A DNA stretch of 64,000 bases from Pseudomonadota bacterium (GCA_023426545.1 JAFAAN010000147.1:1836-65835), one strand, 5' to 3'. Shown: positions 1 through 64,000, counted from the first letter of the stretch. The notes: generated by a model not told the origin, from the letters alone. Program-made: numbers and translations.

Positions 1-1751
1 TCCCGTTATCGCTGGTGGAGCTGGCGGGGGCGCTGCGCGCCGCTGGGGCGCTGCGGATGTCTCCCGGGGGCGGCTGGTACATCGCGCCGGACGCGCTGCT
101 GGACGTGTCCGTGACGCCTCTCTTCGAGCGCCTCGCCGCGCGGGCGCTGGCGGGGCTGCCCGCGACGCACCGGGTGCTGGCGCGGCTCTGCGCGGTGCTG
201 GGCTCGGAGGTGGAGGTGGCCCACGTGGACGCCGCCCTCCGTCACCTGGAGCCGAGCGAGGACATGGCGCGGGTGACGTCGCTCGACGCGGGGGCGGGGC
301 TTCAGCGGCTGGCGCGCTCGGGATTGCTGCGGCCCACCTCGCCGGGGCGCTTCGCCTTCCGTCATCCGTTGCTGCGCGAGGCGCTGGAAGCGCTGCTGCC
401 CGTCACGGCGCGCCGGGTGCTTCACATGGCGGCGCTGCGCGCCACGCCCGATGGTGGCGTGAGTGACCGCCGCCGCTGGGCGCACCACGCCGCGGCTTGC
501 GGTGCCCACGCGGAGGCCGCGAGCGCCTTTCTCTCGCTCGCGGAGTCGGCCCGGCGCGCGCACCGGTCCGTCGAGGCGGAGCAGCTCTACACGCGCGCGC
601 TCGCGCTGCTGCCGGAGGGTGACGTGGAGCGCAGGGCCCTGGCGCTGTCGGGCCGTGGCCGGGTGCGGCACCGGCTCCAGCGTTTCCGCGAGGGACTGGC
701 GGACCTGGGCGCGGCGCGGGTCCTGGCCGAAGCGCGAGGCGACGAGGCCCTACAGGTGGAACTCCTGCTGGAGGAGGCCACCGCGCGAGACTGGATGGAG
801 GACGTGGAGGGCTCCTCCACGTGCGCGCGCGAGGCGCTGGAGCGCATCGAGCGGCTGGATGAACCACGGCTGTCGCTGCGCTGCTCCCTGGCCCGGGGGC
901 GGTTGCACGTGCGGCTGGGCGAATGGAGCGCCGCCGCGCGCATCCTCTCCCGGGTCGTGGAGGGCGCCGAGCGGGCGCATGACCACGAGACGCTCGTCGT
1001 GGCGCTGGCGTTGCTTGGCTCCGCGCTCACGTTCCTCGACCGCAACGAGGAAGCCGCGAGCCGCTTCGATGAAGCCTTGCAGCGGTGTGAGCAGGCTGGC
1101 GACGCCCTGCACCAGTCCGCCACGCTCATCAACCGCGTGTTGCTGTGGTTGCGGCAGGGGGACATGCCGCGAATGGAGGCGGACCTGCGCCGCGCCATGT
1201 CGCTGGGGCGCGAGCTGGGCCATGCCCAGGTGGAGCGCTGGTCCACGTTCAACCTCGCGGAGGTGCTCTACATGCAGGGGCGGCTGGAAGAGGCCCTGCC
1301 GCTGGCCCGCCGTGCCCACGAACTGGGCATGCGCTTCTTCCGGGAGCACCCCGTTCCCGTGGATGCGCTGCTCCTGGCGCGCATCGGCGCGGCGATGGGG
1401 AACCTGGAGGAAGCCACCCGGCAGCTCCGGTGGATCGACGCCCAGTGTCCTCCCGACTCGTTGCCGCCCACTGCCGTCATGCGCAGGCTGGTGGAGCTCC
1501 AGGTCCGGGACGCGGAGGCCGGGGTTTCGTCCACGGACGCGTGGCTGGCCCTGGCGGCGGATGCGGACACCCTGGCCTCGGCCGACGAGAAGGCGGAGAT
1601 CGACCTCCAGGCCGCGCGGGGCGCGCTCCACGCCGGGCGCGTCGAGGAAGCCCGCATGTGGCTTGCGCGTGCCGAGCGGGCGGTGGAAGAGGGGGCGCCC
1701 CTATGGCGCGCCCGACTGGACTCCCTGCGCGCATCGCTTCCGGGCGTGTAG
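1..1751 (+). CDS. C-terminal part of a large TPR/STAND-type signalling protein (5' end outside window)
   Basis: The frame is open from the window edge (no in-frame stop before nt 15) to TAG at 1749-1751. It has Ala/Leu/Arg-rich helical repeats with TPR-like periodicity (AEQLYTRALALLPEGD, EEALPLARRAHELGMRF). In myxobacteria such tails usually follow a kinase or AAA/NB-ARC module, which is not visible here. Confidence 0.6.
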   Translation, partial: PLSLVELAGALRAAGALRMSPGGGWYIAPDALLDVSVTPLFERLAARALAGLPATHRVLARLCAVLGSEVEVAHVDAALRHLEPSEDMARVTSLDAGAGLQRLARSGLLRPTSPGRFAFRHPLLREALEALLPVTARRVLHMAALRATPDGGVSDRRRWAHHAAACGAHAEAASAFLSLAESARRAHRSVEAEQLYTRALALLPEGDVERRALALSGRGRVRHRLQRFREGLADLGAARVLAEARGDEALQVELLLEEATARDWMEDVEGSSTCAREALERIERLDEPRLSLRCSLARGRLHVRLGEWSAAARILSRVVEGAERAHDHETLVVALALLGSALTFLDRNEEAASRFDEALQRCEQAGDALHQSATLINRVLLWLRQGDMPRMEADLRRAMSLGRELGHAQVERWSTFNLAEVLYMQGRLEEALPLARRAHELGMRFFREHPVPVDALLLARIGAAMGNLEEATRQLRWIDAQCPPDSLPPTAVMRRLVELQVRDAEAGVSSTDAWLALAADADTLASADEKAEIDLQAARGALHAGRVEEARMWLARAERAVEEGAPLWRARLDSLRASLPGV

Positions 1752-1910
1752 CGCGAAATGTCACAGAAGTTTGGAGTTGTGACGTGAAGCGCTACGCCAA
1801 CGCAGGCGGGAGATCTGCTCTGATGCTGTGGCGTCCAACCTCCCAGGCGGGCCCGGCCCATGCTTGCTGGGAGGTCATTCTCTCCTTCCGTCGTTGCTGG
1901 AGGAAGTCTC

Positions 1911-3461
1911 ATGTCCCTTCGTTCGCCTCGTCTGCTGGCGGTTCCCTCGCTCCTGATGCTCGCCATGTCGGGCTGTGGGACCGGGCCTCTCGAACCGGAG
2001 TCACCGGGGCTGGGGACGCAGGGGTCGGAGATTCGCATCGCCAACTCGCTCACCACGCAGGCGCTGGTGCTCAACGCGATCGCCACCAACCGCGAATCGA
2101 ACGGCCTGTTGGGGACGATGCCGCTCGAGGAACTCTTCCACCCGACGCTGGGGGATGCCAACACGCGCCTGCGTCTGCATGACCCGAACGCGCAGCGGTT
2201 CATGGAGTACCTGGTGGGTTGTGCCCTGTCGGAAGGGCAGGCACTGGACTACTACGACCCCCGGATGCCCAACCCCGGCCTGAAGAAGTGGTGGGGTCAG
2301 GCGGGCCTCTGCCCGACGTGGGCCACCTCCGCGCCGACGCAGGACTGCCTGGAGCGCGTGTCCGCCTGCGTGCTGGCCCGCAACAACGCGGAGGGCCGGC
2401 GCGTGGAGCTGTCCATGCGGGGTGAGCACCGCTTCACCGCGTCCGGTCCCAACATCTACACGCTGGCGGAGCGGACGCTCCCTGCCGTGCACCGGCCCAT
2501 CTCCGGTGAGCCGATGGCCAGCTTCGAGAGCTGCGGCATGGGCGAGTCGGGCCCGCAGCGCGACTGTGGGTGGACGCCGGATGGCATCGGGAGCTGCACG
2601 CCCGCTTCGACGGTGTGGGTAGGCGCGGGCGGATTGATGTCCTGTGTCGGGATCCCATCCCCGGTGGGCTCCAGCGTGAATGGCCCCGCGGTGCTCCGCG
2701 TGTGCGAGGGCATCGCGGGCTGTGACCACTTCGACGCGCGCAACCTCGGTGAGACGACGGGGACCTGTATGGGGGCGGCGCTCAGCTCGGTGGTGAGCTT
2801 CACCTGCCCGGAGGGTGGGTACTTCAGCGTGATGACGGCGCCGGCCGACAGCACGACCCCAGGCATGGTGGCGAACGTGGAGGCGAGGCCGGACAGCACG
2901 TCGGAGTATGGCCTGTCGGAGCAGCAGGTGTACGGCGTGCGGGAGGGGGCGTTCTACGGCAACATCTTCCTGCCGGACGACCTGGCCACGGAGGTTGACG
3001 TGAAGGAGGTCTACGACGGGAAGCAGAAGGGCGTCGTCGTCGTGGGCACGGATGTCGTCATCCAAGGCTCCATCTATCGGAAGATGTACTCCTGCTATGA
3101 CCCGTCCTGGTCGAGTGGCGCGGCCTACGCGGCGAACCGCGTCTGCGCGATTCCGTCATCGGGCTCCAACTGTGCCGCGAAGGTGACGGGGGCCTGCTTC
3201 ACGTCGCTCAAGCCGCCCGTGGCCGGCAAGTGCGCCATCCAGGACGGAGCCCTCACGTCCGGGGATGGCGACTACGAGCAGTGCCGTGACCACGAAGACC
3301 GGCTGTGGCCACAGTCGGTGACCACGTATCTCCATGCGCCTTGCGACACGGTGACGAAGGAGCTGCGCTCCCAGACCTGCAGCCGGGGCTCCAGGCCGGT
3401 GCCGGTACCGGCGGAGCCGCTGCCCTTGCCCTTTCCCCGTAGGCAGGGCCTCCTGCCGTAG
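1911..3461 (+). CDS. Cys-rich secreted lipoprotein, unknown function
   Basis: ATG at 1911 lies 4 nt after GGAGGAAG (1899-1906). It has a signal peptide plus lipobox (MSLRSPRLLAVPSLLMLAMSGC). The mature protein carries many Cys residues and has coding-like composition. Confidence 0.7.
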   Translation: MSLRSPRLLAVPSLLMLAMSGCGTGPLEPESPGLGTQGSEIRIANSLTTQALVLNAIATNRESNGLLGTMPLEELFHPTLGDANTRLRLHDPNAQRFMEYLVGCALSEGQALDYYDPRMPNPGLKKWWGQAGLCPTWATSAPTQDCLERVSACVLARNNAEGRRVELSMRGEHRFTASGPNIYTLAERTLPAVHRPISGEPMASFESCGMGESGPQRDCGWTPDGIGSCTPASTVWVGAGGLMSCVGIPSPVGSSVNGPAVLRVCEGIAGCDHFDARNLGETTGTCMGAALSSVVSFTCPEGGYFSVMTAPADSTTPGMVANVEARPDSTSEYGLSEQQVYGVREGAFYGNIFLPDDLATEVDVKEVYDGKQKGVVVVGTDVVIQGSIYRKMYSCYDPSWSSGAAYAANRVCAIPSSGSNCAAKVTGACFTSLKPPVAGKCAIQDGALTSGDGDYEQCRDHEDRLWPQSVTTYLHAPCDTVTKELRSQTCSRGSRPVPVPAEPLPLPFPRRQGLLP

Positions 3462-3466
3462 CGCGC

Positions 3467-4846
3467 ATGGCGGCGGGAGAAGAAGAGGCCCTCTATGGCG
3501 AGGAGCTGGGCGCCGGCGCCCTGGTGGCGGACTGGCTGGTGGAGCGCGTCCACTACCGGGGGCCTGGCTCCACACTCTATCGGGCGCGCCACCTCCGCAC
3601 GGGCGCGCCCGCGGCGCTGAAGGTGCTGCTGCCGCAGCCCTCGGACATCGCGCTTCGACGCTTCCGCAGGGAAGCGGAGACGCTCCAGCGGCTGAGCCAC
3701 CCACACATCGTCGCCGTGCTCGGCTACGGCACGCTGGCGGATGGCCGGCCCTATATCGCCATGGAGTGGCTGGAGGGGCGGGACCTCGCCGCGGAGCTGG
3801 AGGTGCGCGGTCCGCTGTCGGCGACCGAGGCGTGGGAGGTGCTGGTGCAGGTGGGCGGCGCGCTCCGAGCCGCGCATCAGGCGGGCGTCGTGCACCGCGA
3901 CTTGAAGGCCCAGAACGTGGTGCGCCTGTCGCGGGAAGGGGCCGGCCCTCAGGTGAAGCTGGTGGACTTCGGCGTGGCCAAGGGGGTGACGCCAGAGGCC
4001 CCGGGGGCCTCCACCCTCACGCTCACCGGTGTCTCGTTGGGCACGCCGCTGTCCATGGCGCCCGAGCAGATTCGAGGCGAGCCCCCCGACGCGCGCACCG
4101 ACCTGTACGCGATGGGTGTGCTGCTCTTCCAACTCGTCACGGGACAGCCGCCCTTCCAGGGCGCCACGCGGCACGAGGTGGAGGACCTGCACCTGAATGC
4201 GCCGCCACCTCGGCCCAGTGAGCGCGCGCCTGTCCCCGCGGCGCTGGACGCGGTGGTGCTTCGCTGCATGAGCAAGCGGCGCGAGGAGCGCTTCGCGGAC
4301 GTGGACGCGCTGCTCGAAGCGCTGCGGAGCGCGGCTCAGGGGGGCGGCGCTCCGGCTCGGTCCACGTTGGCGGTGGCGTTGTACGCGGAGGCTCGGCTCC
4401 GGGGCGCGCCGCAGGTGTCATCCCTGGAGCGGCTGGACGCGTTGCTGGAGCACGTGGGGGGCACCGCTCGCGCGGCGGGGCTCGACGTGCGGCTGGAGGG
4501 CAGCGGGTGCCTGTTGGCCGTTTCGCCGTTGCCCTTGGACGCGGAGTCGCAGCAGGCTGCGCGAGGCCGCGTCTTGCAGGCCGCGTTGGCGCTGGTGGAG
4601 CAGGTGGAGGGGGGGGAGGCGCCCCGGCCCGTGGACCTGGCCATCACCCTGCACGTCGCGCCGCTTCCGACGGAGGACGAGCGCGGTACGGACGGGCTGC
4701 TCTACCTGCCCGGCTGGGTCGCGGAGCCGCCCGGAACGGGGCTGGTGGCGACGGGGGCGGTGCTCGACGGGCTCGCGTCGGGCATCGTGGCGACGCCTGT
4801 GTCCGGTGCGCGGCTGGGCTGCTGGCGCGTCAGCCGCGCGAGGTGA
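3467..4846 (+). CDS. Ser/Thr protein kinase (Hanks type) with C-terminal non-kinase domain
   Basis: It has the ATP-Lys context APAALKVL, catalytic loop HRDLKAQN, DFG (VDFGVAK) and APE-like SMAPEQ. Confidence 0.9.
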   Translation: MAAGEEEALYGEELGAGALVADWLVERVHYRGPGSTLYRARHLRTGAPAALKVLLPQPSDIALRRFRREAETLQRLSHPHIVAVLGYGTLADGRPYIAMEWLEGRDLAAELEVRGPLSATEAWEVLVQVGGALRAAHQAGVVHRDLKAQNVVRLSREGAGPQVKLVDFGVAKGVTPEAPGASTLTLTGVSLGTPLSMAPEQIRGEPPDARTDLYAMGVLLFQLVTGQPPFQGATRHEVEDLHLNAPPPRPSERAPVPAALDAVVLRCMSKRREERFADVDALLEALRSAAQGGGAPARSTLAVALYAEARLRGAPQVSSLERLDALLEHVGGTARAAGLDVRLEGSGCLLAVSPLPLDAESQQAARGRVLQAALALVEQVEGGEAPRPVDLAITLHVAPLPTEDERGTDGLLYLPGWVAEPPGTGLVATGAVLDGLASGIVATPVSGARLGCWRVSRAR

Positions 4847-4849
4847 TGC

Positions 4850-6277
<1,428 letters not shown>

Positions 6278-6358
6278 GATATCACGGGGGCCTCAGCTCA
6301 TGACGTTTGATGCCGCGTCCGGGGCGTGTTTGCCTGAGGGGGCGGGAGAGGAACGCAC

Positions 6359-6757
6359 ATGGCGACACGAGGCAAGGTCCGGGCGGCTCGTGGACAGGCT
6401 GGAGCGGGCTTGACGTTCGACGCGGTGCGGGCGCTGGCGCTGTCCCTGCCGGGAGTGGAGGAGGGCACGTCGTATGGCACCGTCGCCTTCCGCGTGCGCA
6501 AGAAGCTCATCGCGCGCTTCCATGAGGACGGTGAGTCGCTCCTCGTGAAGGTGGAGCTGGGCGTGCGTGAGGTCCTCATGCGGGCCGAGCCGGAGAGCTG
6601 CTTCATCACCGACCACTACGAGGGATATCCGGAGTGCCTGCTCGTGCGCGTCGCCCAGGCCCGCCCGGCGCTGGTCCGGCGGCTGCTGGAAGACGCGTGG
6701 CGGCGGAGCGCCTCCCAGCGCCAGCTCGCGGAGCGGGCGTCGCGGGACGCGGGCTGA
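6359..6757 (+). CDS. MmcQ/YjbR-family small protein
   Basis: This 132-aa ORF shows the family-typical pattern LPGVEEGTSYGTVAFRVRKKLIARF...VKV. The family assignment is from memory of the fold and not verified. Confidence 0.55.
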   Translation: MATRGKVRAARGQAGAGLTFDAVRALALSLPGVEEGTSYGTVAFRVRKKLIARFHEDGESLLVKVELGVREVLMRAEPESCFITDHYEGYPECLLVRVAQARPALVRRLLEDAWRRSASQRQLAERASRDAG

Positions 6758-6902
6758 CTCCGGCTTCGTGCCCTGATGGACCCGTTGGCACGCCGCCGAT
6801 TTCAATGCGAGTCTCTGACGGGGAGGGGGGCAGGCCGGGAAGGGGCGGTCCGAAGTCACCGCGTCCACGCTGGCCGGTCTCACCGGAACGGGAGACCCAA
6901 CC

Positions 6903-8102
6903 ATGTCAGAGTCGGCAGGTGGCCAGGGCGAAGACGGCGGGCGGATTCGCACGCCCGGCGAGGGGGCCCTGCGCGCGGTCCAGTCGCTGGTGGCGCAGGA
7001 CGACACAGACCGTGCGGCGCAGCTCTACGAGGAGCTGGGCGACGCCCAGCGCGAGCGAATTCGCCGCGAGGCGGAGCGGGGACCGGCGAAGCAGCGCCGG
7101 GGCTTCATCGAGGTGCTCCGGCGGGCGCGCGACTTTCTGGGCGCCGCGCGGCTGGTGGATGGTCACGGTGAGGACGCCACCGCCGCCGACCTCTATTTCC
7201 AGAGTGGAAAGTACATGGAGGCGGCGGAGAGTTATCTCCGCGCCGGTGATTCGGAGCGCGCCGCCGCTGCCTTCGAGCGCGGAGGTGCGCTGGAGCGCGC
7301 CCTGTCGCTCTACCGCGAGCTGGGGGCGCGCGAGGCCATGGCGCAGTGCCTGGTCCGCCTGGACCGACCCTTCGAGGCGGCCGCGCTCTACCAGGAGCTG
7401 GGGCAGGCGCACGCGGAGGTGGAGGCGCTCGGAGGCGTGCGGGCGAACGAACCTCGCTATGTGGAAGCGGTGCTGCGCATCTGCCAGTTGCTGGACGCCG
7501 AGGGCTTCACCCACCGGGCGCTCGCGGTGCTGGCGGACGCGGTGAGCAGCTCGGAGGTGGCGCGGGCGCACCCGGAGCTGGTGACGGAGAAGGCGCGGCT
7601 GCTGCGCCGCATGGGCATGGAGGCGGAGGCGGAGGCGATGCTCATCCGCCGCTCGGGAGGGGTCACCGTGCCCGCGGCGAATGGCTACCGCTTCCTCAAG
7701 GCCATCCCCATCTTTGGTGAGCTCTCCCTGGAGGACATGAAGGACCTCTACCGGCTGGCGCGTCAGGTCATCATCGCGCCCGGCACGGTGCTGCTGGAGA
7801 AGGGCTCGCCGGGAGTGGGTCTCTTCGTCCTGATGGATGGCTCGGTGGACGTCTTCAGTGGGCCGGAGGCGGACGCCCGGCACCTCAACACGCTGGGGCC
7901 GGGCGCGTACCTGGGGGAAATCTCCCTGGTGCAGGACGGGCCCGTCTCCGCCCACGTCCGCGCGCGCACGTCCGTTCGCGCGCTGCGCATCTGCCGCGCT
8001 GACTTCGAGCGCTACGTGGACACGCACGAGGCGGCGGCGCTGCGCATCTACCGCCTCTTCACCCAGAACCTGGCGGGCCGGGTTCGCGCGCTGAGCGCCT
8101 GA
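6903..8102 (+). CDS. TPR-like N-terminal domain plus cyclic-nucleotide-binding domain protein
   Basis: The C-terminal cNMP-binding signature is FLKAIPIFGELSLEDMKDL...GSPGVGLFVLMDGSVDV...LGPGAYLGEISLV. The N-terminus has helical repeats (AADLYFQSGKYMEAAESYLRAGD, AAALYQELGQ). Confidence 0.85.
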   Translation: MSESAGGQGEDGGRIRTPGEGALRAVQSLVAQDDTDRAAQLYEELGDAQRERIRREAERGPAKQRRGFIEVLRRARDFLGAARLVDGHGEDATAADLYFQSGKYMEAAESYLRAGDSERAAAAFERGGALERALSLYRELGAREAMAQCLVRLDRPFEAAALYQELGQAHAEVEALGGVRANEPRYVEAVLRICQLLDAEGFTHRALAVLADAVSSSEVARAHPELVTEKARLLRRMGMEAEAEAMLIRRSGGVTVPAANGYRFLKAIPIFGELSLEDMKDLYRLARQVIIAPGTVLLEKGSPGVGLFVLMDGSVDVFSGPEADARHLNTLGPGAYLGEISLVQDGPVSAHVRARTSVRALRICRADFERYVDTHEAAALRIYRLFTQNLAGRVRALSA

Positions 8103-8280
8103 GGAACACGGTCCTCGCCCCACGCGTCCCGACTCCGCTGCGTCAAGCGGAAACCGGACAAGGTGTCACGCACGGAGGCAGGCCCGAGAAGCGCGGAACT
8201 CGTGAGACAAAGAAGGAGGCGCGGACGCGTGTTGCTGTTGCTCTTCACGACGGTCGACGCGGACCCAGGCCAGGGCTAAC

Positions 8281-10611
8281 ATGCCGCCACGCATGTCAAT
8301 GCAGGGTGGCGCCAGTGATGATCCCGATCGGGGGCGGCGCATCGGAAAATACGAGATCCTCACGCGCCTCTCCATTGGAGGGATGGCGGAGCTGTTCCTC
8401 GCGTATACGTCGGGGCCCGGAGGATTTCGCAAGTTCGTCGCGGTGAAGCAGATCCTCCCGGACATCAAGAAGGACGACCAGTTCGTCCAGATGTTCCTGG
8501 ACGAGGCGCGCATCACCGCGGCCTTCTCGCACGCGAACATCGGACAGGTGTTCGACCTGGGTGAGGAGGGCGGCGAGCTGTACCTCGCCATGGAGTTCCT
8601 GCCCGGGCAGAACCTGGAACAGGTGGCGAAGGCGGCCACGCGCCAGGGCTACCCGTTGCCGCTGGGCTTCGTCGGGCGGGTGATCCGGGATACCTGCCTG
8701 GGCTTGCACTACGCGCACCACTTCACGGACCCATCAGGTCGTCCCGCGGTGGTGGTGCACCGAGACGTGTCGCCGAAGAACGTGATGCTCACCTACGACG
8801 GCGTCGTGAAGGTGATCGACTTCGGCATCGCCAAGGCGCGTGGCCGGCTGGGCCGCACGCAGGTGGGGACGGTGAAGGGGACCAGCGGCTACATGTCCCC
8901 GGAGCAGGTGCGGGGCGTGGCCACCCTGGATGGCCGCAGCGACCTGTTCTCCGTGGGCGTCATGCTCTACGAGCTGCTCTGTGGCCAGCGCTTGTTCACC
9001 GGGCCGCACGAGGCGGCGGTGATGATTCAGATCGTGGAGGCGGACATTCCGTCTCCGCGCAGCATCAACCCCGACGTGCCGGAGGCGCTCGAAGCGGTGG
9101 TGATGCGGGCCCTGGCCCGGGACGTATCCCAGCGTTTCGCCAACTGCCGGGAGATGGCGCGCGCCATCGAGGCGGCGCTGGGCGCGGAGCTGTTCGACGA
9201 GGATGGGGTCACCGCCGTCATGGGCGACCTCTTCGCCGACAAGCGCCAGAAGACGCGCACGCTGTTGGAGCTGGCCAGCCGCGCCGAGGATGCCCGTGTC
9301 AGCGAGGCCGCCGGAGCCCTGCAGCAGGACGAGGGTGCGGACGCCGCGCCAACGTCGCAGATGCCGGCCCCTCGCGCCCGGGCTGTGCCGCCGGGTGGGG
9401 CCCGGTCCGGAGGCAGCGGTTCCCACAGGGTGGCGCCGCAGCGTCGGCCCGGGGAGACCATGACGCCTCGCGGTCAGGCGGCCGCCAGCGCGGGAAGCGC
9501 GCCCAGGCCCATGCCCCAGCGCCGCGCCGCCGAAGCGCCCACGCCAGCGTCGCGCACGCCGCGCGGTGGGCACGACGTGGCCGGTGCATCGCGGACGCCT
9601 CGTCCACGGGCGGCGCCCCGGAATGAGCCGCAGCCGGAGCCCGAGTCGCTCGATGAGCCGAGCGACGTCCAGACGCAACAGTTCCGTTCACGGCCCCCGA
9701 AGCCCGGCGCGGAGGGCGCCCGGACTGCTGCCCGCTCGGCGCGAGCCGGCGGGGCCCTGCCCACGGATACGCCGGCGGAGACGCCCGCGGCCCGCCCGCC
9801 GTCCCGGTGGGCAGGGCGGCTGATCACCTTGGCGTTGCTGGGGGGGCTCGGCTGGGCGGCGACGCTGCCCGTGGTGCGCGCGCAGCTCCAGCCTGGCTAC
9901 GAGGCCGCCAAGGCCTGGGTGAAGGCGGAGCTGAACCCGCAGCCCGAGGAGGACCCCGCGAACAAGCCGTGGCCGCCGCAGCAGGCCGGGCCGCCGCCGG
10001 GCTTCCCACGCCCGGCGCAGCAGTCCGCGCCGGAGCCCACCGAACCGGTCGCGGCTGCTCCGGTGGAGCCCGCCCCGGAGGCGCCCGCGGAGCCCCCGGA
10101 CGCGAAGGCCAAGGCGCCCTCGAACGCCGCGCCGGCGCGAAAGGGCAAGGAGGTCGCCTCACCGACCCGGACGGCTTCCGCCTCCAGGGCCGAGCCCGAG
10201 GGGAGCAGCGCCAAGGCGCCTGCCGGAGCAGCGGGGAATGGAGCGGCCAAGGCATCGGCGCCAGTGGCGGCGGCCGCGCGTGCCTCGGCCGAGCCCGTCA
10301 CCACCGCGACGCAGGACGTAGAGGGGCTGGCGGAGGTGCTGGACACCAGCACGGCCAAGGGGGCGGCGAAGGCGGGGTTGGGGTGGATTACGCTCTATAC
10401 GGTGCCGCGAGCGGCGGTGTTCGACGGCGCCACGCACCTGGGGACCACGCCCTTGAAGAAGTTCCCGCTGCCCGTGGGCATCTACCGCCTCCGGGTGGTC
10501 GACCCGACGAACGCGGAGGCAGAGAGCCGGCTCCTGTCTGCTCCCATCAAGCCGGGCGAGGAGACGAAGATGCAGATCCGGCTGGCGGATCTCCCACTGT
10601 ACAAGGAGTAA
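8281..10611 (+). CDS. Membrane Ser/Thr protein kinase with Pro/Ala-rich linker and C-terminal PEGA-like domain
   Basis: The kinase motifs are FVAVKQI, HRDVSPKN, DFGIAK and YMSPEQ. A TM segment (LITLALLGGLGWAATLPVV) follows a long low-complexity region. The C-terminus GWITLYTVPRAAVFDGATHLGTTPL...GIYRLRV is PEGA-like. Alternative ATG starts exist at 8293 and 8299. Confidence 0.88.
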   Translation: MPPRMSMQGGASDDPDRGRRIGKYEILTRLSIGGMAELFLAYTSGPGGFRKFVAVKQILPDIKKDDQFVQMFLDEARITAAFSHANIGQVFDLGEEGGELYLAMEFLPGQNLEQVAKAATRQGYPLPLGFVGRVIRDTCLGLHYAHHFTDPSGRPAVVVHRDVSPKNVMLTYDGVVKVIDFGIAKARGRLGRTQVGTVKGTSGYMSPEQVRGVATLDGRSDLFSVGVMLYELLCGQRLFTGPHEAAVMIQIVEADIPSPRSINPDVPEALEAVVMRALARDVSQRFANCREMARAIEAALGAELFDEDGVTAVMGDLFADKRQKTRTLLELASRAEDARVSEAAGALQQDEGADAAPTSQMPAPRARAVPPGGARSGGSGSHRVAPQRRPGETMTPRGQAAASAGSAPRPMPQRRAAEAPTPASRTPRGGHDVAGASRTPRPRAAPRNEPQPEPESLDEPSDVQTQQFRSRPPKPGAEGARTAARSARAGGALPTDTPAETPAARPPSRWAGRLITLALLGGLGWAATLPVVRAQLQPGYEAAKAWVKAELNPQPEEDPANKPWPPQQAGPPPGFPRPAQQSAPEPTEPVAAAPVEPAPEAPAEPPDAKAKAPSNAAPARKGKEVASPTRTASASRAEPEGSSAKAPAGAAGNGAAKASAPVAAAARASAEPVTTATQDVEGLAEVLDTSTAKGAAKAGLGWITLYTVPRAAVFDGATHLGTTPLKKFPLPVGIYRLRVVDPTNAEAESRLLSAPIKPGEETKMQIRLADLPLYKE

Positions 10612-10620
10612 GCACCGTCC

Positions 10621-10649
10621 TTGACGCTCCGGACCCCCGTCACTAGGGT
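10621..10649 (+). promoter_or_regulatory. Candidate sigma-70-type promoter for glyQS (TTGACG-N17-TAGGGT), implying a leaderless or near-leaderless mRNA
   Basis: TTGACG is at 10621-10626, followed by a 17-nt spacer and TAGGGT at 10644-10649. The glyQ ATG is at 10659, only 9 nt after the -10 element, and no purine-rich RBS lies between them. This is a pattern match only. Confidence 0.3.
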
Positions 10650-10658
10650 CCGCGCGCT

Positions 10659-11640
<982 letters not shown>

Positions 11641-11651
<11 letters not shown>

Positions 11652-13749
11652 CCTGCTCCTGGAAGTGGGCGCCGAGGAGATTCCGGCGTCGTTCATCGGC
11701 CCCGCGCTGGAGGACCTCCAGCGCATCCTCTCCGAGCGCATGGCCGAGGCCCGCCTCCAGCACGGCGAGGTCCGCACCTTCGGGACGCCCCGGCGCCTGG
11801 CCGTGTGGGTGAAGGACGTGGCGGACGCGGGCGAGGACATCGTCAAGGAGGTGCTCGGCCCCAGCGCCAAGGCCGCCTTCGACGCGCAGGGCAAGCCCAC
11901 CAAGGCGGCGGAGAAGTTCGCCGAGGGGCTGAAGCTCACGGTGGAGCAGCTCGGCCGCGCCACGACGCCCAAGGGCGAGTACGTGTCCGCGCGCGTGGAG
12001 GAGAAGGGCCGCCCCGCAGCGGACATCTTGAAGGACGCGCTGCACACGGCGGTGCACTCCATCAACTTCCGCAAGTCCATGCGCTGGGGGGACGTGGAGA
12101 CGTCCTTCGCGCGGCCGGTGCAGTGGCTGGTGGCGCTGCTGGGCGGTGAGGTGCTGCCCGTGGTGTTCGGCGACGTGACGAGCGGCCGCGCCACGCGCGG
12201 GCACCGCTTCCTCGCGCCCGGCGCCATCGAGCTGAAGGCCCCGGCGGACTACGAGACGGCGCTGGAGACGGCGCACGTGGTGGCGGACATCGCGAAGCGC
12301 CGCGCACAGCTCGTGGAGAAGGTGAAGGCGGCGGCGGCCAAGGCGGGCGCCCAGGTGCTGGAGGACGAGGCGCTGGTGGATCAGGTCACCAACCTGGTCG
12401 AGCTTCCGAGCCCGGTGGTGGGGACCTTCGAGGAGCGCCACCTGGACCTGCCCCCCGAGGTGCTGGTGCAGGAGATGAAGAGCCACCAGCGCTACTTCTC
12501 GCTGGTGGACGGCGCGGGCAAGCTGCTGCCGAAGTTCATCGCCGTGTCCAACACGCCGGTGCGCGACGAGCAGCTCAGCCTGCGCGGCTACCAGCGCGTG
12601 CTGCGCGCGCGGCTCGCGGACGGGCGCTTCTTCTTCGATGAGGACCGGAAGACGCCGCTCATCGACCGCGTGGAGATGCTGGGCCGCGTGGTGTGGCAGG
12701 GACAGCTGGGCAGCTACCTGGAGAAGGTGGAGCGCTTCCGGACGCTGGCCCTGTGGCTGGCGGAGCGGTCCGGCCGGGCAGGGGAGTCGGCGACCATCGA
12801 GCGCGCCGCCACCCTGGCCAAGGCGGACCTCGGCACCGGCATGGTGGGCGAGTTCCCCGAGCTCCAGGGCGTCATGGGCCGCGAGTACGCCCGCGCGAGC
12901 GGCGAGCCGGACGCGGTGGCCCTGGCCATCGCGGAGCACTACCTGCCCCGGGGCGCGGAGGACGCGCTGCCCACGCAGGACGCGGGCGCGCTCATCGGCA
13001 TCGCGGACCGGCTGGACTCGCTGTGCGGCATCTTCGCCATCGGCAAGGCGCCCACTGGCGCGGCGGACCCGTTCGCGCTGCGGCGCGCGTGCATCGCCAT
13101 CATCCGGCTGGTGCTGGGGCGTGGGTACCGCTTCAGCCTGACGGCCGCGGTGGACGAGGCGCTGCGGCTGCTCGCCCCGAAGGTCGCCAACGTCAAGCGC
13201 AAGGCGGGTGAGCCCGCGCCGCGCGAGCAGGTGCTGGAGTTCTTCCGCGGCCGCCTCAAGGCGCTGTGGGGCGAGCAGCACCGCACGGACGTGGTCGAGG
13301 CTGTGCTGTCCGCCGGCTTCGACGACCTGGTGGCCGCCCAGAAGCGCCTGGAGGCGCTGAGCCTCATCGTCGGGCGGTCGGACTTCCTGCCGCTGGCCGT
13401 GGCCTTCAAGCGCGTGGTCAACATCGTGGAGAAGCAGGGCCGGGACGTGCAGGGTGGGGAGACCAACCCCCAGAAGCTGGTGGACGAGCCCGAACGCAAC
13501 CTGCATGCCGCCTTCACGCAGGCCCGGAACACCGTGTCGGGGCTGGTGCGGGTGGACGACTTCTCCGGCGCCCTCCGGGAGATCACCGGCCTCAAGCCCG
13601 CCGTGGACACCTTCTTCGACAAGGTGATGGTGATGGCCGAGGACAAGTCCCTCCGGGAAAACCGCATCCGCCTGCTCGTGGAGATTGGGGCCCTGTTCAA
13701 CCAGGTGGCCGACTTCTCGAAGATCCAGGCCGAGACGGCCCCGGCCTGA
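11641..13749 (+). CDS. glyS: Glycine--tRNA ligase beta subunit
   Basis: It overlaps the glyQ stop by 11 nt. The N-terminus [14 protein letters not shown] is typical of GlyS. The protein is 702 aa and has the conserved [17 protein letters not shown] block. Confidence 0.96.
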
Positions 13750-13887
13750 CGGGGGGGCCTGCCTGCCCTCCGGGGAGTGAAGCACCCTGGGGGGCACGCG
13801 GGCGTCGGACGCAAGGCGCCCGGGAATGGCGCGCCGCGTTTCCGGTTGCCCGGGGGGAGGCCCCTTCCTACACTCCGCCCCCCTCTG

Positions 13888-15366
13888 ATGCGCGCCTACC
13901 TTCTTACCTCCGCGCTGCTCCTCGTGTCGTGCGACGTCGGCACCGAGAGCAAGCCCCCTCCGACCACCCGGCTCGTGTACCCGAGCGGCCTTGCCTTCTG
14001 GCGCCCCGAAGCAGGTCCGTCCACGAACGGATACCTGTACGTGGCGAGCGCCAACTTCGATAAGTGCTACGACTCCGGCTCCGTCGTCGCGCTGGACCTG
14101 GATGCGGTGGGGGTGAGGCCCTTCGGCGCGCCCTTCGACCCCGCGGAGCGCCTGCCCAACGACATCACCTCGCTGGGGATTGGCGCGCAGTCCTACGTGC
14201 AGATCGAGAGCTTCGCCGGAGAGATGGCGCTGTGGAGCCCTGCGGGGCGCCCGCCGCGGCTGTTCGTCCCGGCGCGCGCCGAGGGCAGCCTGCTCCACGC
14301 CATCGACGTGGGCGAGGACGGCCTCTCGCTGCGCTGCGTGCAGGGAGGCGAACGCGACTGCCGCGCCAACGCGCTGTCGCTGCTGGACGTACCCGGGGCC
14401 TCCAACGGGTTGCCGTCAGCGCCGGGCCCCCTGGGCGTGAGCGTCGCGGGAACCGGTGACGACGCCCGCGTCTGGGTGACGCACACGGAGCTGGCGGGGC
14501 CGGCGGCGGCCACCGCGGAGGCCGACCTGGAGGGCTACCTGCTCAACCTGCCGGCGGCGAATCCCACGCGGGACGCGCTCAACGTCGATGAGTTCGTGGT
14601 GCTCGGGACGAACGACCGGCTCTCCGGTGTCGCGCACGCGACGGCCATTGGCAGCCGGTACGTGTATGCCTCCGGGCGCAACTCGTCGTCGCCACGGCTG
14701 GGCGCGCTGCCGGCGCGCTTCATCCTGCGGCTCGTGGACCGGGCCAACCCGGGCCGGGTGCTGGAGACCGACCTGGAGCTGTCCTACTCGGTGCGCGAGG
14801 CGCGCGGCGTGGCGGTGGTCCAGACGGGCACGCGCACCCCCGACCCGGCCCTGCCGGAGCAGACCGTCGTGGACGAGCGCGTGTACCTGCTGGCGCGTGG
14901 CCCGGACACGCTGCTCGTGCTGGACGTGCTGAACGCGGCGGGCACCGCGCCCGACGCCGGGAACTTCCCCAGCGTGCGCATCGTGGCGGCGCTGCCCGTG
15001 CCCGCGGGCGCCAGCGAGCTGGAAGTGATTCGGCGCGGCGCGGGCCGGGGCAACCTGGTGGCGGTGACGGGCAGCGGTGACGAGGCCGTGGCGATCTTCG
15101 ACGAAGAAGTGGGGCAGCTCATCGCCCAGGTGCAGGTGGGCGACAACGACCCGAACAACCCCAGCCAGCCCTTCGGCCTGGCCGCGGACGTCCGCGGCAA
15201 CTCCGCCCGCATCTTCACCAGTACCTTTGGTGACGGCCGCGTGGCCATCATCGACATCCCAGACCTCGACCGCCCGCAGAATGCCCGGCTGGTGGCGAGG
15301 CTTGGCGCCCGGCAGGGGCGTGACCCACGCCAGGGCACCAGCCTGTGCCAGGAGACCTCCCCGTGA
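13888..15366 (+). CDS. Lipoprotein with beta-propeller-like repeats (first gene of the Tad-like module)
   Basis: ATG at 13888 gives signal peptide plus lipobox MRAYLLTSALLLVSCD. It has recurrent strand-rich blocks (YLYVASANFD, RLFVPARAEGSLLHAIDV, RVWVTHTE, RVYLLARGPDTLLVLDV, NLVAVTGSGDEAVAIFD, RIFTSTFGDGRVAIIDI) reminiscent of YVTN/YncE-type propeller blades. Confidence 0.7.
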   Translation: MRAYLLTSALLLVSCDVGTESKPPPTTRLVYPSGLAFWRPEAGPSTNGYLYVASANFDKCYDSGSVVALDLDAVGVRPFGAPFDPAERLPNDITSLGIGAQSYVQIESFAGEMALWSPAGRPPRLFVPARAEGSLLHAIDVGEDGLSLRCVQGGERDCRANALSLLDVPGASNGLPSAPGPLGVSVAGTGDDARVWVTHTELAGPAAATAEADLEGYLLNLPAANPTRDALNVDEFVVLGTNDRLSGVAHATAIGSRYVYASGRNSSSPRLGALPARFILRLVDRANPGRVLETDLELSYSVREARGVAVVQTGTRTPDPALPEQTVVDERVYLLARGPDTLLVLDVLNAAGTAPDAGNFPSVRIVAALPVPAGASELEVIRRGAGRGNLVAVTGSGDEAVAIFDEEVGQLIAQVQVGDNDPNNPSQPFGLAADVRGNSARIFTSTFGDGRVAIIDIPDLDRPQNARLVARLGARQGRDPRQGTSLCQETSP

Positions 15367-17429
15367 AGCGCAGCACCCTTGCCGCCCTGTGCGCGTGCGC
15401 CAGCCTGACCAGCAGCTGCTCCGAGACCGACGTCCGTTCGGGCTTCGCTGGCCTGTCCGGCACCTTCGACGTGACGCAGACCCAGGACTTCGTCTTCGTC
15501 ACGTCGTCGGACCGGGACGAGCTGCGTGTGCTCGACCTGGTGGCGAATCCGCGCGCCTTCGTGCCCGCGCCGAATCCGCTGCAGGCGCTGTCCATCCCCG
15601 TGCTGGACCGGCCCGACGCGCTCACGCGCGACGTGGCCTACAACGCGGCGGGAGATGACGTCCCAGGGCCCTACATCTACGCGCGAAGCTCGGGGTCGCC
15701 GGAGATCTCGGTGGTGGCCTCGGCGCGCGAGCTGCTGCGGCAGGTCGTCCGCCTCAAGGCGCCGAGCATCGTCACGGCGTTCTCCGCGCGCTCCCCGACG
15801 CCCGGCACGGACGAGCCGAGCACGCTGTACTACGCCATCCAGGACCCGGACGGCCTCTTCGACGCCGACACCGGAGGCGCGCGCGTCATCCGGCAGGACC
15901 TCCCGGGCCCCAGCGCGCTCCTGGCGGCCGAGCCCGCGCCGCTAGCGCCTCCGGTGACGGTGTTCTGTCTGCAGCCGGGTGAGTCCGTCCTGTCCATGAC
16001 GACGCTGGCCACGCCGGGACAGTTCGCCGTGGCCACGCGGCAGGCGTCGGGCCGGTCGGGCCGCACGCTGGTCGTCACCGACTCCGGTCCGGTCGCGGAC
16101 TGCCTCCAGCCCTCCACGCCCACGCTGGACGTGTCCGAGGGCTTCGGCAACGTGCCCGCCCGGCTCCTGGTGAGCCACCCCAGCACGGAAATCCCCAATG
16201 CGGGGTCCATCAACGCGGGGCGCTACCTCTTCGGCATCCGGGACGAGCTGGCGTGCGCCGGCGCCCGTGAATGCTCCGGCGTGCTCGCGGTGGACCTCGA
16301 GTCATCGCCGCCTGGGCAGACGGCGCGGGACCTCAGCGGCGCCCCGATGCTGCCCATCTACCCCCCGGGAGGTCTGCCCACGGGGCTCGCGTTGATGCCG
16401 GATGCGTCCCTGCGCATCACCCGCGACGATGGGTCGTCTGGCACCGTCACGGTTCCGCTGCTCGGCATCATGCCTTCGTCCAACGGCTACATCACGATGT
16501 TCTCGGCCAGTGACCTGCGCCAGTTCGACCTGTCGGCGGCCACGGCGCGCGCCACAGTGTCGCTGCGAGACAGCAACGAGGTGCCGCTGATCATCGAGAC
16601 GGCCGACCTCGTGACGGTGACCCAGGACCCAACGCTCCAGTCCACGGTGCTCTACGAGGGCTCCGTGCCCAACGCCTTCTTCCGCATCATCTACCAGGGC
16701 GGACTGCCGGGGCTGAACGGCCTGGCCCGCGACCCCGGGGATCCCCGTCGATTCGAGGCGGAGGCCGCCCCCGCGGCGAACGCGCGAGCGGGGGACATCC
16801 TGGTCCTGGAGAGCGCGGACATGCTCTGTGCCATCGACCTGCCCATCTCCGCGGTGGAGCCGGTTCCGGGCACGACCCGGGTCCGCTTCGCCATCGCGGA
16901 CTCGCAGGAGATTCCGGCCGACTGCGCCAACCTGACGCGCTTCACCGTGCGGGCGGGCGGCGACCAGCCCTTCGTCCTCTACAACGAGGCCGGTACATTC
17001 CTGTCGCGGGAGGTCACGGGGGCGTCGAGCTACAGCATCCCCACCGAGTACTTCTTCCATCCGGAAGGGTTCTACATCGACGACGACAACGACCCGTTGA
17101 CGCCGCCGGTGCCGAATGTCTCCCGCTTCCCCCAGCCGCCGCCTCCGCTGCACATCCGCGTGGTGGCCGTGGGACGTGAGCTGCGCCGGGGGGACCGCTA
17201 CGCGGTGACGCTGAACTCCGGGATCCGGAACTACGTCTTCACGCCGGACAACGCGGCGGGCACGGGGCTGGCCTTCTACACGTTGCCGGGGGCCGTGACG
17301 GGCTCTCAGCAGCGCAACGCCGAGCTCGCCTACATCGCCTACCCATCGGCGGATGGCATCCTCCAGCTCGGCCTGCCGGGGCTCACGGACAACCGGGCGC
17401 AGTCCCTGGCATTGGTTCCCTTCGAGTAA
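15363..17429 (+). CDS. Large lipoprotein, beta-propeller-like N-terminal region, unknown function
   Basis: GTG at 15363 lies 7 nt after GGAGA and overlaps the upstream stop (GTGA). The signal peptide plus lipobox is VKRSTLAALCACASLTSSC. It has the blade-like motif DFVFVTSSDRDELRVLDL. An alternative GTG start is at 15345. Confidence 0.7.
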   Translation: MKRSTLAALCACASLTSSCSETDVRSGFAGLSGTFDVTQTQDFVFVTSSDRDELRVLDLVANPRAFVPAPNPLQALSIPVLDRPDALTRDVAYNAAGDDVPGPYIYARSSGSPEISVVASARELLRQVVRLKAPSIVTAFSARSPTPGTDEPSTLYYAIQDPDGLFDADTGGARVIRQDLPGPSALLAAEPAPLAPPVTVFCLQPGESVLSMTTLATPGQFAVATRQASGRSGRTLVVTDSGPVADCLQPSTPTLDVSEGFGNVPARLLVSHPSTEIPNAGSINAGRYLFGIRDELACAGARECSGVLAVDLESSPPGQTARDLSGAPMLPIYPPGGLPTGLALMPDASLRITRDDGSSGTVTVPLLGIMPSSNGYITMFSASDLRQFDLSAATARATVSLRDSNEVPLIIETADLVTVTQDPTLQSTVLYEGSVPNAFFRIIYQGGLPGLNGLARDPGDPRRFEAEAAPAANARAGDILVLESADMLCAIDLPISAVEPVPGTTRVRFAIADSQEIPADCANLTRFTVRAGGDQPFVLYNEAGTFLSREVTGASSYSIPTEYFFHPEGFYIDDDNDPLTPPVPNVSRFPQPPPPLHIRVVAVGRELRRGDRYAVTLNSGIRNYVFTPDNAAGTGLAFYTLPGAVTGSQQRNAELAYIAYPSADGILQLGLPGLTDNRAQSLALVPFE

Positions 17430-17492
17430 CTGGGCGGGACTGGAGGGCTCTGGTATCGTCCGGGGCTTCCAGATTCACGCGAGTCAAGACCG

Positions 17493-18347
17493 ATGATCGA
17501 TCAGAACTCCCGTCCTGCCCGCAAGGTCGGTATCGCCGACCACTTGTGGGAGACGTTCGAAGACATGGCCCAGCAGATGGGCTCGGATCGCGATGCGCTG
17601 ATCAACCAGGCGCTCTTCATGTTCGCGCGCCTCAACGGCTTCCTCGAAGTGAAGTCCCGCTCCGAGGCCGCCGTCGCGCCCGTGGCCGCTGTCCCCGCGT
17701 CCGCGCCGGGCCGAGCGTCCGCGCCGCCCGTGCTGGCGCCGGCGCCCAAGCCGGAGCCCGCGCCCGCGCCGGCGCGTCCGCCCGTGCGTGCCACGCCGGA
17801 GGACCGCGCGGCCGCCAACGGCCTGGACAATGACCCGGTGCGCCGTGAGGTCGCCGAGCGCGTCCTGGAGACGGCCGCCGAGCTCGAGCGCCTCATCAAG
17901 GGCAAGAACAGCGAGCCGCCCCCGCCGGCGGACGACCTGCTCGAGGACGAGGAGGAGCCGCTCCCCGAGGCCGAGGATCCGGGCCTCATGGACGAGGAGG
18001 AGCCGCTCCCCGAGGAGGCCGAGGAAGAGCCCGCCGACGACCTCGCCGAGGAGGAGGAGGAGGAGGGTGGGGCGCTGTACCTCGTCACCGAGTCGGGTGA
18101 CCAGGAGCAGATCGTCAAGGACCGCTTCGTCATCGGCCGCGGCAAGCACTGCGACTTCGTCATCAACTCCGGCAAGGTCTCCCGCGAGCACGCCGTCATC
18201 GTCCGAGAGGGCGATGACTGGCTCATCGAGGACCTGGGCTCGTCCAACGGCACCTGGTTCAACAAGCAGCGCATCAAGCGCCGCAAGGTCGAGGACGGGG
18301 ACGAGTATTTCATCTGCAGCGAGAAAATCCGTCTCTTGATTCAATAA
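17493..18347 (+). CDS. Ribbon-helix-helix-like N-terminus, Pro/acidic linker and C-terminal FHA domain protein
   Basis: The C-terminal FHA is FVIGRGKHCDFVINSGKVSREHAVIVREGDDWLIEDLGSSNGTWFNKQRI. The N-terminus KVGIADHLWETFEDMAQQMGSDRDALINQALFMFARLNG has the strand-helix-helix pattern of CopG/Arc RHH proteins, which is an inference. Confidence 0.85.
   Translation: MIDQNSRPARKVGIADHLWETFEDMAQQMGSDRDALINQALFMFARLNGFLEVKSRSEAAVAPVAAVPASAPGRASAPPVLAPAPKPEPAPAPARPPVRATPEDRAAANGLDNDPVRREVAERVLETAAELERLIKGKNSEPPPPADDLLEDEEEPLPEAEDPGLMDEEEPLPEEAEEEPADDLAEEEEEEGGALYLVTESGDQEQIVKDRFVIGRGKHCDFVINSGKVSREHAVIVREGDDWLIEDLGSSNGTWFNKQRIKRRKVEDGDEYFICSEKIRLLIQ
17946..18015 (+). repeat. Perfect 25-nt direct repeat with 45-nt period inside the RHH-FHA gene linker
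   Basis: GACGAGGAGGAGCCGCTCCCCGAGG occurs at 17946-17970 and again at 17991-18015. Each copy encodes DEEEPLPE. Confidence 0.9.
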
Positions 18348-18359
18348 AGCGGTGACCCG

Positions 18360-18378
18360 AGCCCCGCCCCGCGGGGCT
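18360..18378 (+). terminator. GC-rich hairpin after the RHH-FHA gene (possible attenuator or terminator)
   Basis: AGCCCCG (18360-18366) pairs with CGGGGCT (18372-18378) around a 5-nt loop. It is followed by TCTGGTTGTT and lies 13 nt after the stop codon. Confidence 0.35.
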
Positions 18379-18442
18379 TCTGGTTGTTCGCCAATTGACG
18401 GCCTCCCGGCGTCCCTGGTTTGATGTCGGACGCCTGCCGCGA

Positions 18443-18994
18443 ATGGGACAGGCGCAGATGACGCCTGTTCAAATCGCGCTTTGGATGGTTCTCGGAGTGG
18501 CCCTCGTGATCTCGGTGGTGACGGATGTGCTTCGCCGCGAGATTCTCGATGTCGTCACTTATCCGCTGATGGCGGTAGGCCTGGGCGTGCGTCTCGCCAC
18601 CGAAGGGGTGGGGGACCTGGAGCAGGGACTCATCAGCGGGCTGGTGTCGGGGGTGGGGCTCGCGCTGCTGCTGCTGCCAGCGGCGCTGCGCGGGCGGATG
18701 GGGTGGGGCGACGTGAAACTGATGGGAGGGGTGGGCGCCGTGCTGGGATTCCCGGCGGCGCTCGCGGCGGCGGCCTTCATCTCACTGGTGGGGGCGCTGC
18801 AGGCCGTGGTGACGCTGCTCTGGCAGGGAGCGGCCTGGGACACACTGGCGGCGGTGGTGCGCCGGTGGGCGGTTCGTGTCCGGCTGGCCAGCGCGGACGC
18901 GCAGCCAGCGACCCAGCGCCACATCCCCTACGGAGTGGCCATTGCGCTCGGAACCCTCTGGGCACTGTGGTGGCAACACGGAACGTTGAGTTAG
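18443..18994 (+). CDS. cpaA: Type IV prepilin/Flp peptidase, A24 family (CpaA/TadV-like)
   Basis: It is a polytopic membrane protein with the two catalytic Asp contexts of A24 peptidases: VVTDVLRREILD and GWGDVKLMGGVG. The start is uncertain (TTG 18395, ATG 18443 or ATG 18458). Confidence 0.82.
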   Translation: MGQAQMTPVQIALWMVLGVALVISVVTDVLRREILDVVTYPLMAVGLGVRLATEGVGDLEQGLISGLVSGVGLALLLLPAALRGRMGWGDVKLMGGVGAVLGFPAALAAAAFISLVGALQAVVTLLWQGAAWDTLAAVVRRWAVRVRLASADAQPATQRHIPYGVAIALGTLWALWWQHGTLS

Positions 18995-19029
18995 CTCGGA
19001 TTTCTGGAAGAGAAGAGGGGACACGGACG

Positions 19030-20478
19030 ATGTTCACACGCATCACGCATGCCGCGGCGCTTGGCGCCCTCATCGCACTGGTGGCTGGCGGCAGCGCCCT
19101 GGCGCAGGATGGCACCACCGTCAGCCTCGGCGTGGGTTCCCAGAAGGTGATCACCATTCCGGGCCTCAGCCGCGTCGCGCTCGGTGACCCGAGCATCGCC
19201 GACGTGAAGACGCTGGGCTCCGGCCAGCTGCTCATCACCGGCCAGTCCGAGGGCAAGACGACGCTGCTCGTCTGGAAGTCCTCGGGGCAGCGTGTCAGCT
19301 ACCTCGTCGCGGTGCGCAAGCAGGACCCCAACGAAGTCATCACTGAAATCAAGCGCCTGCTCGGTGAAATCGAAGGTGTCTCCGTCCGCATGGTGGGTGA
19401 CCGCATCTACCTGGATGGTCAGGCCTACACCACGCAGGACGCCGACCGCATCGAGCAGGTGGTGGGCCTCTACCCGAACGTGAAGTCGTTCGTGAAGATC
19501 GCCCCCAACGCCAAGAAGCTGGTGGCCCAGAACCTCAACGCCGCGTTCCAGAAGGCCGGCCTGAAGAACGTCCAGGCCAACGTGGTGGGCGCGACCATCT
19601 TCCTGGAGGGCTCTGTGGAGAGCCAGCAGGACCTCCAGAAGGCGGAGCTGATCACCAAGGCCATCGGTGAGAAGGTGGAGAACCTCCTGGTGGTGGGCAT
19701 CAAGCGGATGATCCTCTCCGAGGTCCAGTTCGTGGAGATCCGCCGCAACAGCCGCGACCGGTACGGCATCCGCTACCCGACGGACATCACCGGCACCGCG
19801 ACGGCCATCTCCAACATCAGCCAGCAGCTCTTCCCGGGCACCTTCGGCTCGGGCGTGGCCACCATCGGCATCAACGCCTCCGCGGACTTCTCCTTCGGCT
19901 TCCAGGGCAACGATGGCTACGGCCGCCTGCTCGCGCAGCCCAAGCTCGTGTGCGCGAGCGGTGAGAAGGCGGAGTTCCTCGCCGGCGGCGAGGTGCCCAT
20001 CCCGCTCATCACCAACAACCAGTTCACGGTGGAGTTCAAGAAGTACGGCGTCATCCTGAACCTGCGCCCCACCGCGGACCGCAACGGCAACATCCAGACG
20101 GAGATCGAGGCGGAGGCGTCCGAGATCGACACGTCCGTGGCGGTGTCCTTCGGCGGCTCGGCGTCCATCCCCGGCTTCCGCACCCGCAAGGTGAAGACGA
20201 ACGTCACCGTGCGCCATGGCGAGACCATCGTCCTCTCCGGCGTCTTCAGCCACGACGAGCAGAAGTCCGTGTCGAAGATTCCGGGCCTGGGTCACATCCC
20301 CATCGTGGGCGAGCTCTTCAAGAGCCGCGGGTTCGACTCCACCAAGCGCGAGCTGGTGATCTTCGTCACCCCGCGCATCGTCAACCCGGACTCCGACAAG
20401 GTCCGCACCATCATCGAGGACGTGAAGAGCCGCTACAAGCAGGCCCGGTCCGAGGTGAACTTCAACATCTTCGACTGA
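19030..20478 (+). CDS. cpaC: Tad-type outer-membrane secretin (CpaC/RcpA-like)
   Basis: ATG at 19030 gives the signal peptide MFTRITHAAALGALIALVAGGSALAQD. It has a BON/pilus-formation N-domain (VITIPGLSRVALGDPSIADVK...LLITGQSEGKTTLLVW). The C-terminal secretin core is LAQPKLVCASGEKAEFLAGGEVP...IPGLGHIPIVGELFKS...ELVIFVTPRIV. Confidence 0.88.
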   Translation: MFTRITHAAALGALIALVAGGSALAQDGTTVSLGVGSQKVITIPGLSRVALGDPSIADVKTLGSGQLLITGQSEGKTTLLVWKSSGQRVSYLVAVRKQDPNEVITEIKRLLGEIEGVSVRMVGDRIYLDGQAYTTQDADRIEQVVGLYPNVKSFVKIAPNAKKLVAQNLNAAFQKAGLKNVQANVVGATIFLEGSVESQQDLQKAELITKAIGEKVENLLVVGIKRMILSEVQFVEIRRNSRDRYGIRYPTDITGTATAISNISQQLFPGTFGSGVATIGINASADFSFGFQGNDGYGRLLAQPKLVCASGEKAEFLAGGEVPIPLITNNQFTVEFKKYGVILNLRPTADRNGNIQTEIEAEASEIDTSVAVSFGGSASIPGFRTRKVKTNVTVRHGETIVLSGVFSHDEQKSVSKIPGLGHIPIVGELFKSRGFDSTKRELVIFVTPRIVNPDSDKVRTIIEDVKSRYKQARSEVNFNIFD

Positions 20479-20530
20479 GGCGGGCGTCCCGGGCGCCGCT
20501 CCAGCCGGGCCCTCGCGGGCCCCCGCATAC

Positions 20531-20568
20531 GGGCCGGCTTCCTCCCTCCTGGGGAGGGACGCCGGCCC
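20531..20568 (+). terminator. Long GC-rich hairpin downstream of the secretin gene
   Basis: GGGCCGGC (20531-20538) pairs with GCCGGCCC (20561-20568). An inner stem pairs TCCCTCC (20543-20549) with GGAGGGA (20553-20559). It is followed by GTCGGCTTTC. Confidence 0.4.
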
Positions 20569-20644
20569 GTCGGCTTTCAGGGCAAGCGTGCAACCTGGTT
20601 CTCACGCTTTGAGGTCGAAGGGGGGCTTGCTAGCATTCGTCCCC

Positions 20645-22435
20645 ATGTTTCTCATCACCCTCGCGGAAAAGGGCGGCGGGACCGAGCAGCGCGAGTACCA
20701 CAAGAATGAGGTCACCATCGGCCGTCTGCCGGGCAATGACATCATCCTCGCGAAGGGCAACGTCTCCAAGTACCACTCGCGGATCGTTGCCAAGGACGGG
20801 AAGTTCATCATCGTGGACATGAAGTCCACGAACGGCACGTTCGTGAACGGCAAGAAGATTGCCGCGCCCCAGGTCCTCAAGCCGACCGACCAGGTCTACA
20901 TCGGCGACTACATCCTCAACGTCGAGGCGCTGGAGGACGAGGGGCCGGTGATGACCCGCGCGGGCCAGCCGGAAGAGGAGTACTACGACGACCAGGGCGA
21001 GGAGGCCTACGACGAGGAGGGCCCCTACGAAGACGAGGAGCCCTACGAGGAGGAGGAGCCCTACGAAGAGGAGCCGCCTCCCGCGCCTTCGCCCAAGAAC
21101 ATGCCGGCGTCGCTGGCGTCGGCGCTGGCGAAGAACAAGCGCAAGGTGGACCCCCGCCAGGAGCGCTACACGCGCCTCCAGAAGGAGATCCACGACCGCC
21201 TCATCGAGTACCTCGACCTGCGCCGGATGGACATGGACCGGCTCGGCGACGACGAGCTGTGGCGGCGCACCGAGAAGGCCATCCGCGACATCATCGACCA
21301 GATGGAAGCGGATGGAGAGCTTCCGGAGGACGTGGACCGCGAGGAGCTGCTCACCGACGTCATCAACGAGGCGCTGGGGCTGGGGCCCCTCGAGGCGTTC
21401 CTCGCGTCGGATGACATCAGCGAGATCATGGTGAACCACGCCAACCAGATCTACATCGAGCGCAAGGGCAAGCTCACCCTGTCGGAGAAGACGTTCTCCT
21501 CCAACCAGGCGGTGCTCGGCGTCATCGAGCGCATCGTGGCGCCCATCGGCCGCCGCATCGACGAGTCCAGCCCGCTGGTGGACGCGCGCCTCAAGGACGG
21601 CAGCCGCGTGAACGCCATCATTCCGCCGCTGGCGCTCAAGGGGCCGTGCATCACCATCCGCAAGTTCAAGAAGGACTCGCTGAAGATCTCGGACCTCATC
21701 AAGTTCAAGACCGTCACGGCGCAGATGGCCGAGTTCCTGGAGATGTGCGTCAAGGCCCGGCGCAACATCGTCATCTCCGGCGGCACCGGCTCCGGCAAGA
21801 CGACGACGCTGAACATCATCAGCTCGTTCATCCCGGACGGGGAGCGCATCATCACCGTGGAGGACGCCGCCGAGCTGCAGCTGCCGCAGGACCACTGGGT
21901 GCAGCTGGAGAGCCGGCCTCCCAACCTGGAGGGCAAGGGCGCCATCACCATCCGCGAGCTGGTGAAGAACTGCCTGCGCATGCGCCCCGACCGCATCGTC
22001 GTCGGTGAGTGCCGCTCCGGTGAGACGCTGGACATGCTCCAGGCCATGAACACCGGTCATGACGGCTCGCTCACCACGCTGCACGCGAACACGCCGCGCG
22101 ACGCCATCGCACGGCTGGAGACGATGGTGCTCATGTCCGGCATGGAGCTGCCGGTGAAGGCCATCCGTGAGCAGATCGCCAGCGCCGTGCACATGATCGT
22201 CCAGCAGACGCGCTTCTCCGACGGCACACGGAAGATCTGCTACATCACCGAGGTGTCGGGCATGGAGGTCGACATCGTGACCCTCCAGGACATCTTCTAC
22301 TTCAAGCAGGATGGCTTCACGGAGGACCACAAGGTGCGTGGCCGCTACGTCGCTTCCGGCTTCGTGCCGAAGTTCTACGACGAGCTGCAGCGCAAGGGCA
22401 TCCCCGTCAACATGAGCATCTTCCGCGAGGACTGA
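20645..22435 (+). CDS. cpaF: CpaF/TadA-family secretion ATPase with N-terminal FHA domain and acidic E/P/Y linker
   Basis: The FHA is VTIGRLPGNDIILAKGNVSKYHSRIVAKDGKFIIVDMKSTNGTFVNGKKI. The ATPase core has Walker A ISGGTGSGKTTTLN, Asp box IITVEDAAELQL, Walker B-like PDRIVVGECR and His box GHDGSLTTLHAN. Confidence 0.92.
   Translation: MFLITLAEKGGGTEQREYHKNEVTIGRLPGNDIILAKGNVSKYHSRIVAKDGKFIIVDMKSTNGTFVNGKKIAAPQVLKPTDQVYIGDYILNVEALEDEGPVMTRAGQPEEEYYDDQGEEAYDEEGPYEDEEPYEEEEPYEEEPPPAPSPKNMPASLASALAKNKRKVDPRQERYTRLQKEIHDRLIEYLDLRRMDMDRLGDDELWRRTEKAIRDIIDQMEADGELPEDVDREELLTDVINEALGLGPLEAFLASDDISEIMVNHANQIYIERKGKLTLSEKTFSSNQAVLGVIERIVAPIGRRIDESSPLVDARLKDGSRVNAIIPPLALKGPCITIRKFKKDSLKISDLIKFKTVTAQMAEFLEMCVKARRNIVISGGTGSGKTTTLNIISSFIPDGERIITVEDAAELQLPQDHWVQLESRPPNLEGKGAITIRELVKNCLRMRPDRIVVGECRSGETLDMLQAMNTGHDGSLTTLHANTPRDAIARLETMVLMSGMELPVKAIREQIASAVHMIVQQTRFSDGTRKICYITEVSGMEVDIVTLQDIFYFKQDGFTEDHKVRGRYVASGFVPKFYDELQRKGIPVNMSIFRED
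21017..21070 (+). repeat. Imperfect micro-tandem repeat encoding (E)nPY units in the CpaF linker
   Basis: GAGGAGCCCTACGA-like units recur three times and encode EGPYEDEEPYEEEEPYEEE. Confidence 0.7.
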
Positions 22436-22442
22436 CGCGTCC

Positions 22443-24671
22443 ATGCCCACCCTGGTTGTCAAGCACCCCGACGGTACCGAGAACGAATACGCCATCGCGG
22501 GCGAGCTGAAGATTGGCCGCCAGCAGGGCAGTGACATCCTCCTCACCGAGGGCGGCGTGTCGCGCACGCACGCCCGCGTCTTCGAGGAGGGCGGCACCGT
22601 CTACGTCGAAGACGTGGGCAGTGCGAACGGCACCTTCGTGGATGGCAAGCGCATCATGGAGTCCACCGCGCTCACGCCTCAGTCGGAGGTGCTGCTCGGG
22701 GACTACTCGCTCCGGCTCAAGGCGGTCACCCGCAGCTCGGGCGCGCGGCGCGCGGCGCGGCCCGCGGCGGGCGCCGAGGACCCGGCGCCGGTCGGCGGAG
22801 AGGGTGGGGGCGTGCGCGCCACCCGGGCCATGCCCAGCATCAAGAAGGGGGCGGGCGCCGCGAAGGGCGCGGCCGGCTCGGAGCTGGCCAGGCGGCCGCG
22901 TCCGGCCCGTCCGGCGCCGGGGGGGAGCGCGGCTCCGGAGGCGGGCAGAGTCGGCCCGTCGCTGCGGGGCATGGTGGGCCCCTGGGCTGGCCAGACGTAC
23001 CCGCTCAAGGGCAAGGTGCTCGTGGGCCGCCAGCCGCCCGCGAACATCCTGCTGGATGATGACTCGGTCAGCCGCCGGCACGCGGAGCTCGAAGCCACCA
23101 GCGCGGGCGTGACGGTGCGCGACCTGGGCAGCGCCAACGGCACGCTGCTCAACGGCGAGCCGCTGGACCAGACGCCGGTGCCGCTGGAGCCGGGAGATCA
23201 GCTCCAGTTCGGTGTGGTGGAGATGGTCTTCGAGACGGACGCGTCGTCGGCGCCCGTGCGCCGCGGCGCGGGGGCGGGCGCTGTCCGGGGTGGGGCGGAC
23301 GAGGACCCCGCCGCGAAGCGCAAGAAGCTCATCATGGTGGCGGCCGCGCTGGTGGGCGTGCTGCTGATGGTGGGCATGGTGTCCTCCATCCTCAGCCCCG
23401 CGCCGGCGGACGTGTCGCCCGCGGGGGCGGGCGCGCAGCTGGACCCGACTGCGAAGATCCAGGAGCTGCTCAGCGAGTGCCGCTCCTACGCGTCCAGCGA
23501 GCTGGGCGCCCCCAACTGGGACAGGGCCAACGAGATCTGCACCCAGGCGCTGGACCTGGACCCCATCCACCCGGAGGCGAACACGCTCATCCGGCGCATC
23601 AAGCTGGAGAAGGAGTCCTTCGAGTACTACTCGCAGGGTGAGCGGCTGCTCCAGCGCCTCAAGCCGGAGGAGGCCCTGGCGTCGTTCCGGAAGATTCAGA
23701 AGGAGAGCGAGTACTTCCGCCGGGCCCGCGCCAAGGCGCGCGAGGCCGCCGAGGCGGTGACCAAGCGCGCGCTGGAGGACTGCAAGCTGTACCTGCGCGA
23801 CTCGCAGTGGAGCGCCGCCGTGTCGCGCTGCGAGGTGTACATGGCGGTGTGGTGCCAGTCGGTGCCTCGCGAGGAGCTGGAGCCCCCCCTGGGCTTCACC
23901 CTGAAGCTGGAGGGCCGGCTGCGCCGCAACGAGTGGCGGCCCAAGGAGCCGCTGTTCGTGCGCTTCCTCATCGCCCGGCAGCGCATGGACGCCAACGCGG
24001 CGCCGTGGGTGTGCCCGGTGGCGGAGGTGCTCGCGGGTGACGAGCGGGCCGTCGACCCGCGCACCATCGTCGCGGAGGCGGCGAAGCGGCGCTTCCCCAA
24101 CAAGCTGATGCAGGCCGCGCTGCTGGACTACTGGAGCGGCCGCGGCAGCGAGGCGCTCGCCACCATGCAGAAGCTGCGCGCCAACTACGAGGCCGCGCAG
24201 TACCACGCCCAGGCGGACGAGCTGATGAAGATCATGTCCACCGTGGACCAGCTCTTCAAGGTGGGCCAGAGCTACCTGGCGGCGGAGGACCCGGAGAAGG
24301 CCGCCGAGCCGTTCCGCGAGGCGCTGGCCACGGACAAGGCGCTGATGCAGGAGCTGGCCGAGTCCAAGCCGTCCTTCTACCGGCGCAACATCCTCCAGGA
24401 CTTCGCGGAGAAGTCGTACCAGCGCGGTAAGCACTGGGCCGACCGCGAGGACCACCGCCGCGCCTGCCGCGTGTGGAAGCTGGGCTTCAGCTTCTACGCG
24501 GGCAATCCGAACCTCAACAAGGCGGCGGCCTTCTGCTCCAGCCGTGCGCTGGAGGCCTTCCGGGCCGCCGGGAGCTGCGGCGACCTGACGATTGCGCTGG
24601 ACTTCGCCGTCAAGGGCGACGGCGTGGAGGAGAAGGTCATCGCGCGGCAGGAGGAGCAGGGCTGCAAGTAG
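22443..24671 (+). CDS. Bitopic membrane protein with two cytoplasmic FHA domains, one TM helix and a periplasmic helical/TPR-like domain
   Basis: FHA1 is LKIGRQQGSDILLTEGGVSRTHARVFEEGGTVYVEDVGSANGTFVDGKRI. FHA2 is VLVGRQPPANILLDDDSVSRRHAELEATSAGVTVRDLGSANGTLLNGEPL. The TM helix is LIMVAAALVGVLLMVGMVSSIL. The C-terminal half, about 400 aa, is helical-repeat rich. The start lies 8 nt after the cpaF stop. Confidence 0.88.
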   Translation: MPTLVVKHPDGTENEYAIAGELKIGRQQGSDILLTEGGVSRTHARVFEEGGTVYVEDVGSANGTFVDGKRIMESTALTPQSEVLLGDYSLRLKAVTRSSGARRAARPAAGAEDPAPVGGEGGGVRATRAMPSIKKGAGAAKGAAGSELARRPRPARPAPGGSAAPEAGRVGPSLRGMVGPWAGQTYPLKGKVLVGRQPPANILLDDDSVSRRHAELEATSAGVTVRDLGSANGTLLNGEPLDQTPVPLEPGDQLQFGVVEMVFETDASSAPVRRGAGAGAVRGGADEDPAAKRKKLIMVAAALVGVLLMVGMVSSILSPAPADVSPAGAGAQLDPTAKIQELLSECRSYASSELGAPNWDRANEICTQALDLDPIHPEANTLIRRIKLEKESFEYYSQGERLLQRLKPEEALASFRKIQKESEYFRRARAKAREAAEAVTKRALEDCKLYLRDSQWSAAVSRCEVYMAVWCQSVPREELEPPLGFTLKLEGRLRRNEWRPKEPLFVRFLIARQRMDANAAPWVCPVAEVLAGDERAVDPRTIVAEAAKRRFPNKLMQAALLDYWSGRGSEALATMQKLRANYEAAQYHAQADELMKIMSTVDQLFKVGQSYLAAEDPEKAAEPFREALATDKALMQELAESKPSFYRRNILQDFAEKSYQRGKHWADREDHRRACRVWKLGFSFYAGNPNLNKAAAFCSSRALEAFRAAGSCGDLTIALDFAVKGDGVEEKVIARQEEQGCK

Positions 24672-24716
24672 CGGCCGCCGTGGACAGGGCGGGGCGGGCG
24701 CGCTAGGCACGGGGGC

Positions 24717-27443
24717 ATGGCCGACACCAGCCCCTCGCGCTCCGCGCCCACCCTGGTCCTCATCGACGCGTCCGGCTTCATCTTCCGCGCCTACCACGCG
24801 ATTCCCCCGCTCACGACGAGCAAGGGGGTGCAGACCAACGCCGTGCTGGGCTTCACGCGCATGGTGCTCAAGGCCCTGCGTGAGCTGACGCCCACGCACG
24901 TGGCGCTCGCCTTCGACAAGGAGAGCCGCACCGAGCGCCAGAAGATCGACCCGGCCTACAAGGCGAACCGCGAGGGCCCTCCGGAGGACCTCGTCCCCCA
25001 GTTCGCCCTCATCCGCCGCGTGGTGGAAGCCATCAACGTGCCCGTGCTGGAGGTCGCCGGCTGGGAAGCGGATGACGTCATCGGCACGCTGGCGATGAAG
25101 GCGAAGCAGGAGGGCTTCTGCGTCCAGGTCGTCACCGGCGACAAGGACTTCGTGCAGATTGTCGACGACGACGTGCGTCTGTACGACCCGATGAAGGACG
25201 TGCACACGCTGCCCGCGGACGTGAAGGCGCGGCTGGGCATCGAGCCGCGGCAGATGCGGGACTACCTGGCTCTCATCGGCGACGCGGTGGACAACGTCCC
25301 CAAGGTGCCGGGCATCGGCCCGAAGACGGCCACCGAGCTCATCCAGCAGTTCGGTGACGTGGAGACGCTGCTGGCGCGGCTGGACGAGGTGAAGAAGCCG
25401 AAGATTCGCGAGAACATCGCGTCCCACCGCGAGAGCCTCCAGCGCGCCAAGCAGCTCGTCACCTTCAAGACGGACCTGCCGCTGGACGTGCGCATGGCGG
25501 ACCTGGCCCGCCGGTCGCTGGACGCGCAGCGCGCGCGGGAGCTGTTCACCGAGCTGGAGTTCTTCGCGCTCCTCAAGGAGCTGCCGCAGCTCGAAGGCGG
25601 TCCGGGCGAGCCCGAGGCGGCGAAGGAGAAGCCCGCGCCCCTGACAGTGACGCCGCGGCTGGTGGGCTCGGACGCGGAGCTCGCCACCCTGGCCGGGGCC
25701 GTGCGCGAGCAGGGCGCCGTCACGCTCATCCCCGCGTACGAAGGCGCGCCCTTCGGCGCGAAGCTCGTCGGCGTGGGGCTGGCGCTGCCAGACGGCCAGA
25801 CGGCCTACGTGCCGCTGCGGCACGTGCAGCTCGGCGTCACCCAGGTGGCGCCGGAGTCCTTCACCGCGGCCTTCCGCGACGTGCTGGAGGACGCGGCCGT
25901 CAAGAAGGGGGGACACGACCTCAAGGCCTTGTTCCTGGTGCTGGCCAATGACGGCATCGCCCTGCGCGGCGTGCACGACGACGTGGAGCTGCTCAGCTAC
26001 CTGCTCAACCCCTCGCGCCGCGAGCACGCGCTGGTGGACCTGGCCCGCGAGCGGCTGCACACCGAGCTGCCGCCGCTGCCGCCCGCGGCGGAGGGCCGGC
26101 GCGGAAAGAAGGACCGCGCCCTCGCGGACCACACCGTGGAGGAGGTGGCCACCGGCTTCGCCATCCGCGCCGAGGCCGCCCGCAGGCTCGCCCCCGAGCT
26201 GTGGCGGGAGCTGGAGGCCGCGAAGCTGGCGGACCTGGCCCGGGAGCTGGAGCTGCCGCTGCTGCCGTTGCTGGCGCAGATGGAGCGGCGGGGCGTGCTG
26301 CTGGATACCGTCGAGCTGGCGCGCACCTCCGTGAAGGTGGACGCCGCCGTCGAGGCGCAGGTGAAGGAGGTCTACCGGCACGCGGGCCGCGAGTTCAACA
26401 TCGGCTCCAATCCGCAGCTCGTCGAGGTGCTCTTCACGGAGCTGAAGCTGCCCGTCATCAAGAAGGGGAAGACGGGCCCCTCCGCGGACCAGGAGGTGCT
26501 GGAGAAGCTGTCCGAGGAGCATCCGCTCCCCGCGGCCATCATCGAGTACCGCGGCCTGTCCAAGCTGAAGAGCACCTACCTGGACACGCTGCCCACGCTG
26601 GTGGCCGCCGACGGGCGCATCCACACCACGTACCACCAGGCCGCCACCGCCACCGGGCGACTGTCCTCCACCGACCCGAATCTCCAGAACATCCCCGTGC
26701 GCACGGAGCTGGGCCGGGAGATTCGGCGGGCCTTCGTGGCGGCGGAGGGGCACCAGCTGGTGAGCGCCGACTACAGCCAGGTGGAGCTGCGGCTGCTGGC
26801 GCACATCGCGGAGGACCCGGTGCTCATCGAGGCGTTCCTCCACGACGAGGACATCCACACCCGCACCGCCGCCGAGGTCTTCGGTGTGCCCACGGACCAG
26901 GTGGACCGTGAGCAGCGGCGCGTGGCGAAGATGGTGAACTTCGGCATCGCCTACGGCCTGTCGCCCCACGGCCTGGCCGCCCGGCTCGGCATCGCGCAGG
27001 ACGTGGCCCGTGACATCATCGAGCGCTACTTCACGCGCTACGCGGGCATCAAGCGCTACCTCGAGGAGACGGTCGAGCGGGCGCGAAAGACGGGCTACGT
27101 GGAGACGCTCTACGGCCGCCGCCGCTACATGGCGGACCTGAACTCGAAGAATCGCGGCGTGGCCCAGGCCGCCGAGCGCGCCGCCATCAACATGCCCATC
27201 CAGGGCACGGCCGCGGACCTCATCAAGAAGGCGATGCTGGCGGTGGACGCGGCGCTGAAGGCCCAGAAGCTGGGCACCCGGATGCTGCTCCAGGTGCATG
27301 ACGAGCTCCTCTTCGAGGCGCCCGACGCCGAGGTGGAGCAGGTGAAGGCCCTGGCCGTGCAGGCCATGTCCTCGGTGGCGAACCTCAAGGTGCCGCTCAA
27401 GGTGGAGGTCGGCGCGGGCCGGAGCTGGGCGGACGCGCACTGA
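24717..27443 (+). CDS. polA: DNA polymerase I
   Basis: The 5'-3' exonuclease N-terminus is LVLIDASGFIFRAYHA. The polymerase motifs are A (LVSADYSQVELRLLAH), B (RRVAKMVNFGIAYG) and C (LLQVHDELLFE). The protein is 908 aa. Confidence 0.98.
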   Translation: MADTSPSRSAPTLVLIDASGFIFRAYHAIPPLTTSKGVQTNAVLGFTRMVLKALRELTPTHVALAFDKESRTERQKIDPAYKANREGPPEDLVPQFALIRRVVEAINVPVLEVAGWEADDVIGTLAMKAKQEGFCVQVVTGDKDFVQIVDDDVRLYDPMKDVHTLPADVKARLGIEPRQMRDYLALIGDAVDNVPKVPGIGPKTATELIQQFGDVETLLARLDEVKKPKIRENIASHRESLQRAKQLVTFKTDLPLDVRMADLARRSLDAQRARELFTELEFFALLKELPQLEGGPGEPEAAKEKPAPLTVTPRLVGSDAELATLAGAVREQGAVTLIPAYEGAPFGAKLVGVGLALPDGQTAYVPLRHVQLGVTQVAPESFTAAFRDVLEDAAVKKGGHDLKALFLVLANDGIALRGVHDDVELLSYLLNPSRREHALVDLARERLHTELPPLPPAAEGRRGKKDRALADHTVEEVATGFAIRAEAARRLAPELWRELEAAKLADLARELELPLLPLLAQMERRGVLLDTVELARTSVKVDAAVEAQVKEVYRHAGREFNIGSNPQLVEVLFTELKLPVIKKGKTGPSADQEVLEKLSEEHPLPAAIIEYRGLSKLKSTYLDTLPTLVAADGRIHTTYHQAATATGRLSSTDPNLQNIPVRTELGREIRRAFVAAEGHQLVSADYSQVELRLLAHIAEDPVLIEAFLHDEDIHTRTAAEVFGVPTDQVDREQRRVAKMVNFGIAYGLSPHGLAARLGIAQDVARDIIERYFTRYAGIKRYLEETVERARKTGYVETLYGRRRYMADLNSKNRGVAQAAERAAINMPIQGTAADLIKKAMLAVDAALKAQKLGTRMLLQVHDELLFEAPDAEVEQVKALAVQAMSSVANLKVPLKVEVGAGRSWADAH

Positions 27444-27470
27444 CGCCGCCGGGCCGGCGCCCCGAAAAGG

Positions 27471-27508
27471 CCGGGAGGAGCGCCCACCCCCGTAGGCGCC
27501 CCTCCCGG
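27471..27508 (+). terminator. Strong hairpin 28 nt downstream of polA
   Basis: CCGGGAGGAGCGCC (27471-27484) pairs with GGCGCCCCTCCCGG (27495-27508) at 13 of 14 positions around a 10-nt loop. There is no clear U-tract. Confidence 0.4.
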
Positions 27509-27772
27509 ATACCGCACCCCCGCGGCCCCACGGCCGCTCCTGCGACCCCTTCGACAAATGCGCCGACCCGTCCGACCGGCGAGTCGCGTGGACCCCCATC
27601 CACGCGTCTTGCCGGCGGCTCGCGGTGCGCGCTCACCACTCCCCAGCGGGAGCACGCCTTCCCACTCAGCGCGCCATGGGCCCCCACCCACGCGCGCTCC
27701 CTCCCGCCGGTCTCGGACGCGCCCGTCTCCGGGAGCGTCAAGTCGAACGGGCCGGCCAACCCCTACACGCCC

Positions 27773-28315
27773 TCAGTGCATTGCCGTACGTCCATCCCCC
27801 GTGTCCCGCGACACGCGCCGCGTCCGGGACGGGCGCTCGAAGTACTCGACGACCAGCCCACCAAAGGGCACCCGCGGCCCATCCGCCCGCGGGTCCTTCA
27901 TCCGTTGCAGGAGCGCCACCGCGGAGTCCACGGCCTCGTCGACCGCGCGGTTGATGCGCTCGCGCTCCCAATCCCCGCCGCCGAGCACCTCGGAGGCGTC
28001 CACCAGGCAGCGCCGCAGCGCCGCGAACTCGTCATAGAGGGCGCGCGCGCCCCGGTGCGGCGACAGGCGCAGCACCGCGCGCGTACGGCTCCAGGGGCTC
28101 GTCTCCTCGCCCGCGAGCGTCCGGCCCAGCTCGCGGATGAAGGGCTCCACCAGGTTGTCCAGCTGGGCGGGAAGGCCCTGCGGCGCGGCGGCGTCCGGCG
28201 CCGCCAGCACCATCCTCCGCCATAGCGCGGAGATTCGATCCGGCTGCTGGCGGAAGAACCTCGCCAGCACGGCTGCCTTACGTCCCCGCTCGCTCATGTC
28301 CAGTGCCTTCCGCAT
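27773..28315 (-). CDS. Hypothetical cytoplasmic protein
   Basis: This 180-aa ORF has coding-like composition and is convergent with polA. I recognised no motif. Confidence 0.5.
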   Translation of the reverse strand: MRKALDMSERGRKAAVLARFFRQQPDRISALWRRMVLAAPDAAAPQGLPAQLDNLVEPFIRELGRTLAGEETSPWSRTRAVLRLSPHRGARALYDEFAALRRCLVDASEVLGGGDWERERINRAVDEAVDSAVALLQRMKDPRADGPRVPFGGLVVEYFERPSRTRRVSRDTGDGRTAMH

Positions 28316-28478
28316 CGTTGACGGAGGTCAAAGCAATCTCGCTGCCAACGCCACCGGCGTCGCTGTCTCCAGTGAAATCAGCGGGTTGTCCGGGAGGGAG
28401 GGGCAGGCAGAGGGGCAGCGCGGCTGTAGAAACGACAGGGCCGCGTCTGTAGTCATGCCGGGGTGCGGGTGGCCACCC

Positions 28479-29687
28479 TCAGTGCAGGGTGGGCTTGGGC
28501 GGGCGGCCATGGGGGCCGTCCTCGTCGTCCAGCTCGCCCGGGAAATCCGGGGATTCGCCCTCCGCGAGCGCCGGGTCCGCGTCCTGGAGGGACATGGAGG
28601 CCTCGGTGCCCGGCGGCCCCGAGGGCCAATCCGGCCACGTCGCGTCCGCGGTGCCGGCCAGCGCGCCCTGGGCCTGGGCGTTGGCCGCCGCGGCCTGGGC
28701 CGCCAGCAAGCGCAGGGTGGCGTCCTCCGCGGCGTCCTGGGCGGCCATCTCCGCCAGCCGCGCGGCCCGCTGCTGGCGGCGGCGGACGTAGGCGGCCACG
28801 CAGAGGAAGGACGCGCCCAGCCACACCAGCGCGGAGCTGGTGGTGAGGGGCAGCCAGCCGTAGCGCGCGGCCAGCCCGTCACGCCACTCCGTCTCCTCCA
28901 CCAGCAGCGAGGTGCGGAAGGCCTTGCCGAAGGCCGTCTCGAAGGGCTCGCCGCGGGCCACGCCGTCCACGAGCGCGGCCATGGCCTGGGGGCCGAACTT
29001 CGAGGAGAGGTGCGCGACGAAGGCCGCGCTCTGCGCGTAGGCGATCTCCACGTCGGACGGGACGTCCGGCCAGGCCTTCACCAGGTGCTCGAAGTGGAAG
29101 ACGCGCTCCTGCGTCACGGCCCGGAAGAGGGCGGCGTAGTGGGTGAGGGAGAAGCGCTCGCCAGTGACGTTCTGCGCGACGCCTTCCTGGAACCAGCGGG
29201 GCCACGCCGGGGCGAGCTGCCCCAGGGCGACGTGCGCCAGCTCGTGGCGGAGCGTCTGCTGTCCGTCCGGCGCATGCAGGCTGAGCGCGTCCAGGAGGAT
29301 GATCTGGTGGGCGGGGTAGGCCAAGGCCACGGCCCAGCCCGGGGGCTTGCCGCCGGGCAGCGCCAGGGCCTCGAACTCGTCGCGGCCCATGCCCAGGCGG
29401 ATCTCCGTCACGCCGGGCCAGTCCTTGCCCAGGATGGAGCCGAAGGTGTCGCGAACGCCCTCGATCTGCCGGGACAGCTCGTGCGCGGCGGCGGTGGCGG
29501 CGGCGGTGTGGAGGATGCGGAAGCGCTCCGTCGTGAGCTCGCCGCTCACCGCCGGTGGGCGCGTCAAGGGCACCAGCGCCACGTCGTGCACCACGTCATG
29601 GGCGTGGGGGCCTGGGGCGCCGCCCGGTTCCTGGGCCCGGGCACCTGGGACGGCCAGCAGCAGGAGCAGGACAAGCAGGTGGCGCAT
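28479..29687 (-). CDS. Secreted or membrane-anchored zinc metallopeptidase (HExxH, MA clan-like)
   Basis: ATG at 29687 gives the signal peptide MRHLLVLLLLLAVPGARAQ. It has the HExxH motif in TLRHELAHVALGQ and a C-terminal TM helix (ALVWLGASFLCVAAYV). Confidence 0.7.
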   Translation of the reverse strand: MRHLLVLLLLLAVPGARAQEPGGAPGPHAHDVVHDVALVPLTRPPAVSGELTTERFRILHTAAATAAAHELSRQIEGVRDTFGSILGKDWPGVTEIRLGMGRDEFEALALPGGKPPGWAVALAYPAHQIILLDALSLHAPDGQQTLRHELAHVALGQLAPAWPRWFQEGVAQNVTGERFSLTHYAALFRAVTQERVFHFEHLVKAWPDVPSDVEIAYAQSAAFVAHLSSKFGPQAMAALVDGVARGEPFETAFGKAFRTSLLVEETEWRDGLAARYGWLPLTTSSALVWLGASFLCVAAYVRRRQQRAARLAEMAAQDAAEDATLRLLAAQAAAANAQAQGALAGTADATWPDWPSGPPGTEASMSLQDADPALAEGESPDFPGELDDEDGPHGRPPKPTLH

Positions 29688-29775
29688 GTGCGGCGGCCTC
29701 ACGTTCCAACTGACATAACAGCCTCGTCCCCGGTTGCCGCAACCTCGGTCCACGCCACCGGATTGGCGCGGCGCG

Positions 29776-30303
29776 TCAGGAGTCGCCGTTGGCCTTCTTC
29801 TGGGACAGGTAGGCGATGTTGTCCTCGACCCGTGCGTAGTCGCGGTCCGCGAACGTGGGGGCCTTGAACGTCTCCAGCAGCTTCTGGTGGGCGTCCAGCA
29901 CCGAGCGCACCTGCGACTCGAACTGCGTGCGCTGGCGCTTCAGCTCGTTGATGTCCTCCACCACCTGGACCAGCCGCTGGTGGGCGCCGTGGACGATCTT
30001 CTCCGCCTGGTGCTCGGCGTCCGCGATGATGATCTCCGCTTCCTTCTTCGCGGCGTCCTTCAGGTCCTCGCTGATGCGCTGGGCGGTGACCATGGTCTCC
30101 TGGAGGGTGCGCTCCCGCTCCTGGTGCTGTTCGACCTTGAGCTGGGTGCGCTTCACTTCCTCCTTGAGCGCGATGTTCTCCTTCACCACCTCCTCGAACT
30201 CGCCGGCGATGAGCTCGAGGTAGGCCTCCACCTCACGGCAGGAGAAGCCGCGCAGGGCCGTTTCGAACCGCTTCTGCCGGATGTCGAGCGGGGTGATCTT
30301 CAT
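29776..30303 (-). CDS. DivIVA-domain protein
   Basis: The N-terminus MKITPLDIRQKRFETALRGFSCREVEAYLELIAGEFEEV is the canonical DivIVA lipid-binding/coiled-coil start. The remainder is coiled-coil. Confidence 0.88.
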   Translation of the reverse strand: MKITPLDIRQKRFETALRGFSCREVEAYLELIAGEFEEVVKENIALKEEVKRTQLKVEQHQERERTLQETMVTAQRISEDLKDAAKKEAEIIIADAEHQAEKIVHGAHQRLVQVVEDINELKRQRTQFESQVRSVLDAHQKLLETFKAPTFADRDYARVEDNIAYLSQKKANGDS

Positions 30304-30406
30304 GACGCCGCAGTGTAGCGCAGGGGCGTCGCATCTCCAGGAAATGGCCTTGACCGGGGGGCGGCCCTGGCGGGTGGTGACTGGCCGTCTGCCTGGCGAG
30401 AAGGCG

Positions 30407-30886
30407 TCAGCGGCGGCCGGCGTCCCACTGGGACACCACGGTGCGTGCGGCGTTCTGCACGCCCGTGGTGAGCCGGGCGTCCACGGCGGCCTCCTGGACC
30501 GCGCGGCGCGCGGTGGGGGTGCGCTGGAAGACGAGCCCGTTGAGCGCCTGGATCTTCAGCGCGTCCGCGTGGTGCGGGTGGCGCACCACGTTGGCCAGGA
30601 GCTCCTCCGCCCGGGGGTGCTGGAACAGGCTCACGGCGCGCAGGGCGGCCTGCTGGATGCGCGGATTGGGGTCCCACAGGAGCACCGCCAGTGCGTCCAG
30701 GGCGCGCGCGTCGCCCAGCAGGGCCAGGTCTTCGATGGCCAGGGCCCGGATCTCCTCCGGCGCCGGCTTCACCGCCCCCAGCAGGCCCCGGAGCAGGGCG
30801 GTGTCGTCCGGGGCCCCCGGAGCGGCCGGGGCCTGGGCGCGGGAGGTGGTGGCGAACAGCAGACCGGCGAGGAGCAGGAGCCGCAT
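30407..30886 (-). CDS. Secreted HEAT-repeat protein
   Basis: ATG at 30886 gives the signal peptide MRLLLLAGLLFATTSRAQA. It has HEAT/PBS-lyase-like repeats (AIEDLALLGDARALDALAVLLWDPNPRIQQAALRAV). Confidence 0.65.
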   Translation of the reverse strand: MRLLLLAGLLFATTSRAQAPAAPGAPDDTALLRGLLGAVKPAPEEIRALAIEDLALLGDARALDALAVLLWDPNPRIQQAALRAVSLFQHPRAEELLANVVRHPHHADALKIQALNGLVFQRTPTARRAVQEAAVDARLTTGVQNAARTVVSQWDAGRR

Positions 30887-30989
30887 GGGGCACCTTCTAC
30901 CGTGAGGCGAGGAGATTTTCTTGACGCGATCGCCCATCGTGGGACCTTGCCGCCTGCTACAGGTGTGTTGCGAACGGGAGCAAGGTTCG

Positions 30990-31499
30990 ATGAACGTGGC
31001 GGCCGCGAACTGGCAGACCCTGGAAAACGTCGATGTGGAGTGCACCCATTGCGGCATCCGGATGACCCTGCAACCAGGGACCCGGGTTCGCTACTACCGG
31101 TGTTCCGGGTGCCACCGCTGGGTGTCCAGTGTGTACTCCGACGTCTTCCGGGCGGACGCGAAGATGCGGACCCACCCGGTGAAGGACACGGGGGCCCAGG
31201 ACGAGCAGTTCATCGAGGTCAAGGACCGGCTGGACCGCTGGCTGTCCGCGCTGGAGGGGCAGGACCCGTACCGGCTCCTGGGCGTGTCGCCGCTGGACTC
31301 GGCGGAGACGGTGCGCGCGCGCTACCACGCGCTGGCCATGGAGCGGCACCCGGACCGCGGCGGCTCGGCGGAGAAGATGCGGGAGCTGAACGCCGCCTAC
31401 GAGCGCATCCTCCGGCACCGCCAGCGCAAGCGTCAGGAGGCGCTGTCGGCCGGCATGTCCGTGGCCTCCGCGTCCGTCCTGCCCGCGCGCAGCAGGTAG
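30990..31499 (+). CDS. Zinc-ribbon plus J-domain (DnaJ-like) protein
   Basis: It has a CxxC...CxxC ribbon (ECTHCG...RCSGCH). The J-domain is DPYRLLGVSPLDSAETVRARYHALAMERHPDRGGSAEKMRELNAAYERI, including the HPD tripeptide. Confidence 0.85.
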   Translation: MNVAAANWQTLENVDVECTHCGIRMTLQPGTRVRYYRCSGCHRWVSSVYSDVFRADAKMRTHPVKDTGAQDEQFIEVKDRLDRWLSALEGQDPYRLLGVSPLDSAETVRARYHALAMERHPDRGGSAEKMRELNAAYERILRHRQRKRQEALSAGMSVASASVLPARSR

Positions 31500-32425
31500 C
31501 CCCAGAACAGAGCCCCCAGGGCGATGCCCAGCCCCGCCTTCACCCAGGTGGGGAACAGGTCGCCCGGTGAGACGTAGCCCTCCACCACGCCGATGAGGCC
31601 GAGGAAGGGCGCGCACCCCAGCACCAGCTTCACCGCCTCGCGCCCGCGAAGCGCCAGCGCCTGTCCCCGGGGCAGCTCCCCCGGGTCGATGAGCGCCTGG
31701 CCCACCATCAGCCCCGCCCCGCCGGCGATGACGATGATGGACAGCTCCACCGGCCCATGCGCGGCGATGAAGTCCAGCAAGCCGCCCAGCATGCCCTCGC
31801 GGGCGCACAGCGCGGCGATGGCGCCGATGTGCACCCCGTTGTTCACCAGCATGAACAGCGTGCCCAGGCCGAGGGTGATGCCCATGGCGAAGGTGACGAT
31901 GGTGACGGTGAGGTTGTTGGTGGCGATGCCCGACGCCACCGAGTTGGGCGGCGCCACCGACAGGATGTCATCCGTCCACATGCGGCCCTGGGCCACGTAG
32001 TGGCGCACGCCGGAGGGCACCAGCAGCTCGGCGCCCCGGGGCTCCCACAGCACCACCACCGCGCCCAGCAGGATGCCCAGGACGAACAGCGCGGCGCTGG
32101 CGCCCACGAAGCCGCGCTCCCGGCGCAACGTGGCGGGGAACTCGCGGCGGAAGAAGTCGCGCACCGCGGGCCAGCGCTCGCGCGGCGGCTGGTAGATGGC
32201 GGCGTAGGCCTGTCCGCAGAGCTGGTTGAGGAAGCGGTGCACGTCCGTGCCCGGATAGAACGTCTGGGCATGCGCCAGGTCGGCGGACGCGCGCCGGTAC
32301 AGCGTGTCCAGCGTGCGCAGCGCGTCCAGCTTCAGCGTCCCGGAGCGCTGGCGTGCCAGCAAGGCCTGGAGCGCGTCCCAGTCCGCGCGGCGGCGGGCCA
32401 CGTAGGCGGGCAGCGGAATGGCCAT
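31433..32425 (-). CDS. SpoIIM/DUF95-family integral membrane protein
   Basis: ATG is at 32425 (MAIPLPAYVARRRADWDAL). The N-terminal cytoplasmic helix region is followed by multiple TM helices and the block FIAAHGPVELSIIVIAGGAG, which is typical of the family. Confidence 0.75.
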   Translation of the reverse strand: MAIPLPAYVARRRADWDALQALLARQRSGTLKLDALRTLDTLYRRASADLAHAQTFYPGTDVHRFLNQLCGQAYAAIYQPPRERWPAVRDFFRREFPATLRRERGFVGASAALFVLGILLGAVVVLWEPRGAELLVPSGVRHYVAQGRMWTDDILSVAPPNSVASGIATNNLTVTIVTFAMGITLGLGTLFMLVNNGVHIGAIAALCAREGMLGGLLDFIAAHGPVELSIIVIAGGAGLMVGQALIDPGELPRGQALALRGREAVKLVLGCAPFLGLIGVVEGYVSPGDLFPTWVKAGLGIALGALFWGYLLRAGRTDAEATDMPADSAS

Positions 32426-32426
32426 G

Positions 32427-33200
32427 TCAGCGCTCCCCCTGGACGACGCGGGCGCGCAGGAAGGCTTCGGTGCTCTCGGTGGACGCGAGCACCGCGGCGC
32501 GCGCCTCCGCGTCCGGCGGGCCCACCCGCTCCACCAGCCGCGCGCCCAGCCGCTGGCGCACCTCCGGAGCGAGCCCGGGCGCGCGGGCCAGGAAGGACAG
32601 CACCAGCTCCACGTCCTCCGGCGCGAGCGGGCGCGCCCCGGCGGCCTGCGCCTGCGCGGCGGGCGTGGCCGCGTCCGGCGCGGCGGCGTACTTGTCCAGG
32701 TCGATGCGCTCCTCGCGCACCAGCAGCGTACCAGCCAGCACGTCGCCCAGCCGCCGGTGCTGGCGGGTGAGCAGCATGCTGACGCAAGCGGCGGCGTACA
32801 GCATGGGCAGGAAGTCCACCGCGCGGCAGAGGTTGCGGACCGCGCTCTCGTACACACCCACGGGCGAGCCATCCACGCGCACCACGCGGATGCCGAGCGC
32901 GCGCTTGCCCACCGTCTGGCCGTGGAAGAGGCCCTCGCTCACCGTCCAGTACAGCCACTGCGTGGCGAAGACGCCCACCACCAGCAGCGTCTGCGCCACG
33001 CCCGACAGCCCCTGGAGCACGCCGAGCACGTCCGACACCAGCAGCGTGAAGACGAAGTACGCGACGAGCCAGAAGAAGAACAGCAGGCTCGCGTCCACCA
33101 GCCACGCGAGGCAGCGGTAGCCAATGCCCGCGACAGGGAGCGTCAGCGCCACGCGCTCGGGCGTGGCGACGTCGAGATGGGGTGTCGGTGCGGGGTGCAT
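32427..33200 (-). CDS. RDD-family membrane protein
   Basis: ATG is at 33200 (MHPAPTPHL). It has the RDD-domain pattern AGIGYRCLAWLVDASLLFFFW...GKRALGIRVVRVDG...FLP...RRLGDVLAGTLLV. Its stop lies 1 nt upstream of the downstream gene's start. Confidence 0.8.
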   Translation of the reverse strand: MHPAPTPHLDVATPERVALTLPVAGIGYRCLAWLVDASLLFFFWLVAYFVFTLLVSDVLGVLQGLSGVAQTLLVVGVFATQWLYWTVSEGLFHGQTVGKRALGIRVVRVDGSPVGVYESAVRNLCRAVDFLPMLYAAACVSMLLTRQHRRLGDVLAGTLLVREERIDLDKYAAAPDAATPAAQAQAAGARPLAPEDVELVLSFLARAPGLAPEVRQRLGARLVERVGPPDAEARAAVLASTESTEAFLRARVVQGER

Positions 33201-33566
33201 GCTGGGCGTGCAGCATACACGTCCGGCTTCCTCCCACGCCGCCGCACGCGCGGCGGTTCCGCGCGGACTTGCGGGAATTTCGGGTCCCATCCGGGTGTGG
33301 CGCGGATGACATTCGGAGCGCCGGCGGAGGGCGCTTTCATCGATTTATGGACGCAACGGCGTGTCGTGCGGTCGACAGCGATGACGAACCAACGGATGAA
33401 ACCCCTGTAACGGGCTCCGATTCATGCACACTGGACACTCCCGTTAGGGCTGGTTCGCGTCTGCGCTTTCCCAGTGATAGGGTTTCTGCCGTTGGACCAT
33501 GAACCTGGGCCGAGGGAGGTGCGGCCCGCTGGGACGTCAGTGGTAGCAGGAAGTCAAAAACAGTCA

Positions 33567-33598
33567 GGAGTCGAGTCGTACATCGGTAGGTCGACTCC
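33567..33598. repeat. 8-bp inverted repeat (GGAGTCGA-N16-TCGACTCC) in a low-GC divergent intergenic region
   Basis: The left arm is at 33567-33574 and the right arm at 33591-33598, about 130 nt upstream of the LuxR-type regulator start. Confidence 0.6.
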
Positions 33599-33725
33599 GG
33601 AGTGGTTCAGCGGACACGCTCGTTCATCCCTGTCACACAACCCACTGGCCCAGGTCGTACCGGAGCCGGCTGTGGTCAGTTGTCTGTTCATGCAGTTTTC
33701 GCCATGACGGCTGGGGGGCCTTCGC

Positions 33726-34415
33726 ATGGCAACCAATCAAGCAGCGATTCGTGTATCGATTCTCGAAGGACCGTGGGCAGCCTGGCAGGGCCTGGCCGAC
33801 GGGCTCCGGGGTGAGGGTGTGCAGGTCTCCTCGGTGACGAGGGACGTGCGCCTGTTCCTCGACAGCCTGGGGACGGATCCGCCGCAGGTCGCGGTGATGG
33901 ACGTGGAAGGTGACGGCGAGGCAGCCGTGGGCTGCTCCGTCACGGAGGGCATCAACCTCCTGCGGGAGGCGCGCAAGCGCCGGCTCGAGGTGCGGATGTT
34001 GCTGCTCTCCGCGGTGAGCACGCCGGAGATCATCTCGCAGTGCTTCGACGAAGGCGCCTCCGGCTACCTGTTCCGGGCCGGCCTGGGGACGACCGCGGTC
34101 GCGTCCGCCATCAACTCGCTGGTCCGGGGTGAGCGGTTGTTCCCGGTGCAGCTGCTGCGCAACGACTTCGAGCACCCGCCGGTGACGTCGCCCACCGCGA
34201 GCGTGTTGCTGGCGCTCACGCAGCGCGAGCGCGAGGTGCTGGCGTACGTGGCGGGCGGCGCGGACAACCTGAAGATCGCCGCGCACCTGCAGATCGCCGA
34301 GCGCACCGTGAAATCCCACGTGACGCAGCTCTACCGGAAGCTGGGGGCGGAGAACCGCACGCAGCTGGCGCTGAGGGCGTGTCACCTGGGCGTCCGGCCT
34401 CCGCCGGACCTCTAG
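33726..34415 (+). CDS. LuxR/FixJ-family regulator with an atypical receiver-like domain
   Basis: The C-terminal HTH is LTQREREVLAYVAGGADNLKIAAHLQIAERTVKSHVTQLYRKLG. The N-terminal domain is receiver-like (VAVMDV, LLLSA) but has EG where the acidic DD pair normally sits, and FRAG where the conserved Lys is expected. Confidence 0.85.
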   Translation: MATNQAAIRVSILEGPWAAWQGLADGLRGEGVQVSSVTRDVRLFLDSLGTDPPQVAVMDVEGDGEAAVGCSVTEGINLLREARKRRLEVRMLLLSAVSTPEIISQCFDEGASGYLFRAGLGTTAVASAINSLVRGERLFPVQLLRNDFEHPPVTSPTASVLLALTQREREVLAYVAGGADNLKIAAHLQIAERTVKSHVTQLYRKLGAENRTQLALRACHLGVRPPPDL

Positions 34416-34506
34416 CGGCGGGACGGACCGCGCACGCAGCACGCCCCCCGGACCTGGGCGAAGGGGCCCGGGTTCGCAGGGGGCGTGCGCGCGGCGGCCA
34501 CCGCGC

Positions 34507-34722
34507 CTACGGCTTCGACTCTTCCATCTTCTTGCGGAGGCTCAGCGGGCGCATGTCCGTCCAGACCTCCTTGATGTACTCGAGGCACTCGGCCTTGTTG
34601 CCCTGCTTGCCTGCGTCCTTCCAACCGAGCGCGTTCTCGCGGTCGGCTGGCCAGATGGAGTACTGCTCCTCGTGGTTCACAACGACCTTGTAGACGGTCG
34701 TGTCCTCGCGCTCATCCGCCAT
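34507..34722 (-). CDS. MbtH-like protein
   Basis: This 71-aa protein carries the MbtH signature [24 protein letters not shown]...[16 protein letters not shown], including the conserved Trp residues. Confidence 0.9.
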
Positions 34723-34830
34723 GGTGGTTCTCCTGGAACGGGCCGCATTGTGGCCATAATCCAGGAAAAGGGGTCAAGACACGGAAGGCGTGGGCGCGTG
34801 CGCGCCGGGTGACACCTATACTCGCCGGCC

Positions 34831-35844
34831 ATGCGTCGTCGGGTTGCTCACATCATCACGGCCTGCGTCCTCCTGCTGGGAGGTGCGTGGGCGCTGCTCG
34901 CCTTGTCATTGACGGGAGCGGGGCCCGAGGGCCCGCACCTGCTGCGCGCCCTCGGCGCCGTGCTGCTTTCGGGCGCCGCGGTGGCGGTGTGGCTGCGCCA
35001 CTCGAAGCGCGCGGCCGTGGCGGTGATGGCCGTGGGGTGCGTGGCCATCTGGGGGTGGACCCAGACGGTGCGGCCGGCGAAGCACGCCGACTGGGCGCCG
35101 GACCTGGCGCGCTCCGCGAGGGCGAAGGTGGAGGGGACGCGTGTGACGCTGTACGACGTGCGGGACTTCCGCTACCGCAGCACGTCGGACTGGGATGCGG
35201 CGTGGTACTCGGCCACGTACGACACACGGGAGCTCACCGGCGCCTGGTTCATCGTGGAGCCCTTCTCCGGCGTCTGGGGCGCGGCGCACACGATGGTGAG
35301 CTTCGGCTTCGCGGACGGCCGCTACCTCGTCTTCTCCGTGGAGGTCCGGCGCGAGAAGGGAGAGACATTCTCCGCGCTGGGCGGGCTCTTCCGCCAGTTC
35401 GAGCTCACCTACGTGGTGGGAGACGAGCGCGACCTGGTGCAGCTGCGCTCCAACCACCGCAAGGATGACGTCTACCTTTACCCGGTGGATGCGTCGCGGG
35501 AGCGCATCGCCAGCTTCTTCCTCGACATGGTGGCGCGGATGAACGCGCTGCACGAGGCGCCGGAGTTCTACGACACGCTCACCAACAACTGCACCACCAA
35601 CCTGGTGCGGCACCTGGAGAAGGTGAGTCAGGTCGAGGTGCCGTATGACCACCGCACCTTGCTTCCCGCGTTCTCCGACGCGCTGGCGTATGAGCTGGAG
35701 CTCATCGACCGGGACGCGCCGCTGGACACGGTGCGCAAGCGCTACCACATCAACGCCCGCGCCCAGGCGGCGGACGGGCGGCAGGACTTCTCGCGGCGCA
35801 TCCGGGAGCCCCTGGCCGCCACCGCCGCCGACGCCGTCCCGTGA
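34831..35844 (+). CDS. DUF4105-family membrane-anchored protein
   Basis: It has N-terminal TM helices. Conserved blocks are VTLYDVRDFRYRS, WFIVEPFSG..AAHTMVSFGF, YLVFSVEVRREKGE.FS and FELTYVVGDERD. The family name is recalled from memory. Confidence 0.65.
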   Translation: MRRRVAHIITACVLLLGGAWALLALSLTGAGPEGPHLLRALGAVLLSGAAVAVWLRHSKRAAVAVMAVGCVAIWGWTQTVRPAKHADWAPDLARSARAKVEGTRVTLYDVRDFRYRSTSDWDAAWYSATYDTRELTGAWFIVEPFSGVWGAAHTMVSFGFADGRYLVFSVEVRREKGETFSALGGLFRQFELTYVVGDERDLVQLRSNHRKDDVYLYPVDASRERIASFFLDMVARMNALHEAPEFYDTLTNNCTTNLVRHLEKVSQVEVPYDHRTLLPAFSDALAYELELIDRDAPLDTVRKRYHINARAQAADGRQDFSRRIREPLAATAADAVP

Positions 35845-35856
35845 CGCGCTGTCCGC

Positions 35857-36579
35857 CTACGCACCCGGACGCGACTTCAGGTGGGTGTCGTAGTGCTGTT
35901 GCAGCGTGACGAAGTAGCCGCGCTCCTCCCAGAGCGCCGCGATGAGGCGCTCGGTCAGCGTCTTCACCTCCGCGCTCTCGTCCGGTGTGGGCGTGCGGGG
36001 GCCCGGAGACTGCGGGCTGAAGAAGGCGCGGGTGGCCTCGGCCATCAACAGGCGGCTGCCCGCGAAGAGCCGGCGCAGGGCCTGGTTGACGGGGCGAGGG
36101 TCCACCTCCGCGCAGGCCGCGAGGATGGCGTCGTGAATGCGCTGGGGCTGGGGGCCGCCCATGTCCTCTGCCTTCAGGTCGCCGCGCGCCAGGGCGTGGT
36201 TGAGCAGGTACCCGTGGTGCAGGGCGGATGAGGCCACGTCCACGCAGTCCTTCACCCACAGCACGAAGAAGACCTTGCGGAACACCTTGCGCACGGGGAA
36301 CAGCGCCAGTCCCTTCAGGGAACTCAACAGTCGTCCGCCCGCCGTCCGGCCGACATGGGAGCCCGCGAGGAACTCTACCGCCCGGGGCGGCTTCCTGGGC
36401 AGGCCGTGCTCGGCGAGGACGGTGAGGACCATGCTCTCGCGGGCCTGCCGGAGCGCGTAGTCATCCAGGAAGGGGACAGGGATGAGCGGCGTCAGTCCGG
36501 AGACGACGGCGAGGAAGGCCACGCGGCCCAGCACCGGGGGCAGCTCACTCGCGGGAGGACGAGGCTTCGGCTCGGTCAT
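35857..36579 (-). CDS. Hypothetical membrane-associated protein
   Basis: ATG at 36579 is preceded by GGAGGA. The ORF is 240 aa with one hydrophobic segment (VAFLAVVSGLTPLIPVPF). I recognised no family. Confidence 0.5.
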   Translation of the reverse strand: MTEPKPRPPASELPPVLGRVAFLAVVSGLTPLIPVPFLDDYALRQARESMVLTVLAEHGLPRKPPRAVEFLAGSHVGRTAGGRLLSSLKGLALFPVRKVFRKVFFVLWVKDCVDVASSALHHGYLLNHALARGDLKAEDMGGPQPQRIHDAILAACAEVDPRPVNQALRRLFAGSRLLMAEATRAFFSPQSPGPRTPTPDESAEVKTLTERLIAALWEERGYFVTLQQHYDTHLKSRPGA

Positions 36580-36835
36580 ATGTCCTCCATATGCCCCGCG
36601 CCCCTGGTGATTGCGCTGGGCCCGGAGGGTGGGCTGTTGGCTGGCCTCCAGTCGTGCGGCTGCAGCAGGGCGTAGCGTGTGTTCATCAACGGCGTGGGAA
36701 CCCTTCGCGCACCACCGCGCCCTGGAGGTATTCGACCTCCAGCGCGCCGTGGAGGGTCAGCCCGCGCTCTGTGCTTCATGGCGCCAGGGGGCTCGTGGGA
36801 CGCCATCCCGCCGCATGGGCACGGCCGGGTCGTGC

Positions 36836-38158
36836 TCAGCGCGTCAGCGACATGTGGACGGAGGTCTCTCCGGGAGGCGGGTGCCACGTCAGCGGGCTCG
36901 CGGGGGGAGCTGCTTCGCGGACGGTGGTGCGGTGGCGCGTGATGAAGGCCGCGGCGCTCTCGGGGCTGGCACAAGCGGAGAGGATGAGCTCCGGCGTCAC
37001 GAACGCCGTGGCGATGGCGTCCGCCAGGCGGTTGTCCTTGCTGCCAGCGGCGAGCAGGTCGATGACATGCGGGGGCGGAGGCTGGAGCAGGGCGTTCGTC
37101 CAGTGGGTCGCGGGCGCGGTGGCGTTCCAGGAGGCCGCCTCGGCCTCGTGGCAGAAGGACTCGTCGAAGGGCCGCTGCTCCGCCAGCGCGGTGACGATGT
37201 GCTCCGCGATGGCGAAGGCTGACGCGCTGGCCGCGTTGGCGCCCTGGCCCGCGACCGGATCGTTCGTCACGTGCGTGTCACCCACCGCCAGGGCGAAGCG
37301 GCCACCGGAGAGCGGCGCCCAGCCGCGCCGCACCACCGGCGTGAAGGAACCCTGGAGGTAGTCGAGGGGCCCGAGCACGCCGAAGCGCGCCGGGTCCACG
37401 CGCTCGTACGTGGCGGGCGCGAAACGCCGCAGGAAGCCCAGCAACATGGCCTCGAACCCCCGAGGGTCCTCGTCATAGCGCTGCGTGCTGAGGCGAGACA
37501 GCTCGCTGCCCGGCAGGGCTTCGATGAGGGTGCTGGGCACACGGCCGTTCGCGGTGACGACCTGGGACTCGAAGATCTCGCCCTGGCCCGGAATCAGGTA
37601 GGCGTTCAGGCCAATGGGCTCCTGCATGCGCACGCCCTTCAGCAGCGCGGCGAACAACATGCGCGGCGGCTGCGTGTGCGGCGACAGCTCGGGCACGCGG
37701 GGGAACAGGCGCGTCAGGCCATTGCGGCCGGTGGCCACCACCATCAGCGCGTGCCGCTGGGCCAGGCGCTCCAGCGCGTCCACATCGACGGGGAGGATCT
37801 CCAGCTTGCCGCCACGCGCGACGAAGTCCTCCGCGAGCCGTGGCTGGTACTGACGGTAGTCCACGAAGATGGTGGGGGATGCCATACGGCCCCGGAGGCT
37901 GATGGGCTGAGGGCCGCCGCGGACGTGGATGTCGATGTAATGCATGTCGGCGTTGGGGCCGCCCCAGTGGTCCACGCCCAGCAGACGCTCACGCATGCGC
38001 GTGGGGGCATGGTGCGCCACCGTATTGAGCAGACGGGAACCCCGTAGTCTGCCCGGCTCCTGCTCCGTGTAGAGCGTCACGGGAACACCCTGGGACAGCA
38101 GCTTCAACCCCAGGTGGAGCCCCGCGGTGCCAGCGCCAACAATTCCAATGCATTCCAT
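36836..38158 (-). CDS. StyA-like FAD-dependent monooxygenase (styrene monooxygenase large-component family)
   Basis: ATG at 38158 lies 4 nt (TCAT) after GGAGGAGAG. The N-terminus MECIGIVGAGTAGLHLGLKLLSQGVPVTLYTEQ...SRLLNTVAHH closely parallels the StyA Rossmann start. The longer ORF-track start at 38461 is rejected. Confidence 0.8.
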   Translation of the reverse strand: MECIGIVGAGTAGLHLGLKLLSQGVPVTLYTEQEPGRLRGSRLLNTVAHHAPTRMRERLLGVDHWGGPNADMHYIDIHVRGGPQPISLRGRMASPTIFVDYRQYQPRLAEDFVARGGKLEILPVDVDALERLAQRHALMVVATGRNGLTRLFPRVPELSPHTQPPRMLFAALLKGVRMQEPIGLNAYLIPGQGEIFESQVVTANGRVPSTLIEALPGSELSRLSTQRYDEDPRGFEAMLLGFLRRFAPATYERVDPARFGVLGPLDYLQGSFTPVVRRGWAPLSGGRFALAVGDTHVTNDPVAGQGANAASASAFAIAEHIVTALAEQRPFDESFCHEAEAASWNATAPATHWTNALLQPPPPHVIDLLAAGSKDNRLADAIATAFVTPELILSACASPESAAAFITRHRTTVREAAPPASPLTWHPPPGETSVHMSLTR

Positions 38159-38573
38159 ATGACTCTCCTCCATGTCCCGCATCGTCATGGCTGTGTCGGG
38201 AGGGCCCCCCCAAGGGTCGAGGCGGTTCCTTAACACAACACAAATGGAGATCTTCAGAAAGGACGTACTTGATAGTCGAGAAAAGGGGAGCTGCGTTGCG
38301 TCATGCCCTGGTGGGCAAACTTTGTCGTCCGCTGGGGAACAGCAGGCGCAAGGCTTTACAGTGAGAGTCGATTGACCAGTCGTCTCCATGGCGCGCCGAG
38401 TCAGGGCGCGCGGGAGGGCGCAAAGGCTTGCAAAGGCGCTTGTGCGGGGTAGGCCCGCCATGACGCAGGCGTCGTCCCGGGCAATGCCTCACGCCTTCGA
38501 GGGCAGGCCTTGGGCACGCGAGCGGGAGCCGGTGCTCACGGACGGGCTAGAGCGGCTGAGCGAGTGGCGCCCG

Positions 38574-39674
38574 TCACCAGCCGCGCGCGGCGATGGCGTG
38601 CGTGGCGACGAGGGTTCCCTGACGCAGCACGTGCAGCCGTTCGTGGAGGTTGACGGAAGCGCAGGCGTGGTTGGGCACCACGCGCACACGGTCGCCCAGG
38701 CGGGGGCGCCAGTCCGTGCCGGACAGGTCCAGCAGTCCGTGCTCCTCGGACAGCCCGTGGAGCCGCACCTCGGGCCGGTCGAGCAGGGCGCCGTAGCCGC
38801 CAGCAGCGTCGAAGCCTTCCTCCTTGGCCAGTGCCTTGGAGCCCGCGTCGATGACGGCCTGACCGGGCACCGAGGTGCTCACCACCGTGGCCAGCACGGA
38901 GTAGGCGCATTCGCTCCAGTCGCACGCTCCCACCGACACGGAGTTGCGGTCGTTGAAGATGTTGATGCCAGGGCGAATCTCCGTGAGCCCGGCGACCTCG
39001 TGCGAGCGCCACAGCGTCGGCGTGGAGCCGCCGCTCACGCACTCCGGCCGGAGCTCCGCGTCGGACAGGGCGTCCACGAAGGTGGCCAGCCGTTCGGACT
39101 GCTCCCGCATTGCGGGGCCCAGCTCCGCCTGGGGCGCTCGGAGGTGGCCGGCGTAGAAGGTGACGCCCCGGTATTCGACGCCGCTGGTGAACGCCACCTC
39201 GCGGGCCAGTCTGACGGCGTCCTCGGGCCGTGCAACGCCCACCCGGCGCATGCCCATGTCCAGCTCCACCAGAACGCCTACGGTGCGGCCGGTACGTCGC
39301 GCCTCGCTCCCCAGGACGAGCAGCGCTTCAGAGGAGTCCAGCGCGACGGTGAGCCGCACCGACGGCGGCAGGTTCATGAGCCGGGCGAGCCGCTCCGGGC
39401 CCACGACGGGGTAGGCGAGGAGCACGTCGTCGCAGACGGAGGCCATGACCTCGGCCTCTCGGACCGTGGCGACGGTAACCCCCTGGGCCCCCGCGGCGAG
39501 CTGGAGCCTGGCGAGCTCCGGTGTCTTGTGGGTCTTCGTGTGTGGGCGCCACCGCAGCCCATGCTGCCGGGTGTAGGCGGTCACCCGGCGCAGGTTGGCC
39601 TCCACGCGGTCCAGGTCCACGAGCGCCGCGGGCGTCGTCATCGTCTCGAGCCAGCTCAGGTCCATGGCGCGCAT
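38574..39674 (-). CDS. PLP-dependent D-threonine aldolase / D-serine dehydratase-like (alanine racemase N-terminal fold) enzyme
   Basis: It has TPAALVDLDRVEANL, the PLP-Lys context RPHTKTHKT and a C-terminal HGLSEEHG...GDRVRVVPNHAC block. An alternative ATG start is at 39665. Confidence 0.75.
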   Translation of the reverse strand: MRAMDLSWLETMTTPAALVDLDRVEANLRRVTAYTRQHGLRWRPHTKTHKTPELARLQLAAGAQGVTVATVREAEVMASVCDDVLLAYPVVGPERLARLMNLPPSVRLTVALDSSEALLVLGSEARRTGRTVGVLVELDMGMRRVGVARPEDAVRLAREVAFTSGVEYRGVTFYAGHLRAPQAELGPAMREQSERLATFVDALSDAELRPECVSGGSTPTLWRSHEVAGLTEIRPGINIFNDRNSVSVGACDWSECAYSVLATVVSTSVPGQAVIDAGSKALAKEEGFDAAGGYGALLDRPEVRLHGLSEEHGLLDLSGTDWRPRLGDRVRVVPNHACASVNLHERLHVLRQGTLVATHAIAARGW

Positions 39675-39757
39675 GCTGACACCCTGTCGCGCGGGCTTCC
39701 ATGGGGGCGCGGGGGCTTCCCCCCGAGCGGTGGGGTGGTAGACCTCTGCCTCCCGCG

Positions 39758-40867
39758 ATGCGAGGCGACATGCCGGATACTCCATTGACTCGAAGGGCCC
39801 TCAACCGCGCGACGCTCGCCCGGCAAATGCTGATGGAGCGGGAGCCCGTCCCCGTGCTCTCCGCGGTGGAGCGGCTCCTGGCGCTGCAAGCCCAGCAGGC
39901 GAAGCCGCCCTTCATCGGACTGTGGTCGCGCGTCGCGGGCTTCGAGCGGGACGCGCTCCAGGCGTTGCTCCAGCGCCGGGAGGTCATCCGCGCCACGTTG
40001 ATGCGCGGCACGCTGCACCTCGCGAGCGCGAAGGACTACCTGCACCTGCGGGCCAGCTTCACGCCATTGCTGGAGGCGTCGGTGGCGTCGGTCCTGCGAG
40101 AGCGGGCGAAGGGCCTGGACATCGCGCCGCTCGTCGAGGAGGCGCGCGCCTTCTTCGAGGCGTCGCCACGCACCTTCGAGGCGGTGCGCGACCACCTGGT
40201 GGCACGCCATCCTCGGAACGACGAGCGGGCCATGGGCTTCGCGGTGCGGATGTTCCTGCCGCTCATCCAGGTGCCCACGGACGCGGAGTGGGGCTATCCC
40301 GGCACCACGGACTTCGCGCTCGCGGAGTCGTGGCTGGGGGCGCCGCTGCGTGCCGGGGCCGACCTGGCCACGCTGGTGTCGCGCTACCTCGCGGCCTTCG
40401 GGCCGGCGTCGGTGGCGGACGCCCAGTCGTGGTCTGGCCTCAAGGGGCTGAAGCCCGCCTTCGAGTCGCTGCGCCCCTCGCTGCGCACGTTCCGGGATGA
40501 GCGTGGGCGTGAGCTGTTCGACCTGCCCACGGCCCCCCGTCCCGACGAGGACACCCCCGCGCCCGCGCGCTTCCTGCCCGAGTTCGACAGTCTGGTGCTG
40601 GGCCACGAAGAACGGGCGCGGCTGGTGGATGACGCGCACCGCTCCAGGCTCATCACCAAGAACCTGCGGGTCCCCGCAACGTTTCTCGTGGATGGCTTCG
40701 TCGCCGGCACGTGGACGGTGGAGTGCAAGCGCGCGGTGGCCGCGCTCGTCGTCGAGCCCTTCACGCCACTCAAGAAGAAGGACCGCGACGCGCTGGCGAA
40801 AGAGGGGGAGGCCCTGCTTCGCTTCCTCGAACCCGGCGCCCGCACGTTCGAGGTCCGAGGGCTCTGA
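39758..40867 (+). CDS. Winged-helix DNA-binding protein of the YcaQ/DUF1006 family
   Basis: It shows the N-terminal family pattern LNRATLARQMLMEREPVPVLSAVERLLALQAQ...REVIRATLMRGTLHL. The start is uncertain (39758 or 39770). Confidence 0.7.
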   Translation: MRGDMPDTPLTRRALNRATLARQMLMEREPVPVLSAVERLLALQAQQAKPPFIGLWSRVAGFERDALQALLQRREVIRATLMRGTLHLASAKDYLHLRASFTPLLEASVASVLRERAKGLDIAPLVEEARAFFEASPRTFEAVRDHLVARHPRNDERAMGFAVRMFLPLIQVPTDAEWGYPGTTDFALAESWLGAPLRAGADLATLVSRYLAAFGPASVADAQSWSGLKGLKPAFESLRPSLRTFRDERGRELFDLPTAPRPDEDTPAPARFLPEFDSLVLGHEERARLVDDAHRSRLITKNLRVPATFLVDGFVAGTWTVECKRAVAALVVEPFTPLKKKDRDALAKEGEALLRFLEPGARTFEVRGL

Positions 40868-41035
40868 GGGACGCATCTCGCCGTTCCCTCGTTGCCTCGC
40901 CCCGGTGGGGGCTGGTCCGCTGCAACGCGAACGACGGCGGCGCCTCCAGCGCGTGGCGCCCTCGGGGCTTCAGTCTCGCCGTGCTTCCACCGCCGCACGG
41001 TCCATCGTGCGGCGGTGGAGGTGCCGCTCACGCGG

Positions 41036-43243
41036 CTACTGCGGCTTGGGCGCCGCGACCTTCTTCGCCGGCGGCTGGTACTTCATGCCCAGGGCGTTGA
41101 ACACGAACGAGTAGATGTCCACTTCCTCCTCGATGCGCGCGTTCAGCGGCGTACCGGATCCGTGGCCCGTCTCCGCGTTGGCCCGCAGGAGGATGGGGTT
41201 CGTCGACTTCGTGGCCTCCTGCATCCGGGCCACCATCTTCCGCGAGTGGAACGGGTCGACGCGCGGGTCGTTCGCCCCGGACGTGAAGAGCACGGTGGGG
41301 TACCGCGCCCCGTCCTTCACGTTGTGGAGCGGCGAGTACGCATGCAGCGCCTTGAACTGCTCCGGGTCCTTCACGGTGCCGTACTCGGTGATGTTGAACT
41401 GGCCATTGGGCGTCAGTTCCACCCGGAGCATGTCGTAGATGCCGACGCGCGCCACGACGGCGCCGTACATCTCCGGGTGCTGGGTGACGGCCGCGCCCAT
41501 CAGCAGGCCACCGTTGCTGCCGCCCTGGATGGCCAGCTTCTTCGGCTGCGTGTACTTCTGGTCCACCAGCAGCTTCGCGGCGGCGTGGAAGTCGTCGAAG
41601 ACGTTCTGCTTCTTCGTGAGGGAGCCCTCGGCGTGCCACTGCTCGCCGAACTCCGAGCCGCCGCGCAGGTTGGCCACCGCGTACACGCCGCCCTGCTCCA
41701 GCCAGAGGCCGGCCAACACGTTGAAGCCCGGGCTGATGGAGATGTTGAAGCCGCCGTAGCCCGTCAGCAGCGCCGGGTTGTTGCCGTTGAGCTTGAGGCC
41801 CTTCTTCTTGAGGATGCTGACGGGCACCTTCGTGCCGTCCTTGGACGTGGCGAAGGCGCGCACCACTTCCACGTTGCCCAGGTCCAGCGGCGACGTGCGG
41901 GCCAGGGCCGTCTTCTTCACCGTGTTGTCCTTGGCCGAGTACCGGTACCAGGCCATCGGGTGGGTGAAGCTACTGTTGATGAAAAGCACGTCGTCGCCGC
42001 CCTGGCTCACGAGCCCGCCCACCGCGGAGACGGGCAGGGTGGGCACCAGGCCCAGCGCCTTGCCCTTCAGGTCCACCATGCGGAGCTGCGACGGGCCGCC
42101 GAGCTGCTCGTTCAGGTAGAGGCGCGACTGGGTCGGGAAGATGCCCTGGATGCTGGCCTCGCCCTCCGGCACCACCACCGTGGCCTTGTCCAGAGTCGGC
42201 GTGGCCAAGGGCAGCCGCAGCACCTTGCCACGCGGGGCGTCCTTGCGGCTCAGGAGGTACAGGGCGCCGTCATGCCCGAAGCGCGCCCGGATGACCTTGT
42301 CCTCGAACTTGGAGACCTGCGTCCACTTCCCGGCCGCGTCGCGCAGGTACAGCATGTACTCGCCGCCATCGCCGTTGGCGATCGTGGCGGAGATGTGCTG
42401 GCCGTCGTGAGACGTGTTCAGCTCCGCCATCGCGATGCGCGGGAAATCCTTGCCCAGGACGTACGTGTCCTTCTCCGTGGGCGTGCCGAGCTGGTGGAAG
42501 TAGACCTGCTGGAAGAAGTCGTGGTCCGCCTCGGGGCGCTCGTCGCCGCGCGGGTAGCGCGTGTAGAAGAAGCCCTGGCCGTCCGCGGTCCACGTCAGGC
42601 TGCCACCCGCGGTTCCGCCATTCACGCGGGGCACCGTCTCGTTGGGCAGCGGCTTGCCGGTGGCCACGTCGTAGACGGTGACGTCACCGCTCTCCGTGCC
42701 GTTCTTCGACAGGGAGATGGCGACCTTCTTGCCGTCCAGCGAGGGGACATACCAGTCGATGGTGGTGCGTCCCGAAGGGTCCAGCACCATGGGGTCCAGC
42801 AGCACACGCTCCTTCGAGGTGTCGTCCACCGAGCCGAGCACCACCAGGAAGGACTGCTGCTTGGGCGGCTGCGACTTCATGGCGAACAAGGTGCCGCCCG
42901 CCTCGTGCAGCGCGCCGTAGCCCGGGGACTTCCAGCTCAACAGCTCGGTGACGCGCTGCCGGATGGCCTCGCGGCCCGGGAGCTTGTCCAGGAGGGCGCG
43001 CGTGTATGCGTTCTGCGCGTCATTCCACTGCTTCACCGTCGCGTCGGACGAGTCCTCCAGCCACTGGTACGGGTCGTTCACCTGCGTGCCGTGGTAGGTG
43101 TCCACCTTCTCCCGCTTCGCAGTCGCGGGCGCCTTGTTGGCGGCCTTGCGTGGCGCCGACGCGGTGGGCGCGGGAGCGGGCGCGGCCGGCGCCGCCAGCG
43201 GCAGGGTCAGCACCGCCGCCGTCAATGCGGTCTTCAGCTTCAC
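41036..43243 (-). CDS. Secreted prolyl oligopeptidase (S9A family)
   Basis: The signal peptide is MKLKTALTAAVLTLPLAAPAAP. The N-terminal region is a propeller. The nucleophile elbow is LAIQGGSNGGLLMGA. The C-terminus has the GHG catalytic His context (ETGHGSG). Confidence 0.9.
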   Translation of the reverse strand: MKLKTALTAAVLTLPLAAPAAPAPAPTASAPRKAANKAPATAKREKVDTYHGTQVNDPYQWLEDSSDATVKQWNDAQNAYTRALLDKLPGREAIRQRVTELLSWKSPGYGALHEAGGTLFAMKSQPPKQQSFLVVLGSVDDTSKERVLLDPMVLDPSGRTTIDWYVPSLDGKKVAISLSKNGTESGDVTVYDVATGKPLPNETVPRVNGGTAGGSLTWTADGQGFFYTRYPRGDERPEADHDFFQQVYFHQLGTPTEKDTYVLGKDFPRIAMAELNTSHDGQHISATIANGDGGEYMLYLRDAAGKWTQVSKFEDKVIRARFGHDGALYLLSRKDAPRGKVLRLPLATPTLDKATVVVPEGEASIQGIFPTQSRLYLNEQLGGPSQLRMVDLKGKALGLVPTLPVSAVGGLVSQGGDDVLFINSSFTHPMAWYRYSAKDNTVKKTALARTSPLDLGNVEVVRAFATSKDGTKVPVSILKKKGLKLNGNNPALLTGYGGFNISISPGFNVLAGLWLEQGGVYAVANLRGGSEFGEQWHAEGSLTKKQNVFDDFHAAAKLLVDQKYTQPKKLAIQGGSNGGLLMGAAVTQHPEMYGAVVARVGIYDMLRVELTPNGQFNITEYGTVKDPEQFKALHAYSPLHNVKDGARYPTVLFTSGANDPRVDPFHSRKMVARMQEATKSTNPILLRANAETGHGSGTPLNARIEEEVDIYSFVFNALGMKYQPPAKKVAAPKPQ

Positions 43244-43396
43244 GGTTCACCTCGGGGTTGGGAAGGGTGCGCGCAGCCTGCCACGTCCTGCGGGGCGAGG
43301 AAGGCACTCCGTGCGTTGGGAATGCCGGCGCGGCCCGAGTGTTCGCCAGCGCTCCCGCCATCCCCGCCGAGGGAGTTCGACCGCGGGTGCTGATGG

Positions 43397-44887
43397 TCAG
43401 CGCAGCGGCAGTGTGACCAGCCCCTCCACGAAGCGGTCGAACGCCACGTTGGCGGGCAGGGCGGTACCGTCGTCCATGTTCCCCAGCATCAGCGCGAAGA
43501 CGACGCGCGGGTGTCGGGCGTCCCCCGGCCGGTCCACCACGCCCACGAAGGACCTCTGCCCGGACAGGGTCCCCGTCTTCGCGCGGATGCGGCCCGCGGT
43601 GTCGGCGGTGACGGGCCGGCCGGCGAGTGTGCCGTCCTGGCCCGCCACGGGCAGGCTGTCCACGAGCGCGGCGCCGTAAGGCTCGCGCAGGCTGGAGAGG
43701 AGGACCGCTACCAGGCCGCGCGCGGTGGCCAGGTTGTAGCGGGACAGGCCGCTGCCATCCACGGGGCGCAGGTCGCGCGAGGGAATGCCGCGGCGGGTGA
43801 GCTCCGCCGACAGGGCGGTGCGCAGCGCGGCATAGCTCTCCGCGCCGGTGAGCTCGCGCGCGAAGCGAAGCCCCAGGCGCTCCGCGTACAGGTTGAGGGA
43901 CTCCTTGTTCGTCACCTTCACCAGCTCGGACAGCGGGGGGCTGACCAGCGTGACGAGCGGCGCGGGCACCTGGGGGCCCTGCGCCGTGGGCGCCTCCAGC
44001 GTCAGCGGCAGCCGGGGGATGTCTCGCTTCAGCAGCGCGGCCTCCACGCACGCGGAGAAGAGCTGCTCGGGCTCGTCCACGGACAGCCTCACGGCGGCGG
44101 TGCGAGGGCACGTCGTCGCGGGCGAGCGCCAGAGGCAGCGCACACCGGGGCCGCCGCGCTGGCGCACGCAGGCCAGCGTGGGCCGCTCCGCGTTCGTGTC
44201 CACGCTCACCACGGCCGTCAGCGACGCGAAGGCCGGCGCCACCTGGACCGCCGGAGGTTGCGCGCAGTCCGCGCCGTCCGATCGCGACAGCGTCACGTCC
44301 ACCACGTTCTCGCGGAAGACGAAGGCCGTGGGGGCCGCGCTGTAGGCGTAGGCGGCGTCATCCCAGGCCCAGCCCGGGCCGAAGGGGAACTCCGCGTCAC
44401 GCGCGCCACGCACCCGCACCTGCCCGCGCCACTGGCGGATGCCACGGCCCTGCATGGCATCGGCGACCTGCTCACAGGCCAGCGCCGTCTCCGGGAAGCG
44501 CCATGAGCCCAGGGATGGGTCGCCTGCCGTGTCCACCACCACGTCACCCAGGAACAGCCCTCCGTCCAGCGTGCCCTCCAGGGCCACCGGCGTCTGGAAG
44601 CGGTAGTCCGGCCCCAGCGCGGAGAGGAGGGCCGCGGTGGAGACCACCTTCAGCGTGGAGGCCGGCAGCAGCCGCATGTGCTCCCGGTGGGTGAAGAGCG
44701 GCTCGCCCGTCGCCGCGTCCGCCACGTAGGCGCTCGCCAGGGCACCTTCGGCCTCCAGCGTCTCGATGAGGCCGTGGGCCAGGGCGGGGAGGGTGGTGGC
44801 GGTCCCCTCGGGCCGCTTCGCGTGGAAGCAACCGGGGAGCGTCAGGAGGGCCACGAGCAGGAGCGAGGCGGACGGGACGCGGCGCAT
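43397..44887 (-). CDS. dacB: D-alanyl-D-alanine carboxypeptidase/endopeptidase (PBP4, S13 family) lipoprotein
   Basis: ATG at 44887 gives MRRVPSASLLLVALLTLPGC (lipobox). It has the SxxK motif in LLPASTLKVVS and C-terminal KTGTL (IRAKTGTLSG). Confidence 0.85.
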   Translation of the reverse strand: MRRVPSASLLLVALLTLPGCFHAKRPEGTATTLPALAHGLIETLEAEGALASAYVADAATGEPLFTHREHMRLLPASTLKVVSTAALLSALGPDYRFQTPVALEGTLDGGLFLGDVVVDTAGDPSLGSWRFPETALACEQVADAMQGRGIRQWRGQVRVRGARDAEFPFGPGWAWDDAAYAYSAAPTAFVFRENVVDVTLSRSDGADCAQPPAVQVAPAFASLTAVVSVDTNAERPTLACVRQRGGPGVRCLWRSPATTCPRTAAVRLSVDEPEQLFSACVEAALLKRDIPRLPLTLEAPTAQGPQVPAPLVTLVSPPLSELVKVTNKESLNLYAERLGLRFARELTGAESYAALRTALSAELTRRGIPSRDLRPVDGSGLSRYNLATARGLVAVLLSSLREPYGAALVDSLPVAGQDGTLAGRPVTADTAGRIRAKTGTLSGQRSFVGVVDRPGDARHPRVVFALMLGNMDDGTALPANVAFDRFVEGLVTLPLR

Positions 44888-45038
44888 ATCGCCGGGCACG
44901 CTACCGCCAGGGAGGGAGCGTGTCATTCCGCGGTGGGCGCCGGCTGGCCGGAGAACGGGCGGGCCTCCGGGGAAGGCGCGCACAGCCACATCGAGCACCT
45001 TGACGGCACGCCGCTCGCCCCCCATCCTGCCGCGCCCC

Positions 45039-45689
45039 ATGCCTGTCCTACGTGGTGCTGTCACGTTGTCGCGCTTCCGGGTCGAACCGGCGAAGGAAGC
45101 GCCCTCGGATGTCAAACGCTGGCTGACGCGCGGTCTCAAGGCCCACGCGTTCGAGCCCATCGACCGCCGCTCCGAGGAAGAGCGCGCCGTGGGCTTCGTG
45201 GAGCTGGAGAACGAGGAGTCCAGCGAGTTCCCCGCGAGCCGCCTCTACTACGGTGAGTACGCCCTGTTCGCCTTCCGCATCGACACCATCAAGGTGCCGG
45301 CCGCGGCCCTCAAGGCCGAGCTGGCCAAGTGGGCCGCTGCCTTCGAGAAGGAGAATGGCCGCCAGCCCAGCCGGGGTGAGAAGACGCAGAGCCGCGGCGA
45401 AATCCGGCAGATGCTGCGCAACCGCGCCACGCCGCGCACGTCCACGGTGGACGTGAGCTGGAACCTGAAGACGCAGCAGGTGCAGATCTGGTCCGCGTCG
45501 CGCAAGGTGGTGGACGAAATCACCGTCGCGCTGGAGGGTGGCCTGGGCGTGAAGTTCTTCGGCCTGACGCCGGCGTCCATGGCGCAGACGGCGGGCATCG
45601 ACGAGTCCGCGCTGGGGCCCACCGCGGAGCTGATTGGCATGGACCTGCCGGCGACGGCTTCGGAGGAGATGGCTCATGGCGAGGCGTGA
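45039..45689 (+). CDS. RdgC-like (recombination-associated) protein, short form
   Basis: The N-terminus MPVLRGAVTLSRFRVE, then FEPID...GFVEL...ALFAFRIDTIKVPAAALKAEL, follows the order of conserved RdgC blocks. At 216 aa it is shorter than the roughly 300-aa enterobacterial RdgC. Confidence 0.5.
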   Translation: MPVLRGAVTLSRFRVEPAKEAPSDVKRWLTRGLKAHAFEPIDRRSEEERAVGFVELENEESSEFPASRLYYGEYALFAFRIDTIKVPAAALKAELAKWAAAFEKENGRQPSRGEKTQSRGEIRQMLRNRATPRTSTVDVSWNLKTQQVQIWSASRKVVDEITVALEGGLGVKFFGLTPASMAQTAGIDESALGPTAELIGMDLPATASEEMAHGEA

Positions 45690-46365
45690 TGAGGCGCGGG
45701 CCGAAGCGGCCTTCATGCGGGGCGACGTCGGCGTGGACGGCGGCGCCACCGAGGAGACGCAGGACGAGGCCGAGGTCGAGAAGGGCAAAGCGCGCGAGCA
45801 GTTGCTGCGCGGCCGGGCCTACCTGGGCCGTGAGTTCCTCACGTGGCTCCTGTGGCGCACCGAGACCGGTGGCCCGCTGGTGGAGGTGGAGGGCGAGGGC
45901 GTCAGCGTGCTCTTCATGGGCCGCGTGGTGCTGCGCGGCGTGGCGGGGGAGGTCACGGAGATGAGCGCCAAGGGCACGCTGGCGCCGTACTCCGAGCAGG
46001 TGCGGCACTCGCTGGACCGGGGCCTCCTGGTGGCGCAGGCGCGTCTGCGCTTCACCCACGGGGAGAAGGAGTTCGAGGCCACGGTCGACTCCGAGTTCCT
46101 CGACATCCGCGCGGGCAAGCTGCCGGCGTTGATGAGCGAGGAGGAGGACGACCAGCTCTCCGAGCGGCTCTTCCTGATGGAGCAGCTCTCCGCCATGGTG
46201 GACGCGCTGGTCCAGGACTTCCTGTCGGTGCGCGCGAACAAACGCTGGAGCAAGTCGGTGGTTCCGGCGATGAAGGAGTGGATGCGCGGCGACGAGCAGG
46301 GGGCCGACGCGCTCGCCAAGGCCGCCAGGGCCCGTGGCCGCGACGCCCGCTCGGCGCGAGGCTGA
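45676..46365 (+). CDS. Hypothetical protein translationally coupled to the RdgC-like gene
   Basis: ATG at 45676 overlaps the upstream stop by 14 nt. The ORF is 229 aa with acidic stretches and coding-like composition. I recognised no family. Confidence 0.5.
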   Translation: MARRDEARAEAAFMRGDVGVDGGATEETQDEAEVEKGKAREQLLRGRAYLGREFLTWLLWRTETGGPLVEVEGEGVSVLFMGRVVLRGVAGEVTEMSAKGTLAPYSEQVRHSLDRGLLVAQARLRFTHGEKEFEATVDSEFLDIRAGKLPALMSEEEDDQLSERLFLMEQLSAMVDALVQDFLSVRANKRWSKSVVPAMKEWMRGDEQGADALAKAARARGRDARSARG

Positions 46366-46380
46366 GCGGAGCCCGGGGCG

Positions 46381-47076
46381 CTACGGGCCGGGATGCGGTG
46401 GCGTCCGCCGCCGCACCCAGGCCAGCGCCACGCCTGGCAGCAGCACCATGCCCGCGAAGAGCAGGAGGAACGACTCCAGCTCCGCGGCGCTGGCGCCCAG
46501 CGCGGCGTAGGTCACCGACACGCCGAGGTTGGCCAGGGCGGTCGTGGTGAGGAACGTCCTGGGAGGCATGCGGCTGGTGCCCGCGAACAGGACGGAGGTC
46601 TCCGCGAGCACCGGCACGGCGCGGAACACCAGCAGGAACCAGGGGCCCATCCGCTCAGCGGCGCGCGCCAGCCTCGCGACCTCCGCGGCGCCCGCCATGC
46701 GCCGCAGCGCCGAGGTTCCGGCTCGCGCGCCCAGGACGTAGCCGACGGCGCAGCCCGCCATCATCCCCAGCCAGGACGTGGCCGCGCCGCCCCAGAAGCC
46801 CAGCAGGCCGCCGGCCGCGGTCCCCACCAGGCTGGAGGGCACGGGCAGCACGACGTCTCCCGCTAGCAGTCCGCCCAGCAGCAGCGCCACCTGCCAGGAG
46901 GGAGGTCGTGCGGCGAGGAAGTGCTCCGCCGCCGCTTCCAGGCTGGCGCCGAAGAAGGCGAAGGGCACCAGGATGCCCGCCAGCAAGAGGCCGCAGAACG
47001 CCATCCATCCGGAGAGGGCGCGTCCGGAGGGGCGGCCCGCGTCCGCCGCTGACAGGCCCTGTGTGGGCTCAGCCAT
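46381..47076 (-). CDS. DedA/VTT (SNARE-associated) family membrane protein
   Basis: ATG is at 47076. It has multiple TM helices and the block GDVVLPVPSSLVGTAAG, typical of the VTT domain. Confidence 0.7.
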   Translation of the reverse strand: MAEPTQGLSAADAGRPSGRALSGWMAFCGLLLAGILVPFAFFGASLEAAAEHFLAARPPSWQVALLLGGLLAGDVVLPVPSSLVGTAAGGLLGFWGGAATSWLGMMAGCAVGYVLGARAGTSALRRMAGAAEVARLARAAERMGPWFLLVFRAVPVLAETSVLFAGTSRMPPRTFLTTTALANLGVSVTYAALGASAAELESFLLLFAGMVLLPGVALAWVRRRTPPHPGP

Positions 47077-47494
47077 CCGCGAGCGGCAGCCGGGCCGCCG
47101 CGGCCATGAGGGAGGTCTCGCGGTCGATGGCCAGCGCACCTTCCTCCGCGAAGGCGATGCCCACCACGGCGCGGACGCGGCCCGTCGCGTCGAGCACGGG
47201 CAGCGCCACGGCCGCGCGCGCGTCCACCGCCTTCGCCCCCGGCTTGATGTCCGAGGAGGGGTCCTCCTTGATGTTGCAGGTCTGCACGGGCGCCTTGCGC
47301 ACCTGGGCGAGCCCGGCCATCCCCTTGCCGTGCGGCACGTGCTTCACGGCCGTCATCAGCGGCTGCGGGATGTTGAGGGCCGCCACGAGGTAGAGGTCGT
47401 CTCCTCGCTGGAGGTGGATGGTGCCGGCGGTGGCGCCGTGTTCGCTGGCGAACGACTCCAGCCACGACTGATAGGGCGTGCTTTTCTCGTTCAT
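47069..47494 (-). CDS. Stand-alone GAF-domain protein
   Basis: This 141-aa protein has TAGTIHL...LYLVAALNIP and AVALPVLDATGRVRAVVGIAF, consistent with a GAF fold. Its stop overlaps the DedA start by 8 nt (ATGGCTGA). Confidence 0.7.
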   Translation of the reverse strand: MNEKSTPYQSWLESFASEHGATAGTIHLQRGDDLYLVAALNIPQPLMTAVKHVPHGKGMAGLAQVRKAPVQTCNIKEDPSSDIKPGAKAVDARAAVALPVLDATGRVRAVVGIAFAEEGALAIDRETSLMAAAARLPLADG

Positions 47495-47703
47495 GGCGCC
47501 CTCGACTGTGCGCCCCCGTTTCTCCCGCAGTCAACGCGGGCCGGCCACGCGGTCCGTGTGGGGCGTCCATGTTCATCCGACAGTCGACGGTTGGTGGCTG
47601 TTCGGGGGCACCCAGCCCTGGCGCCCGTGCACGATGGGGGCGTGGCATATCCTCCGGAGGTCGCCGGACGTCCCTTGCACGATTTCCTTCTGGTGCCCGG
47701 CTG

Positions 47704-49905
47704 ATGAAGGCGCGCTCGCTTCGCTTCTACCTGGGATGGCTTGCGTTCGGTCTGTTCGTGCCGCTCGTGTTCTTCGCGGCGGGCGTGGTGGACCGCTTCG
47801 CGGACTCGCAGCGTGACGCCCGCGCCCAGGGCATGCGTGAGACGGCCCGCGCGCTGGCGCTCGTGGTGGACCGCGAGCTGGGGCAGTCCATCCGCGCGCT
47901 GGAGGTGCTCGCGCACTCGGCCGCGCTGGCGGAGGGTGACTTGAAGTCCTTCCATGCCACGTGCCTGTCGGTGGTGCGGACCCAGGAGCCGTGGGGCTCG
48001 CTCTCCCTGCTGGACCTGAAGGGGAGGACGGTGCTCACCACCGAGCAGCCCTTCGGGATGGACCTGGCCGCGCGGGTGGATGAACGGCCCTACGTGCGCG
48101 AGGTCGTGGAGACGGGGCGGCCCATCGTCTCCGACTTCCCCTATCAGCGCCTCCAGGGTCCGCCCACGGTGGTGGTGGCGATGCCGGTGAGCCGCCGGGG
48201 CGTGCTCACCGGCGTGCTGGTGGCCACGTACTCCATGAAGCACTTCGACCGGCTCTGGGACGAGCAGCGCATCTTCGGGGAGTGGGTGGGCACGCTCGTG
48301 GACGAGGAGGGCATCATCCTCTCGCGCAGCCGGGGCCGCGGCCGCTTCGTCGGCATGAAGGCCCGGTCCGAGTCCGTCGAGAGGATTCGCGCCGCCCGGG
48401 AGGGGTTCTTCGCGTCGCGGACGGTGGACGGGGTGAAGTCGTATGTGGCGTTCGCGCGCCTGCAGCTCGTCCCCTGGACGGTGTCGTTCTCGGGGCCGCG
48501 CGCGGCGTTCACGTCGTCGTTGACCCCATCGCTGCTCGCGCTGTTCGTCGCGGGGCTGGGGTGTTGTGCCATCGCCGCGGTGTGGGCCACCTGGGTGGGG
48601 CGCCGCATCACCCAGCCGCTGCGCGCATTGGCCCGCGCGGCCCGGGAGCGCCCGGACTCGCCCGATGCCTTCACCAACGTGGGCTCCACGGGCATCTCCG
48701 AGCTGGAGGACCTGCGGGCCACGCTCGCGCTCACCGCGGCCATGGTGACGGAGCGCGAAGAGGCGCTGCGCACGAAGATGACGGAGGCGGAGGCGGCCAA
48801 CCTCGCCAAGGACCAGTTCCTGGCGATGCTGGGGCACGAGCTGCGCAACCCGCTGTCCGCCATCACCAGCGGTGTGAAGGTGCTGTCGGTGGCGGGCGAC
48901 GCCGCGCGCCGTGAGCGGGCACGCGCCCTGGTGGAGCGGCAGGCCTTCCATCTGGCGCGGCTGGTGGATGACCTGCTCGACGTGGAGCGCGTGAGCAGCG
49001 GCCGCATCCTGCTCCAGAAGCGCGTCATCGACCTGTCGGACTGCGCGCGCCGCGCCGTCGCCGCGCTGGAGGCCTCCGGGAAGACGCCGGCGCATCAGGT
49101 CGAAGTGGACGCCGCGCCCGCGTGGGTGGAAGGCGACGAGAGCCGTCTGGAGCAGGTGGCCACGAACCTGGTGTCCAACGCGCTCAAGTACACGCCGCCG
49201 GGCGGTCGCGTCCGCGTCGTGACGCGTGAGGCGCCCGACCACGCGGTGCTGGAGGTCTCCGACACGGGGGACGGCCTGTCGCCGGAGCTGCGGGAGCGGG
49301 TGTTCGAACTCTTCTTCCAGGCGGACCGCACGCTGGACCGGGCCCAGGGAGGGCTGGGCATTGGTCTCACGTTGGTGAAGCGGCTGGTGGAGCTGCATGG
49401 TGGCACGGTGCAGGCGTACAGCGACGGCCCGGCGAAGGGCAGCACCTTCACGGTGCGGCTGCCTCGGGGGCACGTGGCGCAGCCCCCCGCGCTCCCCGCG
49501 CGCTCACCGGAGCCCGCCACGGGACGGCACGTGCTCCTCGTGGATGACCACGCCGACAGCCGCATGCTCGTCCGGGAACTGCTGGAGCTGGAGGGGCACA
49601 CCGTCAGCGAGGCGGAGGACGGCCCCTCCGGGCTCGCCAGGGCGCGGGAGCTGCGCCCCGAGGTGGTCCTGCTCGACATCGGCCTGCCGGGCCTGGACGG
49701 TTACGAGGTGGCGCGAGCGCTGCGGTCCACGGAGGAGGGACGCGACCTGGTGCTCATCGCGGTGACGGGGTACGGACTGGACGAGGACCGGCGCAAGGCC
49801 CTGGAGGCAGGCTTCGACGAGCACCTGGTGAAGCCGGTGGACCTCACGCGGATGCGCGAGCTGCTCCTGTTGCGCAAGGACGCCCCCCGCGCTCAGTCCA
49901 CATAG
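47704..49905 (+). CDS. Hybrid sensor histidine kinase / response regulator with periplasmic Cache-like sensor
   Basis: It has two TM helices flanking a periplasmic domain of about 270 aa. The kinase motifs are H-box HELRNPLSAI, N-box NALKYT, G1 DTGDGL and G2 GGLGIGL. The C-terminal receiver has VLLVDDHADS, VVLLDIGLPGLDG and the conserved Lys in HLVKPV. Confidence 0.92.
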   Translation: MKARSLRFYLGWLAFGLFVPLVFFAAGVVDRFADSQRDARAQGMRETARALALVVDRELGQSIRALEVLAHSAALAEGDLKSFHATCLSVVRTQEPWGSLSLLDLKGRTVLTTEQPFGMDLAARVDERPYVREVVETGRPIVSDFPYQRLQGPPTVVVAMPVSRRGVLTGVLVATYSMKHFDRLWDEQRIFGEWVGTLVDEEGIILSRSRGRGRFVGMKARSESVERIRAAREGFFASRTVDGVKSYVAFARLQLVPWTVSFSGPRAAFTSSLTPSLLALFVAGLGCCAIAAVWATWVGRRITQPLRALARAARERPDSPDAFTNVGSTGISELEDLRATLALTAAMVTEREEALRTKMTEAEAANLAKDQFLAMLGHELRNPLSAITSGVKVLSVAGDAARRERARALVERQAFHLARLVDDLLDVERVSSGRILLQKRVIDLSDCARRAVAALEASGKTPAHQVEVDAAPAWVEGDESRLEQVATNLVSNALKYTPPGGRVRVVTREAPDHAVLEVSDTGDGLSPELRERVFELFFQADRTLDRAQGGLGIGLTLVKRLVELHGGTVQAYSDGPAKGSTFTVRLPRGHVAQPPALPARSPEPATGRHVLLVDDHADSRMLVRELLELEGHTVSEAEDGPSGLARARELRPEVVLLDIGLPGLDGYEVARALRSTEEGRDLVLIAVTGYGLDEDRRKALEAGFDEHLVKPVDLTRMRELLLLRKDAPRAQST

Positions 49906-50294
49906 CCAGGGCAGTAGAGAATCGCGGGCTGGCACAGCTGCACCACGCGCCAGGAGTCCGCGAACGTCTGCTGTCGCGCCTGGATGTAGCAACCCGCGGG
50001 GTCCTCATCGGGCGCGGCGAACTGGCAGAGCTGGACGGCCTGGCCCTGGGTGAGAGAGCCCTCGTCCTGAGCACGCAGGAAGCAGTCGGCGGGGGCCGCG
50101 GAGCGGGCGCCCCGGCAGAGCTGCGTGGCCGAGGAGTCGTCGAGCCCGCCATCCGTCGCGCGCTGGTAGCAGGACACCTGCGGCGCCGGGGCCTGGGCGG
50201 CGGCCGTAGTCAGGGGCGCCGCGGTCGTGCCGAGCGCGACGGTCAGGCGGGCCAACGGACGAAAGAGCCGGGACGTCCCACTGCCTGTCTTCAT
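49893..50294 (-). CDS. Small secreted protein with three tandem Cys-bracketed repeats
   Basis: It has a signal-like N-terminus ending AAAQA. Three units of form C[YF]x(16-17)QLC follow: CYQRATDGGLDDSSATQLC, CFLRAQDEGSLTQGQAVQLC and CYIQARQQTFADSWRVVQLC. Its 3' end overlaps the kinase 3' end by 13 nt. Confidence 0.6.
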   Translation of the reverse strand: MKTGSGTSRLFRPLARLTVALGTTAAPLTTAAAQAPAPQVSCYQRATDGGLDDSSATQLCRGARSAAPADCFLRAQDEGSLTQGQAVQLCQFAAPDEDPAGCYIQARQQTFADSWRVVQLCQPAILYCPGYVD

Positions 50295-50580
50295 GGAGCC
50301 TCCTTCCCAGGCAATCTAGGCGCCCGGGCGCGGCGAGGGCGGCCCCCGGCTGCTGCTCCGCCCCGGGACGGAGCAGGAGGGCAGGGCCTGCTCCGCAGCC
50401 CTGGTCATGCCCCGTGAGTGTCCGGTGGTGGGGCGTGTCCGAGTCGAGACGTCCACGGTGCGAGGTGTTGGCGCACTTCATGACGAGGGGGCCGCGCGCG
50501 GTCCAGCATCCGGCAGACGCGGGCTCGGACACGAGGGCAGGCCCCTGGCATTCGGCCCCACCTCGGACCACCGCTTCGCC

Positions 50581-52890
50581 ATGAAACAACGACGTCCGTC
50601 ACTCGTGTTGCTGCTGAGCCTGGTGGCGCTCGCGATGGGCCTGCTCGGCATCTCGCTCGCGTGTCCTGGCGCCTCGGGGGGCCCGGGCGCCGAGCCGGGG
50701 GGGGACCCTGACATCCTCGACCCCACGGGCGACGCTGGCACGGATGGAGATGGAGGCTCGCCGCAGGCGGGGGGGCCCGATGGCGGCTCAGATGGAGGCT
50801 CCGATGCCCAGTCGCTCTTCGGGCTCGACATGCGGCCCGCCAACCCCACGTGTGTCGCGCCTCCCCGCCCCGCGGACCCGGCGGGGGCGACGCTCGAGCG
50901 CGCCTTTCCCGAGCTGAGCTTCAAGCAGCCGGTGTTCGCGCTCCAGGCCCCTGGGGACAGCAGCCGCATCTACGTGGTGGAGCGGGGCGGGCAGGTGCAT
51001 GTCATCGACCCGAGCGTCACGCCCGTGACGCGCTCGGTGTTCATCGACATCTCCGACCGGGTCACCGCGGAGTATGACGAGACGGGCCTGCTCGGCATGG
51101 CCTTCCACCCGGACTTCGCCACCAACGGGCAGGTGTTCCTCTCCTATGTGGGCGACTCCGAGACCGGAGGGCTTCGCTCGTCCATCGTCCGCTTCCGCAG
51201 CACCGACGGCGGCGCCACGCTGGACCCGGCGAGCGCGGAGGTCGTGCTCGAATATGCCCAACCCTTCTCGTTCCACAACGGCGGGCACCTCGCCTTCGGC
51301 CCGGATCGCTTCCTCTACTTTGCCTTCGGCGACGGCGGCGGCCGCATGGACCCGAAGAAGACGGCCCAGAATCCCGAGGAGCTGTTGGGGAAGATGCTGC
51401 GCCTCGACGTGGACGGGGCGCGGCCCTATGCCATCCCCCCCACCAACCCCTATGCGACGGCCGGCGGCCGGAAGGAGATCTACGCCACCGGCTTCCGCAA
51501 CCCGTGGCGCTGGAGCTTCGACCGGGACACCGGCGCGCTCTGGCTGGGGGACGTGGGCGAAAAGCTCCTCGAAGAAATCGACCGCGTCGAGCTGGGCGGC
51601 AACTACGGCTGGAGCATCCTGGAGGGGACCGAGTGCGTGGGCGGCGGCCGGTGTACCACCACGGGGCTGACGGCGCCCGTGGCCACCTACGGCCGTGGTG
51701 AGGGCGTCTCCGTCACGGGCGGCTACGTGTACCGGGGCACCGCCGTGCCGACGCTCGTCGGTAAGTATGTCTTCGGTGACTTCGGCTCGGGCCGTGTCTG
51801 GACGCTGCCGGGAGATGCCGTGCCGGGCGGCGGCGCGAAGCCGGAGCTGCTGTTCACCACCACGCTCGCCATCTCCTCGTTCGCGGAGATGAACGACGGC
51901 GAGCTGCTGGTGGTGGACTTCGCCGGAGGCGGCCTGCACCGCATCATCGCCTCGCTGCCCGCGGCGCCGGGGAGCGAGGCGTTCCCCACGCTCCTGTCCG
52001 CCACCGGCTGCGCGGACCCGCTGGACGTGAAGCGGCCCTCCGCGGGGCTCATCCCCTATGGCGTGAATGCTCCGCTCTGGTCGGACGGGGCGCAGAAGGA
52101 GCGCTTCATCGGGGTGCCGGACGGCACGTCGCTGTCGGTGGGGCCGGAGGGTGTCCTGGAGGCACCTCCCGGCACCGTGGCGGTGAAGACGTTCATGGTC
52201 GGCGGCCGCCTCGTGGAGACGCGGCTCTTCATGCGCCACCCAGACGGCATCTGGGCGGGCTACACGTACGAGTGGAACGACGCGGGCACGGATGCGGTGC
52301 TGCTGGAGACGGGCAAGGTGAAGACGGTGGGCACCCAGACCTGGACCTATCCCAGCCGGGGCGAGTGCATGCAGTGTCACACCGCCGCCGCGGGGTTCCT
52401 GCTCGGCTTGGAGGTGGCCCAGCTCAACCGCGACTTCGAGTACCCCGGAGCGCGCGTGGCCTCGCAGCTCGGAACGCTGGCGCACATCGGCGTGCTGACG
52501 TTGCCCTCCGCGGTGGATCAGCTCCCCCGGATGCCGGCCTACGACGGTCCGGAGCCCGTGGAGGCGCGGGCGCGGGCGTACCTCCATGTGAACTGCGCCG
52601 TCTGTCACCGGCCCAATGGCCTGGGGCGGGGGGACCTGGACCTGCGTTACGCCACGTCCGTGCCGGGCATGAAGGTCTGCGGCGTGGCCCCGCAGCACGG
52701 CGAGCTGGGCATCGCGGGGGCCCTGCTCATCGCGCCGGGAGACCCCTCGAAGTCGGTGCTGGCGCGGCGCATGCACTCGCTCTCGACGCCACGCATGCCG
52801 CCGCTCGCCACCGCCATCATCGACAAGGAGGGCACGGCACTGGTCGACGGCTGGATTACCTCCATGCCGACGTGCCCCGCGGGGCCCTGA
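50581..52890 (+). CDS. Lipoprotein: PQQ-dependent sugar (glucose/sorbosone) dehydrogenase domain fused to a C-terminal domain with two CXXCH motifs
   Basis: ATG at 50581 gives the signal plus lipobox LLGISLACPG. The SGDH blocks are GLLGMAFHPDF, HNGGHLAFGPDRFLYFAFGDGG and YATGFRNPWRWSFDRDTGALWLGDVGEKLLEEID..GGNYGW. The C-terminal CMQCH and CAVCH are heme-c-type motifs. Confidence 0.85.
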   Translation: MKQRRPSLVLLLSLVALAMGLLGISLACPGASGGPGAEPGGDPDILDPTGDAGTDGDGGSPQAGGPDGGSDGGSDAQSLFGLDMRPANPTCVAPPRPADPAGATLERAFPELSFKQPVFALQAPGDSSRIYVVERGGQVHVIDPSVTPVTRSVFIDISDRVTAEYDETGLLGMAFHPDFATNGQVFLSYVGDSETGGLRSSIVRFRSTDGGATLDPASAEVVLEYAQPFSFHNGGHLAFGPDRFLYFAFGDGGGRMDPKKTAQNPEELLGKMLRLDVDGARPYAIPPTNPYATAGGRKEIYATGFRNPWRWSFDRDTGALWLGDVGEKLLEEIDRVELGGNYGWSILEGTECVGGGRCTTTGLTAPVATYGRGEGVSVTGGYVYRGTAVPTLVGKYVFGDFGSGRVWTLPGDAVPGGGAKPELLFTTTLAISSFAEMNDGELLVVDFAGGGLHRIIASLPAAPGSEAFPTLLSATGCADPLDVKRPSAGLIPYGVNAPLWSDGAQKERFIGVPDGTSLSVGPEGVLEAPPGTVAVKTFMVGGRLVETRLFMRHPDGIWAGYTYEWNDAGTDAVLLETGKVKTVGTQTWTYPSRGECMQCHTAAAGFLLGLEVAQLNRDFEYPGARVASQLGTLAHIGVLTLPSAVDQLPRMPAYDGPEPVEARARAYLHVNCAVCHRPNGLGRGDLDLRYATSVPGMKVCGVAPQHGELGIAGALLIAPGDPSKSVLARRMHSLSTPRMPPLATAIIDKEGTALVDGWITSMPTCPAGP

Positions 52891-52913
52891 GCCGGGACGG
52901 GGGGACAGGCACC

Positions 52914-54197
52914 TCAGGTGGGCTGCTGGACGGTCTCCGCCGTGGGCTTGCCGTCCTTCCGCGCGGGTGAGCGCACGTCGAAGTGGGCAATCACGGGCTG
53001 GTGGTCCGACGCCTCGGTGCTGCGGTCCACCTCGAAGAGGCGGGGGGCCAGCCCGGGACTGGCATACAGGTTGTCGAAGCGCTTGCCTGTCGCGGGCACC
53101 ACGCCGTTCTCGTCCGGCTGCGACGTGAGGGTGGCGCTGTCGGCGACGTCCTGGAGCCGCAGCCAGTGCTCGCTGCCGCGCTTCACCCGGCCGGAGCGCA
53201 GCTCCGCGCACGCCTGCTTCGGCGTCATCAGCGAGCCATCCGGCAGCCGCACCTGCGCGGTGGTGGCATGGGCGATGGTCTCCGGTAGGCCCGCTTCCAG
53301 CACGTGCAGCTCGTGCCGCAGCCGCGGGTCCGCGATGTTGCCCACGCCCCGGTCGCCCACGCTGGCGTGGGGCTCGCCGTAGCGGACCTCGTACTCCTCC
53401 ACCGTGTCGGTGTCGTCATACGTCTTGAGGTGCGCCATCAGCCAGGAGCCGCCCCGCTTGATGGCGGTGTTGGCGTTGAAGTCGCCCAGCACCACCGCGT
53501 GCGTCACCTCGCGCTGGTGCAGCAGCGCGTTGAGCTGCCGGAGGTTGCGCGCGTTGATGGCGGAGTCGCCCAGCGTGTGGTGCACGTTGTAGAGGGCGAC
53601 GGGGTGCCCCTCCACCTCCAGCCGCACGTACAGCGCGCCCCGGTCCTCGGGAATCTCACAGGGGTCTCCGCCGCGCCGCATGATGGCGGCGTCGCGCTCG
53701 GCGTCGGGCGTGATGTACGTGAAGTGCGCCGCGTCGATGAGCGGGTGCCGGGTGAGGAAGGCCTTGCCGTTCAGCAGGCGCGCCCCCGGGCCCCCGTCAT
53801 GCCCCTGGTAGGCCAGGTGGAAGCCGTAGCGCTCCGCCAGCAGCACCGAGACCGGGACGTTGGCCTCCTGCAACCCGAGCACGTCCGGCAGCCGGCCCCA
53901 GGCCTCGAGCACGTCGAAGTACCGTAGCAGGGCCTCGAGGTGCTTTCCGCCGAGCAGGATGTTGTACGTCATCACCGTGAGCCCCGGCCCTCGGGGCATG
54001 CGCGCCGCGGTGTTCCGGACGAGGAGCGTGCGTCCGTCGCCGAGCGCCCGTTCCGTCCGGGGCAGGGGCACGGAGGCGAAGTCGGGAGGGGCAACGGTGG
54101 CTTCGCGCCGTGGAAGGCGCTCTTGTGGCCCGTACGCCATGCGGCCGAGCAGGGGGCCGACCCCTGGCAGGTGCTCCAGCATCTCCGGGACCTTCAT
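52914..54197 (-). CDS. Endonuclease/exonuclease/phosphatase (EEP) family protein
   Basis: ATG at 54197 follows GGAGGT. The EEP blocks are LTVMTYNIL, DVLGLQE, VVLGDFN and the C-terminal SDHQPVIAHF. Confidence 0.8.
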   Translation of the reverse strand: MKVPEMLEHLPGVGPLLGRMAYGPQERLPRREATVAPPDFASVPLPRTERALGDGRTLLVRNTAARMPRGPGLTVMTYNILLGGKHLEALLRYFDVLEAWGRLPDVLGLQEANVPVSVLLAERYGFHLAYQGHDGGPGARLLNGKAFLTRHPLIDAAHFTYITPDAERDAAIMRRGGDPCEIPEDRGALYVRLEVEGHPVALYNVHHTLGDSAINARNLRQLNALLHQREVTHAVVLGDFNANTAIKRGGSWLMAHLKTYDDTDTVEEYEVRYGEPHASVGDRGVGNIADPRLRHELHVLEAGLPETIAHATTAQVRLPDGSLMTPKQACAELRSGRVKRGSEHWLRLQDVADSATLTSQPDENGVVPATGKRFDNLYASPGLAPRLFEVDRSTEASDHQPVIAHFDVRSPARKDGKPTAETVQQPT

Positions 54198-54375
54198 CCG
54201 ACCTCCTTCTTCCCCCAAGTTCGTTGCTCACCCTCCCCATGGCCAGGGGCCTCCCGGGGAATGGAGGGCTGGCAGGGCGATTCCGTTCGGATGCGGGGGA
54301 AGCGGCGGTCCAACCACACCGCAGGGCGCCCGCCGGGCAAGAAAGCCTGGGCGGGCCTGTGGTTGAATACCGGAC

Positions 54376-55179
54376 ATGCGGCGACTGGCGGTTCTGCTGA
54401 CGATGGCTCCCCTCTACGTGGCCTGCGTTTCGACAGGGGCCCTGCCCCCGAGCACGTCCTGCGCGAAGGGCAGGCTCTGGGCGTGCAACGAGTGGGGGAA
54501 GCAGCTCCTCCAGGATGGCGACGGGCAGAAGGCGGAGGAGGCCTTCGCGCGGGCCTGTGATGGTGGCTCGGAGCAGGGGTGCCTGGCGCTGGGGCGGCTG
54601 CGCATGGCGAGCGGCAATCTGGCTGGCGCCGAGGCCCCGCTCGTCACCGTGTACGAAGCGGACAGCGAGGAGGGAGCCCTGGCGCTCGCGGACCTCTACG
54701 AGGCGCGGGGCGGCGTGGAGCATGCGCGGGCCGCGGCGAAGCTGCGCCACGAGGCGCCCGCGCTCGACAAGCCGGCCTTCGACTTCGCCATGCAGTACCG
54801 GGTGGGCGCGTGGCGGCCGACGGCGGACATCGCCCTCAACATCCAGCCCATGGCCTTCCTGGACCGGCGCCTCACCATCGGCTCGAACATGGCCTATACG
54901 AGCCTGGGCGTCTCCGAGCTCAACGGCTTCGTCGGCTACCAGCACTTCGCGACGTCGTGGTTCGTCCCCTACGGCCGGGTGATGATGGGCACGGCGACGC
55001 GGTACTCCCGCGCGCCGGGCTTCAACGTGGGCGGTGAGGTGGGCGCCAGGCTGTGCCTGAATTACGTGGGCCACGTCAACGTCGCGGCGGGCATGTCCCA
55101 GGCGAGCGGTGGCTACATGTCCGTGGGCGTGGGGCTCAATGGCCTCTTCGTGCTCCTGGCCCTGCTGCACATGCACTGA
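54376..55179 (+). CDS. Lipoprotein with Sel1-like Cys-containing repeats and a Gly/aromatic-rich C-terminal region
   Basis: The signal plus lipobox is MRRLAVLLTMAPLYVAC. It has Sel1-like motifs (AEEAFARACDGGSEQGCLALGRL). The C-terminal half has alternating hydrophobic strands. Function is unknown. Confidence 0.6.
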   Translation: MRRLAVLLTMAPLYVACVSTGALPPSTSCAKGRLWACNEWGKQLLQDGDGQKAEEAFARACDGGSEQGCLALGRLRMASGNLAGAEAPLVTVYEADSEEGALALADLYEARGGVEHARAAAKLRHEAPALDKPAFDFAMQYRVGAWRPTADIALNIQPMAFLDRRLTIGSNMAYTSLGVSELNGFVGYQHFATSWFVPYGRVMMGTATRYSRAPGFNVGGEVGARLCLNYVGHVNVAAGMSQASGGYMSVGVGLNGLFVLLALLHMH

Positions 55180-55324
55180 CGCTCAGCGCTCCGGTGGTCT
55201 CGCGGACACGCTAGCGCCAGACGCAGCGAGACCCGGTGGCGCCTCACCGGGCCTTCAAGCGTTGGTGGGGCACCCGCCGGACGCCTACCGGCGGGAGCGC
55301 CTCCAGGCGCCCCGCTGGTGGACG

Positions 55325-58300
55325 TCACGCCGCTTCGAGCCCGTCCTCGCGGGCGCCGCGCGCCAGCCGCTTCTGGATGGCGAGGAACAGGGCCTCGTGC
55401 GTGGCGGGGGAGGCCAGCTCCACCTCGCCTCCCGCCGGCCCGAAGGCGGCCACCGCGTCGCGCAGGGCCTCGCGGGCGGACATGGCGAGCATCAACGGCG
55501 GCTCGCCCACGGCCTTGCTGCCGTGGATGGTGTTGTGCTGGTGCGCCCGCTCCAGCAGGCGCACCCGGAAGTCGATGGGCGCGTCGCTGAAGGCGGGCAC
55601 CGCGTAGGTGCTCGCCGAGTGCGTCAGCAGCCGGCCATTCGCGTCCCAGCGCAGCTCCTCGCCCGTGAGCCAGCCCAGGCCCTGGACGAAGCCGCCCTCG
55701 ATCTGCCCCCGGTCCACGCCGGGGTTGAGGGAGTCACCCACGTCCTCCAGCAGGTCCACGCGCAGCACGCGCTTGACGCCCGTGTGCCCGTCCAGCTCCA
55801 CCTCGCACACCGCCGCGCCATAGGCGAAGTAGAGGAAGGGGCGCCCCCGGCCCTGGGCCTTGTCGTAGCCGATGCCCGGCGTCTGGTAGTAGCCCGTCGT
55901 GGAGAGGCTCACGCGCGCCAGGTACGCGGCCTCCACCACGTCCGCGAAGGGCAGGGTGGCCTCGGGCTCGCCACGTGGGCCCACCTTGCCGTCGCTGAAC
56001 AGGAGCGCGTCCGGCGCCACGCTGCGCCCGTGCCGCTCGGAGAGCAGCCGCGCCGCCACCGGGGCCAGCCGCTCGCGCAGGGTGACGCAGGCCGCGCGCA
56101 CGGCGGCGCCATTCAGGTCGGAGCCGCTGGAGGCAGCGGTGGCGGAGGTGTTGGGTACCTTGTCCGTCGCCGTCTTCGCGAGCCGCACCGCGCCGGCCTC
56201 GACGCCCAGCTCGCGCATGACCACGCCCTGCACCTTGGTGTGCAGGCCCTGGCCCATCTCCGTGCCGCCGTGGGACACCATGACCGAGCCATCGCGGTAC
56301 ACGTGCACCAGCGCGCCCGCCTGGTTGAGGAAGGTGGCGGTGAAGGAGATGCCGAACTTCATGGGGGTGATGGCCAGGCCGCGCTTGATGAAGGGCGACC
56401 GGGCGTTGAAGGCATCCACCTCGCTCCGCCGGCGCTCGAAGTCCGAGGACGCCTTGAGCTCCTCCCAGATGCGGAGGATGCGCTCGTCCTCCAGCGCCTG
56501 CCCGTAGTGCGTGGTGTTCGTCTCTCCCGTGCCCCGGTAGAGGTTCCGCTCGCGGACCTCTTCCGCCGGCAGGCCCACGGCCCGGGCCACGCGCGCGAGG
56601 ACCTCCTCCATCACCAGCATGCCCTGCGGGCCACCGAAGCCGCGGAAGGCGGTGTTGGAGACGAGGTGCGTCTTCGCCACCTGCCCGGCATAGGACAAGG
56701 CCGGCACGTAGTAGGCGTTGTCCAGGTGGAACAGCGCGCGGTCCAGGATGGACTCGGACAGGTCCAGGGACCAGCCGCCGTTGGACACCAGCTGGACGCG
56801 CAGGGCGAGCAGCCGGCCCTTCTCGTCGAAGCCCACCTCGTATGACGCGTGGAAGGGGTGGCGCTTGCCCGTCACCATCATGTCCACGTCGCGGTCTAGC
56901 ATCCACCGCGCCGGGCGCCCCGTGTGCCACGCGGCCAGCGAGACGAGCGCGGCAGGGGCGTTGCCCTGCGTCTCCTTCCCACCGAAGCCGCCGCCCATGC
57001 GCGGAGCCTTCACCACCACGCGGCTGCGCGGCAGGTCCAGCACGTGCGAGATGATGGCCTGCACCTCGGAGGGGTGCTGCGTGGAGGACACGACGGTGAT
57101 GTCACCGTCGTCGCCACGATCGGCGAAGGCGGCGTGGGTCTCCAGGTAGAAGTGCTCCTGACCGCCAATGTCCAGCGTGCCCGACACGCGGTGGGGGCTG
57201 CTGGCCAGCGCGGCCTCCACGTCGCCCCGGCGGATGACGTGCGGCTCGGTGTGGTAGCTGCCGCGCGCCACCGCGTCCTCCACGGTGAGGATGGCGGGCA
57301 GGGGCTCGTACTCCACCTCCACGGCGCGGGCGCCCGCGCGGCACGCCTCCACGGACTCGCCCACCACCAGCGCCACAATCTGCCCGTGGAAGAGCACCTC
57401 GCGGTCCGCGAGCAGCGGCTCGTCATGGCGGATGGGGCCGGTGTCATTCATGCCGGGGACGTCCTCGGCCATGAGCACCTTCACCACGCCGGGCACCTTG
57501 CGCGCGGCGGTGGGGTCCCGCTTGAGGATGCGCGCGTGCGCGTGGGGCGCGCACACCGGCCAGACCTCCAGCATGGGCTGCCGCTGGGCCATGTCGTCCA
57601 CGTACCTCGCGCCGCCCGTCACGTGGCCCACCGCGCTCTCGTGCCGCAGCGAGCGCCCGGCATCCGCAGGGGCCTGCGCGTCACCCCGCTCGAAGCCGGG
57701 CGCGGCGTCCAGGGCCGGGCTCCGAGAGCCGGAGAAGAACTTCTCGAACAGGCCCGCCACCAGGCCCCGCCGGTACTCCGCGCTGCCGCGCAGGTCGCTG
57801 ATGGGGGTGAGCTCCTCCGCGAGCACGGGCAGCACCTGCGCCACCGTCTCGGCCGTCCAGGGCTGACCGGTGAGCACCGCCTCGGCGCGGCGCGCGCGCA
57901 CCGGCGTGGCCGCGACGCCGCCATAGCCCAGCCGCGCCAGCCGCACCACGCCGCTCGCGTCCAACTCCACGCGGAAGCCCGCGGCGACGATGCTGATGTC
58001 CAGCTCGCGCCGCTTGGAGACCTTGAAGGAGTCGGCCAGCCGCCGGCCGCCCTCGGGCACCGCGGCGTGGGGAATGATGATGTGGCGGACGACCTCGTCG
58101 GGCTGGAGCGCCGTCTTCCGGTAGGTGAGGAAGAACTCGGACAGCGCCACCGTGCGCTCACCCCGCACCGAGCCCAGCACGAGCGAGGCGTCCAGCGCGA
58201 GCAGCACCGGCGCCATGTCGCCGATGGGCGAGGCCGTCACCAGGTTCCCGGCCAGGGTGGCGCGCTGGCGAATCTGGCGCGAGGCGAAGACGTTGAGCAT

Positions 58301-59146
58301 CTTCGTCACCTCGGGGAGTTCGTCACCCAGCGCCTCCTCCAGCGCCACCAGCGAGGCCGCGCCGCCCACGTACCAGGCGTCCGCCTCGCGGCGGATGGCG
58401 CGCAGGGACTCCACGCCCTCGGTGGAGATGAGGAAGGGATAGCGGCGGGACTTCTTGGTGATGTCCACGCCCAGCTCGGTGGCGCCCGCGACCAGGTGCG
58501 CCTCCGGGTGCTTCGCGCGCAGCGCCAGCAGCTCCTCCCACGACGTGGGGCGGAGGAAGGTCTGCCCGCTCGCCTCGTAATGCAGCGGGGACAGCGGCTC
58601 GGCCGGGCCTTCGAGCGGCACGGCGGGAATCGCCCGGGCGGGGGACGCATCCGCGTCACGCGCAGCCAGGGCCTCCATCATCGCGTCGCGGATGGGGCGG
58701 TAGCCGGTGCAGCGGCAGATGTTGCCACACAGCTGGTCCGCCACGGTCGAGGGCGCACAGACGTCCTTGCGCGAGTACGCCTCCGCCATGGAGACGATGA
58801 AGCCCGGGGTGCAGAATCCACACTGCGAGCCATAGTGCTTCACCATGGCCTGCTGCACGGGGTGGAGCTTGTCGCCGCTGCCCACGCCCTCCACCGTGAC
58901 CAGCTCGCGGCCGGCCACCATGGGCACCAGGGTGATGCAGGCATTGAAGGCGCGCAGGCACCGGTTGCCCTCGGCGTCCTTGTCCACCATGGCCACGGTG
59001 CACGCGCCGCAGTCTCCCTCGGCGCAGCCCTGCTTGGTGCCGGTGAAGCCCCGGGCGCGCAGGAAGTCGAGCAGCGTGGTGTTGGGGGAGACGCCATCGA
59101 CGCGGACGGCCGCGCCATTGAGCCGGAACTCGAACATGTTGCTCAT
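55325..59146 (-). CDS. Xanthine dehydrogenase with XdhA (2Fe-2S + FAD) and XdhB (molybdopterin) fused in one 1273-aa polypeptide
   Basis: ATG at 59146 follows AGGAGA. The Fe-S motifs are CAEGDCGACTV, GSQCGFCTPGF and CGNICRCTGY. The FAD domain has HLVAGATELGVD. The frame continues without a stop through the linker FSGSRSPALDAAPGFERGDAQAPADAG into the Mo-binding part (HESAVGHVTGGARYVDD, GGGFGGKE, GTEMGQGL). The ORF-track start at 59977 is rejected. Confidence 0.9.
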   Translation of the reverse strand: MSNMFEFRLNGAAVRVDGVSPNTTLLDFLRARGFTGTKQGCAEGDCGACTVAMVDKDAEGNRCLRAFNACITLVPMVAGRELVTVEGVGSGDKLHPVQQAMVKHYGSQCGFCTPGFIVSMAEAYSRKDVCAPSTVADQLCGNICRCTGYRPIRDAMMEALAARDADASPARAIPAVPLEGPAEPLSPLHYEASGQTFLRPTSWEELLALRAKHPEAHLVAGATELGVDITKKSRRYPFLISTEGVESLRAIRREADAWYVGGAASLVALEEALGDELPEVTKMLNVFASRQIRQRATLAGNLVTASPIGDMAPVLLALDASLVLGSVRGERTVALSEFFLTYRKTALQPDEVVRHIIIPHAAVPEGGRRLADSFKVSKRRELDISIVAAGFRVELDASGVVRLARLGYGGVAATPVRARRAEAVLTGQPWTAETVAQVLPVLAEELTPISDLRGSAEYRRGLVAGLFEKFFSGSRSPALDAAPGFERGDAQAPADAGRSLRHESAVGHVTGGARYVDDMAQRQPMLEVWPVCAPHAHARILKRDPTAARKVPGVVKVLMAEDVPGMNDTGPIRHDEPLLADREVLFHGQIVALVVGESVEACRAGARAVEVEYEPLPAILTVEDAVARGSYHTEPHVIRRGDVEAALASSPHRVSGTLDIGGQEHFYLETHAAFADRGDDGDITVVSSTQHPSEVQAIISHVLDLPRSRVVVKAPRMGGGFGGKETQGNAPAALVSLAAWHTGRPARWMLDRDVDMMVTGKRHPFHASYEVGFDEKGRLLALRVQLVSNGGWSLDLSESILDRALFHLDNAYYVPALSYAGQVAKTHLVSNTAFRGFGGPQGMLVMEEVLARVARAVGLPAEEVRERNLYRGTGETNTTHYGQALEDERILRIWEELKASSDFERRRSEVDAFNARSPFIKRGLAITPMKFGISFTATFLNQAGALVHVYRDGSVMVSHGGTEMGQGLHTKVQGVVMRELGVEAGAVRLAKTATDKVPNTSATAASSGSDLNGAAVRAACVTLRERLAPVAARLLSERHGRSVAPDALLFSDGKVGPRGEPEATLPFADVVEAAYLARVSLSTTGYYQTPGIGYDKAQGRGRPFLYFAYGAAVCEVELDGHTGVKRVLRVDLLEDVGDSLNPGVDRGQIEGGFVQGLGWLTGEELRWDANGRLLTHSASTYAVPAFSDAPIDFRVRLLERAHQHNTIHGSKAVGEPPLMLAMSAREALRDAVAAFGPAGGEVELASPATHEALFLAIQKRLARGAREDGLEAA

Positions 59147-59979
59147 TCTCCTGAGGAGACCCCGCGCGCGCGGGGCGTCTCCGAGGCCGGGGCCTCGGCG
59201 GTAGTGTCGGCGTCCGCGCCGTGGTGATGGAGCTGGAGGAGGCCAGCGGCGACGCTCACCGCGACCTCCTGGGGCGTCTTGCCGCCAATCTCCAGGCCCA
59301 TGGGGCAGTGCACGCGGGCGAGCTGCGCCGCCGTCGCGCCCCGGGCCTCCAGCCGCTGGCGGAAGCGGGCCCACTTGGAGCGGCTGCCGATGAGGCCCAC
59401 GTAGCGCGTGGGCTTCTCCATGGCGAAGGCGATGATGTCCTGGTCCATGTCGTGCCGGTGCGTCATCACCGCGACGTACGTCCGGCGCGCGTCCCAGACG
59501 GCGCGGGAGGCGAAGACGTCCCAGGGCTCCTCGTGGCGCACCACCGATTGGGGGATGCGCTCGCCCTGGAGCCACTCCGGGCGCTCGTCCACGAGGTGGA
59601 CCTGGAACGGCGTGTCCTCCAGCGTGCGGCACAGGGCCTGCCCCACGTGGCCGGCGCCGAAGAGGTACAGGCGCGGGCCGTGGTTCATCGGCTCCACGAA
59701 GACGTCCACCACGCCGCCGCAGCACTGGCCGAGCTTCGAGCCCAGCGGATACCGGAACGCACGGGGTTCCCCTTTCTCCAGGCAGGCGCGCGCGTCCGCC
59801 AGGACGAGCTGCTCCAGGTGCCCGCCGCCGACGGTGCCGCGGAACGTCCCGTCCGCGCGCACGAGCAGCTTCGCGCCAGGCCTGGCGGGAGTGCTTCCCT
59901 GACACACCGTCACGGTCGCTACGGCGAATGGAACATCCTCCCGCGACCACTCCGCCAACTGGCGGACCCAATCCCACAT
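59143..59979 (-). CDS. xdhC: XdhC-family xanthine dehydrogenase maturation factor
   Basis: ATG is at 59979 (MWDWVRQLAEW). It has the XdhC blocks FAVATV..GSTPARPGAKLLV, GTVGGGHLE, CGG.VDVFVEP and the Rossmann motif LYLFGAGHVGQAL. It overlaps the dehydrogenase start by 4 nt (ATGA). Confidence 0.88.
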   Translation of the reverse strand: MWDWVRQLAEWSREDVPFAVATVTVCQGSTPARPGAKLLVRADGTFRGTVGGGHLEQLVLADARACLEKGEPRAFRYPLGSKLGQCCGGVVDVFVEPMNHGPRLYLFGAGHVGQALCRTLEDTPFQVHLVDERPEWLQGERIPQSVVRHEEPWDVFASRAVWDARRTYVAVMTHRHDMDQDIIAFAMEKPTRYVGLIGSRSKWARFRQRLEARGATAAQLARVHCPMGLEIGGKTPQEVAVSVAAGLLQLHHHGADADTTAEAPASETPRARGVSSGE

Positions 59980-60141
59980 GGTCCGACCGAGTCTGCCACA
60001 GGCCGTGGCGCTGTCGTTACGTTCATGACTCGGAGTGTGGGTCAGCGCGCATGACGCACCCGGCAAGAGGCCCGCCGGTGGGCCCGCGGCGCCTCGAACT
60101 CCGCCAACGGCCCGGCCCGGCGCGCCCGAGCCGCCGGCAAC

Positions 60142-61473
60142 TCACGCCGGCATGGCCGAGGGAGGGCTGTCGGCAGTGGAGCGCCGCATCGGCTGGGCCT
60201 TCCCATACGTCAGCGAGCGCCACACCCATTCCACGGGTCCGAAGCGGAAGCGGGACAGCCACAGGTGGCTCCACAGCACCTGGACGCAGAAGACGCCCAG
60301 GCAGATGGCGACGCATGCGAAGGGGCCTCGCTTGCCCACCTGACCCAGGCCGTAGCCGTAGAAGATGAGCACGCTGATGACAGTCTGTGACAGGTAGTTC
60401 GTCAGCGCCATGCGGCCCGCCGGCGCGAGCAGCCCCAGCACCCGCTGCCAGACCGCGCGCTGGAAGAGCAGGGTGATGCCCGCCACATAGACGGCCGCGA
60501 ACCCCAGTTGTCCCAGGTTGCGCAGCGGTGCCACCACGAATGGCAGCCACGGCGGCATGGACTCCGGCGTGAAGACCTTCCACCGCATGAGCAGATGGAG
60601 CGTGAGTCCCGCGCCGCTGCCGAGGACACCGGCCACCAGCCCCCAGCTCAGCAAGCGGCGGAAGAAGCCCAGGTGGCGGGACACGTCATGGAAGAGCCGG
60701 CGCCGGCCGGCCCAGAGCCCGAGCGCGAACCGGCCCAGGGTCGACAGCAGGCCGGAGACCATCATCGGCAGGAACTCGCCGCGGTAGTACGTGGCGCTCA
60801 CCTTCACCACCTCCAGCCAGCTTCCCCCGGTGATGGCCGCCAGCATCTGCGCGTGATGCGCCATGGTGCGCTCGCGTGACGCCTTCATGAGCGCCGCGCC
60901 GGCCTCCGGCGTGTCCGCTAGGAGCTGGGGCAGCCGCATGATGGCCAGCTGGACCATGGGCCATATGAAACAGAGGGCCGCCGCGACGATGAGCAGCGTC
61001 CGGTCCGTACGCCGCCGCAGCAACAACAGGCCGAACCCCATGAGGGCATACGAGGAGAGGATGTCCCCGTACCAGAGCAGGAACAGGTGCATCAGCCCCA
61101 GCCCCAGCAGCACGGTGAGCCGCCGCGAGTAGAGCGGAACGATGGAGGCGCCCCGGGCGTCGGCGCGGTCGAGCTGCACCGCGAAGCCCAGCCCGAAGAG
61201 AAAGGCGAAGAGGGTGATGAACTTCCCACCCACCAACATCTCGTAGATGTACCGGGTGACGGTGTCCAGCAGCGGCGCGTTCTCCAGCGCCGCTCTGGCT
61301 TCCTCGGGCGGGCGGAAGATGGTGCCGCTGAACCACATGATGACGTTCGAGACGAAGACACCGAACAGCGCGAAGCCGCGCAGCGCATCGAGGACTTCCA
61401 ACCGCTCGTGAGCATCCACCGGACGGGCTTCGGCGAGCGCTGCTGGAGACTCGGAAGACGGGACAGGGGGCAT
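60142..61473 (-). CDS. DUF418-family (YeiB-like) polytopic membrane protein
   Basis: The N-terminal pattern is ERLEVLDALRGFALFGVFVSN. It has many TM helices. The C-terminal block is GRMALTNYLSQTVI...RFRFGPVEWVWRSLTYG. Confidence 0.8.
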   Translation of the reverse strand: MPPVPSSESPAALAEARPVDAHERLEVLDALRGFALFGVFVSNVIMWFSGTIFRPPEEARAALENAPLLDTVTRYIYEMLVGGKFITLFAFLFGLGFAVQLDRADARGASIVPLYSRRLTVLLGLGLMHLFLLWYGDILSSYALMGFGLLLLRRRTDRTLLIVAAALCFIWPMVQLAIMRLPQLLADTPEAGAALMKASRERTMAHHAQMLAAITGGSWLEVVKVSATYYRGEFLPMMVSGLLSTLGRFALGLWAGRRRLFHDVSRHLGFFRRLLSWGLVAGVLGSGAGLTLHLLMRWKVFTPESMPPWLPFVVAPLRNLGQLGFAAVYVAGITLLFQRAVWQRVLGLLAPAGRMALTNYLSQTVISVLIFYGYGLGQVGKRGPFACVAICLGVFCVQVLWSHLWLSRFRFGPVEWVWRSLTYGKAQPMRRSTADSPPSAMPA

Positions 61474-61606
61474 GGTGTCTGAACAACGGCACAGCCCCTC
61501 CTTGATTGCCAGTTTCCCTATTCCAATATTTCAATGCGTGGCATTCATCCCAGAACCGGACATGTAAAGGCTTTCAATCCCAGGAACGGACAACGCGGCC
61601 AGGGGA

Positions 61607-62281
61607 CTACACGCCGATACGTGGGCAGATGTCGCGCACGATGCAGGTCTCACATTTCGGCTTCCGGGCGGTGCAGGTGTACCGGCCATGGAGAACGGTG
61701 GCGGGACCGAAGAAGGTCCACTGTACGCGAGGGAGCAGCTTCATGAGGTCCTCCTCGATGGCCTCTGGCTTCTCCTTCTTCGTCAAACCCAGGCGCTGGC
61801 TGACGCGCGCGACGTGGGTGTCGACGATGATGCCTGACGGCTCGTTGAAGGCGGTGTTGAGGACGACGTTGGCCGTCTTCCGCGCCACGCCGGGGAGCGT
61901 CACGAGCTCGTCGATGGTGCGAGGCACCTCGCCGCCGAACGCCTCCAGCAGCTTGCGGCTCATGTTCTGCACGGACCGGGTCTTCTGTTTGAAGAAGCCG
62001 GTGGGCTTGAGGTCCTCCTCCAGAGCCGCCGTGTCCGCCTCCGCGAAGGCGCGCGGGTCGGGGTACTTGTGGAAGAGCGTGGCGGTCACCCGGTTGACGC
62101 GCTCGTCCGTGCACTGCGCGGCCAGGATGGTAGCGACGAGCAGTTCGAAGGGCGTGGACCAGTTGAGCTCGTAGCGCGCGTCCGGGTGGGCTTCTCGGAG
62201 GCGCTCGAGGAAGATGGCGGCTTTCTCGGTCGGGGTCATGGTGGCTTGAGTGGCGCTCACCCTACCCGGAGCGTCTGACAT
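61607..62281 (-). CDS. nth: Endonuclease III
   Basis: It has PFELLVATILAAQCTD, the HhH LVTLPGVARKTANVVL, the catalytic-region block IIVDTHV and the 4Fe-4S ligands CTARKPKCETCIVRDIC. An alternative ATG start is at 62239. Confidence 0.95.
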   Translation of the reverse strand: MSDAPGRVSATQATMTPTEKAAIFLERLREAHPDARYELNWSTPFELLVATILAAQCTDERVNRVTATLFHKYPDPRAFAEADTAALEEDLKPTGFFKQKTRSVQNMSRKLLEAFGGEVPRTIDELVTLPGVARKTANVVLNTAFNEPSGIIVDTHVARVSQRLGLTKKEKPEAIEEDLMKLLPRVQWTFFGPATVLHGRYTCTARKPKCETCIVRDICPRIGV

Positions 62282-62374
62282 GCGTCATGGGGGATTGCGT
62301 GGCGCGACCGCTGCCGCCACGCCGCGGGTTCTGGGTGGGGCGGCATCCTCCGCCCGTGACCGCGCCGTCTGCCT

Positions 62375-64000
62375 TCACCCTCGCGGCGCGAGCTGCCGGA
62401 GCAGCCGCACCGTCTCCGGCGCGGCCAGGGTGGGCGTATACGCGGTGAGCGCCACGCCGGACACGACGCGGGTGATGTTGTGGTCCACCTTGCCCGGCTG
62501 GGACCAGACCGCTCCGGTAGGTGAGGTGATGTACGCGGAGAGGGTGTGGTGGCCGGTGCCCGGCCGCTCGCCGATGACGTGGATGAGGGCCCGGTGCCGC
62601 CCCGCATCGGCCAGAGCGCCGTAGAGCGCCTCGCCCACGCGGTAGCCCGCGCGCACGCGCCCGGAGGTGAGCACCAGATGCTCCGGCGCCGGTTGGTAGC
62701 CCGCCGCGCCCAGCGCCGCGCGAAGGGCTTCCAGATAGGGTTCGAGCTGCCCCTCGTCCATGATGGCCAGCGCGTTGAGCCCGTCGGACACCATCAACTG
62801 CACGTCGTATCGGCCGTCGTGGCGCGCGCGCATCGCCCGCAGCGTCTCCAGGGACGCGGCGTCGAGCTGCTCGCCCGTCTCCGGGTGGAGGATGTACTCC
62901 GTGCGGTCCTGTGACTTCGACACCAGCCGGACCCCCGAGGGCACGGTGGAGATGAACGCCGGGGTCAGCTCCGTCCACAGGCTCTGCTTCGCGTCCGCGT
63001 AGACGCGGCGCATCTCCGCGTCCAACGTGGGCTCCAGGTCCCACGGGTTCGCGCCGTGGCCTCGCGCGATGGACACGCCGCGCGAGCGCACCTCCGCGAG
63101 CTGTCGCTCCGCGTCCGCCCGGATGTCCGCCTCGGGGCGCGCGTCGCCCTTCGCGCGCAGGTACTGGAGGTAGACCCAGACAGGGTCTCCGAAGTGCGCG
63201 GTGGGCTGGCCCTGCGCGTCGATGACGCCCAGGCGCTGGAAGAAGGCCCACATCCGGTCGTCCACCTTGTAGCCGAACCGCTCACGGATGCGGACGTGGT
63301 CCTGGAAGCCGGTGGTGAGGTAGCCCAGCATCGGGTCGTTCTTCGTGGGCAGCGCCATCAGGTACGCTGGATTCGCGGGCATGATGCGCTCGATGCACCA
63401 GTCCAGGTCATCCAGCGACACGTCCATGTGGAGCGTGGAGCAGACGTCCAGGCCAAGGGTGAGCCCGTGCAGCTTGCCCATGGCGATGTCTTCCAGGCAG
63501 CAGCGCACGAGCTGCTCGCGGGTGCGGAACACCTCCGGCCCGATGAAGCCCGCGACGTCGTTGACGTGGACCCACGGCTCGGCCGCGTGCCCCGCCTCCT
63601 GCCGGGCCCGGGCCACGCGCTGGGACAGGGCCCGCGCGAAGCCGTACTTGCGCGACTCGTGGAGGACCATGTCATAGCCATGGCCGTGGCCGTTGGTGAA
63701 GTCCGCGCCCTGGCCCGTCTCGAAATAGAGGCCATACGGGCCGGTGCGGCTGTCCGCGTAGGCGAGCATCTTCTCCACGGAGATGTCGAAGGTGGCGTTG
63801 GCGCTGTCGCTTCCCGCGATGCTCTGGAACCAGACGCCCGTGGTGCCCGGCTGCCGGCGCTCCACCTCCGCCTGCACGTCGATGTGTGACAGCACGCAGT
63901 GGGGGAGCACGTCCACCAAGCCGAAGGTCACCAGCACCTCTTGGAGCGCGGACTCGATGGCGCCCACGGACTCCGGCGTGGAGGACACCGGGTTGCACCC
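62375..64000 (-). CDS. Ethanolamine ammonia-lyase with large (EutB) and small (EutC) subunits fused; N-terminus lies beyond the window
   Basis: The frame is open to nt 64000. The EutB-like region has YFETGQGADFTNGHGHGYDMV and LGLDVCSTLHMD. It continues without a stop into a EutC-like region (DVQLMVSDGLNALAI, IHVIGERPGTGHHTLSAYITSP). Confidence 0.85.
   Translation of the reverse strand, partial: GCNPVSSTPESVGAIESALQEVLVTFGLVDVLPHCVLSHIDVQAEVERRQPGTTGVWFQSIAGSDSANATFDISVEKMLAYADSRTGPYGLYFETGQGADFTNGHGHGYDMVLHESRKYGFARALSQRVARARQEAGHAAEPWVHVNDVAGFIGPEVFRTREQLVRCCLEDIAMGKLHGLTLGLDVCSTLHMDVSLDDLDWCIERIMPANPAYLMALPTKNDPMLGYLTTGFQDHVRIRERFGYKVDDRMWAFFQRLGVIDAQGQPTAHFGDPVWVYLQYLRAKGDARPEADIRADAERQLAEVRSRGVSIARGHGANPWDLEPTLDAEMRRVYADAKQSLWTELTPAFISTVPSGVRLVSKSQDRTEYILHPETGEQLDAASLETLRAMRARHDGRYDVQLMVSDGLNALAIMDEGQLEPYLEALRAALGAAGYQPAPEHLVLTSGRVRAGYRVGEALYGALADAGRHRALIHVIGERPGTGHHTLSAYITSPTGAVWSQPGKVDHNITRVVSGVALTAYTPTLAAPETVRLLRQLAPRG

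Follow-up and report, generated by a model that had tools for sequence, protein, structure and literature searches.

The seven-gene block at positions 13888-24671 of the window, the 64-kb stretch of DNA that was analysed as a whole, is very probably, on sequence comparison, orthologous to kil gene cluster I of Myxococcus xanthus; it comes from an uncultured Myxococcus species and would supply KilA, KilC, KilF and KilD. The Kil system is already known and has been experimentally characterised in M. xanthus, and the block is a close copy of its gene cluster I, not a new candidate system. Seef et al. 2021 (eLife) described kil cluster I as MXAN_3102-3108 (PMC8460266), comprising two predicted outer-membrane lipoproteins, an FHA protein, the KilA prepilin peptidase, the KilC secretin, the KilF FHA-ATPase and the KilD FHA/TPR protein (PMC8460266). 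Deletion of the orthologous locus in M. xanthus abolishes prey killing (PMC8460266), and the system is also treated in Herrou et al. 2025 Nat Commun (PMC12075869). A sequence-only reading of this DNA had named the split Tad-like Kil apparatus and likened the block to one half of it; gene content, order, flanks and near-identical sequence agree with cluster I. The Kil identity of its ‘candidate’ machine thus stands, and the candidate status falls away, since Kil has already been characterised by experiment. Its view that half a machine must rely on a second locus also fits, as the M. xanthus platform (KilG/H), KilB and pilins sit in cluster II, MXAN_4648-4661 (PMC8460266). The block and its flanks read as follows.

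glyQ and glyS, 10659..13749, + strand: upstream flank, Pfam tRNA-synt_2e and tRNA_synt_2f.
Lipoprotein 1, 13888..15366, + strand: ortholog of MXAN_3102, ATG start, signal peptide ending in lipobox LVSC.
Lipoprotein 2, 15363..17429, + strand: ortholog of MXAN_3103, outer-membrane lipoprotein, GTG start, signal peptide with lipobox Cys.
FHA protein, 17493..18347, + strand: ortholog of MXAN_3104, C-terminal FHA at residues 213-271 (Pfam).
kilA, 18458..18994 (longer ORF from 18395), + strand: short CpaA/FppA-type A24 prepilin peptidase of 178 aa, Peptidase_A24 E 2.5e-13.
kilC, 19030..20478, + strand: short Tad-type outer-membrane secretin of 482 aa, T2SS-T3SS_pil_N, BON and Secretin (Pfam), DZ2 complementation primers exact at both ends.
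kilF, 20645..22435, + strand: CpaF/TadA-family ATPase, N-terminal FHA 42-106 and T2SSE 263-556, start and stop from M. xanthus primers.
kilD, 22443..24671, + strand: FHA1, linker, FHA2, one TM segment at about 296-318 and a Cys-rich, all-helical, TPR-like domain at 335-742.
polA, 24717..27443, + strand: downstream flank, Pfam DNA_pol_A and 5'-3' exonuclease domains.

All seven ORFs of the block are present, co-directional and on the + strand, and together with the Pfam assignments of the flanks they bear out the proposed placement between glyQS and polA. Experimental work on M. xanthus used gene starts that place kilA at about 18458 (from a deletion primer), kilC at 19030 and kilF at 20645. 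Seventeen of the 19 primer sequences taken from M. xanthus DZ2 align collinearly, as expected, with 0-3 mismatches, and those for the kilC start, the kilC stop, the kilF stop and one internal kilF site match exactly. At the nucleotide level the region is 90-92% identical to Myxococcus genomes with full collinearity. Compared with the four full-length Myxococcus loci nearest to it (L001, L002, L003 and L005), its proteins are 79-98% identical overall, with KilC and KilF at 96-98% (KilC alone 97-98% to close Myxococcus genomes), KilA at 94-97%, KilD at 85-89%, the MXAN_3104-like protein at 84-87% and the lipoproteins at 79-91%. Against proteins named M. xanthus, KilD is 85% and the MXAN_3104-like protein 84-86% identical.

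Block and M. xanthus cluster I are alike in their seven genes, order, orientation, domain content and position between glyQS and polA, which also flank cluster I as described for DK1622, and the Pfam and NCBIfam domains agree with the published table of MXAN_3102-3108; both have a short KilA, an N0-less KilC, an FHA-KilF and a 2xFHA/TPR KilD. They differ in source, the window being from a metagenomic Myxococcus and not from DZ2, with about 90-92% DNA identity to its nearest sequenced relatives, and the KilD N-terminus reads MPTLVVK in the window and MATLVVR in DZ2. KilD is 100% identical to P0121, from an ENA metagenome scaffold. The ten-gene order from glyQ to polA is retained, among 80 Cystobacterineae loci, in every one that has enough flank. 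This synteny cannot by itself show functional linkage, as glyQS and polA, which are housekeeping genes, are no less syntenic in those loci.

Pfam searches with the seven products returned matches to T2SSE, Secretin, Peptidase_A24 and FHA, and together with the ORFs they agree with the gene content given by the sequence-only reading: two lipoproteins, an FHA protein, an A24 peptidase, a Tad-type secretin, an FHA-CpaF ATPase and a 2xFHA membrane protein. Exactly four FHA domains were counted in the 64-kb window, all inside the block as had been proposed, and each of the four keeps the characteristic FHA positions G-R, S-x-x-H and N-G-T. Three Hanks-type kinases had been described just upstream; the count comes to two, and nothing ties them to the block.

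Pkinase gene 1, 3467-4846: upstream of the block.
Pkinase gene 2, 8281-10611: upstream of the block.

In KilA, both expected Asp contexts are in place across 51 orthologs, with D23 conserved in 98% and D85, in the motif GWGDVKL, in 100%; we take these to be the catalytic residues typical of the family. In M. xanthus this enzyme processes Tips 2-4, which are minor pilins, to their mature form. Profile searches of KilC gave no match to Secretin_N/N0, so that the secretin is N0-less by profile, and the lack of an N0 domain has been stated for M. xanthus KilC (PMC8460266). KilF matches the TadA family at 322 bits, carries an acidic Tyr/Glu-rich linker, and keeps its Walker A, Walker B and His box in 80 orthologs. 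Its FHA and T2SSE domains are those of the CpaF ATPase with an N-terminal FHA described earlier.

These three proteins raise the question of whether the locus might instead encode an ordinary Tad/Flp adhesion pilus for surface attachment or biofilm, with no role in predation. Its homologs of CpaA, CpaC and CpaF do belong to the Tad family, and the block shares with the canonical systems (Caulobacter Cpa, Aggregatibacter Tad, Pseudomonas Rcp/Tad with FppA) the CpaA/FppA-type short peptidase, the CpaC/RcpA-type secretin with T2SS-T3SS_pil_N and the CpaF/TadA ATPase. However, Pfam searches found no Flp, TadB/C, CpaB, TadZ/CpaE, tadD or tadG among the large ORFs of the 64-kb window, as the sequence-only reading had noted for pilin, TadB/TadC and CpaB/CpaE/TadZ. 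A canonical Tad/Flp locus was rejected because these ORFs lack the pilin, platform, cpaB/rcpC and tadZ/cpaE families. Between kilC and kilF the sole small ORF on the + strand is an upstream GTG extension of kilF itself, and none there is Flp-like. Unlike canonical Tad/Flp, Kil has its genes split over several loci with no pilin, platform, CpaB, TadZ/CpaE, TadD or TadG adjoining, an FHA domain on the ATPase, an N0-less secretin, extra FHA proteins and lipoproteins, and a published function in prey killing, not adhesion. As the block is, moreover, directly orthologous to the locus needed for prey killing by M. xanthus, an adhesion pilus is highly improbable.

The partial local Tad gene set would also fit a decaying remnant that has lost its other genes and no longer functions, and the sequence-only reading had named a degenerate ATPase or secretin as evidence against its own proposal. 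None of the ORFs is disrupted, identity across the suborder runs at 66-98% for KilC and KilF, conservation extends to the KilF Walker A/B motifs and His box and to both Asp residues of the peptidase, and the split arrangement is the working state in M. xanthus (PMC8460266). We give the remnant even less credence than the adhesion pilus. Related KilA/KilC/KilF/KilG/KilH sets have been published for other predatory bacteria, in the Kil-like clusters of Bdellovibrio (Bd0110-0114) and Bradymonas (PMC8460266, supplementary file 2). By published description their gene arrangement is unlike that of the window block, and the published homolog table lists no KilD ortholog for them (PMC8460266, supplementary file 2).

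As an ortholog of cluster I, the block would contribute the outer-membrane channel (the secretin KilC), the motor (the FHA-fused ATPase KilF), a dedicated prepilin peptidase (KilA) and an FHA scaffold (KilD). Genes for the platform in the inner membrane (KilG/H), for KilB, for the major pilin KilP and for the minor-pilin ‘Tips’ would lie elsewhere in the genome; neither these nor the T3SS* genes were found among the large ORFs of the 64-kb window. The course of prey killing can be transferred to the organism of the window by orthology from M. xanthus, where its steps have been shown. On prey contact, KilD and KilF would gather at the contact site, and a Tad pilus made of KilP would polymerise through KilC, powered by KilF. 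Its tips would then hold and recognise the prey, and the pilus, together with a needle-less type III system, would lead to a pause in motility, prey plasmolysis and lysis.

KilD had been described as a protein with two FHA domains, a TM segment and a periplasmic repeat region. The FHA pair and the hydrophobic segment are confirmed, and the periplasmic location is only probable. Across 44 orthologs KilD has a strongly hydrophobic segment, a charge bias and 10 invariant Cys, and its architecture is retained in distant homologs. AF2 modeled the C-terminal domain as all-helical and gave low confidence to the hydrophobic segment, which was not built as a helix. Since the helical domain follows a conserved TM segment and has 10 invariant Cys, it is probably periplasmic. 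We infer that KilD is bitopic and spans the inner membrane: its two FHA domains, which would bind phosphothreonine, would lie in the cytoplasm, and its helical domain, rich in disulfides, in the periplasm. Such a protein could therefore couple envelope events to the cytoplasmic FHA proteins KilF and MXAN_3104-like. This membrane-spanning reading departs from the ‘cytoplasmic’ label given to M. xanthus KilD in the literature (PMC8460266), and applies equally to that protein. Killing by M. xanthus requires KilD, which is recruited to the sites where prey is contacted (PMC8460266). The roles of the lipoproteins, the RHH-FHA protein and the double-FHA protein had been held to lie outside any explanation from canonical Tad biology; for KilD this does not wholly apply, as its requirement in killing is already published.

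On this topology, KilD shares with SctD (YscD/PrgH), GltG and T6SS TagH/Fha a cytoplasmic FHA, one TM segment and a periplasmic domain, and its FHA domains match the Yop-YscD_cpl profile. Membership of the SctD/YscD/PrgH family itself was rejected: TIGR02500 scores a weak 23.1 bits over residues 174-343 against a cut-off of 86, and the C-terminal domain is all-helical in the model. Unlike SctD, KilD has two FHA domains that keep the canonical FHA positions, and a periplasmic part that is all-helical, Cys-rich and TPR-like in place of the ring-building alpha/beta modules. The linker between its FHA domains carries a conserved R-A-T-R-A-M-P motif with T127. A speculative and rather doubtful extension is that KilD acts as an SctD-like bitopic scaffold, whose periplasmic domain reads or bridges to the outer-membrane side (KilC, KilB, the two fast-evolving lipoproteins or the T3SS*), and whose FHA pair and T127 form a phosphothreonine switch recruiting FHA-KilF and the MXAN_3104-like protein. 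If so, KilD would be the missing transducer of prey contact upstream of Tad assembly, in M. xanthus as well.

The MXAN_3104-like protein, aligned over 38 orthologs, consists of an N-terminal domain (about 50 aa) that is almost invariant, an invariant helix at 114-138, acidic linkers and the C-terminal FHA. Its AF2 model contains helices at 16-29, 33-47 and 115-137 and the FHA sandwich. The N-terminus is modeled as an extended stretch followed by the first two of these helices, with pLDDT 68-86; with this predicted strand-helix-helix pattern the proposed RHH fold is compatible, though unproven. There was no Pfam RHH match to the N-terminus even at E<=10, BLASTP gave no alignment with an approximate CopG sequence, and PDB matches to the protein, by sequence or fold, cover the FHA part only.

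The two lipoprotein genes overlap at 15363-15366, where, as first described, the TGA stop of lipoprotein 1 and the GTG start of lipoprotein 2 share the sequence GTGA. Lipoprotein 1 has no Pfam or NCBIfam match; its homologs carry the NCBI name ‘YncE family protein’, and its profile matches a single blade of PDB 1l0q (E 2.5e-5), which lends indirect support to a putative beta-propeller of this type. All 128 of its detected homologs come from Cystobacterineae, and its identity across related loci is 33-91%. Lipoprotein 2, at 26-81%, is the fastest-evolving gene of the block; its signal peptide and lipobox Cys are conserved in 19 orthologs. It has no Pfam, NCBIfam or PDB sequence match, and the sole support for a beta-propeller here is the published InterPro ‘YWTD’ label for MXAN_3103 (PMC8460266).

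A further question is the extent of the module, as distinct from the identity of the block. Two sites lie between the FHA gene and kilA.

GC-rich hairpin, 18359..18379, + strand: possible terminator or attenuator with a 9-bp stem, just 3' of the FHA gene stop.
Promoter candidate, 18395..18424, + strand: sigma-70-like, for kilA-kilC-kilF-kilD, TTGACG, 18-nt spacer, TTTGAT.

The hairpin recurs at the equivalent place in other genera with differing stem sequences; terminator-like sites in the region number 6, against 5.4 in shuffled sequence, and so are not enriched. In the promoter candidate, 13 loci that represent at least 6 genera share TTGAC and TTT..T without variation, and the intergenic DNA around it diverges. 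It had escaped a strict consensus scan because its -10 hexamer has no A at position 2. The conserved element agrees with the predicted M. xanthus operon start at kilA, and suggests that kilA-kilD form their own transcription unit. The M. xanthus operon prediction joins polA to the kilA-kilD operon, and has glyQ/glyS co-transcribed with both lipoprotein genes, which are there called not part of kil. The ‘seven-gene module’ may thus be an operon of four to five genes plus neighbours.

It is accordingly quite conceivable, at somewhat below even chances, that the machine consists of kilA-kilC-kilF-kilD, perhaps with the MXAN_3104-like gene, and that the lipoprotein genes are glyQS-transcribed neighbours with another role in the envelope. 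There is no terminator-like site between glyS and lipoprotein 1, the promoter-like block stands conserved ahead of kilA, and the literature searched by locus tags reports no deletion of MXAN_3102-3104; the shared gene order is uninformative here, with glyQS and polA just as conserved in place. Against this, LC-MS/MS of outer membrane purified from M. xanthus detected MXAN_3103 along with KilC and KilB (PMC3222651). The fast evolution of the lipoproteins is matched by that of KilD, and lipoprotein homologs were detected only in the suborder that has this Kil arrangement.

The block at 13888-24671 consists of seven ORFs on the + strand, all co-directional, and the ORF listing together with a Pfam search recovered the FHA, A24 peptidase, secretin and ATPase domains that the sequence-only reading had assigned to them. 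The two lipoprotein genes share the GTGA start/stop overlap that it had described, and neither lipoprotein has any Pfam match.

Genes of the block, named after Myxococcus xanthus counterparts
13888 (ATG start), + strand: lipoprotein 1, with a signal peptide ending LVSC
15363-15366 (contains the GTG start), + strand: lipoprotein 2, GTGA overlap with the stop of lipoprotein 1
17493-18347, + strand: MXAN_3104-like protein, one C-terminal FHA domain (Pfam)
18395-18994 (ORF; experimentally used start ~18458), + strand: kilA, Peptidase_A24 (Pfam)
19030 (start), + strand: kilC, T2SS-T3SS_pil_N, BON and Secretin (Pfam)
20588-22435 (ORF; experimentally used start 20645), + strand: kilF, FHA and T2SSE (Pfam)
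22443-24671, + strand: kilD, two FHA domains (Pfam)

The window (G+C ~71%) contains exactly four FHA domains, the number counted earlier, and every one lies inside the block. The glyQ and glyS genes are directly upstream and polA is directly downstream. In line with the absences first reported, a search of the large ORFs in the 64-kb window turned up no gene for a pilin, TadB/C, CpaB or TadZ. Between kilC and kilF, the only small + strand ORF is the upstream extension of kilF. Three Hanks-type kinases had also been placed upstream; two are present (3467-4846 and 8281-10611), and a search for a third found none. Like these Ser/Thr kinase genes, genes for a cyclic-nucleotide-binding protein (6903-8102) and a TPR protein (15-1751) precede glyQS and share its strand, and nothing ties any of the four to the kil block.

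In content, order and flanks, the block equals Kil cluster I of M. xanthus gene for gene. That cluster (MXAN_3102-3108) encodes two predicted outer-membrane lipoproteins, an FHA protein, the CpaA-type prepilin peptidase KilA, the secretin KilC, the FHA-fused CpaF ATPase KilF and the FHA/TPR protein KilD, and cluster II (MXAN_4648-4661) encodes the platform proteins KilG/H, KilB and the pilins (Seef et al. 2021, PMC8460266). In strain DK1622, cluster I has been placed between glyQ-glyS and polA (2026 preprint). We tested orthology by mapping 19 published M. xanthus DZ2 primers onto the window, using only the genome-specific portion of each. Seventeen aligned with 0-3 mismatches and were collinear as expected, with exact matches for the kilC start, the kilC stop, the kilF stop and one internal kilF primer; the remaining two gave off-target matches only (3-4 mismatches). 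The primers also fixed the gene starts used experimentally (kilA ~18458, kilC 19030, kilF 20645, kilD 22443). On every membership test applied to its sequence, the block behaved as Kil cluster I; it did not pass as a canonical, self-contained locus of the Tad type. The sequence-only reading had likened it to one locus of the split M. xanthus Kil apparatus, and the gene-for-gene match, the collinear primers and the shared glyQS/polA flanks indicate that it named the system correctly.

The window does not come from DZ2 or DK1622 itself, since most primer sites carry 1-3 mismatches and the KilD N-terminus differs (MPTLVVK in the window versus MATLVVR in DZ2). Its nucleotide identity to M. xanthus AM003, Myxococcus sp. 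Y35, CA023 and M. vastator is 90-92%, with full collinearity. A protein encoded on a 106,886-bp ENA metagenome scaffold matches the window KilD at 100% identity, and an exact-sequence look-up of KilF, with both starts tried, returned no match. Taken together, the primer mismatches, the 90-92% relatives and the KilD match on a metagenome scaffold indicate that the source organism is an uncultured Myxococcus near the M. xanthus group. The Kil system is already published: its split architecture, FHA richness and two lipoproteins appeared in a 2021 description (PMC8460266), which was extended four years later (Herrou et al. 2025, PMC12075869). The present analysis confirms the cluster I locus as intact and collinear in one further, uncultured Myxococcus lineage, and adds three modest, inexpensive and testable refinements, concerning KilD topology, the KilD T127 motif and the kilA promoter block, which apply equally to M. 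xanthus.

A scan of one genome per species recovered 80 loci, each in a Cystobacterineae genus or a related MAG. The order glyQ-glyS-lipoprotein 1-lipoprotein 2-FHA-kilA-kilC-kilF-kilD-polA was found in every locus with sufficient flank. Across the 80 loci, identity was 65-98% for KilC and 71-98% for KilF, compared with 33-91% for lipoprotein 1, 26-81% for lipoprotein 2 and 32-89% for KilD. Judged by these far lower ranges, the accessory proteins are evolving much faster than the core. Both catalytic Asp contexts noted in the A24 peptidase proved conserved in 51 KilA orthologs (D23 98%, D85 100%), and the G-R, S-x-x-H and N-G-T positions are kept in all four FHA domains. A degenerate ATPase had been named as an outcome that would speak against a working machine; this is not so, as the Walker A, Walker B and His box of KilF are conserved in 80 orthologs. 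With the KilA, KilF and FHA functional motifs intact, a decaying Tad remnant is ruled out. In KilF and the MXAN_3104-like protein, the FHA domain is set apart from the remainder of the chain by a strongly acidic, low-complexity linker: residues ~115-160 of KilF (window 20990-21130; Tyr-rich, with repeated E-E-P-Y-E-E units) and residues ~150-190 of the MXAN_3104-like protein (window 17940-18070; length varying among orthologs).

In M. xanthus, NG-KilF and NG-KilD foci come before a motility pause and then prey lysis, and killing requires KilC, KilF, KilG, KilH, KilB and KilD (PMC8460266). The machine polymerises the KilP Flp pilus, whose interchangeable minor-pilin tips work together with a needle-less type III system; tips 2-4 are matured by KilA. 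Tad-core mutants still form KilD foci, and an upstream sensing step was therefore postulated, with the FHA proteins suspected (PMC8460266). By orthology, the same working steps would apply in the window organism.

KilD is labelled cytoplasmic in published work (including PMC8460266). All 44 aligned orthologs, among them ones named M. xanthus and M. virescens, contain a single 19-residue stretch of strong hydrophobicity (Kyte-Doolittle mean 2.0-2.8), which sits between FHA2 and the C-terminal domain and is flanked N-terminally by Lys/Arg-rich sequence. All ten invariant cysteines follow this segment, and 0-2 Cys precede it. The layout persists in distant members, with two FHA domains in 10/10 (22-27% identity) and, in 15/15 including those ten, a single hydrophobic segment and a Cys-rich C-terminus. 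In the AF2 model, both FHA domains and an all-helical TPR-like domain (335-742) are confident, with the caveat for topology that the hydrophobic segment is of low confidence and is not modelled as a helix. The hydrophobic segment, its charged flank, the cysteine placement and the distant-member layout disfavour the cytoplasmic label, and the most economical reading is that KilD is probably an N-in/C-out bitopic inner-membrane protein with a disulfide-bonded periplasmic domain.

In layout, KilD resembles SctD/YscD, and its residues 174-343 match TIGR02500 weakly. With a score far under the cut-off and a different periplasmic fold, it falls outside that family. A Foldseek search of the full model against the PDB gave FHA domains only in the top 50, with no named fold match for the C-terminal domain, and an exhaustive search found only 218 cluster representatives of this domain among 1.84 billion. 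In 41/44 orthologs the otherwise disordered inter-FHA linker contains R-[AS]-T-[RK]-A-[ML]-P (residues 125-131, window ~22815-22835, + strand), and in two more the Thr sits in a variant motif; the strict pattern was not found in distant homologs. T127 is a candidate phosphothreonine site, as far as sequence can suggest one.

The 110-nt gap upstream of kilA (18348-18457, + strand) opens with a GC hairpin (18359-18379), which is kept at that position in other genera with differing stem sequences. On its 3' side, a block of TTGACG (18395-18400), an 18-nt spacer and TTTGAT (18419-18424) keeps TTGAC and TTT..T unchanged in 13 loci, which represent at least six genera. The TTG listed as a possible ORF start (18395) falls within this promoter-like TTGACG. 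Consensus scans found promoter and terminator sites no more often than in shuffled sequence; the block is singled out by cross-genus conservation only. A kilA-kilC-kilF-kilD(-polA) operon has been predicted (2026 preprint), and the TTGACG/TTTGAT block is likely its promoter.

The same preprint places the lipoprotein genes in the glyQS unit, stated to be outside kil, and it is possible, at somewhat less than even chances, that the lipoproteins are bystanders of the Kil machine. MXAN_3103, the ortholog of lipoprotein 2, was detected in purified M. xanthus outer membrane with KilC and KilB (PMC3222651). Synteny was rejected as evidence of membership because glyQS and polA are kept in place equally strictly in all loci. 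No deletion of MXAN_3102-3104 was reported in the literature found carrying these locus tags. Lipoprotein 1 homologs bear the NCBI name "YncE family" and, among detected matches, come from Cystobacterineae only; the lipoprotein 1 profile matches one propeller blade of PDB 1l0q, and lipoprotein 2 had no match in the PDB profile search.

For the protein read as an RHH-FHA fusion, the FHA part stands (Pfam), and the ribbon-helix-helix part stays unproven because no profile, PDB or fold search supports it. In the ortholog alignment, the N-terminal 50 residues are nearly invariant, a helix further along is also invariant and the FHA domain is canonical; the AF2 pattern is compatible with ribbon-helix-helix. 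Pfam (E<=10) and PDB profile searches gave no such match, BLASTP against a CopG sequence gave no alignment, and Foldseek against the PDB returned FHA domains only in the top 50.

Elsewhere in the window, a hybrid histidine kinase (47569-49905; dCache sensor, HisKA, HATPase and receiver) is unrelated to the kil block. Six large + strand ORFs of 481-833 aa have no Pfam match at E<=1e-4 (1860-3461, 4865-6310, 28137-29867, 40892-43393, 55109-56845 and 56924-59227); some may be spurious given the high G+C, and others may be uncharacterised myxobacterial proteins. An ORF on the - strand (62375-63988) matches first the C-terminal portion of EutB and next EutC, which suggests a fused ethanolamine ammonia-lyase that may continue towards the window end.
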